Of a stretch of 64,000 bases of DNA, positions 1-64,000 are shown in pieces. The notes under the pieces were generated by a model. It made no database searches. It saw only the letters and a program-made list of their open reading frames with translations, and was not told where the DNA came from. The first letter of the stretch is position 1, and each line of letters starts with the position of its first letter. Location of the stretch: positions 106,084 through 170,083 of IMG/VR virus record IMGVR_UViG_3300028827_000129; one strand, given 5' to 3'. Source of the DNA: a virus. A program made the position numbers and the translations under genes.

Positions 1-1
1 T

Positions 2-268
2 GCATTAATTAATAATCAGAAGGCCTCGGACGCTACTGTTGCTAAAGAATTGACAAATCCTTATTTTACTGACCAAATTCCGCCTTTTGATATTACGTTG
101 ACTGGCGAGAATGAATACGGCGCTGTTACTTCTATGAAAATTTGGGGCGTTGAGCTATTGAATGAGGGCTCTGGAGTAAGCGTTGATGATATGGTTATTG
201 AGCAACAATATACCTTTGTTGCAAGAAATATTTCACAGTGGACTAAAGGAACAGCTAGAGTAGCTTAA
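2..268 (+). CDS. Tail tube-like virion protein, 3' part (frame is open from the window start)
   Basis: The frame is open from nt 2 and the track's TTG at 50 is internal. DQIPPFDITL...GVELLNEG...YTFVARNI is shared with the next two ORFs, and the gene lies upstream of the chaperones and tape-measure slot. Confidence 0.65.
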   Translation, partial: ALINNQKASDATVAKELTNPYFTDQIPPFDITLTGENEYGAVTSMKIWGVELLNEGSGVSVDDMVIEQQYTFVARNISQWTKGTARVA

Positions 269-274
269 AGAGGG

Positions 275-296
275 TGGCCCCGCGAAAGCGGGGCCA
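275..296 (+). other. GC-rich hairpin with GAAA tetraloop (mRNA processing/stabilising element or terminator-like)
   Basis: TGGCCCCGC-GAAA-GCGGGGCCA is a perfect 9-bp stem in the intergenic gap, with no U-tract after it. Confidence 0.7.
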
Positions 297-305
297 TAAA
301 ATAGT

Positions 306-1052
306 ATGTCAGGTAAATTACCTTATTCTAACAATACTGAACCTTTATTATCTCAATTTGATCCCTATCGCGAACAATCTTCTGGTATCACAGAAGATAA
401 GCACAAGCTTGATAAAATAGACGATGTTATTATTTATGACAAGGCTTCATATTCAGGAGTCGACATTAAATGTTTGGTCATGGGACCTCCAGGTGCAGCT
501 GAAGGAGCAGAAGAGGGATGGATAAAAGTACTGGGGGAAGTACAGACTGTTTCTTATCAAATCCATAGAGAGAAGGTCCCAGTTAGAACATTAGGCAGAA
601 GTGCGCCAAAAACGTATACGAAAGGTACTAAGACCGTTGCAGGGTCAATGATATTCACGCTATTTGATCGTCATGTTTTTAATTCAATGTTATTAGGATC
701 TAAGCTTTATGGTTCTGCTAAGGATACAGCAAATCCTTATGTTACTGTAGACCAATTACCGAGATTTGATTTTGTATTATATTTTGCCAATGAACGTGGT
801 AGTGAGTCGTTGCTTGCTATCTTAGATTTAGAAATTGTCAATGAGGGTGGTGTATTTAGTGTGAATGACATGATATCTGAAGCAACTATGAATTGGGTTG
901 CGCAGCATATTATGCCATTAAGGTCTTTAGATGAATATAAACGAGCAATTAATAGTAAGCAAGGGGCGGTTCAGAAGGGGAAGAGATTTTCAGACATAGT
1001 TAACCAATTAGGCTATAAAGAAGTTTTAGCCAGCAATAATCCATTTATTTAA
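306..1052 (+). CDS. Tail tube-like protein (paralogue 2)
   Basis: VQTVSYQIHREKVPVRTLG...TKGTKTVAGSMIF and DQLPRFDFVLYFANE...EIVNEG parallel the upstream ORF; tail-module position. Confidence 0.6.
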   Translation: MSGKLPYSNNTEPLLSQFDPYREQSSGITEDKHKLDKIDDVIIYDKASYSGVDIKCLVMGPPGAAEGAEEGWIKVLGEVQTVSYQIHREKVPVRTLGRSAPKTYTKGTKTVAGSMIFTLFDRHVFNSMLLGSKLYGSAKDTANPYVTVDQLPRFDFVLYFANERGSESLLAILDLEIVNEGGVFSVNDMISEATMNWVAQHIMPLRSLDEYKRAINSKQGAVQKGKRFSDIVNQLGYKEVLASNNPFI

Positions 1053-1059
1053 TCAAATT

Positions 1060-1803
1060 ATGACAGACGTAGTTAAGAGAGATATACCTGCAGCTAGATG
1101 GGATAACGACTTTTTTACTGGTGCCCAAGTAAATGTGTATTTTGGAGACGTTTGGGTAGACGACATTGTATCTCTAAGCTTTAGTTTAGAACAAACAAAG
1201 AGACCTATTTATGGTTATGCTTCTCAATATTATGATGCTGTTGCTAAGGGTAAAATTTCAGTAAGAGGCAATTTTACAATTAATTTTAAAGAAAATGGAT
1301 ATTTATATGTTATACTAGATTATCTGAAGAATAATTTTTATACTAAAGAAGAAAAAGGTGGTTCTTCAGAAACTTTGCAAAAAGCATTTTTTATGGAAAA
1401 GGCAGAGTCTGGTCGAGGTGATGCAAAGGTAATTTCTAGGAATATAGAAAATATTCTTGAGAAAAAATCTTCAGGAGCCGAAGGATTTGATAGATTAACA
1501 TATTTTTTAAATGCCGATATGTCTAAATTTGAAGATTTAGCTGAAGCATATGAAGATAGTGTATGGTCAGATGAAGGGGTTTCTGTAAAGACTATTGGAG
1601 GCATCAATAAAAAATACAAAAGACCAGATGAATTTGGCCCTTTTGATATTATTATTACTTACGGCGATATTAATGCCAGCAAGGAAGATCATACAGTAAA
1701 GAGGATTACAGGTGTTGAGTTATTGGGGGCGTCTCAAATAGTAAATTCGGACAGTGAGCCGATATATGAAGCATACCAATTTATAGCTCGCAATATTCTT
1801 TAG
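1060..1803 (+). CDS. Tail tube-like protein / tube initiator (paralogue 3)
   Basis: SFSLEQTKRPIYGY...KGKISVRGNF and DEFGPFDIIITYG...GVELLG...YQFIARNI carry the same signature as the two upstream ORFs. Confidence 0.6.
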   Translation: MTDVVKRDIPAARWDNDFFTGAQVNVYFGDVWVDDIVSLSFSLEQTKRPIYGYASQYYDAVAKGKISVRGNFTINFKENGYLYVILDYLKNNFYTKEEKGGSSETLQKAFFMEKAESGRGDAKVISRNIENILEKKSSGAEGFDRLTYFLNADMSKFEDLAEAYEDSVWSDEGVSVKTIGGINKKYKRPDEFGPFDIIITYGDINASKEDHTVKRITGVELLGASQIVNSDSEPIYEAYQFIARNIL

Positions 1804-1812
1804 GAGGTTTTT

Positions 1813-2235
1813 ATGTCTAAAGCAGAAAAAGATTTAGATGTCCAGGCTGAAGAGCAGGTAGAAGGTAGTAAAGAGGCAGTAGATCCTATTATGGCTGCAT
1901 TTGAGAAGATGGAGAATGGTCCATCTAAAGAGCAAATAGAGCTATGGAAAAATGAACATAATGGGGAGGTTTATATCTCCGCTTTTGATGAAGATGAAAT
2001 TTATGTTTGGAGACCATTGTACCGTCTTGAGTATAAGAATATTATCAAGATGGTTAAGGACCCAATTATGGCAGACGAGAAGATGCTAGAGAAGTGTTTA
2101 CTTTTTCCTAGAGTCACTCCAGAGTTTTTATCTATGACTAAAGCAGGTACTATTGAAACTATGGCTGCACAAATTAGGGAAGTTTCTAATTTTGTTAATC
2201 CAGAAACTGCCATTGGGCTTGTACGTAAGCTTTAA
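1813..2235 (+). CDS. Tail assembly chaperone
   Basis: Small acidic protein with a strong AGGAGG RBS, between the tube genes and the tape-measure slot; IELWK...YVWRPLYRLEY...KCLLFP...AGTI pattern. Confidence 0.6.
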   Translation: MSKAEKDLDVQAEEQVEGSKEAVDPIMAAFEKMENGPSKEQIELWKNEHNGEVYISAFDEDEIYVWRPLYRLEYKNIIKMVKDPIMADEKMLEKCLLFPRVTPEFLSMTKAGTIETMAAQIREVSNFVNPETAIGLVRKL

Positions 2236-2245
2236 AATGTAAAGG

Positions 2246-2755
2246 ATGCGTTTATTTGAAGAAAGGTATGGTATAGAATTCCAGGACGGGGAGTTTATAG
2301 TTTTTAAACTCCTCTCCTGGGGTCAATATAGGCGCTACAGAGAAATTTATTTTTCTAATCCTGATGCTCTTCCTGAAATAGAGGAAGAGATTTTTGATTT
2401 ATGCGTATATAACGCTCATTTATATGATAAAAACTATCTAAAAGCTGGGACTGTCTCTACTGTCGCATATGCAATACTTAAATTATCAGGCCCAAATAGT
2501 TTAAAAGACGTAGAAGAATCTTTAACAATAGCTAGAAATAATATTAGTGATGTTGGGTATCAATTGGCTGGATTTGTTTGCAAGGCATTTCCTGCATATA
2601 AATTAAGCGATATTGACGACTTAACGTGGCATGAATTTATGAATCTCGTTGCATTATCGGAGCAGATATTAGGTAAGGACATAGATTTTAATCAAAACCA
2701 ATCTATGCAGAACCAACATCAATACAACTATGTAAATAAGAAATTTCATAGGTAG
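2246..2755 (+). CDS. Second tail assembly chaperone (paralogue with C-terminal extension)
   Basis: FIVFKLLSWGQY...DLCVY...KAGTVSTVAYAILKLSG aligns by eye with the upstream chaperone; it has an extra helical C-terminal domain. Confidence 0.55.
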   Translation: MRLFEERYGIEFQDGEFIVFKLLSWGQYRRYREIYFSNPDALPEIEEEIFDLCVYNAHLYDKNYLKAGTVSTVAYAILKLSGPNSLKDVEESLTIARNNISDVGYQLAGFVCKAFPAYKLSDIDDLTWHEFMNLVALSEQILGKDIDFNQNQSMQNQHQYNYVNKKFHR

Positions 2756-2766
2756 GATTTTTTGTT

Positions 2767-5700
2767 ATGCCTCAACCTACTCCTTTAATCCCTGTTGATC
2801 CTGAAGAAAGAAAAAAGAAAGGGATGCCGTGGGGGGCTGCTACTACAGCAGCCCTTATTGCTGGGCATGATCTAATAGAGATTCCTCTTATTAAGAGGTG
2901 GTTTTCTGCTAGATCTGGAATAAGGAGCTCAAGATTAACTTATCTTAATTTAGGTCTTTTTATAGCCCCCAATCAGCGTCCTGCTGGTATACAAAGTTTT
3001 AGAGATTTAACTGGCCGTTCAGAAGCTCTCGTTAAAGATGTTATTTATGAGGGCATAAGGCGACTAGAAGAGACTCCTACTAGAATTTTCCGCACTTTTG
3101 AATTATCTTCTTTATTTTCGACCATTGTATTTAGGGACACTAGCGGTGCAGTTGCTAGGTTTTCTGGAGAAGAAGCCTTAAAGTTACGTAAATATGTTAC
3201 TCGTTTAGCCGGCAGAGATATTGGAGTAGAAGAAATAGCTGGCGGCATGAGAGTTATTAAAGGCTCTTTATACGGAGTCAATGTCAATGGAGAAATAGGC
3301 AAAGAGCCACTCGTCAAATTTGTAACATTCATGCAGCGCAAATGGACTCCGTATCATGAGAAAATTAAAGGAGCCAGGCAAGAAAGACTTTCTCATTACA
3401 GCAAATTAGCCAAAGAATACGAGGCTATGATTGCTGGAGAGGACTTTGGCAGAATAGCTGCACACAGGGGCGAAAGCGACTTTTTACTTTTGGTAGGTGG
3501 ACGTAATCGCTCTGAAAGTTCTATGCGCACAATCAATGCCTTTTTGAGAGTGCAAAGTAAGAAATTTTTTCATTTGCTTGACGATCCTTTTGAAGCTTTA
3601 CAAGAGATTACAGGCGTTGTTAGCAAAAGGTTAGGTCGCGGTTCTCGTCTTTGGGAAAAAATAGGCATTAGGGGTAAATTAGGTCTAGCAGGTGATTATT
3701 CTGGGTCTCTAGCTGAAATGTGGGCCAGATGGCTTTTGCCTGGCAAAGGTAAAATGGGATGGAGGCTTGGTGCAATTGGAAGCTTTGTAGCGCTGCCTTT
3801 TATTTATAAAATAGCAGAAGCGCATTTAAAGGTCCCTAACACCATTCTGGAGGAAGGCCCGACAGCAGCATTGGCCACCTTATATGCTAAGGGGGATATT
3901 TTAAGAGGTCAAGTTAGTGAAGCTTTAGGAATACAAAGCTTCATTGAAAAACAAGAAGAATTAGCGCCGGGATCTACAAAGGGCATAATGTCTTACTTAG
4001 CATTCCCTGCCTCGTTCGCTATGACGGGCGCTGTGGCCTCCGGAGCCCTTACCATGACCCATCGGTTAAGTAAGGGTATGTTAGGGGCTAGAGAGGAGGC
4101 TCAGGCCCTCAGAAGGCTTTCTGGGCCGCTAGGTAAGCTTATAAAGAAGAGTTTGCCGAGAGCTCATCGTTGGGCATATTACGGAGCTGCTATTGGAGCT
4201 ATTGCTGCTGCTCCATTTGCTTTGGGTGCTGCCTTAGCGACAGTATTTGGACGCAAGCCAGTGCAGCAGCGAAAAGAAGAATATGCAGGAATTAGAGAAA
4301 TACCAATCCGTAAAGGCAGATGGTGGGAAGCTGGAAGAACTCCTTATGAAGGCGGGCGCATTCTTACATATGCACCGCACTTTGTCGTAAGGGCCAGAAC
4401 TCACGCTAAAGAGAAGGCATTGTATGGAGAGTACTGGGATAAACCGATTACTCGACTATTTAAATCTATAGTTGATCCTTATTGGCTTGAGCGTATGCAT
4501 AATGAAGATAGACCATATCCAATATGGGGGCCATCTGATCCAGGGTTAGGATTTTTGGGTACAATATGGCAGCATACATTAGGGGCTCTATTCAAGCCGC
4601 CAGTTTATGTAAATCAGGACAAGTATATTACTGAATCAGGAGAATATATCGATAGAGACACTAATTTAAAATATGAACCATCCTATCGTTTAGGTGGAGA
4701 ATTACCAGATATGCCTGAGCCTAAGACTGGCTGGAAATATGCACTCTCAGAGATAAAGAGAAGGCTAGCTGATACATTTGGATTGACTGGTTTTGCCTTA
4801 GAGTCTGTAGAAGAGAAAATGACTGGCAGCACAGACCTATTTGAAGATAAAAGGTTTTTAGCTTCTTCTGCAGAACTAGATTCAACAGCTGCAGATTTCT
4901 GGGGATTGCACCTTGGCGGAGGTCTTACAACAACTGAAGCATTACGTAGGATCTATTTTAAAGAACGTCCTAATATAGAAGTTGTTAATCCTGCTGAAAA
5001 CAATATGCCATCATGGCTGCCAGGTGACGATTATATGGTTAATTTCCATACTGGAAATCCTTATACAAAAATCCCTATGGGTGAATATGTTTTGCCAGGA
5101 CCAGCATATGAGGAACTTCACCCAGAGTTAAAAGGTGTCCCTTATGAAGACTACCCGCTAATCCATAAATTGAATATTCTTAAGAATGTAGCTGTTTATA
5201 GTAAAGAATTTACTGAATATGCAAAGACGGCTAAACGTATTATAGCTGAAGGGAAAGAGGACCAGGCATATATAGAGCAGCTTAATAGTATTTTGGAGCA
5301 AGCTGCTCAAATGAAAAAACTTGAAGTGCAAGAGATCCCTGATGATAATATTATATCTTCTTATTGGAGTCTTTTAAATGAATCTGCTGCTAACCCTACA
5401 GAATATTTAACTCCTATTGCCCCTATTCATAAATTTGTCCATACAATGGGGCCTATAGATACATATAGAGATACGCAGATTCTTTCAAGTGAAGTTACTT
5501 TGTGGAATAAGCCTTATGAGCATTTTATAAAGCCTGCTATTAGACATTTGTTTGGTGTAGCATATGATGATTATGTTCCTAAAGAAGTAAGAGAAAGGCA
5601 GAATTTATCTGATTATTTTGAAGCTTTAAAATATATCAAATATAAAAATCTTCTTAACATTGCTAAAGAACGTGGGCTGCCAAGTTACTTATATGAAAGA

Positions 5701-6312
5701 AGAGTAAAATCTAATTTATTTGGCATTAGCTCTGCATCAAGAGAAGATGATTTATATTATGCATTACCAAGGATTGATAAAAAATTCTTTGAATTTTTTA
5801 TCAATGCGGAAGGGGAAGAACGCGAGGAGATCAGTAATTTAGTTTCTCCCATGATAGCTAGGGCCTATAATATATTTTGGGCAAAGCATGATGGAAAATC
5901 TTCGTATATTCCGGCATTTACAGCATCTGACGTAGAAGAATATTTGGAAGATAAACCGATTCCTGGACCTAATTGGATAGGCTGGGACAGTGATGTAGAT
6001 TTAGAAGATATAAAACTAAAGCTTCTAGAAAGAAATTTTGAAGATTTTACGGAGTATGACATTTGGGGGGACCAGATTAGAGCATCTAAAAGGAAGCCTT
6101 ATTTAGAAAGGGCTTTAGATGAGTTTAATGTCAAGAGGTCGAAAGCAGAAGTAAAGAAGCAAATAGAACAAATGTTATATGGCAATGGTTTAGAAAATGT
6201 AGAAGTTTTAGTCGATGATTATACTGGGGAAAATGTTATATTTTTTGAAGGGAAGGATTCTCAAGAAAAGTACCTGAGATCGCAGATGAGAGATATGGGA
6301 TTTTTTAGTTAA
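2767..6312 (+). CDS. Tape-measure-like / ejected membrane-associated virion protein
   Basis: 1181 aa immediately after the chaperones; basic Gly/Ala-rich helical N-half with several hydrophobic segments (e.g. YYGAAIGAIAAAPFALGAALATVFG); Pro/Trp-rich motifs in the C-half. Confidence 0.55.
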   Translation: MPQPTPLIPVDPEERKKKGMPWGAATTAALIAGHDLIEIPLIKRWFSARSGIRSSRLTYLNLGLFIAPNQRPAGIQSFRDLTGRSEALVKDVIYEGIRRLEETPTRIFRTFELSSLFSTIVFRDTSGAVARFSGEEALKLRKYVTRLAGRDIGVEEIAGGMRVIKGSLYGVNVNGEIGKEPLVKFVTFMQRKWTPYHEKIKGARQERLSHYSKLAKEYEAMIAGEDFGRIAAHRGESDFLLLVGGRNRSESSMRTINAFLRVQSKKFFHLLDDPFEALQEITGVVSKRLGRGSRLWEKIGIRGKLGLAGDYSGSLAEMWARWLLPGKGKMGWRLGAIGSFVALPFIYKIAEAHLKVPNTILEEGPTAALATLYAKGDILRGQVSEALGIQSFIEKQEELAPGSTKGIMSYLAFPASFAMTGAVASGALTMTHRLSKGMLGAREEAQALRRLSGPLGKLIKKSLPRAHRWAYYGAAIGAIAAAPFALGAALATVFGRKPVQQRKEEYAGIREIPIRKGRWWEAGRTPYEGGRILTYAPHFVVRARTHAKEKALYGEYWDKPITRLFKSIVDPYWLERMHNEDRPYPIWGPSDPGLGFLGTIWQHTLGALFKPPVYVNQDKYITESGEYIDRDTNLKYEPSYRLGGELPDMPEPKTGWKYALSEIKRRLADTFGLTGFALESVEEKMTGSTDLFEDKRFLASSAELDSTAADFWGLHLGGGLTTTEALRRIYFKERPNIEVVNPAENNMPSWLPGDDYMVNFHTGNPYTKIPMGEYVLPGPAYEELHPELKGVPYEDYPLIHKLNILKNVAVYSKEFTEYAKTAKRIIAEGKEDQAYIEQLNSILEQAAQMKKLEVQEIPDDNIISSYWSLLNESAANPTEYLTPIAPIHKFVHTMGPIDTYRDTQILSSEVTLWNKPYEHFIKPAIRHLFGVAYDDYVPKEVRERQNLSDYFEALKYIKYKNLLNIAKERGLPSYLYERRVKSNLFGISSASREDDLYYALPRIDKKFFEFFINAEGEEREEISNLVSPMIARAYNIFWAKHDGKSSYIPAFTASDVEEYLEDKPIPGPNWIGWDSDVDLEDIKLKLLERNFEDFTEYDIWGDQIRASKRKPYLERALDEFNVKRSKAEVKKQIEQMLYGNGLENVEVLVDDYTGENVIFFEGKDSQEKYLRSQMRDMGFFS

Positions 6313-6314
6313 TC

Positions 6315-9300
6315 ATGACTGAAAATAATGACTCTGGGCTAAGAAGTAGAATTCGTAATACTGCTGTTTTAGGTGCTGCTGTTGGCGGCAGTTGGCTTAG
6401 CTTGCAGTATCTTGCCACAAGAGGGGTACATCTTGGCAGAGCTTCAGTCGCTAGCAAAAGTGCAAAGAAAATTAAGACAGCTGTAGAAAGCTTTGATGCT
6501 AAAAAGGCCTCTGAAGAGATCTTAGCGCTTTTAGAGCACCCAGATTTGTTTGAGTATCAAAAAACTGCTGCTCATGCAGCAGCTATCAGCATGGCCAAAA
6601 AACGATCTGGTGTTGTGCGAGAGTTTTCTACATTATCTGACGCTATAGCTTATGGCGAAACTAATGTTTCATTCCAGAAAAACTTGTTAAGTGCTTCAAG
6701 AGAATTAGAGAAGACGTTATTTGAAGAAGTAAGACATAGGGAAAAGTATTTAAAATCTCCTTTACGTTTCGCTACTACAGATTATATTTCTAAGCCGTTA
6801 GTAAAGCAATCTTCTGGATTTTATCTTTTTGCCGAAAGGCGCGGATCTTGGTTTAACGATATAACTAAAGCTATTTCAGATATACCAGGGCTTAAGAATA
6901 GACAGGATATTAGCGCTTTAGCGCAAAGTATGGCGGATGTTGCAGCTTCTATAGCTGGCACGAGTAATATTTCTGTAAAGTTTTATGCTGCTGATATGCT
7001 GCACGGTGGTCAGATACAGAGAGAAATTATTGGTGTCGGGTTTCTCAGAAATAATACCAATGAAGCATATTTTCCTATTTTAACTGCTAGCAATAAATAT
7101 GTTGTTGGTAGAAACCAAACAACTATATATGCTCCCAAGCGTGTAGTAGTAGACCCAGATATGTTTGTAGAAACTCTTGGGGCTAAAGGACATGTAGGTT
7201 TAGACGTGTACCACATGTCTAAGTTTGTCGAACAATATAAGACTAATACCAATATAAACAAGCTCGCGCGAAGCACTCAATTAGATGTAATGAGGCATGC
7301 TGTTTATTCTGATGATTATGGTAGATTTAAGCCTTCTTTTACAAGAAATAGTGTACGTGACGTTATAAGGTCGTCAGGATTTGTTTTCCCGACAATTTCA
7401 CAGACTGCCTTTATTCAAAAAGCTGAGGAGTTAATAGAGAGGGGGGTTGACATTGGCGGGATTCCTGGTCAGCATATTGCTAAAAATACGTTATTCTTAA
7501 ATTTGAATAAATATTATATGTTTGGTGATACTGGCGATCGTGATAAGTTCATGCGAATGATAACGCGCGATGTATCTTTTGACCCAGGTCGAGCTCAGAG
7601 GCTAATGCAGCATGGAGTAGATATGAGACCTATTGTCATGTCTGCTGATTTAGCTAATTTGATGAAGCAAGAAAATGATTTTTTGCCTCGGTTTACTAGA
7701 CTTGGGGTTTCTGAAGATAGATTAAGGGAACTTTTAAAGAGACATGGGCTTGAAGACTTTATGCCCACTGAAGATGAGTTTATTGCTCCGCAAAGTATTA
7801 GAGGTCGCTATATTGCCGAATCTGCTGGTACATACACTCTTTCTTCTGATACGCCGATTAGAGAAGAGCTTATTAAGGTAGCGAAGGGAGAGCAGAGCGG
7901 CGATATCTTCTTGCATGAAGGTGCTTTTCTTGGGGTTTCTCCGGAGGGTCGGGCTGTCACAACTAAAACAGCTGGAGAAAAAATAGAGAGCGTTGTCATG
8001 AATGACGACGGGACTGTTAAGATAGTGACGCGTAGAAAAAATGTTGGTACAGATATAAAGTTTTATGGGATGAATACCAAGCTTACTGGAGGCCACCAGG
8101 GCTTTATATCTAACAAGAAGTTTCGCGCTTTAGTTAAAGATATTTTAAGGGAAGATGTCGGCATAGAAAGTGGCCATGTTATATCTAGATTAGCCAGAAA
8201 CATAGAGGGTATTTCTATAGGTGCCCCTAAATCATCGTATGGTCATGCCCAAGTTGAAATGCGTCTTGCTAATATACTGAGGATAATGGAGACGTCTGAA
8301 TTGAGCAAAGAACAGTTTGAGCATGTTAGCAGACAGTTATATGCCCTTGGGATTAAGGCTTCAAGTGACAACTTAGTTTCTAAGTATGTTGTTGAGAATA
8401 GTAGGCTTAATACAGACCAGATAGCGCAACGCCTAAATGCGATTGAATCGTCCTTAGAAGAATATACAGGCATTAAAATGGCTAAATTAAGTAATGTTCT
8501 TTTCCATGATATTGTCACACGCGGCGAACATCTTGTTTTGCAGGGCGCTGGTAAGCGTGCTACTCTTAGTAGGCAGACTCAGGCTGTCTTAGACACTCTA
8601 GCAAGAGACGAAGAGCTGGGGCAATATTATGCTGCTATTAAAGAAGATGTAGCATCTAGGATGAACCTTAAACCTGAGAATTTGCGTGAGGTAGCAAAAT
8701 CTTATTTAGCTGTGGATCGCATAGATGCTACTCCTGTGACGAGCGCTTATGAAAAGTATAAAAAAATGTTTGGTGGCGATATTGATGAATTTTTAGACTA
8801 TATTTATGATCAGGATATAGATGTAAGGCGCGAAAATTTGGCGGCGTTAGGTATTAAGGATGAAATGATTGGCCTTGGCACTACGCTAAGGACAGAAACA
8901 GGTGTATCATTATCGGCCCTTAGAATTAGTACAGATCCATCAGGGTATACTGGAATGATGTCGATAAGTAGCGGCCGTCCGTTTCATAAGTCTCTCGATA
9001 AGGCTGGTAGATCTTTGTTGAGGGCTGTACTTGTCGAAGGTGTTGAGGGCGAAATGCCATTTGCTGTAGAAGAGGCATTAACTAATTATATTGATGAGCT
9101 AACGAATGTAGCTGGCAAGAATTTGTTAAAAAGTGCTTATTCAGGGAAAGTGTTTGGGTCTGCGTTACTGAAGGCAGCTGGCTATAGAGGAGGCCGTATA
9201 GAAGGGTTTAATCAGGATTATGCGATTATTGTACATAGAGATATTTACCGTAAAATGCTTGAAGATATGGGGCTGCAAAGGGGTGAAATAGCGAGGAGGC

Positions 9301-10706
9301 TTAAGCAAGCTTCTAAGACTGGGGATTACGCGTTGTTAACAAAAGACCCTACATGGGGAAGGATGAAAACTCCAGTTGTTAGAGTTTATACAAATAAGGC
9401 TGCAGGCCTTAAAAAGATGTCGAAGCATAATGTATTGGTCAGCGAACGCATATTAGGGTTAATTGAATCAGAAGTGCCAGTAGGGACACATATTGATACA
9501 GACGGTGACATTTTAAATATTTTGCCGTTAAAAACTGCAACATCAAGAAATGCTGCAAAGGTATTACTTGGTCAAAAAGGTCAAGGTAAGCTGTTTGAAA
9601 TGATGGATGAATTCTATAAAAACATTCATGTTTCTACATTTGATGCTAAAAAGAGCGTGCAGTATTTTGATCCTGAAACTGGCCTGGTAAGGAAGGAAAT
9701 TTTAAAAGGGCAGTTTAGAAAAGCATTAATGTCAAAGTCTGAAGTTGGTAAGATTACAAACAAAATTGAGCTATTAAGGGCGTCATTATTAAATTCTCCT
9801 TCTGTAACGCCGAGACAACTTAGTTTGCTTGATGCTTGGTCAACCGAAATGATTGAGCGCGGTATTCTTGCTAAGCATATTTCACCTGAAGAGATTAGTA
9901 AGTACAATATTTTAAACGACCTAGAGTCTGCTGTTGAATCTTATAGAGACCCAGATCAGGCATTTAAGCATTTAGTTTCTGCTACTCGCAAGGTGTACAA
10001 TATCGCAGATATGCCAGAAGAGACAATTAGAAGTGCTTCTGTCATTAAAGATGCGAAAGGCAAATTGTTTAATATGGCTGCCTATAGAGAGCAAGAGGTA
10101 ATGCTCAGAGAGATGGCTAAGCAGATGGTTGCGTTTAAGAGTTCCGCTGAATACAGAGCATTAGAAGAAGTGCATAGCTTAGCTGGCAGTAATTTTAAGA
10201 GTAAGCAAAGATTTTTTGAGAGAGTTGCTGATCTATCTGATACATCTTCTGTTGGCGCTAGGGCAAGAGCTTTTGTTGGCATTCCTGAAGAAGGTGTTGG
10301 GGCGGCAAAGAAAGTCACGAAAGCCTTAGAAAAAGAAGCTGGCCTTTTTCAAGGTATAGCTATTTCTACTTTGCGCAAGTATAAGCGGCCTATAGGATTG
10401 GCTGTTGGTGTTTTGGCTGGTTTAGGAATGATGATGTCTAAACCAAGCGATTTAGATATAGATACTTTACAAACAGAACACGCTGAGCCTATGCCTGCTA
10501 AAGTTCCTATGGGTGGGCATAATCTACCTGTTGGACAACGTAACGGATATAAGATACGCATTCGTGCCAAAGGGGATGGGCATGATTTTGGTCATTTAGG
10601 TAGAAAAGCTGCAGATATTGCAGGTGGTGGGAGAGTTCATGTCTCCGTAAGTGATACAAGAAGAAAACTTTATAAAGAAGATTTAGAGAAGCTTATTTAT
10701 GCATAA
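6315..10706 (+). CDS. Tape-measure-position protein containing a putative single-subunit two-barrel (DPBB) RNA polymerase
   Basis: Ordered motifs: PTEDEFI (E486-D487), GTDIKFYGMNTK (K582/K589), SGKVFGS, LLTKDPT (K1010), HIDTDGDILNI (D1061-D1065, nt 9495-9509) and EVGKITN. Hydrophobic helices at both termini. Confidence 0.65.
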   Translation: MTENNDSGLRSRIRNTAVLGAAVGGSWLSLQYLATRGVHLGRASVASKSAKKIKTAVESFDAKKASEEILALLEHPDLFEYQKTAAHAAAISMAKKRSGVVREFSTLSDAIAYGETNVSFQKNLLSASRELEKTLFEEVRHREKYLKSPLRFATTDYISKPLVKQSSGFYLFAERRGSWFNDITKAISDIPGLKNRQDISALAQSMADVAASIAGTSNISVKFYAADMLHGGQIQREIIGVGFLRNNTNEAYFPILTASNKYVVGRNQTTIYAPKRVVVDPDMFVETLGAKGHVGLDVYHMSKFVEQYKTNTNINKLARSTQLDVMRHAVYSDDYGRFKPSFTRNSVRDVIRSSGFVFPTISQTAFIQKAEELIERGVDIGGIPGQHIAKNTLFLNLNKYYMFGDTGDRDKFMRMITRDVSFDPGRAQRLMQHGVDMRPIVMSADLANLMKQENDFLPRFTRLGVSEDRLRELLKRHGLEDFMPTEDEFIAPQSIRGRYIAESAGTYTLSSDTPIREELIKVAKGEQSGDIFLHEGAFLGVSPEGRAVTTKTAGEKIESVVMNDDGTVKIVTRRKNVGTDIKFYGMNTKLTGGHQGFISNKKFRALVKDILREDVGIESGHVISRLARNIEGISIGAPKSSYGHAQVEMRLANILRIMETSELSKEQFEHVSRQLYALGIKASSDNLVSKYVVENSRLNTDQIAQRLNAIESSLEEYTGIKMAKLSNVLFHDIVTRGEHLVLQGAGKRATLSRQTQAVLDTLARDEELGQYYAAIKEDVASRMNLKPENLREVAKSYLAVDRIDATPVTSAYEKYKKMFGGDIDEFLDYIYDQDIDVRRENLAALGIKDEMIGLGTTLRTETGVSLSALRISTDPSGYTGMMSISSGRPFHKSLDKAGRSLLRAVLVEGVEGEMPFAVEEALTNYIDELTNVAGKNLLKSAYSGKVFGSALLKAAGYRGGRIEGFNQDYAIIVHRDIYRKMLEDMGLQRGEIARRLKQASKTGDYALLTKDPTWGRMKTPVVRVYTNKAAGLKKMSKHNVLVSERILGLIESEVPVGTHIDTDGDILNILPLKTATSRNAAKVLLGQKGQGKLFEMMDEFYKNIHVSTFDAKKSVQYFDPETGLVRKEILKGQFRKALMSKSEVGKITNKIELLRASLLNSPSVTPRQLSLLDAWSTEMIERGILAKHISPEEISKYNILNDLESAVESYRDPDQAFKHLVSATRKVYNIADMPEETIRSASVIKDAKGKLFNMAAYREQEVMLREMAKQMVAFKSSAEYRALEEVHSLAGSNFKSKQRFFERVADLSDTSSVGARARAFVGIPEEGVGAAKKVTKALEKEAGLFQGIAISTLRKYKRPIGLAVGVLAGLGMMMSKPSDLDIDTLQTEHAEPMPAKVPMGGHNLPVGQRNGYKIRIRAKGDGHDFGHLGRKAADIAGGGRVHVSVSDTRRKLYKEDLEKLIYA

Positions 10707-13700
10707 TAACTACTTCAAAATAAACGATATTGAATTAGCAGTTTCACCGTCCAATATTCGTGTAGATAAAAGTACAAAGAATATAAAAATTCCCATTGTA
10801 CGCGAGTCAGAAGCGGTAAAGAACCGTAGTGGACACGGTGACATAAACGTGTCTTTTGATGTAATATTTTCATACAACGAAAATATTACATCATCATCTA
10901 AACATAATGACATCAAGAATGACTTATTGAAGATAGTAGCTCAGCTACAGTTAACTCCATTTTTCATAGTAGAAAATGAATTTGTTACTAAATCTATAAA
11001 GCCAGAGTACCAAGATTCAGAGCCTTTAATGTTGGTGCTCAATAATATGTCTATCTCTACTTCTCCTGAGTTACACAATTCCATCATTGCCCAATTTAAT
11101 TGTTTTTATGTAGAGCATTCTGCATTTACTCCATTTTTGTTTTTCAAAAGAACGGAGACATCTGGGGCGGATGAGAAGCCAGTAAAAATCAGCGAAAGTG
11201 GGGCATGGAAGGCATTTTACAAACCGTATTGGGATCGATTGAGAAGTATGGCTCCGTCATCCTTTAATGGGAGTTGTCATTTTCTTTTTCCTGTATTAAT
11301 AAACGAGGATGGTAATGTAACTTTTGGCACAACAGGGTTTGATATCGATGGGACACAGGTCCCGGTGTCTGTTACTGTGAATTTCTATAATCGCCTAGCA
11401 GTAATGCCTTTTATAGGTCTTGAATATCCAGCTTATCAGTACATGGGTGGATCAGATAGAGAGGTTTTTATAACAATTGAAGATGTTAGTGGGCGAGACC
11501 AAAAGTTTAAAGACTTGCTTAAGTTGTTACAGCATTTTAATCAACTTGCTATAAATGATAGACAAACAGCTGGCAATGATGCAATAGTTGTAAAAAATGA
11601 TATTCTAAATATGCTTGGAATAGAAGAGGTTATTTGTGAAAGCGTTTCAGTAGAGACTCATCCGTCTGAACCAGAGACTTCAATCATTAATTTACATTTA
11701 TTGTCTCATAACATAGATAAAGTAAAAGAAGCAGAAAGTCTCGAACGCGAAGAATATAATACTGTTGAGTCATTAGTTGAAGAGATTATAGATAACTTCA
11801 TTAATTATACAGACGCATCTATTGTAAGGCGTAAAGTGACAGATTCTGTATATGATGATACGTTTTTGTTAAATTATGATTTTGAAAGAAGTGTTTTTGT
11901 GATGACATCTGGCATACCAGATTTGCCAGCTCCATTAGACTCATTATTTGAAGATTTTAAGAAGACTTTATCAAACATATATTCAGGATCTATAGTTTAT
12001 AAATTGCGTGATGATTTTTATGATTTTATGAATCATGTTGACGACGCTGTTTTTGGGATTAAGACTAAATTAGGCGTTGGTCCTTCTATTTATAAAAATA
12101 AAGATAATGAAGCAAATAGTGCGGCAAGACGTGTTCTTACTGATTTTGCCTTTAAGGCATTTCATGTTTTGAAGGATTACCCAGATGCTTATCCTGAAAT
12201 GAAAATTATAGCAGAGAAAGTCGACTATGAACTGAAGCATGGGATGAGAAAAAATGTCCAGCCGTGCTATCCTGATATAGTCCCAGATGATATCAATAAA
12301 AACCCAGACGATTACTTTTTTTACAGTGGTTCGCTGAAAGAAATAATTAAAGAAGCGAAATTGTTTGGTGCAGATGCTATTTCTAAAACATTTGATGCAG
12401 TTGAAGACTTTACTGACAAGAATGGCATCCACTGGGATTTTTCTGGTCTTTCTAGTGGTGACAAGGCGTCGATTAATAATATTAAGAGTTCATTAAGCGG
12501 CGATGGCGTAACAATTACAGATGGTAGGCCGGCTGAATTTATTTCTAAGCATAAGAATCAGGGTAGATTTACAAAAACTTCCATTGTCGATAAGGAGTTA
12601 TTCCTTGACGGCTATAATGACACATCTATGTCATTAAAAGCTGAAATGAATGCTACCCATCGATTCGATAAGGCTTCATTTAAATCACAGTTTGAATTAA
12701 TTGATTTCCCGGATGATTTTATGACCTTTAGAAAGGCATACCCAACATTTCGTTTATATTTTATTGAAGAATATTCTCAAAAAACAAGAATGCGTAAATT
12801 AGACGATAAGTTTGTCTATAGAGCAATAAAAGAAATTAGAGTTATAAGATCTAGGAAAAACCCGATAGATACTGCAATTATCCAATTGAGTAATGTAGAT
12901 GGATCATTTTATATTAGAAATTTTAAGCGCAATGACCTAAAGGGTACATATGCAAAAGAGCTTGTCCGTGGGAAATATGACTATAGAGGGCATGACGTTT
13001 ATTCATCCGACAATAAAAAAGACAATTTATTAGATGAAAAGCCTATCTTCCAAGAGGGTTCTGTAATCCAGATACGATTGGGATATGATAACAACCCAGA
13101 TAAATTGACTACGGTTTTAAATGGCAAAATAACAGAAATAGACGGTGACGGGTTTGGTATTATTACGATTGTTGTTCAAAGTTTTGGGTATGAACTCTTG
13201 GAAGATACTTGGGGGACTCCTGGCGATGGCATGAGTCTTGGCGGATGGTTTAATAATACAACTCCTTCTATTATCACGGAGATTTTGAGCAGTCCTTCTA
13301 TTACACACTTTGGCAGGTGGACTTATGGATATACTAAAGAAGTAGATCCTGATGAAATTGAGCGTAAAGCAAGGCATTCTATGTTGCCGAACTTTATCGT
13401 AAGGCATATTTACAGATGGATCGATACGCCCAAGGATGACAATATCTTCGCTCCTTATGAAAGCTTTTATCGTAAGTATATAGAAGATTTTGCTATATTG
13501 CGTGGTTGGAAAGATTATTATTCATATGGATATACAACTTGGGATATATTGAAAGACATGGAGCGTAGGTGGCCTGGGTATGTATGTCAGCCAGTACCTT
13601 ATGAAAACAGAATGACATTGTTTTTCGGTATCCCTAGCATGGGGTATTGGTTTAGGGATGACAGCTATATAGATAAAATGGAACGAGAGTCTACGTTAGC

Positions 13701-14829
13701 ATCTTTACAAAGGAAATACAAGTCTATCAGGTCATCAATTGAGGCTGCTGACTCTTTTAGTAAGAAAGGTATTCATGGGGTTTCGGAAGAGGCGTATAAA
13801 ATCGCCGATAGAGTTATTAGAAAAGTAGGGCGGTGGAAATCTTTCCGAGATTATCATATGTTAACTTCTGAACATGATATTTTATCGAATGGAGTTAAGA
13901 CTTCTTCAAAAAATACATACAACGGCGTAAGAATTATATATGATAATGATTTTTGGAGAGAGGAAGAATTTGATATAAACAATTTACAATCAGAATTTAC
14001 CCTTAAGCCAAATAAGCATATTCCTGATGAGGAGATAACATATCAAGACTTTTTTGAGGCTAATGTTATTGGAGATGATGGGGCAAGAGTTTGTGCAATT
14101 TCAAGGTTATTAGATGGTCTAAGAGACTTGTATACAGGAGAAATAGCTTTAATAGGCAACCCAAGAATTAAACCTTACGACATATGTTTTATTTACGATT
14201 CATATAACGACATAGCTGGTCCAGTCGAAGTCGAGCAGGTTGTTCATATATTTAATCAAGAGGATGGGTTTATTACATTATTAACTCCTGATTTATGCGC
14301 GTATGCAACAGAATATGCATCTAGTACTTTTATAAGCGGTGTTGGTACAACGTTTATGAAAGTCTGGGATAAATTAGCGAATGCTACCGACAAACTAATA
14401 GACAAGTATAAAACTGCGATAGTTAATGACGATACTTTTCTCAAGACTGGGATGATTGGTGTAGGTGCCTTTACTGGAGATAGGGTGATACAAACTTCGT
14501 TAGCTGCTATGTTTACTCCATCCTCGATGGCTATCTTGAGTATAGGCAGTTTATTTATGCTTAATGTGCTTTATGATTGGGATGTTGGTCGTTATCCTAT
14601 TCAGGTATTTCCTCTGTTATTTAAAGATAAACCTTATATTTTAGGTCTCCCAGATTGGTCAGAAACTAGCTTGTGGCAAGATATTTCTGGTGAATGGAAG
14701 TTCCTTACCTCTGGCGTTAAGAAGTTTTGGGAATCTGAGATTAAAGAGCCTTCTAAACAATTTGGTGCGTTTAATATTTTAAGTGAAAGGTTCAAGAGAT
14801 TTCTTGGCGAGATGTTTCTTGGTAACTAG
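10699..14829 (+). CDS. Baseplate hub protein (gp27/gpD-like core with large N-terminal extension)
   Basis: DTAIIQLSN...IQIRLGY...VLNGKITEI...IVVQSFG and YTGEIALIGNPRIKPYD...VEQVVHIF...GFIT are typical hub motifs; the gene follows the tape-measure slot. Confidence 0.65.
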   Translation: MHNNYFKINDIELAVSPSNIRVDKSTKNIKIPIVRESEAVKNRSGHGDINVSFDVIFSYNENITSSSKHNDIKNDLLKIVAQLQLTPFFIVENEFVTKSIKPEYQDSEPLMLVLNNMSISTSPELHNSIIAQFNCFYVEHSAFTPFLFFKRTETSGADEKPVKISESGAWKAFYKPYWDRLRSMAPSSFNGSCHFLFPVLINEDGNVTFGTTGFDIDGTQVPVSVTVNFYNRLAVMPFIGLEYPAYQYMGGSDREVFITIEDVSGRDQKFKDLLKLLQHFNQLAINDRQTAGNDAIVVKNDILNMLGIEEVICESVSVETHPSEPETSIINLHLLSHNIDKVKEAESLEREEYNTVESLVEEIIDNFINYTDASIVRRKVTDSVYDDTFLLNYDFERSVFVMTSGIPDLPAPLDSLFEDFKKTLSNIYSGSIVYKLRDDFYDFMNHVDDAVFGIKTKLGVGPSIYKNKDNEANSAARRVLTDFAFKAFHVLKDYPDAYPEMKIIAEKVDYELKHGMRKNVQPCYPDIVPDDINKNPDDYFFYSGSLKEIIKEAKLFGADAISKTFDAVEDFTDKNGIHWDFSGLSSGDKASINNIKSSLSGDGVTITDGRPAEFISKHKNQGRFTKTSIVDKELFLDGYNDTSMSLKAEMNATHRFDKASFKSQFELIDFPDDFMTFRKAYPTFRLYFIEEYSQKTRMRKLDDKFVYRAIKEIRVIRSRKNPIDTAIIQLSNVDGSFYIRNFKRNDLKGTYAKELVRGKYDYRGHDVYSSDNKKDNLLDEKPIFQEGSVIQIRLGYDNNPDKLTTVLNGKITEIDGDGFGIITIVVQSFGYELLEDTWGTPGDGMSLGGWFNNTTPSIITEILSSPSITHFGRWTYGYTKEVDPDEIERKARHSMLPNFIVRHIYRWIDTPKDDNIFAPYESFYRKYIEDFAILRGWKDYYSYGYTTWDILKDMERRWPGYVCQPVPYENRMTLFFGIPSMGYWFRDDSYIDKMERESTLASLQRKYKSIRSSIEAADSFSKKGIHGVSEEAYKIADRVIRKVGRWKSFRDYHMLTSEHDILSNGVKTSSKNTYNGVRIIYDNDFWREEEFDINNLQSEFTLKPNKHIPDEEITYQDFFEANVIGDDGARVCAISRLLDGLRDLYTGEIALIGNPRIKPYDICFIYDSYNDIAGPVEVEQVVHIFNQEDGFITLLTPDLCAYATEYASSTFISGVGTTFMKVWDKLANATDKLIDKYKTAIVNDDTFLKTGMIGVGAFTGDRVIQTSLAAMFTPSSMAILSIGSLFMLNVLYDWDVGRYPIQVFPLLFKDKPYILGLPDWSETSLWQDISGEWKFLTSGVKKFWESEIKEPSKQFGAFNILSERFKRFLGEMFLGN

Positions 14830-14838
14830 AAGAGCCTT

Positions 14839-14848
14839 CTATAATATA
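14839..14848 (+). promoter_or_regulatory. Putative late-promoter box CTATAATATA
   Basis: Lies in the 29-bp gap before 14859; the same 10-mer recurs before other structural genes. Confidence 0.5.
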
Positions 14849-14858
14849 CCTAGAGGTT

Positions 14859-15272
14859 ATGATGTTGAAAAAAGAGAATTTTTCGATAAAAAATGATAAT
14901 AATGATGTTGTTCGTGCTGTTTTTGGCAGGGTTTATGATTATAAATTTGACGACGAGGGTCATGCTGTTAAAGTAGCAGCATCAAACCCGCCATTAGATT
15001 GGGATCACAAAAAGCATGGACCGTACTTAATCGGGGCGGAATTTACTAATAGGGAAGGGTTGTGGATACCGTTTTATAAGAATATTACAGAGGTTTTGAA
15101 GGATTGGCAACCAGCTAAGGGTGATGGTGTTATTGTATGGATTTTTGGCAAGCCAAACAGCAATCCAAATAAATATAGAGCAGAAAGTTTTAATTTAAGT
15201 CACACGAAACAAAATAAAAAAGATGCAGAATTATTTCAAAATGGCGGGATGATGTTTTGGGCTAATTTATGA
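14859..15272 (+). CDS. Putative baseplate spike N-terminal (OB-fold-like) protein
   Basis: Lies between hub and gp25-like genes; WIPF...PAKGDGVIVW resembles the gp5/gpV OB-fold pattern. Confidence 0.4.
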   Translation: MMLKKENFSIKNDNNDVVRAVFGRVYDYKFDDEGHAVKVAASNPPLDWDHKKHGPYLIGAEFTNREGLWIPFYKNITEVLKDWQPAKGDGVIVWIFGKPNSNPNKYRAESFNLSHTKQNKKDAELFQNGGMMFWANL

Positions 15273-15604
15273 GCGGATATGAAAACAGTGCCTTAATTTG
15301 GAAGAAACCAGGACGCAATGCTGGCATGGCAGTCGGTGATAATTTTGCTCTCATGCAAGGCGACCCTAGTCATGGTTTTATATCTTCTGAACAAGGAAAT
15401 GTAATAAAAGGAAATACTCATTTTGTTGGTGCGCCACATGAGTTTTCGTTTAGTGGTTTATGGACCTTTAACCCGTTGTTATTATCAACTGTGCCATCTA
15501 CGATAATGACGCCTATGAGCGTTTTAGTTTTTAATAAAAATGCTTTATCTGGGTTCGACCATATAGCTAAGAGCGTTTCAGAGCACATGAGTTTATTGTT
15601 ATAA
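15269..15604 (+). CDS. Small baseplate/spike-associated protein
   Basis: ATGA-coupled to the upstream ORF; short beta-strand repeats; baseplate context. Confidence 0.35.
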   Translation: MSGYENSALIWKKPGRNAGMAVGDNFALMQGDPSHGFISSEQGNVIKGNTHFVGAPHEFSFSGLWTFNPLLLSTVPSTIMTPMSVLVFNKNALSGFDHIAKSVSEHMSLLL

Positions 15605-15606
15605 TT

Positions 15607-16002
15607 ATGGCAAATATAGATCTTTATTCAAACGAATTCGGTGATATCCTAGTCTCTAATGGAGATTTTGTATCTACGTCAGAAAATGAAGAGAGGACTT
15701 ACATACAACAAGTTATTGCTCGTATGTTATCTTATCCTGGCGATTGGACTGTATATCCTTGGCTTGGGGCTGGGCTTTCTTCTTATCACGGGAGGTTAAA
15801 TACCAGAGAAACTGCTCGTGACATGGAGTCCGATATAACAAGGGCCTTAACGGAAGATGGGCTAATTCCTAAAGTAGCATTAACTGTGAAAGTTGTACCT
15901 TTAACACATACTTCAGTAGGTGTTTTCATTAAAATTAAGGGCATTACAAATGCTCTTGCTTTTATGTTTAACCTTGAAGATGGGGAGATTAAATTAAATT
16001 GA
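15607..16002 (+). CDS. Baseplate wedge / sheath initiator, gp25-like
   Basis: 131 aa; GDILV.NGDF...RMLSYPGDW..YPWLGAGL...DITRALTED; directly precedes baseplate J. Confidence 0.7.
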   Translation: MANIDLYSNEFGDILVSNGDFVSTSENEERTYIQQVIARMLSYPGDWTVYPWLGAGLSSYHGRLNTRETARDMESDITRALTEDGLIPKVALTVKVVPLTHTSVGVFIKIKGITNALAFMFNLEDGEIKLN

Positions 16003-17210
16003 AGCTTATAGGTAAAAATTTTGATGAATTAACTGCGGAATCTATTAATGATTTAGTAGGCAATACCGTATTTTCTCATATTTCTCCTGCTTCTAATGTA
16101 AGAGCGATTTTAGATGTTATAAATAGACAATTAGAAACTAATTATGTGATTCTAGATACTGGGATCGCTTTGTCATTTTTATCTACTGCGTCTGGTGAAT
16201 ATTTAGATAATATTGGCGAAATGTTTGGGCTTAGCCGTAAGCAGGCCACCAAGTCAAGTGTTAGTAAAGCTTCGAAAATCCAGAAGTTTTATGTTGAATC
16301 AGGTACATTTGGCGGCATTAATAATTCGCAAGATATAACTATTCCTATTGGCACAGTAATATCTTCTGAACCTAATCAGGGTGGTGTTAGGTATGTTACG
16401 ACAGAAGCTGTTACATTAAATGCTAGTGATAGCGAAGGATGGGTAAGTATAAAGAGCATAGATGAAGGTTCTGCTTCTCATGTTGGTAAAGAGATTTTAT
16501 CATTCCATAACTTTACAGGTTATGCAGACTCAAATAATGATTCATTGTTAACATCTAATATAGCTAGCATTAATAATGGCAGCGATGCAGAAACTGATAA
16601 CAATTATAGATATAGAATAAGTAAATATGTAACATCTTCTGAGGGAGCTAACGAAACTGCTATTCGTTTGGCTATGTTAAGTATTCCTGGGGTTAGTGAT
16701 GTAAAGATTGTTCCATACGTAAGAGGACTCGGCTCTTTTGATGTTTTTATCAAGTCGACTACTCCTGAAGTGCCAGATGATCTAATTAGCACTTGTCAAG
16801 AAATATTAAATCAAGTAGCTGCTTATCCAGTAGATGCTCAGGCTAAGAAGCCTATTACAGTTGGGGTATCTTTTGAGTTGACTATAGTTTATAATGTAAG
16901 TACTGTTACAGATTCAATAAAGCGAGAAGTTGAGAATAATGTAAAATTGGCATTGGAAGATTATGTTAATAATCTTGATATAGGTGAGCAATTAGTTTTG
17001 AACCAGGCCTTGTCTAAGGCGATAGAGGCAGACGATAGGGTTTTATCTATCGGTAAATATGGGAAGGCATTCGACAATTTAACTTTATACCGAGAATCTA
17101 AATTTTCAACAAATAAGTTGGCAGTTAGATTAATGAATGACTATAAACCGCTTTTTAACGAAAAGCTAATTATTGAACCGACGTTAGAAAATCCTATTAT
17201 TTTTAATTAG
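15999..17210 (+). CDS. Baseplate J-like (gp6-type) wedge protein
   Basis: ASGEYLDNIGEMFGLSRK, IPIGTVI, GSDAETDNNYRYRI, IPGVSDVKI...GSFDVFI; TTG start overlapping the upstream stop. Confidence 0.85.
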   Translation: MKLIGKNFDELTAESINDLVGNTVFSHISPASNVRAILDVINRQLETNYVILDTGIALSFLSTASGEYLDNIGEMFGLSRKQATKSSVSKASKIQKFYVESGTFGGINNSQDITIPIGTVISSEPNQGGVRYVTTEAVTLNASDSEGWVSIKSIDEGSASHVGKEILSFHNFTGYADSNNDSLLTSNIASINNGSDAETDNNYRYRISKYVTSSEGANETAIRLAMLSIPGVSDVKIVPYVRGLGSFDVFIKSTTPEVPDDLISTCQEILNQVAAYPVDAQAKKPITVGVSFELTIVYNVSTVTDSIKREVENNVKLALEDYVNNLDIGEQLVLNQALSKAIEADDRVLSIGKYGKAFDNLTLYRESKFSTNKLAVRLMNDYKPLFNEKLIIEPTLENPIIFN

Positions 17211-17226
17211 GTTTGGAGGTTTTTTC

Positions 17227-17862
17227 ATGGCCATTTATAAAATTGTAGGAGCCTGCAATAATGGTGGAGGCAAGAATGTTTTTAAGGTTACATTCCAGGG
17301 CGCTCCTCTTACAGCTCCTCCTGTTTTGGAAGCGTGGGATGATGTAAGTATGACATCAACCTCAAATGAGATTTTTACTGGGACTGTTGGGAATGCATTT
17401 CAGCCAATGGTTGCAGCCATTGATACTAGTGACACTATTTCTGCCCCTGGGGCAGGGTGGGTCGATTCTATAGTGCCTGGAGCTGGAAGTCAGTCTAGTA
17501 ATCTACTTAAGGGAAATGACCAGACTGTTGTTCTTGATGGTGGCACAGGCAGAGTCCCTGCGGCTAATGAATATGTTTTGTTTAATTTAAATTTACGCAT
17601 ACCATCTGATACGTCTGTTCCGTCAAATGGTGCTTTAGATTGTGTTTTTGTTGTGCGATATTATTATTCAGATAACACTCCAGTAATAGAATGGGCAGCT
17701 AATAATGGAGGTACTGATACCGTCCCGAGCTGGACTGCTATCAATACTGGCACTGAGGTATTGCGCTTTACTGATACTGGCGTCAATTCGTCTAATCTCA
17801 CACTAACTCTTCCAGTATCTGGAACTAAAGATTCTGGAGAAGCATGGATAGACAATGCATAA
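17227..17862 (+). CDS. Virion structural protein (beta-rich), function unknown
   Basis: Strong GGAGG RBS; G/T/S/N-rich; structural operon. Confidence 0.5.
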   Translation: MAIYKIVGACNNGGGKNVFKVTFQGAPLTAPPVLEAWDDVSMTSTSNEIFTGTVGNAFQPMVAAIDTSDTISAPGAGWVDSIVPGAGSQSSNLLKGNDQTVVLDGGTGRVPAANEYVLFNLNLRIPSDTSVPSNGALDCVFVVRYYYSDNTPVIEWAANNGGTDTVPSWTAINTGTEVLRFTDTGVNSSNLTLTLPVSGTKDSGEAWIDNA

Positions 17863-18187
17863 GCTAAATGGATGGGAAGTAAAAGCAAAAGATGGCACAA
17901 TGTTGTCGTCGAACTTTTGTTCATGGAGAGATATTAATAAAGACATAGATAAACTATTTATTAAGATAGATGATGAAGTTTTCACAATTTCTGGATATGA
18001 TAAATACTTTTATGTAGTAGAGGGGATTGCCTTTGTTGGGATGCAAGGTGTCCCAAATAGAGTGTTATTCGGTGGAATAAAAAATAATATCTGCGATATA
18101 TATTCAATTGACATCAATACTTCTCAGTTACGGGTGATAGAGCATCGCAATGTTAACTTCCCATTTACTGCGGATATACTTAAGTAA
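17855..18187 (+). CDS. Hypothetical protein
   Basis: 110 aa ORF overlapping the upstream stop and filling the operon. Confidence 0.5.
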   Translation: MHKLNGWEVKAKDGTMLSSNFCSWRDINKDIDKLFIKIDDEVFTISGYDKYFYVVEGIAFVGMQGVPNRVLFGGIKNNICDIYSIDINTSQLRVIEHRNVNFPFTADILK

Positions 18188-18198
18188 GGAATCTAAAA

Positions 18199-20151
18199 AT
18201 GGCTTTAGTTGGGCTTGGAGGAAATACTTCTGCTCTTGCATCTAATTCTGGCCTATTAATTAATTTCGGCAAAATTAGTGGAGATGTTTATGGTCTAGGG
18301 AATATAAATGGTGCTTTAAAGATTTCGTTGGTTGGATCTGTTTCTGCTTCAGGTGATATAGAGACGGCAACCGGCGGCCTTGGGTCTGTAGTAGCTCTTG
18401 ATCAAGGGCAGACGCAGGCCTTTTTATTTATAGATGGCATAGTTAGGAAGAATGAATTTTATAATATTGATGGTGCCGTTAAGGCCACTAGCAACACAGA
18501 TGCGTCTCAAAGTGTAAAGCTATTTATTCAAAATAATACCTTTTATGGCACTTCTAGAGCTATTTGTAGATATTTAAGGTCTGGCGAATTTACATCGTGG
18601 AGCTTAAATGATGTACCGCAAAATAAATTGAGTGGTGTCAGCAAAGGTCTCCATAGATCTACATCAGTTTATATTAATGGGAATGGTTCATTAAATAATG
18701 GCTGGCAACTGACAGATATTTATAGCAAAAATGACGGCAGCAGTATAGTTGTATCAGAAAGTAGCAATACTCCTGGATTCACAGTAGAGATTCTATTTTC
18801 TGATGTTAAATACTTTGATTCCGTAGCTGCATATGTTTATTATGACGGCACAAGTGGGCATAATATTAATGTAGATATTTATGACTATTCTCAGTCTTTG
18901 TGGCATAATTTAGGAAGCTTTTCTGACCAAAGTTCTTTTACTGATTTAAGCTATCAAATACAGAATTGTAGCGACTATATTAGTTCAAGTGGCACAGTAT
19001 TACTTAGGTTCAATCATTCATCTACCGGCGATAATACACATACGTTGTCTATAGACTTTGTTGTTCTAGGAGATTCGTCTGATACGGTCCTTGAATGTGA
19101 CAGTAATGCTTTAGGATATTTTGGCGCAACTAGTGCGCATCAAAATATCGGAGGCAAATGGTATTGGGAAATATATATAGATAGAATAGGCGGTAGCCAA
19201 GAAATAAGTGTAGGAGTTGTAAACAAAGATTTCTTATTTAATGGACATGTTGGAGTATCAAGCGCTAGCTGGGGATACATAGCTAAAACAGGTAATTCCT
19301 ATCATGACTCAGTGTTGTCGGCATATGGTCAGACTTTTACCGAGGGTGATGTTGTTATGGTCGCCCTGGATGCTGATAATCATAAGATATGGTTTGGTAA
19401 GAACGGGGTATGGCAAAATGGTGGTGACCCGAGCAATGGCATCAATGAAGCATTTAACGATGTCAGTGGAGAAATATATGCAGCCGTTGTTTTCAGAGAA
19501 CAAGACGATAAAGTTACCGCAAACTTTGGTTCTGGTGTATTATCTTTTGTATATTCACCTCCAACAGGATTTAATGCTGGGTTTATAGGAGAGCCTCCAT
19601 TTGAATATCTAGATAGCAACGTAGCTTCATTAGGTGGGATTTATTCTGATAGAATATTTATTGATTATAGTATTGGTGGTGATGTTTCTGCATCTGGGTA
19701 TTTTTTTGATACTAATGCTAGGCCGCTTGGAGAGGCTGCTACTAGTGCTACTGCTAGTTTTGAACCTGCGCTTGGTAAAATTTTTACTTTAGGGTTATCA
19801 GAAACAGCTTCTATATGCAATGGTGATGGAGCTTTAGGTCTATCAATTAATCTTATTAATGGCTTTGTTACATCAAATGCTTCTACTCTTGGGGACTTGG
19901 GGCTTTTTGGGGCATATATATTACGTAGTTCTTCATTAGCTTCTTATAAACTTGGCGAAGCTTACTTATTTAGTAGTAGTACTACTCAGCTATCTGGAGG
20001 GACGTCGTTCCTTGTATGTAAACCATCAATTAGCAATATTAAAACTGGTATTTTAGACAGGATTTATACTTTTGAAAAGCAATTAGATATTGCTGGAGAT
20101 TTTAAGTTTATTAATAGAGACAAATATTCTGGTAAAGATCAAAAGTTTTAG
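18199..20151 (+). CDS. Tail fibre/appendage protein with SPRY (B30.2)-like domain
   Basis: GGKWYWEIY...ISVGV...SWGY...GDVVMVALDADNHKIWFGKNGVWQ...ANFG...PPTGF is a SPRY signature, flanked by G/A/S-rich shaft repeats. Confidence 0.7.
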   Translation: MALVGLGGNTSALASNSGLLINFGKISGDVYGLGNINGALKISLVGSVSASGDIETATGGLGSVVALDQGQTQAFLFIDGIVRKNEFYNIDGAVKATSNTDASQSVKLFIQNNTFYGTSRAICRYLRSGEFTSWSLNDVPQNKLSGVSKGLHRSTSVYINGNGSLNNGWQLTDIYSKNDGSSIVVSESSNTPGFTVEILFSDVKYFDSVAAYVYYDGTSGHNINVDIYDYSQSLWHNLGSFSDQSSFTDLSYQIQNCSDYISSSGTVLLRFNHSSTGDNTHTLSIDFVVLGDSSDTVLECDSNALGYFGATSAHQNIGGKWYWEIYIDRIGGSQEISVGVVNKDFLFNGHVGVSSASWGYIAKTGNSYHDSVLSAYGQTFTEGDVVMVALDADNHKIWFGKNGVWQNGGDPSNGINEAFNDVSGEIYAAVVFREQDDKVTANFGSGVLSFVYSPPTGFNAGFIGEPPFEYLDSNVASLGGIYSDRIFIDYSIGGDVSASGYFFDTNARPLGEAATSATASFEPALGKIFTLGLSETASICNGDGALGLSINLINGFVTSNASTLGDLGLFGAYILRSSSLASYKLGEAYLFSSSTTQLSGGTSFLVCKPSISNIKTGILDRIYTFEKQLDIAGDFKFINRDKYSGKDQKF

Positions 20152-20160
20152 GGGAATATT

Positions 20161-21705
20161 ATGGAATACTCTGTTTTAACAGAAAAGGCATTATCTATTT
20201 ACCCTGATTGGGTTAATACGTCTAAGAATAGTGCTATTTTTCAATTTTTGATGCCAGCATTGAATGAAGTAGAAGCGTTGCGCGCACAATCAGTTAGACT
20301 TATTGAAGATAGGTTTTTAACTGAGTGTAATATTGATGAGCTGGATTGGGTCTATAAACTTGACCTTGGTTTTGATTTTGAGTTTAAAAACCAAAAAGTT
20401 CAACATTATATTGATGATGATAGCTATATTAAAATCCAAGCACCAGTTGTTATTGCTGATGGGGTTCATTTGGATGTAGTGGATACTTCTAATATAGGGG
20501 CATTTTTTTATGCTTACCCATCTAGGGCTGTAAAGCAAAAAATAAGCAGTGGCCTTAATAAGGTTACTTTAAATAGTACATCAAATGGCTATGTTTTATA
20601 TGATTCAGAGTTGAATATTTATAATAAACCAATTTACTTTACATTAAAAGACAATAATGGTGCGATATTTGATCGTGAAGATAGATTAAGGATTTATATC
20701 CATGGCGAAAGGCATGATGGATTAGAAATTAAAGAAGTACTTATGCCACTGTCTAATGGCGTCTATAAAACATCTTACGCATATTCAGTTGTTAAAAGTA
20801 TAGAGATAGAACACTTTTATAGCGGCACAATTATTATAGAGGATTATTTGCAGGCTAAAGATGTTTTAATCTTTAAAGATATGTCAAGATATTTTAACTC
20901 AGGTTATTATTATAAAGTAGCAAATAGGAACGGGGCTGTTTTTTTAGATTACATGATAAAAAATACCAATAAAGAAGGTTCTTTATTGGAATATACAACC
21001 AAATATACAATGCAACTTTATGATGATTCTGGGATGCCGCTTGTAGCATATAATGCTTATGACATAGATTATAAGCGCGGCTTGGTGTATCTAATCACGC
21101 ATAACAATAATGTATATATGTTTTCTTTAAATAGGCAATATTTTGACCCAGATCGTGTTAGAGATTTAAACAAAAGAACAACTGATCGATATTCTATTAT
21201 CGATGTGGATGAACACTTCCCTTATCAGATTGGCGATTCTGCTCATATTAGTGTAAGATCTAAAAACATTGATAATCTTGATGGTTTAAGGTTATGGGTT
21301 AAATCACCATCTGGAGCCAAGACATATCTGAACAATGGAGATATTATATCTGTAAACTCATCTCAGCGATCTACTTACAATTTTGACATTTCTTTAGACG
21401 ATACTGCTGGGACATATACAATTTATTGCGAATTTTACTATGCTAATAAAAAAGAATTGGATGTTGTAAATCTTGAAGTAGGATACAAAACACCGATAAA
21501 TGTTTTTAAGGGGCTTGACAGAACATATGACGGCCAAGACCCTTCTTATCTTGAAGTTCTTGAGGATGGTAATTTAGTAATAAAAAATACAAATAATGTT
21601 GTAGACTATTTCGTGTTTTATTATGATGTCGCTATGGTCGACGTAGATTCTAAGATACTTTATTTGAGAGATAAATACAATACAGTCAATGTGAGGACAG
21701 AGTAA
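20161..21705 (+). CDS. Baseplate wedge-like structural protein
   Basis: N-terminal helical YPDW...FLMPAL...FLTECNIDELD pattern like gpI/gp7-type wedge proteins; operon position. Confidence 0.4.
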   Translation: MEYSVLTEKALSIYPDWVNTSKNSAIFQFLMPALNEVEALRAQSVRLIEDRFLTECNIDELDWVYKLDLGFDFEFKNQKVQHYIDDDSYIKIQAPVVIADGVHLDVVDTSNIGAFFYAYPSRAVKQKISSGLNKVTLNSTSNGYVLYDSELNIYNKPIYFTLKDNNGAIFDREDRLRIYIHGERHDGLEIKEVLMPLSNGVYKTSYAYSVVKSIEIEHFYSGTIIIEDYLQAKDVLIFKDMSRYFNSGYYYKVANRNGAVFLDYMIKNTNKEGSLLEYTTKYTMQLYDDSGMPLVAYNAYDIDYKRGLVYLITHNNNVYMFSLNRQYFDPDRVRDLNKRTTDRYSIIDVDEHFPYQIGDSAHISVRSKNIDNLDGLRLWVKSPSGAKTYLNNGDIISVNSSQRSTYNFDISLDDTAGTYTIYCEFYYANKKELDVVNLEVGYKTPINVFKGLDRTYDGQDPSYLEVLEDGNLVIKNTNNVVDYFVFYYDVAMVDVDSKILYLRDKYNTVNVRTE

Positions 21706-21706
21706 A

Positions 21707-24700
21707 GTGGCAGTTAATGAACGAGCTCCTGGGGTGTGGTTTTTTGACGACCCCCCTGTTTTGGAAATGTCGAATGCCAATTATCCTGGCATTGTTGACT
21801 GGACTACTGTTGATTTATCTAGCATTGGAATCCCGTCCAATGCAACTTTTCTAATAGCCCGATTCTGGAGATTAAGAACAGATTTTGGCTCTATTGGCGT
21901 TCGTATCCCTGGTACAACATATACACACACTGTAGGCATTTATACCTGTTTTACTCATAGATATGTGCCTGTTGTTAATAGTCAAATAGAGATTAAATCA
22001 ACTGCTGGGGGAATTTATGGCGGCTATCCATATATGGCTGTTATGGGGTATTTTACTTCAGATACTGCTACAATGTTTAGTGATCATGTAGAGTATCAAA
22101 TGACTAATATTTCCTTTCAAACGTTTGATTTTAGTGGCATAGTTTCGCAAGATGCCGTCTTCTTAATTACTGACTTTTTTGTTATAGGCGGAGCAGGTAG
22201 AGGTTATATAAGGCCAGTAGGGTCGACACGTGAAGATTGGCAGCCAGCAGGTACCCCATCCAGTTTAATGGATTATGTTATCCCACTAGGGAGTAATAAG
22301 ACTGTAGAAGTTGGGAGAGATCATGTAAGTAGTGATATTTTTGTAATTCCAAAGGGATACATCAATAAAGGTGTTGCTGAAGTTAATCCAGCGTTATTGC
22401 CGCTGCCTTCTGCTACTGATACGTATGAAAAAATAACGCCAACATACAGCACCTCTGCCCCTCCTAATGCTGTTTCACTGTTTAATATTTCTCCAGATTT
22501 AGATGGTGTATATTACAATATTAGAAATACAGATCAGGTTAACTTTACTACAACTCGTAGGCGTTCTAGTTGGAGTACTGCTGTTGTTGCGCTTGATCAA
22601 AATAAAGAATTTGATCTATCCTTAAGTAGGATAGATGTGCCATTTGATTATTATTCTTATGGCTTTATTGGGGCGAATGTTGTAGATCTTGGTTCTGGGT
22701 CTACGCTCGCTAGATGTAGCCAGGATTCTGAATTAAGAAAGGCTTATAAGGAATTTTCTGCACTTAGATCTTTTAATGATGTAGTATATCAGTTAAACAT
22801 AGATTATGGTGCATTTAGTATCATATCCGATCCTGAAGAAATAAAGATTACTTCGGGGGCTTTTGCTGTTTATCCATCAATAAAACATACGAATATTAAG
22901 GCTTTTGATACAACTCTTTTTGTGGATCGTACTAATGTACCACCAAAAGATCAACACAAGTATACTGCATATGATATTGTAGAGCAATACAAGCCACCAT
23001 ATGGTGTAAGGACAGTTCCACTTGATTGGTCTGTTAACCCACCGGATGATGAGGTAAATACCCCAGTAAGAAACGATAACAATATTGTCCCAACGCCTGG
23101 TTTTGAATATGGGCATAATACTGGAGGTGCTGTATGGGGAGGGCCAGGAAACCCAGAGGTGGAAACTTGGGAGATGCCTTTTCCTGTTCTGTTTTTTGGA
23201 AAGTATTATGACCAAATTTATGTAGATGTTAATGGTAATATATGGTTCGATGAACCAACATCTCAGTATGGATTTGACTTAGCTACAATCAAACGTCCGG
23301 TTATTTGTGCGTGGAATAATCATTTGACTACAAATTACAATGGTAGATTCACATTAAGTAAGTCCCCATATGATCCTAATGACCCATATATCGTGCCAGA
23401 TAAAATTATTGTTGATTGGGTAGTTGAGACGTTTGACGGCGCATATGCTGGCAATGAGCACGTTATCCAATGGCACTTCCGTGTCACTTTTTATGATACT
23501 GGGAGAATCCAAATTTTATATTGGCCTAAAACTTATACATCTCATGACAATAGACAGGCATTATACCCAGACGATGTCCCTCCGCCAGGTGATTTATGTA
23601 ATTATCCTGTCTGGGGGTTAGATGGGATGTATGCTGCAGGAGTTGCAGATGGCAACGGCAACTATGTTTCACATGGCAAGTCTATGCGCGATTTTTATGG
23701 AAACCTCTATGAATATGGGATAAGAGAGGGCGATACACATCGCGCAGATACTCCTATAATTTATGCTTCTGAAATTGCTTCAGATCATATTTCTGTATAC
23801 GGGACGCCATTTGATGATATTCCTCCCACACATTCACATATAAAGACACAGTGGCAAATTTTTACAGGTTATTGGGACTATCAATATAACTTTTTTGTAA
23901 TTGATGAAAATAACCCATTGCAGGATTGGACTGTGTCTGCTGGAGAAGTCCCTGACTTAACTCAGTTTACATTTAGTCATTTAGATCCAGAGACTGATTA
24001 TAAGGTCAGAGTTAGATATATGTGCGACAACCAAACTTGGTCAAAATGGAGCACTGCAAAGGTTTTTAGTACTCCTGATGTGAATCGCACAAATGCTACG
24101 GCTAATGTATCGGCTACATCAATGTCTTGGGTTTTAGCTTCTTTATATGGAACGTCTGAAGCAATTTCTAATACAGAGGCTTCTATGACGTATAGATTTT
24201 ACCTTGGTGATAACTTCTATATGAATGCGAGGGGGTCTGCTTTTGCATATTTAGGGACAAGATTTGCTTTAGGCGATGCAAGTAGTCAGGCAAGAGCATC
24301 TAATAGGGGTTACATTTATAGCAAAGTTTTAATGGATGGCGATGTGGCCGCCCGTAACGAATCAGTAATGAACACACAGCCTGTAATTGAGGATATAGCT
24401 GGGGCGTTATATGCGTCATCGCAGACGGACTCTAAGCTTGGGCTTCATCACTATATCGCTGGTGACGCCGTAAGTAATTCTTATAATGTCATTGCTATTC
24501 ATAAAGCCCTAGATGGCTTAGTCTCTGCTAACCTAGGCGCCTCTTTAAGAGTATATGAATGGCTTCAATATGGTTACCTTAATGGCCCGAATCCAGTTTC
24601 TGATTCTGTTCCTCCTATTGATATTTCTAATTCATATGGGTATGCTAAACTTACTGACCTCGGGAATGAAAACTATAAATATGAAGTTAGTAGTACAGGT

Positions 24701-25249
24701 ATAGATACAACAACAAGATATCATAATGTCAGAGTACAATTGAAGAGTCAATATAATTATACCATACGAAGCAATTTTGACATACGTACTGACTACGATA
24801 TTCAAGAGTCTAATATTTCTGATCTAGCGTATAATATCTTTTTACGCATATCATTGTCATTTTATGGGTATCAAACCGATGGTTATACTCATTCTATTGT
24901 ATTTGAAAAGTATAATAACAGCAGCGATGGCGAACATCACTGTAGGGCATTCGCCAGTAGGACACCATATCAGCAGATTTGGTCGTATGACTTAATAAAT
25001 ACAGCAACAGTTGGCTCACTTAGAATTGTACGAACTTATAATTATACCCCTGGTGTTAACGATTTATATGAATTTTATGTTGGTAATACTTCTGGTTATT
25101 GGACATTGTTTAGTTCATTCTTAGCAGATCACTCACTTTTTGGACCAGAGGCAACTTCTGACTTAATGTTTGTTAGTTATACACCTTCTGATAGTGGGCC
25201 AAATACGCTTGTAACTATAGGGTCGAATTTCAAGCTTGACTACTGGTAA
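21707..25249 (+). CDS. Multidomain tail fibre / receptor-binding protein (nidogen-like segment, FN3 domain)
   Basis: MPFPVLFFGKYYDQIYVDVNGNIWF (nidogen-like) and FTFSHLDPETDYKVRVRY...WSKWS (FN3), plus shaft repeats; GTG start. Confidence 0.6.
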   Translation: MAVNERAPGVWFFDDPPVLEMSNANYPGIVDWTTVDLSSIGIPSNATFLIARFWRLRTDFGSIGVRIPGTTYTHTVGIYTCFTHRYVPVVNSQIEIKSTAGGIYGGYPYMAVMGYFTSDTATMFSDHVEYQMTNISFQTFDFSGIVSQDAVFLITDFFVIGGAGRGYIRPVGSTREDWQPAGTPSSLMDYVIPLGSNKTVEVGRDHVSSDIFVIPKGYINKGVAEVNPALLPLPSATDTYEKITPTYSTSAPPNAVSLFNISPDLDGVYYNIRNTDQVNFTTTRRRSSWSTAVVALDQNKEFDLSLSRIDVPFDYYSYGFIGANVVDLGSGSTLARCSQDSELRKAYKEFSALRSFNDVVYQLNIDYGAFSIISDPEEIKITSGAFAVYPSIKHTNIKAFDTTLFVDRTNVPPKDQHKYTAYDIVEQYKPPYGVRTVPLDWSVNPPDDEVNTPVRNDNNIVPTPGFEYGHNTGGAVWGGPGNPEVETWEMPFPVLFFGKYYDQIYVDVNGNIWFDEPTSQYGFDLATIKRPVICAWNNHLTTNYNGRFTLSKSPYDPNDPYIVPDKIIVDWVVETFDGAYAGNEHVIQWHFRVTFYDTGRIQILYWPKTYTSHDNRQALYPDDVPPPGDLCNYPVWGLDGMYAAGVADGNGNYVSHGKSMRDFYGNLYEYGIREGDTHRADTPIIYASEIASDHISVYGTPFDDIPPTHSHIKTQWQIFTGYWDYQYNFFVIDENNPLQDWTVSAGEVPDLTQFTFSHLDPETDYKVRVRYMCDNQTWSKWSTAKVFSTPDVNRTNATANVSATSMSWVLASLYGTSEAISNTEASMTYRFYLGDNFYMNARGSAFAYLGTRFALGDASSQARASNRGYIYSKVLMDGDVAARNESVMNTQPVIEDIAGALYASSQTDSKLGLHHYIAGDAVSNSYNVIAIHKALDGLVSANLGASLRVYEWLQYGYLNGPNPVSDSVPPIDISNSYGYAKLTDLGNENYKYEVSSTGIDTTTRYHNVRVQLKSQYNYTIRSNFDIRTDYDIQESNISDLAYNIFLRISLSFYGYQTDGYTHSIVFEKYNNSSDGEHHCRAFASRTPYQQIWSYDLINTATVGSLRIVRTYNYTPGVNDLYEFYVGNTSGYWTLFSSFLADHSLFGPEATSDLMFVSYTPSDSGPNTLVTIGSNFKLDYW

Positions 25250-25255
25250 TGGTAT

Positions 25256-25265
25256 CTATAATATA
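25256..25265 (+). promoter_or_regulatory. Putative late-promoter box CTATAATATA (near-leaderless transcript)
   Basis: Lies 5 nt before the ATG at 25271, which has no Shine-Dalgarno sequence. Confidence 0.5.
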
Positions 25266-25270
25266 TTAAG

Positions 25271-26098
25271 ATGAGCCAAAAGACCTTTAACATAACAATA
25301 GATTTATTAGAGCAAGCCTGGAATTCTTTGGACGAGTATGGGCTTCTATTGGACACACCAAGGATTCTTGGTGAAAATAATGCAGATTATAAGAAAAGGT
25401 TGCTGGAAGTTTTTTCGCTTCGTGCTGGCTCAGCATATAACCCGCTCTTAAATGGTATTTTGAGAGATTTTGGGCTATCAAAATATAAGGCATTTACAAT
25501 AGACTGGGCGGGTTCTTCGTCTAATTACAGTTGGTATATAAAAGCCATAGACGATGTAATGTATTTTTATAGTGATAAAAATACATTACAAGGTTTCATT
25601 AATTTAAGGCGCGACAGTTGGTTTACTGTTACAGATTTAGTTAATGAAATAAACAATAGTACATCCTTGACTTTTTCTGCAACACCTGTAAGTGGGGCTG
25701 ATATAGATATTCCAGCCTACTGTATTCCTGCTCAAAATTCGTTAGAATATGTTTTGAGTGCTGTGCCGGCATCTTCTGTTTTTGAAATACAATATGAATA
25801 TGTAGATTTTGATACGTTATTTTTTTCAGAGAAGGACGTTTTCAATAAGCGCGTTGATGATATAAATGCTGATCTTGAGCCAGGAGATTATAGACTGAGC
25901 ATAAATGTGGCGTCTGGAAAATTTTATACAAAAGTTGAAACCTTTACTCAACCAAGTGGCAAAGGCAAGATGGAATTCCGTTATCGTAAAATTCCATTTA
26001 ATGTTATTGTAAGCCCGATTTCTATTTCTAAGTTAGAAAACTATAAAAATAGTAGACAAATTATAAAAAGTGCTGCGCCAATTTTTTGGGGGAAATAG
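25271..26098 (+). CDS. Baseplate structural protein
   Basis: LDEYGLLLDTPRILGENNADYKKRL is a baseplate-wedge-type motif. Confidence 0.55.
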   Translation: MSQKTFNITIDLLEQAWNSLDEYGLLLDTPRILGENNADYKKRLLEVFSLRAGSAYNPLLNGILRDFGLSKYKAFTIDWAGSSSNYSWYIKAIDDVMYFYSDKNTLQGFINLRRDSWFTVTDLVNEINNSTSLTFSATPVSGADIDIPAYCIPAQNSLEYVLSAVPASSVFEIQYEYVDFDTLFFSEKDVFNKRVDDINADLEPGDYRLSINVASGKFYTKVETFTQPSGKGKMEFRYRKIPFNVIVSPISISKLENYKNSRQIIKSAAPIFWGK

Positions 26099-26101
26099 TT
26101 T

Positions 26102-28240
26102 GTGGCTAAATCAGTCCAACAAATATATAGAGTTAATCTGAATATTTATCAATCTGCTTCTAGAGAGACATCGCTGACCCCAGGAACATGGCAATGGGAT
26201 ACTGGCATTATGCTAGATCCAAACTTATCGTTTAGCACATTTGAGTCGAAGTGGGATTATAATGTCAAATCAATTAATAAAGAATTCTGGGTCAATGGTA
26301 TTGATAGTTTAGATAGTTTTACTATCATTGGCCAAGCAGATGTTTTTGCAGATAATAAGAGTATTTCAACAAAAAAAATAAGCAGTGGTGTGATAAGACG
26401 TTTTGGTGCGGAATGGGTAGTGCCAGGCGATGATGCATCTTTTGTAACAGCCAATAATGCTACAAAAGATATAGATAATATTTGGAAAGTTTATTTAGAT
26501 AAGCCAATTAAAGACAACGAAAATGTTTATGTAACATTATATGGAACCTCTAATGAAACAGCATATTTTAGAGTCAATTACTTTACTGGAGTATTGGATG
26601 CAGATGGGCAAGAGCAAGTAAATATTGACAATTCCGGAGAAGTTATCGACTATAACATCGCAAATGCCGACACAACTAAGCGTGAATTTGTAGTAGTTAA
26701 GAATAGAGATTTTGAGACTGAATTATGGCTTGGAATACATGATCCTGCAGAAAACCCAATTACCATTACATTGACAGAGCCATTCGTAACATCGCCTCGA
26801 TTTGAATATAGTTGGCTGTTTAAAAAGCAAGTAACAACTACGCCGTCTGCGCCAGGAGAATATAGAATTCTTCCAAATACTCTTGAGTTCTTTTTAGGCG
26901 ATTCAAATAACAATATCCCCTCTGGAGAGAAGATAGATTGCGGACATTTTTATTATCACAAAAATTATCCTGTAGAAGTCTTATTTGCATCTGAGCCTAC
27001 TAAACAAATCGGTACGCCTGGTGACGTTTTTAGCCTTGAAGAGATTGGTGTTTCTGATGCTTCTGCTAGTCAGCTATTTTCACTTAAAAATAGGCCAGTT
27101 GTTTTTATTAGTGGGACAGAAGAGCCAAGGATTTGGGTTTATGATAATGACTTTTCAGGCGCGGTTGAATGGACTCGCGTAGACGACTTTAGTGGGTCTG
27201 GGCCGAATGATACGCATTTTGTTTTTTATGAATCTATTGGGGCTATTATTTTCGGAGATGGGACTAATGGCAAGATTCCAGATGTAGGTATGCGGATTGG
27301 AGCATCTTATAAAACATCTCCGATTATCTTTTATAATACAAAAGAAAGTATTGGCTACATTATACCTAGTGAGCTGAACTTTAACCCAATGTATAAAAGT
27401 GGCGGGGATTATTATATAACTGTTACACCTAATGAGGATGCTTTGTTATCTACGCTGCGATTAGATATTGATATAGACAATCTCTTAGCTGCTGGTATAC
27501 ATGGGCCTCTATATTCACCTTCATCTGTTGCTTTATTTTCCGTTACTGCATTATCTCATTCAGGAGATGCCATTTCTGATGTTGAAGTAATTTTATTTTC
27601 AGATTACAATATTGGCAACTTGGATTTTACTACTAATATCATAGACGGTGTAGGTGGATCAACCAATGACAATGGGGTTGTGCAGTATTTATATAGTACT
27701 CCGTCAAACCCATTTATGTTAGGCGAATTCGTAGATAATTCCTTAGTTAATACAACCGCCAATACGATAGAGGTGAATGACATAGGTCTATATTATATAG
27801 ATAGCTATAATGATGTATGGTCTTTCTTTGTAAATAACGATGATCCTTTACAGCCATGGTCTAATGAGGTTGCAACATCTGGCCGTTTTTATGCAATTTT
27901 AGATGGTTATTATAATATGCAGCGACCTAATGGTGTCAACGGCAATGTAATACAGTACCCTGCAGGCTCATTAGCACAATATGATGATGTCAAATATAAT
28001 CCGTCTTCAAGGGTTGGTGCATATGTTATAGCTCCGCGAGTTATGACATTTCAAGCTAAAGCATATAGTCCTATTTTTAACAAATATATTTATAGCAATA
28101 AAATTAAAGTACTTATAGCTGTAGAGCCTGGATATGCCAATGTGTTTGAGTTAGGTAAGTTACCGGGCCTTAATGGTATAACTTGGTTTGATCCTATGTT
28201 TGAAAGATCATATTTAAAATCTTCAACTAATGTAGTATAG
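26102..28240 (+). CDS. Baseplate wedge-like protein
   Basis: GVSDASASQLF...WTRVDDF..SGPND.HF...IIFGDGTNGKIP is a gp6-type wedge insertion motif; Ig-like segment follows. Confidence 0.6.
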   Translation: MAKSVQQIYRVNLNIYQSASRETSLTPGTWQWDTGIMLDPNLSFSTFESKWDYNVKSINKEFWVNGIDSLDSFTIIGQADVFADNKSISTKKISSGVIRRFGAEWVVPGDDASFVTANNATKDIDNIWKVYLDKPIKDNENVYVTLYGTSNETAYFRVNYFTGVLDADGQEQVNIDNSGEVIDYNIANADTTKREFVVVKNRDFETELWLGIHDPAENPITITLTEPFVTSPRFEYSWLFKKQVTTTPSAPGEYRILPNTLEFFLGDSNNNIPSGEKIDCGHFYYHKNYPVEVLFASEPTKQIGTPGDVFSLEEIGVSDASASQLFSLKNRPVVFISGTEEPRIWVYDNDFSGAVEWTRVDDFSGSGPNDTHFVFYESIGAIIFGDGTNGKIPDVGMRIGASYKTSPIIFYNTKESIGYIIPSELNFNPMYKSGGDYYITVTPNEDALLSTLRLDIDIDNLLAAGIHGPLYSPSSVALFSVTALSHSGDAISDVEVILFSDYNIGNLDFTTNIIDGVGGSTNDNGVVQYLYSTPSNPFMLGEFVDNSLVNTTANTIEVNDIGLYYIDSYNDVWSFFVNNDDPLQPWSNEVATSGRFYAILDGYYNMQRPNGVNGNVIQYPAGSLAQYDDVKYNPSSRVGAYVIAPRVMTFQAKAYSPIFNKYIYSNKIKVLIAVEPGYANVFELGKLPGLNGITWFDPMFERSYLKSSTNVV

Positions 28241-28249
28241 GGGATAGCG

Positions 28250-31036
28250 ATGGGCGTATATTCATGGGAACAGATTAAATTTTTTGAACGGCAAAGACCT
28301 ACTGATGATACATTTAATGGATGGAATGATGTTATAAAAGATGGGTTTGCAGCTATAGAAAGAGCTCTTGGTTCTATTAATGAAAATGGTGTAGTTACTG
28401 GCGGAGATTTAGTTTTTCTTAATCAATTTGCAAGCATTATAGGATCAATAGGCAATTTATCTTTAAAGTATCCTAAATATGGTGAACAGCCACAGACTAT
28501 TAGTTCCTGGCCATTAGTAGAAGGGGCTCAGGTCCATATACTCCCGTTATTCCCAGAAATTAATACATTAGCAAATGTTTCTGGTGCTGCTTTAGGTATA
28601 AGGAAGAATAGCTTACATGAACTTACTTCTGCTGGGGATTACTATATCTATGAAATGTCTTCAGAGATAGCCCCAGGAATTGGTTCTCGTGTTTTATATA
28701 CATATCAACCTGCGCAGGCAGGTGATGCTATCTCATTCACTGGACATACTTTACAATATGCAGACAATTTGGCAATAGGCCATACTCTAGTACCACAACC
28801 AGCGCAAGTAACAGCTGGGGAAGCTGTTATTTTTTCAGCGGCTACGTTAACAAGTGCTGGTAATGGTTATATAGCTACTTTACCTAAAATCACACATGAT
28901 TGGCTTGGGAATTTATTGCCATCTTACTTGCAATATTATCCTATTTTAGATCCGGACATTGTTTCACAGTGGGATGGTTCTGCGAGCATTGCTTTTCAAC
29001 AAGATACTGTGCAGATGTGGGATGTTGGTACGTCTCCATATGACTTGTCAGATCCTTCTAATATAGCTGCCATTTCTCCAGATATTCAATTTTATTATGA
29101 AGGCACGGATGTAAATGGTGCCCCAAAGATTGGTATAGTAATTCCACAGAATGTTACATTTGACGACACAAAGGGTTACATTATAGCATTTTCAAATAAT
29201 AGCACTAATAGGAATATTGGGGACATTAGAGAAAAACTATTTAATCATAAGCATGACGGTAAGGATTATGGCAGTATAATTTCTCATACAGATTTAAAAG
29301 ATAATGTTACTTCCGGCGATTATTTAGATGGTTCTGGGTCGCGGAAGTCGACTATTATTTATGGCCATTCAATAATCCCTAACCATGCTCATACAATGTA
29401 TCTTGTAAGAGAGGGATATACGCCTAATGATCCTGGTACACATAACAATTCAATGATTGGGGATCTTGTTATAGCGTCAACCTCATTAAGTTCTAATTTT
29501 TTCCAAAATCTTTCTGCCAATTCCAATAAATTGATTTTTGGAGAATGGGCTACAGGGCCTGCCATCTATTTTGCTTTCCAGGGAGATGGAATTGGTATTG
29601 AACCATGGGCTACTGATGGGTTTTTAAATATCACTAATAAAGATATGGCCATAAGTGGTGAGACTCCTAATTTACTGTTTAATAAGACAGGTCCACAGTC
29701 TCCACCAGCTGGCGATGGTCCCGTTGTTTGGCGTTTAGGATTTGAATCAGGTAGCCGTGATTTCCTTATCGAACCCGAGGACTTCAATACATATTTGCGA
29801 ATAAGAGGCACCGATAACTCTACAAAGGTTTCTATTGATACTTCTACTGGCAATATTGTTGTTAGCGGCTCTATTACACAACAAGATGCTGGAGGGATGA
29901 GTAGGTTTGCTGCTAAGAGTTTATTCTCTCCTATTCTTACCCAGGATCCTGCAGCGCCAGTTGATGTTGTAAATACGATAGACAAAGAAGGGTTAAGGGT
30001 AAGGAGATATGCATCTGATATCCATTTAGATATTTATGGTAAACTTGAAGCTGACAAGTATTTCATCTCATTTAACGCATCTAACGCGTCGACATCTTCT
30101 GGTATGACGTTTTCTGTAAATGATTTTACAGCATTTAGAGTTGTTTTAAATGGTACTGGCTCTGAAGCCAATGTTGAGTTTCTAACAAGGGCAAAATTTT
30201 TAGACGACTTAACAACTCCATTCATACGTCATCCTGATTATGATCAAACTTATATTAAGTTTGATCAAGACACTAATGGTAACCGTGATATAGAAACTTA
30301 TTCTCAGTTATATGGCCCAGGGATTAAACATAGTGGTTCTCGTATATATGTCGGCAGTAGCCAAGTTTTGCCATATATTTGGGATGAAAACTATGATACT
30401 TATCGTATCCTTGGCCCTGGGGCTGATAATGTACCTATTAATAACGGGGCTAGGAACGCGAATCTTAATGCTGATATGTTAGACGATTTACATTCTTATG
30501 ATTTTGCTTGGTATGAATGGAATATTAATAACGCTAAAGTGTCATATACGCAGTTTGATGAAAGTCAGTATTCATATGTCGGTAATCTGGTATTTTTAGT
30601 AACTGTAGACGCATATTCTAATATTATTAAAACCGAGTTAGGCAGTCTTTCTTGGAATGGCCCAGTTGATGGGTTTAATTTAGAGACTTCATCATCTGGT
30701 ACGTGCACTGACGGCTTTAATTCAAATTATTCATGGAATTTTAGTGGAATACCCGTAGATACGGTGTCTATTTTAGTAAGGCAGGTTAGTTTTTCATATA
30801 AAACAACTACCAATGAGTACCATTCTTTAACTAATGTTAGAGTTACTACTGGTCCATTTTGGAATAATCTTAATAAAGGAACAGAACAATTTACTGATTA
30901 TTTACTAGCAACAGGTCATAGTAAGTTTTTATTGTATTTTGATAGTTATTTTGAACATTATAATTCTGGGTTAAATAATTTACCGTGGGCAGTAGAACTT
31001 CAATTCAAGGTTCTTAGGCATGGTAGGGCGATATAA
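28250..31036 (+). CDS. Tail fibre-like protein
   Basis: HKHDG and HAHTMYL His motifs and an NLNADMLDDLHS fibre motif. Confidence 0.55.
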   Translation: MGVYSWEQIKFFERQRPTDDTFNGWNDVIKDGFAAIERALGSINENGVVTGGDLVFLNQFASIIGSIGNLSLKYPKYGEQPQTISSWPLVEGAQVHILPLFPEINTLANVSGAALGIRKNSLHELTSAGDYYIYEMSSEIAPGIGSRVLYTYQPAQAGDAISFTGHTLQYADNLAIGHTLVPQPAQVTAGEAVIFSAATLTSAGNGYIATLPKITHDWLGNLLPSYLQYYPILDPDIVSQWDGSASIAFQQDTVQMWDVGTSPYDLSDPSNIAAISPDIQFYYEGTDVNGAPKIGIVIPQNVTFDDTKGYIIAFSNNSTNRNIGDIREKLFNHKHDGKDYGSIISHTDLKDNVTSGDYLDGSGSRKSTIIYGHSIIPNHAHTMYLVREGYTPNDPGTHNNSMIGDLVIASTSLSSNFFQNLSANSNKLIFGEWATGPAIYFAFQGDGIGIEPWATDGFLNITNKDMAISGETPNLLFNKTGPQSPPAGDGPVVWRLGFESGSRDFLIEPEDFNTYLRIRGTDNSTKVSIDTSTGNIVVSGSITQQDAGGMSRFAAKSLFSPILTQDPAAPVDVVNTIDKEGLRVRRYASDIHLDIYGKLEADKYFISFNASNASTSSGMTFSVNDFTAFRVVLNGTGSEANVEFLTRAKFLDDLTTPFIRHPDYDQTYIKFDQDTNGNRDIETYSQLYGPGIKHSGSRIYVGSSQVLPYIWDENYDTYRILGPGADNVPINNGARNANLNADMLDDLHSYDFAWYEWNINNAKVSYTQFDESQYSYVGNLVFLVTVDAYSNIIKTELGSLSWNGPVDGFNLETSSSGTCTDGFNSNYSWNFSGIPVDTVSILVRQVSFSYKTTTNEYHSLTNVRVTTGPFWNNLNKGTEQFTDYLLATGHSKFLLYFDSYFEHYNSGLNNLPWAVELQFKVLRHGRAI

Positions 31037-31066
31037 AAGGCTTTTATGCTGTAGTAGGTTTAAAGT

Positions 31067-33688
31067 ATGAAACAGCTATCTTTAACATGTACAGTAAACA
31101 TTACGGGATGTCCAGTTGTTTTACATTATCATGCGAGATTTTTTATTTCGCCGCAGTATAATACTTTTGCTTTTAAGCAGGAAGTGGCTGATGAGATCCC
31201 ATTATATTTTGTTAATACACCTAAATTAACTGCTAAAGACAATCTCTATATAGATGACAGGTCTGCTGATATTCCGGCTAATTTAAATTATGCAAATAGC
31301 TTTACAACAACATTAAAAACATTTAATGTACAAAACAAAAGAGTATTAATTACTAATCAATTTAAAAACGGTAACGCATTATATTACTTTCATCAGTTGC
31401 CACCTGATGTAAGTGGTGTTTATATAGAAGATAGTAATGGAACCCCTGTTAATGTACAAGATTATAAAGTACATGGTGATAAATTATATAATAATTTATC
31501 TTTTACTAACAATATTAGATATTTTGTTGGGTATATTAAACAAGATGGGACGAAAGAGAAGAAGTTATTAAATAATTGGCCAGTTTTTGTCCCCCAAGTG
31601 CTATATGCACTTGGTTTTGGCGATCAATTTTTTGTTATTGGTGATACGCTTTCTAATGGAGAAGTAGAAATTAGAACAAGTACTCCGGCTGGTACTAGGC
31701 TGGAAGTAAAGTATTCAGATAGAACTGAAATATTTTTAGATAAAGTAATTGGCGGTTCGGATTCTGACTCATGGAAAGTCAGAGTTATGGATGGGGTCTT
31801 TGAGCACAATGGTGAAGTATATAGTATCCCAGAATATACTAAACAAGATTCGTTCTTTCCTATTGCCCCATTTGTTTATAGGACACATGTAAAAGTTGAT
31901 ATTTTGTCCGATACAATGATAAAACTTCCTGAATCTTTTGTGATTGATTTGTCACAAGCATTAATTGTTACACTATATGTTTATAATAATAAGAATCAAT
32001 TAAAATATATTATTACGCAAGATTCAAGTACAATTACAACTGATGCCGCCGTTTACGAAAAGACATTCTGGTCATATTCAGAATATGAAGGGATAATAGA
32101 CATTAAATCTAGTACAGATGAAACAGATATTTATTTCAGTCTTGACGATAATATATATGCATATTACTATACAATTGAAGATGGCTTTATTGTCTCAGAT
32201 TTGGAATTTAATCCCATTTTAAATAAGGCTATAAGGGATATTGAGTTTGTAGGTTTTGTCATTTTATCTGACGACTTTAGGGCTAGATTTTCTCCGACAA
32301 TAGAAGCTTCTGTCCAGTATTTGTTTGTTAATTCATTTAATAAAATTATGGATTTTTCTCTTGGACTTGCTCAGCATAGTGGAAAAGATTGGCAATCTGG
32401 CCAGAATTATTTAAAAGATTTATTAATTAGATATAATAATGAAGTATATATTTGTAATGTAGATCACTTATCAGATGTATCAAATGCACCTGGGGTTAGT
32501 TCTGAATGGACTGTTGTTAATTCTTTTAACCAATTTGTTGATAATTACTGCATACAGCCTTCTTATGCAGAAGTGAAGAATGAAAATCTTGGCTCTGGTG
32601 GGGTTGCTGGGCTGCAAATTATATCGTTGTCTAATGTCCCTGCGAAGGAAAAGCCAGTGTTTTTTTCAAACACAGATATTTTTTATAAAGAAGTGGCCTA
32701 TAATCCCAATAGAATTCTAGGCCAAGGTGAATATTCAATTGATTATAGCACAGGGAATATCTATACATATACTACAGCAGATAACGTTGACCTTGGCTCG
32801 GTTTCCTATTCATACAAAACGTCACAAAGTTTGAGTCATTTTTATGTAGGCTCTGTTTATGTAAATGCAAATGTTGATTATAAAAATTTAGATTTTATAG
32901 ATGCCAGATCTATAGGCGGTTCTATTAAAGACGATGTAGCTAGATCGATAGTTGATAGTGGTTATTGTATTTTCGATAAAACTGGGTTTGCTGGGGATAT
33001 ATTACCTGGTAAATCAGGAATATTAATTGAGGTTCCAAGTAGAGTCTTTAAGCCACATGGCGGGCCTTTTGATGTAAGGGAACTCAATCATTTAATTAAA
33101 AAACATACCGCACTAGGCGTTTTAAGTTATGGCAAGATTTATGATATTGATTTAAATTTAACTGATGCATCTTTTGTTAAGGTTAATGACAATATGTATG
33201 CCATTTATTTAAGTTGGGTTCAACCAGTTTCTGCAGATTATACAATATCTTTTATTATTGATAACAATAGCTATACAAAAAATATACAGGGGCCATCTGA
33301 CGGTTGCACTATTTTAGTTAGTTCACAGGGTATATATGACGACATAAATATGACTTTATTTGTGGATGGTTATAAAGATTATTCAGGGGCAATCAATTCA
33401 TTGTCACTAAAACTTGATAATAAAGTTTCTTATTCTTATGAATATTATTATGATCACCCATCTTATCCTGGGCTTTTTGTTGAAAGAACAATCATTGGTA
33501 GCAAATCTAGTTTTAACGTTTTAGATGTTAAACAGGGCGATAAAGGATATAGAGTTAATGGATCTGCATATTATGTTGTAGAAGCACAGAATGACGGCCT
33601 TAGTGATGATGGCGGCCCTGCTTTAAGTTATCCATCTGTAATTACATCAGATGCTAAAATTCATTTTAGGGATTGGTCTCCGTTATGA
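31067..33688 (+). CDS. Baseplate/virion structural protein with an inserted CBM5/12-like module
   Basis: FIDARSIGG...LPG..GILIEVP...KKHTALG C-terminal motif; internal WQSGQNY..D.LIRYNNEVYIC..DH.S...PG...W. Confidence 0.5.
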   Translation: MKQLSLTCTVNITGCPVVLHYHARFFISPQYNTFAFKQEVADEIPLYFVNTPKLTAKDNLYIDDRSADIPANLNYANSFTTTLKTFNVQNKRVLITNQFKNGNALYYFHQLPPDVSGVYIEDSNGTPVNVQDYKVHGDKLYNNLSFTNNIRYFVGYIKQDGTKEKKLLNNWPVFVPQVLYALGFGDQFFVIGDTLSNGEVEIRTSTPAGTRLEVKYSDRTEIFLDKVIGGSDSDSWKVRVMDGVFEHNGEVYSIPEYTKQDSFFPIAPFVYRTHVKVDILSDTMIKLPESFVIDLSQALIVTLYVYNNKNQLKYIITQDSSTITTDAAVYEKTFWSYSEYEGIIDIKSSTDETDIYFSLDDNIYAYYYTIEDGFIVSDLEFNPILNKAIRDIEFVGFVILSDDFRARFSPTIEASVQYLFVNSFNKIMDFSLGLAQHSGKDWQSGQNYLKDLLIRYNNEVYICNVDHLSDVSNAPGVSSEWTVVNSFNQFVDNYCIQPSYAEVKNENLGSGGVAGLQIISLSNVPAKEKPVFFSNTDIFYKEVAYNPNRILGQGEYSIDYSTGNIYTYTTADNVDLGSVSYSYKTSQSLSHFYVGSVYVNANVDYKNLDFIDARSIGGSIKDDVARSIVDSGYCIFDKTGFAGDILPGKSGILIEVPSRVFKPHGGPFDVRELNHLIKKHTALGVLSYGKIYDIDLNLTDASFVKVNDNMYAIYLSWVQPVSADYTISFIIDNNSYTKNIQGPSDGCTILVSSQGIYDDINMTLFVDGYKDYSGAINSLSLKLDNKVSYSYEYYYDHPSYPGLFVERTIIGSKSSFNVLDVKQGDKGYRVNGSAYYVVEAQNDGLSDDGGPALSYPSVITSDAKIHFRDWSPL

Positions 33689-34152
33689 TTAGTTTATTTA
33701 TTAGTGATCCTTCTACTTCAGATAAAAAGTTGCTTACTAATATATTTTTTGGAGAAATATCTCCAGTACAAGGAGGTAATATTTCTGTCGAGAAGGAGAT
33801 TGAAATTGTTGCATTTGAACAAGATGCGCTGGGCGGCATTAAAGAAGCTAGAGAAATTAGATTTTATACAGATTATAGTAGGTTTATGAAAGTTTCTTAT
33901 GGCGTTGAAGTCAACCAAGATTACAGAAATGGCTATGCTTCTTCGTGGCAACCTTTAGATCATTTTAGTGGTTCTTATAAAGATAATGCTATTTTGTTGA
34001 GTAGAGACAGTGGGGTTGATGGACAGTTATCATCCGATGGCGTTATGAAAGCAGGTGAAAAGGCTAGGATAAAATTCAGAGTAAAAATCCCAATTAGATC
34101 AGATATTAATAAAGTCTTAGAAGAGTTTAAGATCTACTTTATTTACGAGTAA
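33685..34152 (+). CDS. Hypothetical structural protein
   Basis: ATG at 33685 overlaps the upstream TGA (ATGA coupling) and is preferred to the TTG at 33673. Confidence 0.5.
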   Translation: MISLFISDPSTSDKKLLTNIFFGEISPVQGGNISVEKEIEIVAFEQDALGGIKEAREIRFYTDYSRFMKVSYGVEVNQDYRNGYASSWQPLDHFSGSYKDNAILLSRDSGVDGQLSSDGVMKAGEKARIKFRVKIPIRSDINKVLEEFKIYFIYE

Positions 34153-34158
34153 GCTAAT

Positions 34159-35802
34159 ATGAATAAATATATAGAAACATGGTCAGACTCTTATAGTGCA
34201 GCACAAGCAGAGTGGATTATTAGCCAGTACAAGGGTTCTAATATTAATAAAAGCGATATACTTGATTTATTAAATGCCCCTATATTGTCTAAGTCTTTAT
34301 TAGACATGTATAATGTTTCTTCAAACGATGTGATGTTTTCATTTGATTATAATACCATCGTAAATGCATTTGCCCTTGATCTAAAGACTATTGTTGAAGG
34401 TTATGCTCAGCGTTTAGATGATATAAAAAAGCATGAAAACATTAATAATGAAACGTTTATAGCAGAACTTAACGGCATTTTAGATGAATTAGAGCAGAAA
34501 GTAGAGATGCTAGAAAGTTCTGCTGGTTTTGACGGTAGTAATTATACGATCTCTAATAATTTTGACAACATTTCTGCTAGAGCTAGCAATAGTGAAGTCT
34601 TAGCAAAATCATTATATCTAGATCACAGGAATAATAATAAATCTTTATTAGGAGCAGAGTGCACAATAGATACATCAAGAAAAGTTTTAACTTTGCCTTA
34701 TAAAAACAGATATCTGCATAGTGCTGATGCTGTTTTTGATGCCATTGAGCCAAAGCCAGATATTGGCACTAATAGTTATCAGTTGGGGAAATATAATGTA
34801 AAAGAATTTATATACAGTTATGAAAATTTAGATCATGCTACTATCGCTATAGATATTAACTTGAATCAGAGTGCTTTTATTAGCGCGATACGTATAGATA
34901 CAATAGGCGGTAATAAGGTTGTTATTGAAAATGTAAAAGCTACTATTTTAGAGGATGGCAATGAAGTAGAACAAGATGTAACATTTGACATTAAGCAGCA
35001 TAATGTTACTGGCGAGATTTTTATATCTTTTGACCGTATAAAAGCAAGCTTTTTGAAGTTTAGGGTTAAATGCTATAACCCAATAAAGACAGAAATTGGC
35101 AGTAGTGTTGGTTATATGTATAAGTTTGGAATAGGAGACATTGAACTACTTCATGATACTTATTATTTGGATGGATATTTTATATCGCAACCTATAGAAG
35201 TTAACAATGTTTCTTCTATATCTTTAGATGTTTTAGGTGAAAGCTTTGGCGCTTATGGTTCTATAGAGTATCTAATATATAAGTACGATTTTAATATTGT
35301 TAATAACGAATTTATTGGTAGGTTTGTTTACCCTATTATCCCAATTGGACAGGAGAAAATTAACAATGAGCGATTATTGTTTACAGAGAAAGATACACAA
35401 CTTTATAACACTATCGGCTATTTGCGGTTTTTTGGGCATTGCGGCATTAGCATATCAGATATATCTATATATCAAAATAGTTCTGCTTTAGTTACTTTGG
35501 ATATATATAATGTTGTTAAGAATATTGATGAGGAGGGCCAGACAAAGATTTCATTCAGTAGCGTTATTCCAGGAGCGATATATACGGTTGATTATATTCC
35601 TGCTCATAAAGTCAAGGCAGATGGGCTGGTTAAAATAGATGATATAGCATCTTACCGTAATGATAATAATATTATATTCAAACAATACGATTATGGAGTT
35701 AAAAGCATAATATATTTAGGTATCGTGATGCGAACTTCAGATCAACATTTTACTCCTACACTTTCTAGGTACAACTTGAAGGTCAGTAGCTATGACAAGT
35801 AA
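34159..35802 (+). CDS. Virion structural protein (coiled coil + jelly-roll domain), paralogue A
   Basis: Coiled coil, then NNFD...IDT...LTLP, YKFGIGDIEL and C-terminal TPTLSRYNLKV. Confidence 0.5.
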   Translation: MNKYIETWSDSYSAAQAEWIISQYKGSNINKSDILDLLNAPILSKSLLDMYNVSSNDVMFSFDYNTIVNAFALDLKTIVEGYAQRLDDIKKHENINNETFIAELNGILDELEQKVEMLESSAGFDGSNYTISNNFDNISARASNSEVLAKSLYLDHRNNNKSLLGAECTIDTSRKVLTLPYKNRYLHSADAVFDAIEPKPDIGTNSYQLGKYNVKEFIYSYENLDHATIAIDINLNQSAFISAIRIDTIGGNKVVIENVKATILEDGNEVEQDVTFDIKQHNVTGEIFISFDRIKASFLKFRVKCYNPIKTEIGSSVGYMYKFGIGDIELLHDTYYLDGYFISQPIEVNNVSSISLDVLGESFGAYGSIEYLIYKYDFNIVNNEFIGRFVYPIIPIGQEKINNERLLFTEKDTQLYNTIGYLRFFGHCGISISDISIYQNSSALVTLDIYNVVKNIDEEGQTKISFSSVIPGAIYTVDYIPAHKVKADGLVKIDDIASYRNDNNIIFKQYDYGVKSIIYLGIVMRTSDQHFTPTLSRYNLKVSSYDK

Positions 35803-38800
35803 TAAAATTTCTGATTTTTTTGACTCAATCCTAAGCAAATATAATTACGACACAGAATCGCAGTCTACTATCGACATTTTACGTAAAATGTCGGATGGAG
35901 GAGGTATTGTTGGCGCTTATGTACATAGCGTCGATGATACTTTTTTAAATTTACCAGAATACGTCGTTATGCCTTTGAAAAAGAGTACGGAAAGACTGGC
36001 CTTTGTCAAAGAGCTTTTAGATGCCTTGACTTTATATGAGATATCTAATTATAACTATTATTTGGCTGAGTTTAATAGGTTTAAAAATGAATTGCAAGAT
36101 TTGAATGCTAAAATCAAATCAGCAATATTGTACGCCAATACATATAGATTTTATGTTATAGCTAAAGATTTGTTAAATTCTACATCATTAATAGATTGGG
36201 CGATTACTACAACAAATGTTGATACTTTAGGGCAGAGGGCTACTTTGCCGATCCAAGGTGACGAGAAGATAGATGTTGATTCGATTACTATTGGAGGCAT
36301 TTCCAATGGATCGCCAGGGAGTAGTCTTATCACAAATGGTTATAAAGCAAATGACGTCCAGGCGTTAGTAGATAATACACCTGATACTTGGTTTGAATAT
36401 GAAAGAATTTCTACTAAGCCTGTGGTAGATAGCCTGTATTTGGAGGTTTTAATAAAACTTAACGGGCCACAAATTATTAATTTCGTAGAAATTTTACCAA
36501 GCAATATCAGTATCTTTGGCAGTGTCGTTCTGAAAGAAGTCAGTGTTTCTTATGATGGCAATAAGTTTTATAATGTTTTGCCAGAAGAGAAGGCGGAAAG
36601 CGGCTACGAAATTACGACATCACTTTATAATAATACTGGCGACTTTAGTTTTATATTTTTCCCATATAAGGCTAACTACATCAAATTAATATTTGAACAA
36701 ACACACTCATATTTTGTAGAGCTTAATCCTAATGAATGGGTTTATCGTCAAGCCATAGGAATCCGCGATATTAACATAGCTGGGATACGCTACGAAAGCA
36801 AAGGAGTTTTTGCTTCAGTAGACCATAATTTCGATAATAAAGTTTCACAGTTGGCTGTTTTAGCTACAACTGACTTAACTGGTGGCAGTAAAGACGTTGT
36901 TAAGTTTAAACACTTTATTTCGCCAACTTCTGGTAACGAGTATTATGAAGTGTCGCCGATAGATATGTCTTCTCAAGACATAAAGGAAGTGGTAAAATTT
37001 AATACTCTCGAAGACGACTCTATTAAAACCATTAGTGATGTTACTAAGATTAAATATAAATTAGAAATGACGGTAGATCGTGAGGCTTTTTCAAATGCGT
37101 TAACTCCATTTAAGGCATTTGAAAACACATATAATCAAGATGTGTTTTTTGCTACGATACCACCTAATAATATAGAGCTTTCTCATATTCCTTCTCCCGG
37201 AACAGTTGAAGTTTATAATCCAAAATATGCAGCAGTTGGGAAAAGAGATGGTTTGTATTATTTAGGTACGTCAAATGGGAAAGCTAATCAAGTATTTGAG
37301 TATGATTTAGACATTGAACCGCTAAGCGAAGAGGTGTATATAGATAATAAAAGATGGAGAAGAGGAAGATTTAAGGATGCTTCTCCGATAGCCAGAGTTT
37401 ATTCTATTGATTATATTAATAAAAAAGTGTATTTTGGAGATGATAATAGTGGCGCTATCCCAGTGCAAGGTTCTGATATTTTTATCCGTCTTAAAGCAGA
37501 AAGGCCTATTGTTACAAATCTAGATCCATTGAGAATAAAAACAAAATATAAAACAAATGGAGATAAATCTTCTGTAGAAATCAACCAACTATACAATACT
37601 GAGCAACATATCCAGCTTTTGCCTAAAAATAAACAGGTAATAAAACTTGAAAAAGATAAATTGCAGTTATATACAGAATATACTGGCATTTGGGAAATTA
37701 AATGGGAATGGAGTGTTTACGATGGGGACACCTTAGAATCTGAAAATACGACTAGGTATGTTTTAATTTCATCTAAATACTTTGAGGATCAGTTGCTGTG
37801 GATGCAAACCCCGACCAGTAATGGTACGTTGCGAGACGCAACTTCTATAACAGTAAAAGCTACGCCTATAGACTTCCAGACGGAGGTTGTGTTGACGCCA
37901 CATAAATATAGTACTGGCGTTTATTATGTTTCTTTAAGAGAGGCTACAGGAGCTAAGGGTGTCGAGATAGGCGGAGAAGGCTCATATCATGCTATTAATG
38001 AGGTTCCATTTATAGATGGGTTTTCGGAATTTAGTGTACCAGGAGATTTTTCTGTAGATTACAATAGCGGATATATGTACTTCAATTCCAATACGCCATC
38101 TGACAAAGATATTACAGCGACTTATTTTTATAAGGATGTGGCAAGATTAGCGGATAGTCAGTGGGATTATTATATGGGGAAGAAAGATGAAATACAGATT
38201 AAGCCGGGGGTTGCATTAGTAAGAAAATTAACGGAGAAATTAACAGAATCCAGTACAAATCAAAAAGTATTTATACTTGAAAATGAAGCGATTATAAGAG
38301 GTACAGCTAAACTTAACTCTTCTGTTTTTAAATATGAAGTCGATTTTATAGATGGATCTACAGAATTTTTAAACAAAGTCCAGGTTAAAGATGTGGTCAA
38401 TAATAGCGACGCAGGCAATGTTAAATTAACTAATGATAATATCTATGCTTTTATTTTATCTAATAAAATTGATACAACTCAAAAATATTCGTTCTTTAAT
38501 ACTGGCAACACGTATAATGTAGAAGTTAATAGCATTGACGATGTTATAAACGACAGCAATGGGACAGCGTTTTATGTTGCAGAAAATGATGCTGCCTTTG
38601 ATAATAGAAGTGTTATATATAGCAGCACTAGACCTTCAGACGAAGGTTATATCATGTATGTCACTTCCAGAAATATAGAAGATAATGCCTATTCGATAGA
38701 TTACGATTTGGGGGTATTGTATACTAATAGCAGTAATGTAGAAGCTAATTTACTTATTACTTACGAATACCTAGATTTAGAAATTAAATATTATGTAAGA

Positions 38801-38998
38801 AAAGACATAGATACAGATTCGTGGAAACTTAGTAATAATAATTTAACTTTAAATATAAAAAGCGGCTTATATCCATCTAGTGGTGGTGTGGTGCGTGTAT
38901 CATATGTTTTTGATAACGAAAAGGAACAAAATATGAGCGAGTTGGTTGATTATTATACGCCTGCTCTTAAGGGGTATGAAATTAGGGTGGTATCATGA
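35792..38998 (+). CDS. Virion structural protein, paralogue B, with wedge-like insertions
   Basis: TNVDT..QRATLP, IGIRDINI, LGTSNGKANQVF...YFGDD..GAIP, repeated YSIDY, C-terminal TPALKGYEIRV. Confidence 0.5.
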   Translation: MTSNKISDFFDSILSKYNYDTESQSTIDILRKMSDGGGIVGAYVHSVDDTFLNLPEYVVMPLKKSTERLAFVKELLDALTLYEISNYNYYLAEFNRFKNELQDLNAKIKSAILYANTYRFYVIAKDLLNSTSLIDWAITTTNVDTLGQRATLPIQGDEKIDVDSITIGGISNGSPGSSLITNGYKANDVQALVDNTPDTWFEYERISTKPVVDSLYLEVLIKLNGPQIINFVEILPSNISIFGSVVLKEVSVSYDGNKFYNVLPEEKAESGYEITTSLYNNTGDFSFIFFPYKANYIKLIFEQTHSYFVELNPNEWVYRQAIGIRDINIAGIRYESKGVFASVDHNFDNKVSQLAVLATTDLTGGSKDVVKFKHFISPTSGNEYYEVSPIDMSSQDIKEVVKFNTLEDDSIKTISDVTKIKYKLEMTVDREAFSNALTPFKAFENTYNQDVFFATIPPNNIELSHIPSPGTVEVYNPKYAAVGKRDGLYYLGTSNGKANQVFEYDLDIEPLSEEVYIDNKRWRRGRFKDASPIARVYSIDYINKKVYFGDDNSGAIPVQGSDIFIRLKAERPIVTNLDPLRIKTKYKTNGDKSSVEINQLYNTEQHIQLLPKNKQVIKLEKDKLQLYTEYTGIWEIKWEWSVYDGDTLESENTTRYVLISSKYFEDQLLWMQTPTSNGTLRDATSITVKATPIDFQTEVVLTPHKYSTGVYYVSLREATGAKGVEIGGEGSYHAINEVPFIDGFSEFSVPGDFSVDYNSGYMYFNSNTPSDKDITATYFYKDVARLADSQWDYYMGKKDEIQIKPGVALVRKLTEKLTESSTNQKVFILENEAIIRGTAKLNSSVFKYEVDFIDGSTEFLNKVQVKDVVNNSDAGNVKLTNDNIYAFILSNKIDTTQKYSFFNTGNTYNVEVNSIDDVINDSNGTAFYVAENDAAFDNRSVIYSSTRPSDEGYIMYVTSRNIEDNAYSIDYDLGVLYTNSSNVEANLLITYEYLDLEIKYYVRKDIDTDSWKLSNNNLTLNIKSGLYPSSGGVVRVSYVFDNEKEQNMSELVDYYTPALKGYEIRVVS

Positions 38999-41526
38999 TA
39001 GATAAAGTTCGTCAAGATTTTATATTAGGCAATTTAATTAAAGATAAAATAAAGTTAGGAGAATCCTTACTTATTACTGAGTTATTAAGTGAACTAGAGG
39101 AAATTGTCACTGATAAGGATTTATCCACTTCTTTTTTTGATGCAAAAGAGCATGAAGTCTCTTTTAATGAGCTGTCAAGTGCATCTAAATTTAATCGAAC
39201 TGTAGAGCAAATTTTTACAGAGATAAAGTTTTTAGAGTCGTCAATAGCCGCAACGGCTGTTAATGCCCATGAAAATCATATTAATAACGTCTCTAAATAT
39301 AAGGCTATACAACAGCGCATAAAGGAATTACGTAGCCGAATAGAAAATCTTTTGCTCTTAAATAAAGATACTGCTGGCTTTGTAAAGTTTGTAGGCGACA
39401 ATTTTTCAGATTTATCAAAAGTTGACCTATCTAAAACTACAGCAAATGTTGATGCAAAAACTGGTGTTGTAACACTATCTACGTCAGATAGTGTTACAAA
39501 TTATAAATCCCGCATTAATAATAATTTGTTTAGTACAAGTTTTAAAGTACTTTCTGCTAAAGAAGCTCCTTCTGGTATAGTTGAGCTACCTGGCTCTTCT
39601 ATTAAGAATGCTTTATCTGAAAGTGATGCTGTTTGGCATACAATTTTGCGATTCGTAAATAGTGTAGGTAGGGTTTCTGTAGAAGTATTATTTACATTTG
39701 AAAATAAAACAGATATAAGCAGTCTTTTTATTGATCTTCATGGTAATGTGTCTTCTGGTGTTATTGTTACGGTTCAGCATAGCGAAGACGGATATAATTG
39801 GTATAATGTCGATGGCGCAGATTCATCGAGAAATGTGATTAATAATTCTCTTTTTGTATTCAAGCAAATTAGTCCTAAATATTTAAGACTGATATTGACT
39901 AAGGAAACATACGACTATATTGATGCTGGATTTTATCATTATGAATTCGGGGCCAAGGAGATAAGTATTTACCACAATGCTTTTGTCAATGAATCTGTAC
40001 TATATTCCAAGCCGTTATCTCTTTTCGTAGATGATACAAAGTACAAATTTACAGGGTGTTCATTGCAGGTATGTCAAAAAACTCCTGGCAATTCCAAAAT
40101 TAAATATGAGGTAAGCTTTGATGATGGCACATACCAACCAATTGGCCCGTTGAATACAAATACTTCTGATCCGCTTATAGCTACAGTTAGTAACACCCCT
40201 GACTATACAAGATATGCAAGAATAGATCAGCATGGCAGGTATGATTTTAAATCCTATTCTCATATTTTATTAACAGGAGATTTAGGGAACCCCAGGTATA
40301 GTCAATCTGATGTTAGTGATGATGTTGCTATAAAAAATTCTATGAGAGTATGGAGGAATTGTGCGCATCAACATAGGAAAGCATATAAATATGGAATTGC
40401 TGCTGGGTGGGGTTACGACGGCATTAAATATTATTCATGTTATTTTTACTTGAATAATACTAAAACGTTTGATTTTGGCACATCCGCCTGCGAGATTGAC
40501 GGCAAGATTGTTACAGGTTCCGTTACAATTAAGCCCGGTGTGCATAAGTTTAGGACATCACAGACAAATTGGTTTGATGTTAGTAGGTATAGTGATGATG
40601 TATTAGCCCCGTACAACCATAAGAATATCATAGAAGGATTGAGTGCAGATATAGTTCAGGCCGAAGATGGGAAGTTCTACAAATGTATAAAAGATCATGT
40701 TTCTACTAACGATAATAAGCCAGGAGTAGGCGGAGGCAATAATCAATCTGATTGTTGGGTATTTGTGTATTCAGACAAGCGCGGCGGTGAATTAATTTGG
40801 GGTCTTGACGAAAATTACTATAGCCAAAAAGATTACTATCAAGGCGCGGATCTTAATGCTGAATTATTGATGACCGAAACATCTTTAATTGATTTTGAAT
40901 CTAATATAGATTCTAATGATTATTCTAAATTTGCAATAGTTAATTTAGGACATGCTAAGCGCTTGATTGTAAATTACGACATTTATAATCATGATGCAAA
41001 CGTATTGGATGAGCTTTTTGTAATACAGTGGAAAGAGGAAGAAGCTTCGGCATCAGAAATCAAATTAAAAGCAACATTGATTTCTGATGGGGAAAATTAC
41101 CCTACCCTGGGTGAATATATGATAAAGCTAGGTAATCCTGTCGTATTTATAGACTCCGAACTTATAAAGGGGGATTATATAGAACCTGTCCCTCCACAGG
41201 TTACCGGGTTTTCCGCATCTTTAGTTAATAAAGACGTAATTAGCTTTACATGGGATAAGATACAACCTAATAGTGGATGGGGCGAAGCTTTACCGGCTCC
41301 AAGGTACGAAATCAGGCGAGGTAAAAATTGGGCAGAGTCAGAGTTAGTTGATACAGCAATATCATGGTCGTCTGAATGGAAGACATATATAACGCCTGCT
41401 GATAAGGCTGCTGCAAAGTCGAACCCTATTAATGATGATGTAACTTATCTAATTCGTGCATATAACTCTATGGGGTACAGTGAATTAGTGGCTTCTACTA
41501 CTATTAGCTTAACTGGGGCACTATAA
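38995..41526 (+). CDS. Virion structural protein, paralogue C, with CBM-like and FN3-like modules
   Basis: DNFSD..KVD...ANVD...VVTLS, YEFGAKEI, YPTLGEYMIK; PPQVTGF...FTW...YEIRRG...YLIRAYN (FN3-like). Confidence 0.5.
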   Translation: MIDKVRQDFILGNLIKDKIKLGESLLITELLSELEEIVTDKDLSTSFFDAKEHEVSFNELSSASKFNRTVEQIFTEIKFLESSIAATAVNAHENHINNVSKYKAIQQRIKELRSRIENLLLLNKDTAGFVKFVGDNFSDLSKVDLSKTTANVDAKTGVVTLSTSDSVTNYKSRINNNLFSTSFKVLSAKEAPSGIVELPGSSIKNALSESDAVWHTILRFVNSVGRVSVEVLFTFENKTDISSLFIDLHGNVSSGVIVTVQHSEDGYNWYNVDGADSSRNVINNSLFVFKQISPKYLRLILTKETYDYIDAGFYHYEFGAKEISIYHNAFVNESVLYSKPLSLFVDDTKYKFTGCSLQVCQKTPGNSKIKYEVSFDDGTYQPIGPLNTNTSDPLIATVSNTPDYTRYARIDQHGRYDFKSYSHILLTGDLGNPRYSQSDVSDDVAIKNSMRVWRNCAHQHRKAYKYGIAAGWGYDGIKYYSCYFYLNNTKTFDFGTSACEIDGKIVTGSVTIKPGVHKFRTSQTNWFDVSRYSDDVLAPYNHKNIIEGLSADIVQAEDGKFYKCIKDHVSTNDNKPGVGGGNNQSDCWVFVYSDKRGGELIWGLDENYYSQKDYYQGADLNAELLMTETSLIDFESNIDSNDYSKFAIVNLGHAKRLIVNYDIYNHDANVLDELFVIQWKEEEASASEIKLKATLISDGENYPTLGEYMIKLGNPVVFIDSELIKGDYIEPVPPQVTGFSASLVNKDVISFTWDKIQPNSGWGEALPAPRYEIRRGKNWAESELVDTAISWSSEWKTYITPADKAAAKSNPINDDVTYLIRAYNSMGYSELVASTTISLTGAL

Positions 41527-41530
41527 TATA
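41521..41530 (+). promoter_or_regulatory. Putative late-promoter box CTATAATATA
   Basis: Overlaps the upstream stop and precedes the AAGGAG RBS of 41548. Confidence 0.5.
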
Positions 41531-41547
41531 ATAAGAAGGAGATAATA

Positions 41548-42177
41548 ATGCCTAAGCCTAGAGACATACAACTTTCCTTTGTTCATCCACATTTCCCTGA
41601 AAGCAAACCTGCGTCAACAAGGGAAATGAATTTGGTTTTTGGTGATATCCAAAACGATCTGAAAGCGATTACCTATGAGTTTAATAATGTTATTCTCCCT
41701 TTATTGAAAACTTTACCATATTCGCCTGTTGATCCGAATGTTGATGCATTTGATAGCGCGACTGGTGCATTAGACGGTAAACATATCTATGTTGACGAAC
41801 ATGTAACCAGTGGCGCGTATTATAACGCCAAAGACAATGTCCCAAAAACAATATATGAGGTTTTTGCTGAATTTAAGACTAGATTAGATGATTTAGATGC
41901 TAAATATAATGGCAATTTAAAAAATGCAGATAAAGTTGACGGGTTTGATGCCAGTATGTCTCCGGGGTCTGGTACAATACCAGTGACAGATCAAAATGGC
42001 GACTTAAATTTACCTAGTGGTTCTGTAAATTGTAATGGTTATTTGGCTATTGCTGATGGAATGAGCGAACCTGCAACTGCTGTTGGGAAAGCTATTATTT
42101 ATGTAGATCAAACATCTGGCGATTTAATGGTAAAATTCTCTGATGGGACTATAAAGACGATTGTTGTTGATACATAA
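41548..42177 (+). CDS. Small tail fibre-like protein
   Basis: NADKVDGFDAS fibre motif, short coiled coil, strong RBS. Confidence 0.5.
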   Translation: MPKPRDIQLSFVHPHFPESKPASTREMNLVFGDIQNDLKAITYEFNNVILPLLKTLPYSPVDPNVDAFDSATGALDGKHIYVDEHVTSGAYYNAKDNVPKTIYEVFAEFKTRLDDLDAKYNGNLKNADKVDGFDASMSPGSGTIPVTDQNGDLNLPSGSVNCNGYLAIADGMSEPATAVGKAIIYVDQTSGDLMVKFSDGTIKTIVVDT

Positions 42178-42189
42178 GGAGAATAGTTA

Positions 42190-42387
42190 ATGGCTATTAC
42201 TGATGAAGAATTTTTAACACTACAAGAAGCAGTAAATGATTTAATAGATGTTGTTAATGCAGCATTGGTAACTAAGTTACAGTGGCAGCAAGTAAATAGC
42301 ATCTTCGAGGCAGAACTTAACTCCATCAAAGAAAGACTTGATAAAATCGAGTCTGACATCAAGATCCTACAATCCTTCCACAATTAA
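42190..42387 (+). CDS. Small coiled-coil protein
   Basis: AAGGAG RBS and heptad pattern; last gene before the terminator. Confidence 0.55.
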   Translation: MAITDEEFLTLQEAVNDLIDVVNAALVTKLQWQQVNSIFEAELNSIKERLDKIESDIKILQSFHN

Positions 42388-42416
42388 AGTAGGCATAATG
42401 CCTACTTTTCTTTTTC
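42386..42416 (+). terminator. Rho-independent terminator closing the tail module
   Basis: AAAGTAGGCA-TAA-TGCCTACTTT followed by TCTTTTTC. Confidence 0.8.
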
Positions 42417-42420
42417 TGTA

Positions 42421-42429
42421 TGTTATAAT
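42421..42429 (+). promoter_or_regulatory. Extended -10 promoter (TGnTATAAT)
   Basis: TGTTATAAT just after the terminator and about 30 nt before the GAGGTG RBS/ATG of 42459. Confidence 0.55.
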
Positions 42430-42458
42430 AATATAAAATTTAAAAAGAGAGGTGTTCT

Positions 42459-44348
42459 ATGCCCAAATTACCTTATTTTAATTTATTTGAACTAACAGAC
42501 AAACAATTACTTAACCCAATTGAATTATATCCACCAAGGTCTAAAAATTTAAGACCTTCTGAAGCTTCTATTATTAATAGGGTTACTGGGGAGCCATCAG
42601 GGAAATGCGCTAGGGCTGTTTATTATAGGCTCATGGACGCTCCTATTACAGATCCGCCATTGCCGAAGATGTACTATACTTGGATGATGGGGAAGCTTTT
42701 TGAAGATAGATTAGTAGAAGAGTGGAAAAAGATGGGCTTATATGTAGCTAATTCTGTTAGGTTTTATAATGGAAGATACCATTTGTCCGGCGAATTAGAC
42801 TGCGTGATTAAACATCCAGACATCCCTGATCAACTAATAGGACTAGAAGTAAAAACTGGATATGGTTATAATTATGAAAAGCAAGTAATAGGCACAATTA
42901 ATACAATGGGGCAGCCTAAGATTGAGAACTTATTACAGGCCTCAATATATTTAAATGAATTTAAGCATTCTATTGCTATGTTTAAAATCCCGTGTATGAC
43001 AAGAGATTCTATGAAAAGAGCGGAGTTTGATATAGAATTAATTGATGGAGGCAAGAGGGTAACAGTAAATGGTAAGGTTCAACATGCCTTCTTGATAGAA
43101 GATATTTATAATCGCTTTGATTATATGTGGGAGCATTATGAAAAACAAATTATTCCTCAAAGAGACTACATGCTTAAATGGGATGATGAAACCATAGAAC
43201 GCAAATATGATTCTGGAGATTTATCTGAAAGTGCCTATAAGAAATTTAAAGGCGCTAGGAGGCCAGATACACGTGAAAAGTACCGTCCTGGCGATTGGCA
43301 GTGTTTTGCTCCTAGAACATTAGTGTGGATGTCTAATGGTGAAATGAAGACGATCAAAGACATAAAAGTAGGAGATGAAGTTGTCAGCATTGATGGTCCT
43401 ACAAAAGTAGTTAAAGTAGGGAGTAAGACGACTAATAGTAAAATGGTTACAGTTAAGCCAGCAGGCACACTTGGTGTGGATTGTACTGAAGATCATAAGT
43501 GGTTGATTGGGTCTTGGGACAATTGGGATGAATTTTGTCGCATGGAAACGATTAACCCTAAATTAATGCAGGCAAAGGATATTATTGCTTTTGATGGTAA
43601 AGAAAATATAGACAGGGTAGACGTAGTCTTTATTCCTGTTATTGATTTTTCGTATGAGTCAGATTTAACCATAGAACTATGTGAATTTTTAGGTTATTAT
43701 GCAGCTTTAGGGGACTTAGAAGATCTCAAATATGATAGAGTGACTTTTGTTTTAGACTCTGATAACATGGCCGTTGTAGACAAGATCGTTGAGTTAGGCA
43801 TAAATTTATCAGATAAAAATTCTTGCAACATTGCCTTGACCCATGATGTAGATGGCAAAGAAATTTTGAAAATAATTTTCAGATCTAAAAAATTATTAAA
43901 TTATGTGAGAAAAAATATTATTGGAGACAATAATGAAAATAAAACACTGAGCCACAATATCATGGGCTTGGATCATTGGTCTACAGACGTTTTTTTAAGT
44001 GCTGTTGCTGCTGGACATCAGAATATCGTTAAAGTGGCATCTAAAATTTTAAGCTTACAATATCAACAACTTTTTTGGAAAGTTGATGTCCCAGTTGTAG
44101 TGAAACATATTGACGGCATTGGATATTCGATACAGTTTACTGTTCTTGAAAGTGTAAAATTAGTAAGAGTTTTCAATAAAAAATTTGCAGCATTAAGAAT
44201 AGAAGATGTTATAAGTACAGAAAAGACAGATAAAGTTTACGATATAGAAGTTGATAGTACACATCATGTATTTGCAACAAGTGGAGGATTAGCCAGCAAT
44301 TGCAGTTATTGTCAATATAAAACTTACTGCTGGTCTAGCGACAAATAA
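42459..44348 (+). CDS. Cas4-like PD-(D/E)xK Fe-S exonuclease, intein-containing
   Basis: RPSE...KCARAVYY, G..FE, SGELDC, LEVKTG and QASIY; after intein removal the C-terminus reads DWQ-CSYCQYKTYC (296-aa extein). Confidence 0.8.
   Translation: MPKLPYFNLFELTDKQLLNPIELYPPRSKNLRPSEASIINRVTGEPSGKCARAVYYRLMDAPITDPPLPKMYYTWMMGKLFEDRLVEEWKKMGLYVANSVRFYNGRYHLSGELDCVIKHPDIPDQLIGLEVKTGYGYNYEKQVIGTINTMGQPKIENLLQASIYLNEFKHSIAMFKIPCMTRDSMKRAEFDIELIDGGKRVTVNGKVQHAFLIEDIYNRFDYMWEHYEKQIIPQRDYMLKWDDETIERKYDSGDLSESAYKKFKGARRPDTREKYRPGDWQCFAPRTLVWMSNGEMKTIKDIKVGDEVVSIDGPTKVVKVGSKTTNSKMVTVKPAGTLGVDCTEDHKWLIGSWDNWDEFCRMETINPKLMQAKDIIAFDGKENIDRVDVVFIPVIDFSYESDLTIELCEFLGYYAALGDLEDLKYDRVTFVLDSDNMAVVDKIVELGINLSDKNSCNIALTHDVDGKEILKIIFRSKKLLNYVRKNIIGDNNENKTLSHNIMGLDHWSTDVFLSAVAAGHQNIVKVASKILSLQYQQLFWKVDVPVVVKHIDGIGYSIQFTVLESVKLVRVFNKKFAALRIEDVISTEKTDKVYDIEVDSTHHVFATSGGLASNCSYCQYKTYCWSSDK
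43302..44300 (+). mobile_element. Intein (333 aa) with a degenerate LAGLIDADG homing endonuclease region
   Basis: Block A CFAPRTLVWM, block B CTEDHKW, block F VYDIEV..HHVFA, block G GLASN|C; remnants FLGYYAALG and FLSAVAAG. Confidence 0.9.
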
Positions 44349-44350
44349 TA

Positions 44351-44380
44351 TTGTTTTTGCCTTGTATTTTATGGTATAAT
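44351..44380 (+). promoter_or_regulatory. Sigma70-type promoter (TTGTTT-18-TATAAT with extended TG)
   Basis: TGGTATAAT at 44372-44380, upstream of the GAGGTG RBS and ATG at 44408. Confidence 0.5.
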
Positions 44381-44407
44381 ATTATCAAAAATAAAACGAG
44401 GTGTGAT

Positions 44408-46858
44408 ATGCGTTTTAATAATCTTGATACTGTAATTGCAGAGTTGAGGCCGTTTTTAAAGAATTATTTAGAAGAGCATAATATTGATACAACAAAAAAG
44501 TTTAACTGCCTTAATCCAAAGCATGAAGACGCGGACCCGTCTATGTCATTTATTCCTGACTCGAATGGCGAGGCATGCTTATGTTTTGGGTGTGGTGTTA
44601 CGGTGGACATATTTAAAGCTGCCCATTTTCTAGAGCATAAACCAATGCAAGGAAAAGGTTTTATTTATGATAATGTAATTTATTTAGCAGAAAAGTATGG
44701 CATCAAAGTAATGATGACAGAGCCTACAGATGAAGAAATTTATGAGATGTCTATTTATAGGGCATATTATGAAGCTGCAGAATATATTGCTCATACTAAG
44801 TATACAGATCTGGGATCCCGTGAGATCGCCTCTCGCGGCTGGACAGAGGATTTCTGTCGCTCCCACTATATAGGGACTGTACCAAGCTTTAAGGCCTTCA
44901 GAGAGGCTCTGAAGGCCTCTGGCTTTAAACCTTCGTTTATTGACGACATAGATCTTGGACGTGAAGATATTTTTAACGAGAATAATTTGATTTTCACAAT
45001 TTTTGACGACTTGGGGAGGCCTGTGGCTTTCGCAGCGAGGAATTTAAAATATGATGGCGTAAATGGGTTAAAATATATTAATTCTTCTGGTAAAAGAGGC
45101 GATGGCGGCCATGCCGCTACTTTATCAGGCAAATGCAATATTTACAGAAAAGGTGAAATTTTATATGGATTTAATTTAATAAAAAATCAAGGTGGTCCAT
45201 TGTATATTTTTGAAGGCTATGCAGATTGGGCCACTGCAAAATCATCTGGGGTGAATAATTGTGTAGCAGTCGGTGGAACGGCCTTTACTGAAAAGCATAT
45301 AGAGTTGTTGCAGCAATATAATCGTCGTGATATTGTTTTTGTATTTGATGCAGATAAGGGCGGCAAAGAAAGTATTTTAAGAATCTTAGATAAGGTTTTA
45401 GTTGGCTATAAAGATATTAAAGTGCATATTATTGCTTTGCCAGATGGCTATGACCCAGATGAATTTATTAGAGAACATGGTATAGAAAATTTTTACGCCT
45501 TAAAGATAAAGACTGCTTTTCAATGGCGTTTAGACCAATATACAGATATTGATGATCCTATTGACATTTGTAATACAATGGTCCCGATTATAGCTGCAGA
45601 ACCTTCAGCTGTTATGCGGGATCAAATGGTAAAAGAGTTAGCGCAATTTACGGGCATTAAAGAAAAGAATATTGATCGCGACGTAGAAAGAATTGTCAAT
45701 GCTAAAGAAAAGGAAGTTGAGAGGCGTAAAGAGGAAATTATTGATAGGACAATAAGGGAGATAAGATTTTCTGGTGGAGACGCCGCATCGATGTTATATT
45801 CTGCTGCAGAGCAGATTAAAGATATAGAGGTCGCTAACAATGAAGATTCTTATTCTAAGGAATCTTTTTTAGATCGCCTTGACAATATTAAAATTACTCA
45901 AGAAACAAAATCTTCTTGGGACGACTGTTTTGTTCTTGGAAAACAATTTAAAGAATTTGAAAATAAGATGAAAGGTGAATGGAAAAAGGACGTTTTGATA
46001 TTAGTTGGCGGGAGTCCGAATAGCGGCAAAACAACATTTTTGTCTAATTTATCATTAGATATAGCCATGAATAATGATGACGCGCTGGTAATTTTTCACA
46101 CTATCGATGACACAATGGAACAATTTGTCCCCCGCTTAGTTACTGCTTTATATGGTGAACCAGATAGCGGCCTAACGATAAATAAAGTAAAGAATCCGAA
46201 TTTGTATGATGATGTGGATGAGATCAAGGACAAGCGTGAAATAGGCTATAGACGATTAAAGGCTTTAGTAGAGCAAAATAAGTATGTTGTTAAAGATGCC
46301 AATGACGGTACTGGTTTTGCTTACATTGAATCATTGATTAAATATTACATTGATCGCTATCCAGATAAACAAATAGTTTACTTTTTAGATAATTTGCATA
46401 AAATTTATGGATTCGACAACAGTAAAGAAGAAAGAGTTAAGTGGCGGACTATTTCACAGAACATGAAGCGTCTTGCTACTAAATATCATATACCAGTTTT
46501 ATGTTCTATTGAGTATCGGAAGCTACAGCATGGAGCTAGGCCTTCTAATAATGATATTTTGGAATCTGTTCAATTTGAATATGATGCCAATTTGATTTTA
46601 CATTTATATAATGAATTGCATTCTTTACGAACAGATTCTGTTTTATACACACTGAGCGAAACGACAAGAAATCAAATTCCTATTGTTGAAGTCATTTTCG
46701 GCAAAAATAAGATTACAGATTTTAAAGATAGCTTATATTTTAATTTTTATACTGACCAAAATATATATGAACGGGTTGATAGAGATTTTGTATTTAGTTT
46801 AAAACGCAGTGTTGATAGCGATCAACAAAAAGGATGGCGTACAGGAGGCTATGCATAA
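44408..46858 (+). CDS. DnaG-type primase / DnaB-type helicase fusion
   Basis: CHC2 zinc finger (CLNPKH.D..PS...CFGCG), TOPRIM (EGYAD, FDAD..G, DPDEF), Walker A GSPNSGKTT and Walker B YFLDNLH. ATG 44408 with an RBS is preferred to TTG 44351. Confidence 0.9.
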   Translation: MRFNNLDTVIAELRPFLKNYLEEHNIDTTKKFNCLNPKHEDADPSMSFIPDSNGEACLCFGCGVTVDIFKAAHFLEHKPMQGKGFIYDNVIYLAEKYGIKVMMTEPTDEEIYEMSIYRAYYEAAEYIAHTKYTDLGSREIASRGWTEDFCRSHYIGTVPSFKAFREALKASGFKPSFIDDIDLGREDIFNENNLIFTIFDDLGRPVAFAARNLKYDGVNGLKYINSSGKRGDGGHAATLSGKCNIYRKGEILYGFNLIKNQGGPLYIFEGYADWATAKSSGVNNCVAVGGTAFTEKHIELLQQYNRRDIVFVFDADKGGKESILRILDKVLVGYKDIKVHIIALPDGYDPDEFIREHGIENFYALKIKTAFQWRLDQYTDIDDPIDICNTMVPIIAAEPSAVMRDQMVKELAQFTGIKEKNIDRDVERIVNAKEKEVERRKEEIIDRTIREIRFSGGDAASMLYSAAEQIKDIEVANNEDSYSKESFLDRLDNIKITQETKSSWDDCFVLGKQFKEFENKMKGEWKKDVLILVGGSPNSGKTTFLSNLSLDIAMNNDDALVIFHTIDDTMEQFVPRLVTALYGEPDSGLTINKVKNPNLYDDVDEIKDKREIGYRRLKALVEQNKYVVKDANDGTGFAYIESLIKYYIDRYPDKQIVYFLDNLHKIYGFDNSKEERVKWRTISQNMKRLATKYHIPVLCSIEYRKLQHGARPSNNDILESVQFEYDANLILHLYNELHSLRTDSVLYTLSETTRNQIPIVEVIFGKNKITDFKDSLYFNFYTDQNIYERVDRDFVFSLKRSVDSDQQKGWRTGGYA

Positions 46859-47569
46859 ATGAGGCTTACAATACAGGACCTAAAGGATTATACATTTTGC
46901 CCGCATTATTTTAAGTTCAACAATGGTCAATACTTCTATTCTATAGGAGTTGATAAGCATTATTATGAAAGTCTTGTGCGGACAGTTAAACAAATTTATG
47001 CTAGACAACTAGAGACAGAAAGAAAGGTCAGGTGGGATGAAGTTACAAATAAATGGAATAAATTCTTTTGGCAATCTAAAGACCCATCAAGTAAAGAACA
47101 TAGAGTTCAAAGTAATAATGGCTTTTTATGCCTTAAGGATTATTATGATAAATACTTAGAAAGAAAAGAGTATGTTTTGGCCGTTAATTGCCCTTACCAT
47201 CATTGGGCCGGGGACCATGTTGTTAGTGATTCAATCCCTGTGCTGTTGGCATCAGAAGATGAAGTTGTGTGTTTGTTGTTTGATCAGGATATAAATACTC
47301 AGATGCCGTTATACAGAAGCATAGAGGTACAAATGATTTCTGTTGTTCTTAAGGATCTTTTCCCCGACAAGAAGCTAAAGATAGTCAATAATTTTTACGG
47401 TAAAGGCCCAATGAAATTTACAGAATCTTATGTATATCCTACAGATGATTTTGTGGCTCAAAGTAAAATAATGGTCGATATAGTTATAAGAAATGTTGGT
47501 GCCGGCCTTACCTTTTCTAATATTTATGGCTGTAAATTTTGCCCAAGAAACAATATTTGTTTTGAATAA
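46859..47569 (+). CDS. Cas4/RecB-like Fe-S protein, nuclease site apparently degenerate
   Basis: N-terminal DYTFCPHYF and C-terminal CKFCPRNNIC give a 1+3 Cys pattern; no clear D...(D/E)xK. Confidence 0.6.
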   Translation: MRLTIQDLKDYTFCPHYFKFNNGQYFYSIGVDKHYYESLVRTVKQIYARQLETERKVRWDEVTNKWNKFFWQSKDPSSKEHRVQSNNGFLCLKDYYDKYLERKEYVLAVNCPYHHWAGDHVVSDSIPVLLASEDEVVCLLFDQDINTQMPLYRSIEVQMISVVLKDLFPDKKLKIVNNFYGKGPMKFTESYVYPTDDFVAQSKIMVDIVIRNVGAGLTFSNIYGCKFCPRNNICFE

Positions 47570-47581
47570 GGAGATGATATT

Positions 47582-47740
47582 ATGAGTTTCAGTTTTGTCG
47601 ATAAAAATGGTAAAATAAAGTATATATTAGATGATAATGGAGAAATAAGAGAAGTAGAGACTAATAAGATCATAAAAGACGCAGAAGAGGAAGATCAAGA
47701 AGAAAAAGACGAGCAAGAAAATACTGAAGAGGAGGTTTAA
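47582..47740 (+). CDS. Small acidic protein (52 aa, not in ORF track)
   Basis: AAGGAG RBS; MSFSFVDKNGKIKYILDDNGEIRE...EEEDQEEKDEQENTEEEV; fills the intergenic gap. Confidence 0.6.
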   Translation: MSFSFVDKNGKIKYILDDNGEIREVETNKIIKDAEEEDQEEKDEQENTEEEV

Positions 47741-47743
47741 GAT

Positions 47744-48133
47744 ATGCCATCTATTATGCCACAACCAATGGGGATGTCAGTATTAGAGAATAAAATCCCT
47801 ACATTACGTTGCGATAATTGCAAGAATGATTGGCTTGAGCAGATTATGGTTTCTAAGTACGATCAACATGCAATTGCTATCGGTTTAAAGAAGCCTAATA
47901 TAGTAGACAAGCCGCAAATTTATCTATTTAGATGTATTAAATGCGGCACTATTCTTGAGCACCAAGTTCCATATACTGGGAACAATCATATACAAAAGCT
48001 ATGGGAAGATGTTATGGAGACAATTGGCCGCAGGAATACAAAACCTGAAGCGTCAGCAAAAAAGGCTGCACCAAAGGCTAAAAAGCAAAATACAGCCAAG
48101 ACACAAGAGAAGGAAAAGAATGAAGATAATTGA
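47744..48133 (+). CDS. Zinc-ribbon protein with basic tail
   Basis: CDNC...CIKC, a KKAAPKAKK tail and a GGAGG RBS. Confidence 0.6.
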   Translation: MPSIMPQPMGMSVLENKIPTLRCDNCKNDWLEQIMVSKYDQHAIAIGLKKPNIVDKPQIYLFRCIKCGTILEHQVPYTGNNHIQKLWEDVMETIGRRNTKPEASAKKAAPKAKKQNTAKTQEKEKNEDN

Positions 48134-48392
48134 TTCTTCTGTTTATCCATTGCAAAGTGACCAGTCTGTGTATCACTTGGCGACATTAGTTGATGGAGTT
48201 AGGGAATATGTAGCGTTTTTGCTGGATAATAAAGTATACATTGAAGAGATAACTGGAGGTAATTTAAAATATATCGACGATGATGATATCGCAAAGGAAG
48301 CAGAGGAGCTTTTATTAGATGCCGGCATATTGCATCCTATGAATATAGCTGCTAAAATAAAGAGATGGGAAGATACACAGAGGAAGAATTAG
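48120..48392 (+). CDS. Hypothetical protein (about 90 aa)
   Basis: ATG at 48120 overlaps the upstream gene end; the track's start at 47955 is a spurious extension. Confidence 0.55.
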   Translation: MKIIDSSVYPLQSDQSVYHLATLVDGVREYVAFLLDNKVYIEEITGGNLKYIDDDDIAKEAEELLLDAGILHPMNIAAKIKRWEDTQRKN

Positions 48393-49030
48393 AAAAGATT
48401 AAACTTTATTTATCTAGCGGAGATTTTACTTATAGTGACATTGCTTCGTTACTTGGGAGGTCAACAGCTGGGATAAGGGCGTTATGTAGTAAGAAAGGTT
48501 GGACCGGCCTTGCAAAGCGTTTAGATTCAAAAGGCAATGTATCTTTGTATAATATTTTAAAAAAGATATTGCCATTTACAAGAATCGAAAAAGAATATCA
48601 TATAGGGGAGAGGTTGAGACTTGATATATATATCCCGGATTATAAGATTGGTTGGGAAGTACAAGGCATCCAGCATTATAAATCAATACAATATTTTCAC
48701 AAAGACGAAGATGCGTTTGATAAGCAAATTGCAAGAGATAGAAGAAAAAATCAATTATGTAAAAAACAAGGGATAATTTTAGTAAATATAGAACCTTCAG
48801 ACATAACATATGATAATATTAAAAATATATTAAACGGAATATTGGAGGAGTACAGTGAAGATTGTTTGGAAGAAAGTGTTCGAGAGAATAGGATTGACGA
48901 TAAGTCTTCAAGCAATTGGAAAGATATTGCGAAGGCTAACAGGAAGAAGTACATGAGAGGCTTTTATGAAAAAGCAAGGGAATATAGAAAAGAACAATAT
49001 AGAAAGTGGAAGCATTCAAGAAATAAATAG
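48365..49030 (+). CDS. HTH + DUF559/Vsr-like endonuclease
   Basis: YSDIASLLGRS HTH; KEY...LRLDIYIP...EVQGIQHY...RDRRKN..C...GI.LV. Confidence 0.7.
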   Translation: MGRYTEEELEKIKLYLSSGDFTYSDIASLLGRSTAGIRALCSKKGWTGLAKRLDSKGNVSLYNILKKILPFTRIEKEYHIGERLRLDIYIPDYKIGWEVQGIQHYKSIQYFHKDEDAFDKQIARDRRKNQLCKKQGIILVNIEPSDITYDNIKNILNGILEEYSEDCLEESVRENRIDDKSSSNWKDIAKANRKKYMRGFYEKAREYRKEQYRKWKHSRNK

Positions 49031-49442
49031 AAGTGTAAGGTTTTTTTTAGATATTGCACCTAAAGCCCAAGGGCGTCCAAGAGCTGCTGTAATAAAAGGG
49101 AGGGCTGTTATTTACGATCCTCCAACTTCCCGGAAATACAAGCAGCTTGTAAGAGAGAAATTAGAGGAGGTGGCCCCGGAGGAGAAATTCTCCGGGGCCA
49201 TAGCAGTTAACTTTGTTTTTCATATGCCCATACCAAAATATTTAAAAAACAAAGTTAAACACGGAGAGCCTCATTTAGTTAAGCCAGATTTGGACAATTT
49301 AATAAAAGCAGTAAAAGATGCATTGACTGGCACAATTATCGTAGACGATAAGGCAATTTATTGCTATAAAAAGGATACAAAAAAAATTTATAGCAATACA
49401 CCTGGTATAGAGGTATTTGTCACAGAACTCACCAACTACTAA
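48966..49442 (+). CDS. rusA: RusA-family Holliday junction resolvase (true start may be downstream)
   Basis: PKAQGRPR...YDP, KPDLDNLIKAVKDALTG...DD. Confidence 0.88.
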   Translation: MKKQGNIEKNNIESGSIQEINRSVRFFLDIAPKAQGRPRAAVIKGRAVIYDPPTSRKYKQLVREKLEEVAPEEKFSGAIAVNFVFHMPIPKYLKNKVKHGEPHLVKPDLDNLIKAVKDALTGTIIVDDKAIYCYKKDTKKIYSNTPGIEVFVTELTNY

Positions 49443-50256
49443 AATATACAGAAAAGGGGTGATCAAAATTTTAGATACTCAGATCTACACAAAAGAGCAA
49501 TTACTCTCCCATAGAAAACTTGGCTATAAAACACTTAATGAGTTAATAGCCAATTATCAAAAAGATATTGCCAAAGGCATAGAACAAAGTCCATATCTTG
49601 ACCAAATAATGATCCAGTTTCATGGATACATTGAAAAATATGTAGACATTTTACATTATAAAGGCGCGAATATTGATTATACAAACATGGACACTCGTAA
49701 ATTTATCTCCTTATTTTCTGCCGAAGATGCAGCTGGTACAACTTTAAAAGCTAAAAGAGCGCAGCTTGTCAGGTTAACTGAATCATTGTCTGATGTTGAT
49801 ATATATAATGAGTTGGTTGCTATATTTATAAAAATCATTCAAAGATACGACAGTAGTAAAAATGTTAATGCACAAGGTTTTGTAATTACACAATTTAGAT
49901 GGCGAGTTAAAGATTGGGTGCTTCGACTAAAGAGGCACGTTAACCACCTTGATGTCGATATTGATACCGCAGAATACAACCCAGAGTTTTTTCATATATT
50001 TGCTAAAAGTGATAAAGCAGTGCAAGGTGACGCTTCTTTAATAAGCGATCTAAATATTAGATGGCTAGATGACCCAGGCAATGAAGCTTTTAAAAAATTA
50101 TCTAGATATCATCGTTATTTATTATTTCTTCGGTATGGCGAAGATATGCCAATGACAGATATTGCAAAGTTTTTTGGTAAAAATAAAGATACGGTTTTCA
50201 AACATATAAAAACTGCACTTAATTCAATACGTAAATCTATTGGGGAGGAGCGATGA
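49417..50256 (+). CDS. Phage sigma-70-like transcription factor
   Basis: Region-2-like DIYNELVAIFIKIIQRYD...FVITQFRWRVKDW and region-4 HTH LSRYHRYLLFLRYGEDMPMTDIAKFFGKNKDTV...ALNSIR. Confidence 0.7.
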   Translation: MSQNSPTTKIYRKGVIKILDTQIYTKEQLLSHRKLGYKTLNELIANYQKDIAKGIEQSPYLDQIMIQFHGYIEKYVDILHYKGANIDYTNMDTRKFISLFSAEDAAGTTLKAKRAQLVRLTESLSDVDIYNELVAIFIKIIQRYDSSKNVNAQGFVITQFRWRVKDWVLRLKRHVNHLDVDIDTAEYNPEFFHIFAKSDKAVQGDASLISDLNIRWLDDPGNEAFKKLSRYHRYLLFLRYGEDMPMTDIAKFFGKNKDTVFKHIKTALNSIRKSIGEER

Positions 50257-51173
50257 TGTCTGACGATAATATCTTTTTTGATGATATAGCTGGACAAGAA
50301 ACAGCAATTAAACATTTAAAAAAGATAGTTGATTGGATAGAACATAGAGAATTGTACGATTATTGGGGCGTCAAAGTATCTAAAGGGTTTTTGATGACAG
50401 GTCCGCCTGGTGTCGGTAAAACAGCTTGTGCTAAGGCTTTAGCGAATGAAAGCAAGGGGTATTTTTTTGAACTAAAATTACAAGATGTATTGTCTAAGTG
50501 GGTCGATCAAAATATTGAAAATCTTAAAGAATTCTTTGAAGAAGTAGAGGAGAAGGCAGAGGATGATGTTGTAATTGTTTTTATTGACGAAATAGATTCA
50601 ATGATCCCAGAAAGAACAATTAGTATTACTGATGGAGATAAAAAGCGCGTTAATACAATCCTGCAATGGCTTTCTAAGGAAGATGATATAAGTAAAAATA
50701 TTATCGTCATAGGCGCTACCAATTATCTAGAAGGGGTTGATTCTGCTGCAAAAAGAGCGAAAAGATTTTCTACAATCATTAAGTTCAATCACTTAAAACC
50801 AAAAGATTTAATAGATATTTTTAAAATTAATATACGTAAAGCAGAAAAAGAAGCCAACAGAAAGTTGTTTGGCAATATTAATTTTAATAAGCTAGAGATA
50901 GCTTTAAAGGATCAAGGTGCAACTTTTAATGGAGCAGATGCTGCAGAAATTATTAGAATCACATTAGAAAATAAAGTAGCAGAACATATTAAAAGAATTT
51001 CGCGCTCAGGCTTAAGTAAGGAAAAATGTTGCCCTCCTAAAGTTAGAACATCTGAAATTCTACATACTATTAAGACTTATTTTGAAGAAAACAGAGGAGG
51101 GGAAAAGCAAAAGGATAAAGATTTCCTTGGGTTTGCTCCTCCACCTAGAAAGGAGAAGATAATGAATGGCTAG
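50253..51173 (+). CDS. AAA+ ATPase (CDC48/FtsH/proteasomal-type, stand-alone)
   Basis: Walker A GPPGVGKT, Walker B VFIDEID and SRH ATNY...DSA.KR..RF. Confidence 0.9.
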   Translation: MMSDDNIFFDDIAGQETAIKHLKKIVDWIEHRELYDYWGVKVSKGFLMTGPPGVGKTACAKALANESKGYFFELKLQDVLSKWVDQNIENLKEFFEEVEEKAEDDVVIVFIDEIDSMIPERTISITDGDKKRVNTILQWLSKEDDISKNIIVIGATNYLEGVDSAAKRAKRFSTIIKFNHLKPKDLIDIFKINIRKAEKEANRKLFGNINFNKLEIALKDQGATFNGADAAEIIRITLENKVAEHIKRISRSGLSKEKCCPPKVRTSEILHTIKTYFEENRGGEKQKDKDFLGFAPPPRKEKIMNG

Positions 51174-51879
51174 AAAAAAGGCGGCTAAAAAGGCAAAGGT
51201 TAAGGATGATATTAATAAAATTGCAGAATATTGCATTAATGGTGGGCTAAAACCAAAAACAATAAATCAAAATAAATATTACAAGAGCATGGCCAAAAAT
51301 ACATTAACTTTTGCCTTGGGAGTAGCTGGCAGTGGCAAAACTGCTTTAGCTGTTGATTTTGCTGTAAAAGCAGTAATGGCAGGAGAACATGATGGCATTA
51401 TTATTACAAGGCCAGTAGTAGAAGCTGGTGAAAAATTAGGGTTCTTGCCAGGAACACTTGAAAAGAAAGTTGAACCATATATGAGGCCTATCAAGGACGC
51501 GTTGCTAGATATTTTAGGTCCTAGAATTGCTTATGATTGGATTTTTCAGCATGTAGAAGTCGCTCCTTTAGCTTATATGAGAGGAAGGACATTAAAAAAC
51601 AAAGTTATTATCTTAGATGAGGCGCAAAGTTGTTCAAGAGAACAATTAATTATGTTTCTAACTAGAATAGGAGATAATTCAAAAGTAATCATAACTGCCG
51701 ACCCAGATCAAATTGATTTAAAGTATAAAGAGAATAGTGGCCTAAGTGAAGTTGTTAATACCTTAAAAGGTAAAGAGGAAGTCGGGGTTGTATATTTAAC
51801 TGATGCCGATGTTCAGCGTAGTAAAATAGTAAAAATAGTTTTAGATGCTATTCATGAAAACTTTAAAGCTTTAGCATAG
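51166..51879 (+). CDS. phoH: PhoH-family ATPase
   Basis: GVAGSGKT, TRPVVEAGEKLGFLPG, PLAYMRGRT, ILDEAQ, LTRIG. Confidence 0.93.
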   Translation: MARKKAAKKAKVKDDINKIAEYCINGGLKPKTINQNKYYKSMAKNTLTFALGVAGSGKTALAVDFAVKAVMAGEHDGIIITRPVVEAGEKLGFLPGTLEKKVEPYMRPIKDALLDILGPRIAYDWIFQHVEVAPLAYMRGRTLKNKVIILDEAQSCSREQLIMFLTRIGDNSKVIITADPDQIDLKYKENSGLSEVVNTLKGKEEVGVVYLTDADVQRSKIVKIVLDAIHENFKALA

Positions 51880-51901
51880 CTAATATAGTTGGAGGTACTA
51901 T

Positions 51902-52018
51902 ATGAAAACATTTATAAAGGTAGAACTTGTTAAAATAGATTATGCCGGTAATTTCATTCTTGATGTTAAAAAAGATTTTACTTCTTTAGGACCTAAAAGC
52001 TCTAATAAATATAATTAA
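51902..52018 (+). CDS. Small protein (38 aa, not in ORF track)
   Basis: GGAGGT RBS correctly spaced before the ATG; MKTFIKVELVKIDYAGNFILDVKKDFTSLGPKSSNKYN. Confidence 0.45.
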   Translation: MKTFIKVELVKIDYAGNFILDVKKDFTSLGPKSSNKYN

Positions 52019-52089
52019 TATTTTCTCTATACTATATCTTAGATAAGCTCTTTGAGCTATCTTAGGCAGCCCATGGGGCGTCTTTAAAT

Positions 52090-52123
52090 TAATTTAATAC
52101 TATCCATAGGAGGTATTAGATTA
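52090..52123 (+). promoter_or_regulatory. Shine-Dalgarno-occluding hairpin (RNA-thermometer-like) upstream of hsp20
   Basis: TAATTTAATACTATCC-ATA-GGAGGTATTAGATTA pairs over 15 bp (2 G-U, 1 bulge), covering GGAGG and the A of ATG. Confidence 0.55.
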
Positions 52124-52587
52124 TGCTTATGACAAAGAAGGACAGAGCTTTAGCAGCAAGAGACAACATTTTTCATTACTTTTGGACCGAATTCGATAAG
52201 ACATTTAATGAATTTTCAAAGTTGACTGGAGATTTTACAATCACACCATTCGGGAAATCAAGCACACCTAAATTAAATGCTTATGAGCTAGATAACAAAT
52301 ATTATCTTGATTTTTATGTCCCGATGGCTACTAAGGATGATGTTAAAGTAGAAATTAAAGATAGAACCTTAAAAGTCGAGGTTAAGTCTACTAACGACGA
52401 AAAAGTAAGCAATGACAAATATTTTTATCGTGAGGTTTCTAGATCTGCCAGTACACGTTATGTTGGTCTTGGGGATGATATTGACCTCGACTCTATTTCT
52501 GCAGAATTGAAAGATGGTGTTTTGAAAATTAGCTTCGATAAAATTTCTAATAATAAAGAAGAAAGTAAAGTAGTTACAGTCAAATAA
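52123..52587 (+). CDS. Small heat-shock protein (Hsp20/alpha-crystallin)
   Basis: PKLNAYE...VPMATKDDVKVEIKDRTL...YREVS...ISAELKDGVLKISFDK. Confidence 0.92.
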   Translation: MLMTKKDRALAARDNIFHYFWTEFDKTFNEFSKLTGDFTITPFGKSSTPKLNAYELDNKYYLDFYVPMATKDDVKVEIKDRTLKVEVKSTNDEKVSNDKYFYREVSRSASTRYVGLGDDIDLDSISAELKDGVLKISFDKISNNKEESKVVTVK

Positions 52588-52608
52588 TATTTAGGAGGCT
52601 TATATATA

Positions 52609-53061
52609 ATGGCAGGCACTTTTAGTACATATCTAGAACAGCAGCTTTTAAATTTAGTTTTCCGCAATACTGCTTATGGGCCTTTAGCAACTACGTATGT
52701 TGCTTTGGCCGATGCTTCAGGTCAAAGTGCTGCTGTAGACAGTTCGGACGGCGATGATATTACGACCACATATGAAATTTCTGTTTTAGGTGGCGGCAAC
52801 TATGCTCGTCAAGCAGTAGCATCAACTGACTGGAGCGCTCCAGCAGCAGGTACAGGAAATTTTTCTGAAATTTCTAACAATGTTGAAATTCAATTCCCTC
52901 AAGCAAGCTCTGACTGGGGCACTATCACACATTTTGCTATATATGATGCCCTTACTGCTGGCAACTTGTTGTGTTGGGGTGATTTATCAACAACTAAAAC
53001 AATCAATACCAATGACATTGCATCATTTGGCGTTGGTCAACTAAAAATTAGTTTGGACTAA
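52609..53061 (+). CDS. Virion structural (fibre-associated) protein, paralogue 1
   Basis: FSTYLEQQLLN...YVAL...GGNYARQ...N..EIQFP.A...WGTITHFAIYDA...GNLL; strong RBS. Confidence 0.65.
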   Translation: MAGTFSTYLEQQLLNLVFRNTAYGPLATTYVALADASGQSAAVDSSDGDDITTTYEISVLGGGNYARQAVASTDWSAPAAGTGNFSEISNNVEIQFPQASSDWGTITHFAIYDALTAGNLLCWGDLSTTKTINTNDIASFGVGQLKISLD

Positions 53062-53082
53062 TTATATGGCAGCGAATCCATG

Positions 53083-53115
53083 AGAAAAGGCCAGAAGTTT
53101 CTGGCCTTTTCTTTC
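53083..53115 (+). terminator. Rho-independent terminator (potentially bidirectional)
   Basis: AGAAAAGGCCAGAA-GT-TTCTGGCCTTTTCT inverted repeat followed by a T-rich run. Confidence 0.85.
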
Positions 53116-53130
53116 TGTTTTTATAATTCC

Positions 53131-53140
53131 TTATAATATA
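53131..53140 (+). promoter_or_regulatory. Putative late-promoter box TTATAATATA
   Basis: Between the terminator and the AGGAGG RBS of 53181. Confidence 0.5.
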
Positions 53141-53180
53141 AAGAAGAATGTGAATATACAATATTTAGGAGGTTTTAGAA

Positions 53181-53615
53181 ATGGCTTTAGTTTTAGCAGA
53201 TGTTGGCGCAGATGCCCTTTTGAATATTATTTTCAATAATGTAAGAGCAGCTGGCGGGAACGATTTTACCTTAAAGTTATTTACTACAAATATTACCCCG
53301 GCAGATACCGATACCGCTGCAACCTATAGTGGCAGTGAAGCTTCTGGTGGCGGTTATGCCGCACAGACTTTAACAAATGGCTCTTGGACTATTACTGCTG
53401 CTAATGATCCTTCTGATGCTGTACATCCTCAAGTAACATTTACATTTACAGGTCCTTTAACTGGGAATGCAACTATTTATGGCTATTGGGTTGAGGATGC
53501 AGACGGGACACTGTTATGGGCAGAGCAGCTTTCAACTCCATTTACTCCGGCCAATAATGGAGATCAGCTGAAGATTACTCCAGTTTTCCAGATGTCTAAA
53601 GGAACCCCGACCTAA
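53181..53615 (+). CDS. Virion structural protein, paralogue 2
   Basis: LKLFTTN...EASGGGYAAQTL...W...TFTFT...IYGYWV...LLWAE. Confidence 0.65.
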   Translation: MALVLADVGADALLNIIFNNVRAAGGNDFTLKLFTTNITPADTDTAATYSGSEASGGGYAAQTLTNGSWTITAANDPSDAVHPQVTFTFTGPLTGNATIYGYWVEDADGTLLWAEQLSTPFTPANNGDQLKITPVFQMSKGTPT

Positions 53616-53664
53616 TTTGGTTAACGTTAAAGAAGTAAAGCTTGGCCACATTAAGTTTGCTTAT

Positions 53665-53700
53665 AGGCCGCCTTCTATTTTAGACGGCGGCCTTATTTTT
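53665..53700 (+). terminator. Rho-independent terminator
   Basis: AGGCCGCC-TTCTATTTTAGAC-GGCGGCCT followed by TATTTTT. Confidence 0.75.
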
Positions 53701-53710
53701 GGAGGTTATT

Positions 53711-54109
53711 ATGGTTATTTTACCAGATGAAGGCAGGGCAGCTAGAAATAATGACTTATTTAAAAAAACTCACATTGATGCAGATTTAGAGTTGGGTCTG
53801 TTTACTAATGATCCATCAACCTTATCCACATCTACAGTTTATACAGACCTAACTGCGCCTGTCGGCACTGGATATAGTGCCATTACATTGGCTGATGCTA
53901 GTGCAGCTGTAGATTCATATGGTGTTGTTACGTGGGGAACGCAAACATTCACGGTAGGTACAGGCGGATGGGATAAAGATATTCAAGGTTATTATATAGC
54001 ATGCTCTATATCAGGCGTTAAAAAGATTCTTGTAATTTATGTACGAGATGATGGCCCAGTAACTTCTACGGAAGGTAGAAGCATTGATATCATCGCCAAA
54101 TTATATTAA
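53711..54109 (+). CDS. Virion structural protein, paralogue 3
   Basis: LGLFTND...GTGYSAITL...QTFT...IQGYYI; ATG 53711 follows GGAGG. Confidence 0.6.
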   Translation: MVILPDEGRAARNNDLFKKTHIDADLELGLFTNDPSTLSTSTVYTDLTAPVGTGYSAITLADASAAVDSYGVVTWGTQTFTVGTGGWDKDIQGYYIACSISGVKKILVIYVRDDGPVTSTEGRSIDIIAKLY

Positions 54110-54124
54110 AAATATTAAATCGTT

Positions 54125-57100
54125 ATGGCTAAAAATATAGTACCAGCAATAAGTAATGTCCTCATTAACTTTGATGGCACATCTGTATCTTTTTCTGAAA
54201 ATGGATTGCGATTTGACTTAGAAGGTAGTGCCTGTGGGCTTTTGGACCAAGATCTAAGTGGTACTTATCCTGACAATCCTGCTTTTGCAACAACTTGTAA
54301 ATTATCAACTGGTATTGGTTGTGATGGAAAATGGGCATACCTTGAGAAAGATCTTTCTATATTAACCGTTAAACCATCTGTCATAAAATTAACATATGCA
54401 TCCCCGGAAATTGTTGGTTCTACACCAACGGATTACGGAGATTATGGTGGCACTGGGTTTATAATTAGCAATGGAAGTATGCAAATTTTTATTAAATTTA
54501 TAAACAATTCGAATGCTCCAATCCAGTATATGAAAAATAATGGTACCTGGGGAGTTATTACAGATGATAATAATATGTCAACTTGGTGGAATAATCGCCA
54601 GTTAGACCAGTATTGGGAATTTGATCTTTCAGCTTCTAGTGGCCCATACGCCGGGATTGTTGGATGTATAATTGATGGTGTACAACGTATCGCTAGCCCA
54701 ATAGCAGATTCATTATGCCCCGCTACTATTCCTGCAGGTATTAGAGTTTTTGCTGACAGAGGTACAAATGCAACAGTTTACACTACAGCAAGTATTGGCA
54801 AATTAATATTAAGTGCTCCTGGGGCATCATATACATATTGCGATGGCATAGCTGGACAAGCAAATGATTTTACGCAGAGTGGCAATGGTACTGTTACTGA
54901 CGATGTCCAAGAAGAAAATAGGACATGTTTAAAATTAGATAGCGGGGCTGTCGGAGACAGTATAGAAATTTCTAGACAAATAGCTGGAACATTCCGTGGG
55001 ATTTCTGATTTTTGGACACGCATAGAAGCTAAAATGCTTGTAGGTGCGTTTAATGATGGAGATACTTTAGAGGTTACATTATCTAATGGTTTAGCAGAGT
55101 TTAGTATTGAATTTGCTACAGATGGTATTTACGCCCTTAAGTCAGATCGTACTAAGCTGAAAGTATATGATTCTCCACCAGTGTCTTCTTTTAATGACTG
55201 GTATATACATTGGTGCCCAGGAGAGTTATCTGCGGATGGATGTGGTATACGCGGGATATATTTAGGGGATAAAAAAATAGTTTCAGGTATAGCATCTTCT
55301 GTAGCAGGACGTAACGAAAGTGATTGGATATATACGCCTGAAGTAGACTATGATGGGACTATATCTCTTGCAGCTGCTGGTTGGACAGAAGGAGGTACAG
55401 CAACAGCAGTTACTAGAACTCCAAATGTTTCATTTGATGGTACAAATTGTCTTAAATATTCTATTAGTCCATCTAATACTGGTTATATTTTAGATAAAAT
55501 TTTACCAGCCAATAGGGCAGTTAACCAAAAAAGAATCAAGTGGGAAGCCAGATACCAGTTTGTTAACCATTCCTTCACATCTGCTGATCGTTGTGCTTTG
55601 CAGTGGAATAATGGTGCTTATTGGCATACAATAATGGACAATAGGCGTACTCTTAGTCCAGCCTGGAGGTATGCAGACGATTATGCTGACGGAGGATATG
55701 GGCAGTGGAGATTTTACGACGGTAAAAAGAGTTATTTTTTTGAACTCCCTGGGTCTATCACTACCTTGAATATTGGATGGATTCATGAATCTGTCATATT
55801 TGACAATGAAAATAAATTTATATTATCTTACAGTATAAATGGATATGAATATTTAAAAGGTCCGCTCCCTTATGACAGCCCTCCTGTAGACAATACTAAT
55901 ACATTACGTACATTATTTTACGGCGATTCAGGTAGTGGCTATGATCTTTATATTGATTTCATAAAATTATCGTATGGGAATACAGCCCCTTCAGGATATG
56001 GAACAGCTCTATCTGATGGGTTTGTAAAAATAACATTAAAAGGTAATACTGCAAATAGGCAAGTATTTTTTGATAAACTTTATTTTGGCCGTGACGGTAA
56101 CCTTTTTTTGCCAACGCCTGCAATATATACTGAAGAAAACGATACATCTTACTTTGACGTTTTATCACAAGGTAGGATGGAATGTGACGCTCAAGATCCG
56201 GCATGGACCGAATTATATAAAATTGGTAACCCAACTTTTTCAGTAGACGCGGATCCAGATGATCGTACTTATGTAGAAGAATATAGCGTCTACGGAGATT
56301 ATAGATCATATGTAGGTCAAAAAGTTTTAAGAGTAGACTTATGGAATAATGACTATCCATTATTTTATATAGATGGTCATTTTAGTGATTTATCGGAAAG
56401 AAATATTACAGACGGGTCTGCTGTTTTAGGCGGCTATACGGTCCCATATCTTGTAGCTGCCAAGGAAACTGGCACGGACTTTCCTTTTGATGAAAATGAA
56501 GGCTATTGGATTAATACTGACACAGCCTGCACTCTCCTATTATCTAATTTTAAATTCGACCAAGGGTCTCCAACAAACTATTTAACGGTAACAGATGGTG
56601 TTGAACTAGATGCCACTTGGGATTCTTCTGGTTCGTATGGTGTTTATACCAAAACAGACAACGATACTTTGTCTGCTGACAATTCTACTGGATGGTGTCA
56701 TTTTGTTGTTGGAGATAATGGAACAACAGATTCAAAAATTAATTATGACAAAACTTTTGGGGACTTATCAACTGCTACATATGTAAGAATACGTACAACT
56801 ATACATTTAATAAGCCTTGGTGATATTTATGCCGGTGATTTCTTTGTCACATGTGGCAATGGTAACTTTGTGTTCTATTTATGGTTAATAGATCCTGGTA
56901 CTGGTCCAGAAGTTGGCTTCTACGACAATAGTGTCGGATATAAAAAAGTAGCAAGTTTAAGTTACAATAAAACATATACTTTAGAATTTATCATTGATGC
57001 ACAAAGTGGCTCTGAGGAAGTACTAGAATTTTGGATGGATGAACATGATGGCAATTCGTTGCAGCTAAAAGCTTACAACTTAGGGACACCTCGTCTTGCT

Positions 57101-60100
57101 ACATTCATGGATGATAGAGTTTTAGTTGTAGCTAAATCGGGCACTGGTGTTACGACAAACGAACTGTACTTCAAAGACTTAGTTATTGATCAAATAACAA
57201 CAGCTTTGGCATCCAATTCTAAAGGAATATTACGTAAAAATATTGGTCAAATTTCTACATCTGCAGATAGAATATATTTTGATATTATTTTTAGAATGAA
57301 AGGCTACGGTAATGCCTTATTAATACCGATAGCGTTTAGTGCTACACATGGTGTATTATTGCAATTTACTGAAGCTAATGGCGGCACACTTTATTACACA
57401 AATAGTGCTGGTAGTACAGTAGAATTAGCATCTAATCTTGGGTTTGATACAAGTCCACATAGAATTAGAGGCAGCTTAGACCCTACTGCTATCTCGGGTG
57501 GAGCAGGTATTACATATCTTATTATTGACGAAGATGAAAATAAAGAGTTCTCATCTATATCCGATTCTGTGGATACAACATATGGAGCCTATGGTGCAGA
57601 GGGTGATGTCCAGATTAGAATGCAAGCTTGGAATGTAACTCCATGTCATTGTGAGATTTTACAGTTTGCATTTGATGATAAGCCATATAGAGAACTGGCC
57701 ATAAAACGTAATATTGGTACTTTTTCAGACAAAGGTCTTTTAAATTACATTCATTCTATTAGACACAGACCTAATTATGGTAGTGGTCTAACAAAATTGA
57801 TCTTCTCTAATGGCGCAACTAATACTGAACTTGTCATGACATCAGCTTATCATCCTCCAATTTCTAGAGCAGAAAAGTATAATGAATCTTCAACTTACTA
57901 TTTAGATAATGAAGGCGTGAGGCATCCTGTTGCTTCTTTGCAGTCTGGTGGATATTCTCGTCATGGGCTTGGTATATTTGATTTATCATGTCATACGCCT
58001 GAAGGTCCTGGCATAGTGGGGTTTTATGGGCACCCTGCTATAGCACCAGATGATTTTTTCTTATACAAAACTTCTCGGAGAATTAATTACGAAGGTTTTG
58101 AGGACGGCGATGTTGTTCTAATCTTTAGGGCATATTTAGGATATCCGACTTCGCCTTACCATCAAACATATTTTGACTTTTTGCGCCTTGGTGAGACCTT
58201 ATCAAGTTCTTTGACTCTAGAAAATAAAATGGACTTATTAGGTGGCTATGACTATAGCCAAACCATGTTAGCTACAGACGAAATTATTAATGTAAAAATT
58301 GATTTAGGTTTCACAATAGAAGGATCTTCTTCTATTGAATTAGACTCTCCTGACTATTTGATGTATACTGGGTTAGATCCAAATGAAGATATAGGATATA
58401 CTTTTCAATCATCTGTTTTACAAACGCCGTATTATAGTGTTGCATTTTGTCCTAATGCAGCTGATAATCAAAATATACGTTTTGGGCTATTTTTCTATAA
58501 TGATATAAATAATCCATGGATTACTGATGCTCAATTTGGATGGGCGGCTAAAGGATATCATATTAGTGTTGATGGGAATCCTGATGGAGGAGGTATTGGT
58601 GGTAGTTTGTTTAAGCCAGCTGGTACCGACTTACCATATCATAAACCACTTTTCAAATATCCTCCGCCATTTAATAAAGATTATGTTGATACTTTAGGGG
58701 TAATTTCTGCGAATGCTTCTACTAATGATAAATTTTTATCAGGCGTCAGTTCTTATTTTGTTAATAATGATAACTGGATAAGTGGAATGGGAGCAAGTCC
58801 TAATTATGGTCTTATGCCTGCTGTATCATTTAATGGCAAAATTTATGTTGGATCATACTGGGGGTTTTCCAATGTAAGCATAGGCACAAGATATACTGTA
58901 GATTCTTATTATGTAGTAGGTAGTCTGACATATGCCGGACCTATTCCGTTTCAGATCACTTCCAATGTAGAATCGCCACCATCTGAATATAATACAAGAC
59001 TTTATTATTTAGATCCTGATGATCCAAATAAATTAATGCGTCAAAGAAGAGGGCGTTTTAGGATTGCTGAGGCTTTTGCCACTGAAGAAGTCTTATCTTT
59101 AAGATTATACGATATTTACCAATGGAAAGCGGCTGTTACCCTTGAAGATATTCCTTATATCTTGTATCGAGATGTTTATAATGCTAAGTTAATGTTATCG
59201 AAGAATTTAGAGTCTATTGTGATATGTGATACTCCAACTCAATATTTTACTATTGTAGCAGATAGGACAAGAGCTGCTGCGTTATATATCTTTTATGTTG
59301 ACAATAGCGATGGACATTTAAAGTATAAAACTTATAGGGCAAAAGCTTTTGAGCCTATTAACGAAAAATACCTATCGAATGCTACTATTTTGAAGAAAAA
59401 CATAGATATAGCTGGCAATTCTTTACAAGCACCAATGTCTGTTAATACTGGTGAAATTATTCTGTCATACATAACATCTACTGGCGAAGCAAGAGCATTG
59501 CCATTTACTTTTAAGATGACAAAGCATTTGTCTGACCCAGAATCTTGGCTATGCTGGACTGCTGGTGGCGTTGAGTGGGAACCATTTTGGAATGGTTTTA
59601 TTGCAGAAAATTATTTTAATTCACGTAAGGTCATGATTGGTCATAATGAAAGAAGGACTCCAGAAGTTGTTTCTGTGCCAAAGCAAGGAGAGCCAGTAGA
59701 AGACAATAGTTTTATTTTACCATATGGTCCTTATTTCGATTCGCATAACAAAGCTTCTGGCACATTATCTAGTGACAAATATATATATGTTGCAGCAGGT
59801 GGCAGAGAACTTGCTGGTGTTATAGAATATGGATATAGCGAGAATGTTAAAGAAAATGTTTTTGCATATCGTTCTGCATATCCCATAAATGATCCCAACT
59901 TTGACGTTACAAATTTTATTGATATCACTGGTAACTTAAATAATGTACACCAGTTTTTAGTTGGGAGAGGCTATAAAGCCTTGCATCCAACCCACGATAA
60001 TGCCATAGCTATGTTTTTTGCATACTCTTATCACTATGGAGTTACGGAATATATTCCTGGCCAAGGATGGAAAACAGGACAAGAATTACTAAGCACAGAA

Positions 60101-61006
60101 TATTCTGAGGGCGATGCTATAGGAGACAATAGTAGAGGTAATGCTGGTAATATTTACCTCTTAGATATAAAGCCATATAACAATAATGGGACATTAGAGT
60201 TTCATGTTTTTTGGACGTGCAGGAGATTTGTTCAAAGCCAAGACGAAAATGGAGTATGGGTTTATGATGTTGAATTAGGACGTTCACATGCTGAAATTCT
60301 TTATACAAAATTAATACCTAATGGAGATGGCACATATAACGCTTATAAATCAGATGATACTCCTCAATCACTGACTGTTTATGCTCCTGATGCTGAAGTT
60401 GTATGGAGATCTCCAGGATTTCCTTATAACACTGACTGTATCCCTAGGGCATATGGTTATGCAACTATTATGGACAATGGCAAGCCAGCTGTTGCAGTAT
60501 GGCAACAGAAGTTTGCAGAAGCGGCAAGTAGTACTGCTAGATGGGTAAGTAATGATTCTGTATTTTATTACTTAGATGACAACGGTGTATGGCAAGAAAG
60601 AATTATTAATACTAATCTTTTTGAACTTACTGGATTAGCATACAACCCAGAAACAAAAGGGATGATAGTAGTAGGCACCAGAGAAGAAAACGGTTGGTTA
60701 ATTCCTGTTTTCCAAAAATCAACAGATAATGGGGTTACTTGGTCTAGTATGCAGGCCGCTCCTATTAATTATTATGATGATGAAGGAAATAGAATGCATG
60801 TAACAGACTTTAGAGTTGCTGGTTGGTATGGTAAATATTTTAATGTTGTATGGACTTTAAATTATAATAAACCAATTCAGAGCTCTTCAAGTATTGGTGA
60901 AGTACACCACGGATATATGTACTTTGATGATCTTGGTGTAAAAATTATTAATTTAAAAACAACATGGAGGCATACATTTAGACATGTTGCTAGAGGTAAG
61001 AGTTAA
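54125..61006 (+). CDS. Giant (2293 aa) receptor-binding/tailspike protein: repeated beta-sandwich units plus a C-terminal BNR/sialidase-like propeller
   Basis: About six S/G/N-N-G-centred beta-sandwich units ending in (Y/F)(F/I)D.(L/I); Asp-box STDNGVTWS near 60720. Confidence 0.55.
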   Translation: MAKNIVPAISNVLINFDGTSVSFSENGLRFDLEGSACGLLDQDLSGTYPDNPAFATTCKLSTGIGCDGKWAYLEKDLSILTVKPSVIKLTYASPEIVGSTPTDYGDYGGTGFIISNGSMQIFIKFINNSNAPIQYMKNNGTWGVITDDNNMSTWWNNRQLDQYWEFDLSASSGPYAGIVGCIIDGVQRIASPIADSLCPATIPAGIRVFADRGTNATVYTTASIGKLILSAPGASYTYCDGIAGQANDFTQSGNGTVTDDVQEENRTCLKLDSGAVGDSIEISRQIAGTFRGISDFWTRIEAKMLVGAFNDGDTLEVTLSNGLAEFSIEFATDGIYALKSDRTKLKVYDSPPVSSFNDWYIHWCPGELSADGCGIRGIYLGDKKIVSGIASSVAGRNESDWIYTPEVDYDGTISLAAAGWTEGGTATAVTRTPNVSFDGTNCLKYSISPSNTGYILDKILPANRAVNQKRIKWEARYQFVNHSFTSADRCALQWNNGAYWHTIMDNRRTLSPAWRYADDYADGGYGQWRFYDGKKSYFFELPGSITTLNIGWIHESVIFDNENKFILSYSINGYEYLKGPLPYDSPPVDNTNTLRTLFYGDSGSGYDLYIDFIKLSYGNTAPSGYGTALSDGFVKITLKGNTANRQVFFDKLYFGRDGNLFLPTPAIYTEENDTSYFDVLSQGRMECDAQDPAWTELYKIGNPTFSVDADPDDRTYVEEYSVYGDYRSYVGQKVLRVDLWNNDYPLFYIDGHFSDLSERNITDGSAVLGGYTVPYLVAAKETGTDFPFDENEGYWINTDTACTLLLSNFKFDQGSPTNYLTVTDGVELDATWDSSGSYGVYTKTDNDTLSADNSTGWCHFVVGDNGTTDSKINYDKTFGDLSTATYVRIRTTIHLISLGDIYAGDFFVTCGNGNFVFYLWLIDPGTGPEVGFYDNSVGYKKVASLSYNKTYTLEFIIDAQSGSEEVLEFWMDEHDGNSLQLKAYNLGTPRLATFMDDRVLVVAKSGTGVTTNELYFKDLVIDQITTALASNSKGILRKNIGQISTSADRIYFDIIFRMKGYGNALLIPIAFSATHGVLLQFTEANGGTLYYTNSAGSTVELASNLGFDTSPHRIRGSLDPTAISGGAGITYLIIDEDENKEFSSISDSVDTTYGAYGAEGDVQIRMQAWNVTPCHCEILQFAFDDKPYRELAIKRNIGTFSDKGLLNYIHSIRHRPNYGSGLTKLIFSNGATNTELVMTSAYHPPISRAEKYNESSTYYLDNEGVRHPVASLQSGGYSRHGLGIFDLSCHTPEGPGIVGFYGHPAIAPDDFFLYKTSRRINYEGFEDGDVVLIFRAYLGYPTSPYHQTYFDFLRLGETLSSSLTLENKMDLLGGYDYSQTMLATDEIINVKIDLGFTIEGSSSIELDSPDYLMYTGLDPNEDIGYTFQSSVLQTPYYSVAFCPNAADNQNIRFGLFFYNDINNPWITDAQFGWAAKGYHISVDGNPDGGGIGGSLFKPAGTDLPYHKPLFKYPPPFNKDYVDTLGVISANASTNDKFLSGVSSYFVNNDNWISGMGASPNYGLMPAVSFNGKIYVGSYWGFSNVSIGTRYTVDSYYVVGSLTYAGPIPFQITSNVESPPSEYNTRLYYLDPDDPNKLMRQRRGRFRIAEAFATEEVLSLRLYDIYQWKAAVTLEDIPYILYRDVYNAKLMLSKNLESIVICDTPTQYFTIVADRTRAAALYIFYVDNSDGHLKYKTYRAKAFEPINEKYLSNATILKKNIDIAGNSLQAPMSVNTGEIILSYITSTGEARALPFTFKMTKHLSDPESWLCWTAGGVEWEPFWNGFIAENYFNSRKVMIGHNERRTPEVVSVPKQGEPVEDNSFILPYGPYFDSHNKASGTLSSDKYIYVAAGGRELAGVIEYGYSENVKENVFAYRSAYPINDPNFDVTNFIDITGNLNNVHQFLVGRGYKALHPTHDNAIAMFFAYSYHYGVTEYIPGQGWKTGQELLSTEYSEGDAIGDNSRGNAGNIYLLDIKPYNNNGTLEFHVFWTCRRFVQSQDENGVWVYDVELGRSHAEILYTKLIPNGDGTYNAYKSDDTPQSLTVYAPDAEVVWRSPGFPYNTDCIPRAYGYATIMDNGKPAVAVWQQKFAEAASSTARWVSNDSVFYYLDDNGVWQERIINTNLFELTGLAYNPETKGMIVVGTREENGWLIPVFQKSTDNGVTWSSMQAAPINYYDDEGNRMHVTDFRVAGWYGKYFNVVWTLNYNKPIQSSSSIGEVHHGYMYFDDLGVKIINLKTTWRHTFRHVARGKS

Positions 61007-61017
61007 GGAGGTGTCAG

Positions 61018-61593
61018 ATGTCTAGAATCTATAAAAAAGGAACTGGCTTTGAGTTTTGGGTTAAACTATTAAACCCAACTACTGGGAAGTATGCCACTGG
61101 ATCAGAGTTAAATTTTGCAGTTGGTGACTTTAAAATTATAGGCAAAAATAAAGGTAGTGCCGCATCTGCTAGAACAGACTTAGCTACTATGCCTGTTGAA
61201 ACTCCATCAGGCAGTGGCGATGTATTGATCACAGTAACAGATGCAGAAGCTAACTATGACTCTTTATTAATAACTTTCCAGCATCAGGCTGCTGTATTAG
61301 ATGATAACAGCTGGGACTGTTATGATGGGTCGAATCTTGGATTGTCTACATTTGATGCCTCTACTGATACTGTACAAATTGATCCAGCTATTACAGCTGA
61401 TATAGACTTTTTAGTACAAATAATGAAGAATAAAAAAGAAGTTCGCAAAGAAGGCTCTACGTGGTATTTATGCGTAAGAGATAGCGGAGATACATCTGAC
61501 ATATTAAAAAAAGCACTTAAAGATTCTTCTGGTAATGATATTTCTGATCTATTGGCAGGTCAATTAGCACAAGAGCTCGGGACTTCTGTATAA
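61018..61593 (+). CDS. Virion structural/fibre-associated protein
   Basis: AAGGAGG RBS; Ig-like N-terminus; fibre cluster. Confidence 0.5.
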   Translation: MSRIYKKGTGFEFWVKLLNPTTGKYATGSELNFAVGDFKIIGKNKGSAASARTDLATMPVETPSGSGDVLITVTDAEANYDSLLITFQHQAAVLDDNSWDCYDGSNLGLSTFDASTDTVQIDPAITADIDFLVQIMKNKKEVRKEGSTWYLCVRDSGDTSDILKKALKDSSGNDISDLLAGQLAQELGTSV

Positions 61594-61602
61594 TTTATTA
61601 TT

Positions 61603-62694
61603 ATGATTCTACGTATAGGACAGGGTTTAACTGGCTCAGCAAGTAAAGAAATCGCTTTTGGCTTAGGTTCGTCTGATCGCCGATCTTATATTTATGTTTC
61701 TTCAGGCGGAGCTTTAGCAGGTGGTTTTGCAATTGCTAGCACAGATAATGCTTACCTTTCAACTGGTGGGTGCATTGTTAGTGGTAGTGTTAATATTACT
61801 TATTCTAATATTATTACCTCGTCTGCTGGAGCTATTTTAGGTGGCTCATCTACCCAGCTATTTAACGTAGATTTTATTTCGTCGTCTGGTGTTATAGCTG
61901 GAGGTTCGTCGAATGTAGAATATCAAGGTACATTTACCTTTATATCTTCTGGCGGAGCTGTTGTATCTGGTGATGCAACTATTAGCAACACTACATCTGT
62001 CATATATAATGCAACTGGTGGCGTTATATGTGGCGGCGAAGCATTAATTAATATTTCTAGTAGTGTTTCATATCAATCTAGTGGTGGTGCTATAGTTGGC
62101 GGAACAGTTCCATATATATCCTTAATAGATTATCAATTAAGCGGTGGTAGCATTATTGGCGGCGAAATACAAGTCGTAGCTATAAAAAATGATACTGCCA
62201 ATAATGGCTGTATTGTTGGAGGTCAAGCGTTAATAAGCTCCTCTGGATCTATTGACTTTATAACAGAAGGCGGAGCTGTTATTGGCGGTAATGCAGCTGT
62301 TGTTACGCCGAATATATTTGAATATACTACAAATGGTGGGTTAGTAGCTGGAGGTGGCAGTACTACAAATATTAGTCATATTTTTGAATTTACTGCTACA
62401 GCTGGTGGCATAATTGGTGGAACCTTATTGCAAAATAATATATTCACCTATAACATGTCTGGAGGTAGTATTTGTAATGGCAATGTTGCCACATCCAAAG
62501 ACATATACTTAGAAGGTAACATATTAAGCTCATCTAAAGTAGAAGGCCTAACTGGATCTAAGTATATTCTACGTGGGTTATCTTCAAGGCATTTTAGAAT
62601 ATATAATAATAGATATAGACCCCTTCCTATAAGGCAGCGATTAAGAAAAAAGGGGTTTTCACGTGCAGCTATACGCAGAAGCATAAAATTATAA
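61603..62694 (+). CDS. Gly-rich repeat shaft protein (about 13 repeats of about 20 aa) with basic tail
   Basis: Repeats such as YVSSGGALAGG, FISSGGAVVSG, YQSSGGAIVGG and FITEGGAVIGG. Confidence 0.65.
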   Translation: MILRIGQGLTGSASKEIAFGLGSSDRRSYIYVSSGGALAGGFAIASTDNAYLSTGGCIVSGSVNITYSNIITSSAGAILGGSSTQLFNVDFISSSGVIAGGSSNVEYQGTFTFISSGGAVVSGDATISNTTSVIYNATGGVICGGEALINISSSVSYQSSGGAIVGGTVPYISLIDYQLSGGSIIGGEIQVVAIKNDTANNGCIVGGQALISSSGSIDFITEGGAVIGGNAAVVTPNIFEYTTNGGLVAGGGSTTNISHIFEFTATAGGIIGGTLLQNNIFTYNMSGGSICNGNVATSKDIYLEGNILSSSKVEGLTGSKYILRGLSSRHFRIYNNRYRPLPIRQRLRKKGFSRAAIRRSIKL

Positions 62695-62698
62695 TATA
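62689..62698 (+). promoter_or_regulatory. Putative late-promoter box TTATAATATA
   Basis: Overlaps the upstream stop and precedes the AGGAG RBS and ATG at 62732. Confidence 0.5.
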
Positions 62699-62731
62699 AG
62701 TTGATTACCTTTTTTATATAGGAGAATAATT

Positions 62732-64000
62732 ATGCAGATTATCTGCAAGGTAGGCAACCGGCGCAAGCCTGACGACCCGCTGTTTGAGTTCGACTGGCGG
62801 GACGGGCAGATTGTTACGATCCGGCCTAGCGGGGCTACGCTCGGGGTGCTGGACCGGAGGCATTTTGTTGCGATTGAAACGCAGCATGATCTTGCAGATC
62901 TGCGCGGGAGTGTAGACCCTAAATATTGGGGCGTTAAGGCACAAGCGATAAAGCGATATGTTGTGCCTGCCTATCTTGGAAAGCTGCCTTGGGAAGCAGG
63001 TTATGTAGAGCCTTCTGTGAGGATTCGCAAGCGGGATTGGTTCATCGACTTCAGGAGGCTTCTGCAGCTTGGTTGGATTACGTTGGCGCAGTATAGAAGC
63101 ATCTACGACTTCAGTGTGCCGCACAGGCCGATCTTCATCAACAGGCCGCTTACTGAGTTGATCCAGCATGAAGACAGCGCTAGGCGGCTGGGTGAGTTGA
63201 AGAATATGGCTGTGTCGTCTGGGACGTATACGGTCGGTTCGGATGCTGGCGATGATTACTCAAGCTGGGCGACTGCCATTGCTGATGTAACCACCCAGAC
63301 TGGCGACTTGATACTTGAAGGCGCTCGGGCTGAAGAAATGTCTGAGACTTCAGAGATCGTCATATCTCATGATACGGGTTCCTATACTTTTACGATGCGG
63401 GCTGCTTCCGGGGCAAAGCATAACGGAGGGGCTTACGGCTCCGGGCATCGGGTAAATTTTGGCGCGTATGATCATTTTACTTTTAGCGAGTCTACTAGCG
63501 GCACGCTGAATAATGTTGTTGCCCAGGACTTGGCGATTGATGCCTCCGGGACGTACAATCGCGGTTTCCAGGTTGATGCTTGCGGGTCAACCGATGCTTG
63601 TATTGTCCAGAGGTGCGTGATCAAGGGCGACTCCAGCACTGCGGCGGGAGTTTATGTAACAAACAACTGCGACAGTATAATTCTGCGGAATAATATCATC
63701 TATGGTGTACAAACGGCGTGGAGATATGGAATCGGCCTTGATGACTCGAATGATGTTACGAAGTGGGAAATCTACAATAACACGACGTGCAAATGCACTT
63801 ACGGAATTCGGGTTGGATCCACATCGCATGGAGCAGGCACTAAGATACTCAAAAATAATCTGTCACAGGGCAACATAAGCGGGGATTTCAGTAACTTCGT
63901 TGGCTGGACCACCGAGAAGAATGTCTCGCAGGACACCAGCAGCCCGGACACTGCGTATCGGTCGCTGAACAAGCAGTCTGTCTTCACGGACTACACGAAC
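62732..64000 (+). CDS. Right-handed beta-helix (pectin-lyase-like) tailspike, truncated by the window end; missing from the ORF track
   Basis: AGGAG RBS and ATG; open for 423 codons to the window end (MQIICKVGNRRK...YTVGSDAGDDYSSW...IILRNNIIYG...EIYNNTT...ILKNNLS); markedly higher GC. Confidence 0.75.
   Translation, partial: MQIICKVGNRRKPDDPLFEFDWRDGQIVTIRPSGATLGVLDRRHFVAIETQHDLADLRGSVDPKYWGVKAQAIKRYVVPAYLGKLPWEAGYVEPSVRIRKRDWFIDFRRLLQLGWITLAQYRSIYDFSVPHRPIFINRPLTELIQHEDSARRLGELKNMAVSSGTYTVGSDAGDDYSSWATAIADVTTQTGDLILEGARAEEMSETSEIVISHDTGSYTFTMRAASGAKHNGGAYGSGHRVNFGAYDHFTFSESTSGTLNNVVAQDLAIDASGTYNRGFQVDACGSTDACIVQRCVIKGDSSTAAGVYVTNNCDSIILRNNIIYGVQTAWRYGIGLDDSNDVTKWEIYNNTTCKCTYGIRVGSTSHGAGTKILKNNLSQGNISGDFSNFVGWTTEKNVSQDTSSPDTAYRSLNKQSVFTDYTN

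Follow-up and report, generated by a model that had tools for sequence, protein, structure and literature searches.

The RNA polymerase gp96 of Thermus phage P23-45 is a virion enzyme fused to the tape measure, in which it forms the N-terminal fifth of a 5002-residue protein in a non-contractile tail, and it has been proposed to pull the DNA into the cell (PMC10770324). The single-chain two-barrel enzyme gp66 from phi14:2, a crAss-like phage, is likewise delivered from the virion, and the polymerases of crAss-like and N4-like phages are ejected from the head (PMC10770324). Features of the two-barrel RNA polymerase superfamily are a catalytic DPBB with an invariant DxDxD, an R-x-P ahead of it (Rpb1 R446 and P448), and a second DPBB that carries two lysines (Rpb2 K979 and K987) and an acidic MgB ligand (Rpb2 D837). 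R446 belongs to the eight "invariant" residues, and the yeast R446A mutant is viable (PMC2919709).

In the 64,000-nucleotide window of viral DNA analyzed here, the tail genes lie in the order sheath, three tube paralogues, two chaperones, a gp145-like gene, a real and uninterrupted ORF of 1463 amino acids, a gp147-like hub and baseplate J (Table 1), so the siting of this ORF between the chaperones and a tape-measure-like gene on one side and the hub on the other, as first read from the sequence, is correct. The ORF begins 2 nt past the preceding stop codon, midway in the late tail operon, and the equivalent gap is -17 to +25 nt in 83 of 87 loci. By its place between the gp145-like gene and the hub, and by its C-terminal module, the protein belongs with gp146 of Bacillus phage 0305phi8-36 and its counterparts in 0305phi8-36-like myoviruses, and we refer to proteins in this position as slot proteins.

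Table 1. Features of the tail locus and predicted parts of the 1463-residue protein (positions in the window)
Feature	Position	Strand	Remarks
Two tail-tube paralogues and two tail chaperones	306..2755	+	Upstream of the polymerase ORF
gp145-like virion protein, several hydrophobic segments	2767..6312	+	Translationally coupled partner; aa 1140-1169 are the predicted interface
The 1463-aa protein of the gp146 slot, predicted to be a two-barrel RNA polymerase on a single chain	6315..10706	+	
N-terminal region, aa 1-440	6315..7634	+	From aa 156 weakly homologous to the family N-terminus (E 4.5e-4, profile without the query)
Predicted beta-type barrel DPBB-B: acidic aa 485-488, K582, K589 or Q595, K639	7677..8300	+	Model from residue 23 aligns to QDE-1 from 693 and gp96 from 501
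Beta-rich insert in the beta-type barrel, candidate SBHM/flap-like	7815..8042	+	Has five strands, most of them at pLDDT 83-93
Clamp-like stretch connecting the two barrels, aa 797-940	8703..9134	+	beta'/Rpb1 chains from about residue 20 align from model residue 367
Predicted catalytic beta'-type barrel DPBB-A with K1010, P1012, D1061/D1063/D1065	9144..9530	+	Fit to isolated DPBBs; conservation
Predicted catalytic Mg-binding DxDxD loop	9495..9509	+	
Bridge-helix-like and trigger-loop-like helices (G1145; E1181, I1184, K1187, H1188)	9693..9878	+	Helices at model 697-729 and 736-758; conservation
Hydrophobic helix (aa 1358-1378) conserved near the C-terminus, a candidate for anchoring in a membrane	10386..10448	+	
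C-terminal alpha/beta module, aa 1403-1463	10521..10703	+	Common with 0305phi8-36 gp146 (E 3.8e-13); predicted pairing with the upstream protein
gp147-like baseplate hub	10699..14829	+	8-nt overlap with the polymerase stop

Putative catalytic motifs in the slot family

According to the sequence-only reading, the tape-measure slot holds a two-barrel RNA polymerase on a single, highly diverged chain. Homologue conservation, profile searches and the predicted fold all agree with it, and none of the outcomes named in advance as refuting it was obtained. The residues on which it relied are where it placed them (E486-D487 at nt 7770-7775, K582, K589, K1010-D-P1012, G1145, K1187-H1188, and DTDGD at aa 1061-1065). 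The DxDGD motif alone is weak evidence, since shuffling of the protein produces one by chance in 1.8% of shuffles, but is the motif conserved in homologues? Among syntenic homologues its conservation is far above chance. Clustering at 70% identity divides the slot family, as sampled in the retrieved loci, into about 97 groups, and DxDxD is at the same place in 58 of 71 non-redundant slot proteins against 3.8 expected, a count made on a slot set unselected for the motif. The three aspartates are present in all 59 aligned homologues, and three phages in culture have the motif in their slot proteins (ME3 gp36, WH1 gp95 and KLEB27-3 gp34). The 13 slot proteins without it make up whole clades, so motif loss does happen in this slot.

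The P1012 column holds P in 58 of 59 aligned homologues, and position 1010, which is K here, is R in 56 members and K in the other three. Lysine is present in 49 of 59 members at K582, 47 of 59 at K639 and 40 of 43 in the second-lysine column. The query keeps the three aspartates, P1012, K582, K639, G1145, E1181, K1187 and H1188. Of the two second-barrel lysines proposed from the sequence, K582 and K589, the former stands as a conserved residue while the latter is not established: the family column fits Q595 better than K589 (context score 0.53 versus -4.21), but K589 has the spacing usual for the family (all but one of 42 members keep it at 5-9 residues), and it is uncertain which of the two is the second basic site. 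The surrounding loop is modeled with pLDDT under 50, and the Q595 codon, CAG, is one base away from AAG. In the query, departures from the eight "invariant" residues (PMC2919709) are therefore R to K at 1010 and perhaps the second lysine to Q595. The putative acidic site is E486-D487-E488, where the family columns hold E or D in 24 of 43 and 27 of 43 members in an unsure register.

A family profile built without the query matches its residues 458-1461 (E 1.8e-32 with Z set to 1e5; no reversed decoy exceeded 4 bits). When the family profile was run against the PDB, all 43 matches with E<10 were RNA polymerase largest subunits, the best being AR9 beta' (E 5.5e-8), and the switch-2-like sequence of the query also matched beta'. 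The profile of the beta-type barrel matched nothing in the PDB or Pfam, and because of this the SBHM assignment in Table 1 is a call from the model only. No sequence similarity to P23-45 gp96 was detected. We found no paper on the slot family, on KLEB27-3 or WH1, or on a polymerase in this slot in a literature search that left most subscription journals outside its reach, and the P23-45 supplements do not mention ME3, WH1 or 0305phi8 by name.

Predicted fold and comparison with known polymerases

An alignment-based AlphaFold model of the protein, with aa 1-440 left out, has pLDDT 74.8 and pTM 0.73 and is compact with two barrels, and its 16 best structural matches are all two-barrel polymerases, as the proposal of a hidden polymerase required. 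QDE-1 is the best whole-chain match (Z 12.1, 357 aligned, rmsd 7.7); RDR2 (Z 10.5), P74-26 gp62 (Z 10.3) and, over model residues 25-810, P23-45 gp96 (Z 7.1, 278 aligned) match as well, and single superpositions on each of these four cover both barrels. The Atlas models closest to it each combine Rpb2_6 and Rpb1_2 domains on one chain (TM 0.42-0.46), and beta'/Rpb1 chains superpose over 330-390 residues, clamp included. In the catalytic barrel, 86 residues fit isolated DPBBs at rmsd 1.8-1.9. The beta-type barrel is modeled less confidently, and since parts of it have pLDDT under 50 there is moderate support for a second DPBB packed against the first. In its beta-rich insert, G540 and G545 are each kept by more than 90% of the family, aa 1-440 probably form a beta-like N-terminal lobe, and the bridge-helix and trigger-loop elements were assigned from motif spacing. 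Together these results support the 1463-residue protein as a single-chain two-barrel RNA polymerase relative with predicted activity, and they largely confirm that the tail genes of this uncultured contractile-tailed phage include one for a single-chain, very diverged relative of cellular RNA polymerase, common to an entire unannotated lineage of phages.

How does this architecture compare with those already described? Like P23-45 gp96, the query is predicted to be a single-chain two-barrel protein with DxDxD and is encoded by a tail-module gene, with probable injection and early transcription. Unlike gp96, it fills most of its 1463 residues with polymerase and belongs to a contractile tail, its barrel connector runs to about 290 aa and includes a clamp-like part (about 67 aa and no clamp in gp96), and it has a C-terminal anchor and a separate predicted partner protein. 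A flat, clamp-less gp96-type architecture was rejected, as the clamp region of beta'/Rpb1 has its counterpart in aa 797-940. So was fusion of the enzyme to a long tape measure: the polymerase body spans roughly aa 160-1290, about 150 aa lie beyond the family-conserved body at each end, and those at the C-terminus are the anchor. The phi14:2 gp66 protein, which a podovirus makes within a polyprotein and ejects from the head, is by contrast not a tail-module gene product and is absent from the top structural matches; crAss-like models are weak matches in a BFVD structure search (E about 1e-3). QDE-1, RDR2 and YonO-like enzymes have both barrels on one chain, as here, but QDE-1/YonO-like enzymes lack the beta-rich insert (PMC7824862), and the query also has the beta'-matching switch-2-like sequence. 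PF05183 (RdRP/YonO-like) had no match in the genome, in a search whose positive control was silent too, nor in any family member. The phiKZ and AR9 polymerases and cellular beta/beta' are multisubunit, whereas the query puts beta before beta' on one chain and ends in a C-terminal module of virion type. Finally, 0305phi8-36 gp146 has the same slot and C-terminal module but neither DxDxD nor a match to the polymerase core, and that phage has a separate YonO-like gp99.

The C-terminal module and its predicted partner

Hydrophobic helices had been proposed at both ends of the protein. The C-terminal one is solid (Kyte-Doolittle peak over 17 aa of 1.74, with such a peak in 86 of 89 family members), and the N-terminal one is marginal (1.21). 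In a predicted complex, the last 60 residues and the C-terminus of the gp145-like protein score 0.61 (best control 0.00); 58 of the 80 solved complexes reach this mark, as do 2 of the 110 mismatched pairs, and at least 88% of the contacts are common between runs and the partner pLDDT is at least 69. The two C-terminal modules have no detectable paralogy (hhalign probability 5%). It is plausible from this model that the pairing is a virion tether. It is predicted to occur by strand exchange, and the polymerase and gp145-like protein would therefore be a two-chain tape-measure/ejection unit.

Proposed storage and injection, and alternatives

We think it fairly likely that the protein is a DNA-dependent single-chain two-barrel RNA polymerase that is made late with the tail genes, built into the virion, stored in the tail with its gp145-like partner and injected; the phage would probably carry it in the particle to start transcription. 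Both barrels, the clamp-like connector, DxDxD and the bridge and trigger elements are computed to be present, as in most of the family. Since a clamp-bearing 160-kDa enzyme cannot pass the tail tube folded, packaging would be in an unfolded or partly folded state, and the chain would most likely lie along the tail, its C-terminal module nearest the hub. Contraction of the sheath would release both chains from the virion, the hydrophobic helices would enter the host membrane, and the polymerase would refold on the cytoplasmic side, transcribe the first-entering genes and possibly pull DNA in, as proposed for gp96. In favor of a link to the virion are the narrow gap to the upstream gene, the annotation of 0305phi8-36 gp145 and gp146 as virion proteins by mass spectrometry, the C-terminal module that gp146 has in common with the query, and the predicted pairing; in addition, no other polymerase-like ORF was found in the genome. 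Counting against this explanation, the sole slot protein with virion mass spectrometry, gp146, has no polymerase core, two "invariant" residues differ or may differ, the beta-type barrel is less confidently modeled and matches no PDB or Pfam sequence, and an exact-word search of the genome and early intergenic gaps for a repeated phage-specific promoter returned only ribosome-binding sites. More tentatively, this whole large-myovirus lineage may build its tape measure from two chains, one of them a complete clamp-bearing polymerase. That chain would be kept extended inside the contractile tail and held to its membrane partner by a cargo-tolerant C-terminal strand-exchange module; once injected, it would refold as an enzyme tethered to the membrane, transcribing the genome and drawing it in.

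It is somewhat unlikely that the injected polymerase is instead packaged as an internal head (ejection) protein or as baseplate-attached cargo, with the gp145-like protein alone setting tail length. The constant slot between the gp145-like gene and the hub, translational coupling and the predicted C-terminal pairing argue for the tail, as does the 0.19 nm per residue of gp146 (486 nm/2537 aa), which is closer to the usual tape-measure value than the 0.25 of gp145. On the other side, the gp145-like gene is directly after the chaperones, the canonical tape-measure position, and its product has more hydrophobic segments; slot proteins range from 1239 to 3222 aa, partly through inserts within the catalytic barrel; gp146 was named a "hypothetical tape measure" from length only (PMC2147016); and the crAss-like and N4-like enzymes leave from the head (PMC10770324). 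Slot-protein and upstream-protein lengths are weakly correlated (rho 0.28, relatedness not corrected). Storage in the head or baseplate differs from storage in the tail in location only, and the functions overlap.

That the family is an active injected polymerase of which the query is a weakened or dead copy (second K to Q, R to K), mainly structural or an ejection protein, is unlikely. The match of Q595 to the second-lysine column in two alignments, the long query branch in the family tree (2.3, its placement without support) and the loss of the motif from whole clades would fit it, but the conserved residues kept by the query, the usual spacing of K589 and the intact predicted fold would not. 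A little less likely still is a non-virion polymerase merely encoded in the tail operon, acting in the producing cell (in late transcription, as YonO) or making primers or other RNA. Late transcription needs some enzyme, as neither a sigma-70 region-2 protein nor a second polymerase-like ORF was found in the genome; the clamp-bearing fold is also like that of non-virion enzymes. Yet the C-terminal module is common with a virion protein and accompanied by the conserved hydrophobic helix, and an enzyme encoded mid-operon, 2 nt past the previous stop, would be made too late to switch on the tail operon. An ordinary helical tape measure with chance motifs is refuted computationally and extremely improbable, for although the query has no direct sequence relative in Pfam, PHROGs, the PDB, protein libraries of 5.8 billion and 1.84 billion, phage genomes, viral contigs or Atlas features, and its single-sequence AlphaFold model is uninformative (pLDDT 39), the DxDxD is invariant, the family profile matches beta' and the model is compact with two barrels.

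For this group of phages, a 2021 jumbo-phage survey listed only the YonO-like enzymes of two phages as polymerases (PMC7824862), so those of ME3, WH1 and KLEB27-3 would have been missed. As these three phages are cultured, the packing, tail passage and refolding of a large enzyme are directly testable, and the C-terminal pairing, as predicted, names the part to delete in such tests. The two-barrel polymerases gain a large unannotated family, and virion-delivered polymerases, if these proteins are packaged, extend to contractile-tailed phages.

The slot and its protein family

The candidate polymerase gene (the query) is an uninterrupted frame in a record that is a complete 170-kb phage genome bearing terminal repeats, and every motif named in the sequence-only reading was found in its protein at the position given, including DxDGD. 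This motif occurs in 1.8% of shuffled query proteins (as a single occurrence), so support beyond it was required. The query is preceded by genes for the sheath, three paralogous tube proteins and two chaperones (recognised by comparison with 0305phi8-36 and ME3) and followed by the hub and then baseplate J genes, and the tail is therefore contractile. Sequence searches with the query itself gave no match. Both flanking genes match Bacillus phages 0305phi8-36, KLEB27-3, WH1 and Edson, Acinetobacter phage ME3 and Moorella phage MTATph1, and in all of these a large gene occupies the same slot; that of 0305phi8-36 was named "hypothetical tape measure", mainly on length (PMC2147016).

More than 300 loci were fetched with the upstream gp145-like gene as bait. 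The sequence-only reading had asked about conservation of the catalytic aspartates (DxDxD), and these lie 360-580 residues from the C-terminus in 58 of 71 slot proteins (3.8 expected), a first set of full-length, non-redundant proteins that was not selected for the motif. The R-x-P motif, DxDGD and later motifs follow the same order in the KLEB27-3 and WH1 proteins as in the query, and a profile built from 33 slot proteins without the query finds it with E 1.8e-32 across residues 458-1461, the aspartates falling in the same columns (no reversed decoy exceeds 4 bits). All three aspartates are invariant across an alignment of 60 rows, and among 59 proteins P1012 is kept in 58, position 1010 is R in 56 and K in 3, position 1181 is E or Q in 58, and K582, K639, G1145 and H1188 are present in 49, 47, 46 and 41, respectively. 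The family collected, ME3 gp36 included, forms about 97 clusters at 70% identity, and its homology spans the query from about residue 156 to the end.

In 0305phi8-36, MTATph1 and one more clade the slot protein has no polymerase core. Because core-less 0305phi8-36 gp146 still keeps the C-terminal module (query residues 1403-1463), its only feature in common with the query, we suggest that the slot holds a fixed anchor and exchangeable cargo. The slot genes of loci L071, L078, L082, L084, L086, L087, L089, L172 and L001 have neither DxDxD nor a polymerase-core match, and some of their proteins carry the C-terminal module. Those of L024, L037, L040 and L043 encode 2395-3222 aa, with inserts of ~700-1400 residues in the catalytic barrel between the R-x-P region and DxDxD that are candidate inteins or cargo domains.

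Coordinates of the features discussed (window positions, unless marked G000, the whole phage genome, or L, a fetched homologous locus)
Feature	Position	Observation
Query gene	6315-10706 (+)	1463 aa
DxDGD	9495-9509	aa 1061-1065
Tail-tube paralogues (three)	306-1803; G000 105734-106351	PHROGs label "major head protein" vs "tail tube" in 0305phi8-36 notes
629-aa protein	42459-44348	N-terminal Cas4-like exonuclease match; adjoins primase-helicase
2293-aa ORF	54125-61006	Amid small structural-looking genes; no PHROGs match
(CAT)n run	G000 69870-69915
GC-rich region (L328)	G000 70000-80000	GC 47-53% vs ~35% elsewhere; switch from minus- to plus-strand genes
1076-aa protein	G000 84093-87323 (beyond window)	DEDDh-exonuclease-like motif at start; directly before head genes; possibly another injected protein
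KLEB27-3 slot protein	L004:13004-20308	DEDDh-exonuclease-like region at start
WH1 slot protein	L005:10593-18140 (-)	DEDDh-exonuclease-like region at start
MTATph1 slot gene	L003:10513-14442	RNase_T match, E 5e-5; then transposase and fragments, the last bearing the C-terminal module

Fold and catalytic residues

Does the query have the fold of a polymerase? Against PDB sequences, the catalytic-region profile finds beta' of the non-virion AR9 polymerase (E 5.5e-8), and its 43 hits with E below 10 are without exception polymerase largest subunits. An AlphaFold model of residues 431-1301 from the 60 alignment rows (pLDDT 74.8, pTM 0.73) was searched against 48,161 chains, and the top 16 matches, RDR2 among them, are two-barrel polymerases. 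For example, the match to QDE-1 has Z 12.1 and an rmsd of 7.7 over 357 aligned residues, pairing model residues 23-856 with 693-1151 of the chain; Z is ~11 for vaccinia and Pol I subunits and 10.3 for P74-26 gp62, with P23-45 gp96 further down at 7.1. Single-chain polymerases align over both barrels, beta'/Rpb1 chains align from query residue 797 onward, clamp included, and the catalytic barrel superposes on isolated double-psi beta-barrels at rmsd 1.8-1.9. The closest Atlas models are fusions of Rpb2_6 and Rpb1_2 domains (TM 0.42-0.46); TM scores below 0.5 and high rmsd values are expected for so diverged and long a chain. The best BFVD match is ME3 gp36 (E 3e-13). Because sequence profile, motifs and fold agree, the query is almost certainly the single-chain two-barrel RNA polymerase that had been proposed, and computation shows that fold in the predicted model with the aspartates intact. 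Two other BFVD proteins, a "minor tail protein" of Siphoviridae sp. ctnpt50 (A0A8S5SD80, TM 0.40 to the model) and an uncharacterised protein of Microcystis phage MaMV-DC (A0A075BUT7, E 5.5e-6), are possible further hidden polymerases.

Two features of the sequence-only reading held in part. Of the two lysines on the second barrel, which the family has 5-9 residues apart, the query has K582; the second site is K589, which suits the spacing, or Q595, placed in that column by two alignments and by a context score (0.53 vs -4.21 for K589), in a poorly modelled loop. Yeast Pol II depends critically on both lysines, whereas its R446A mutant is viable (PMC2919709), and because the column may be Q595 the query copy may be weakened as a polymerase. 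Of the hydrophobic helices at both ends, the C-terminal one is present in 86 of 89 family members; the N-terminal one is found in half of them and is marginal in the query.

Proposed virion association and delivery

The query gene is coupled to the gp145-like gene, which ends 2 nt before it (a gap within -17 to +25 nt in 83 of 87 loci), and also to the hub gene. Mass spectrometry places both gp145 and gp146 of 0305phi8-36 in the virion. Predicted pairing of the C-terminal modules of the query and the gp145-like protein scored 0.61 (best control 0.00). Of 80 solved complexes 58 attain the mark for this score, as do 2 of 110 mismatched pairs, counts that apply roughly, own alignments having been used. 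Runs had at least 88% of contacts in common, with partner pLDDT of at least 69. No sequence resembling these modules was found in the PDB. The prediction supports binding between the two modules.

In its mode of action the query would resemble P23-45 gp96 and crAss-like gp66. It differs from the gp96 type in two defining features, since gp96 has a long tape-measure part and no clamp, whereas the query lacks the former and retains the latter (PMC10770324); the two have no detectable sequence in common. Our literature search found no paper on the polymerase family of this slot, which a jumbo-phage survey missed (PMC7824862).

Neither a second polymerase or sigma-70 region-2 protein nor a repeated promoter word was found in the genome. 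The GC-rich region is a candidate for the first-entering DNA, and no shared promoter word was found there. The query would be made late, pair through its C-terminus with the gp145-like protein and be packaged in extended form, and if packaged it would, by a slight margin, more likely than not lie in the tail lumen. Upon contraction it would be ejected, its hydrophobic helices would enter the membrane, and it would refold and transcribe the first-entering genes; the virion probably delivers an active polymerase.
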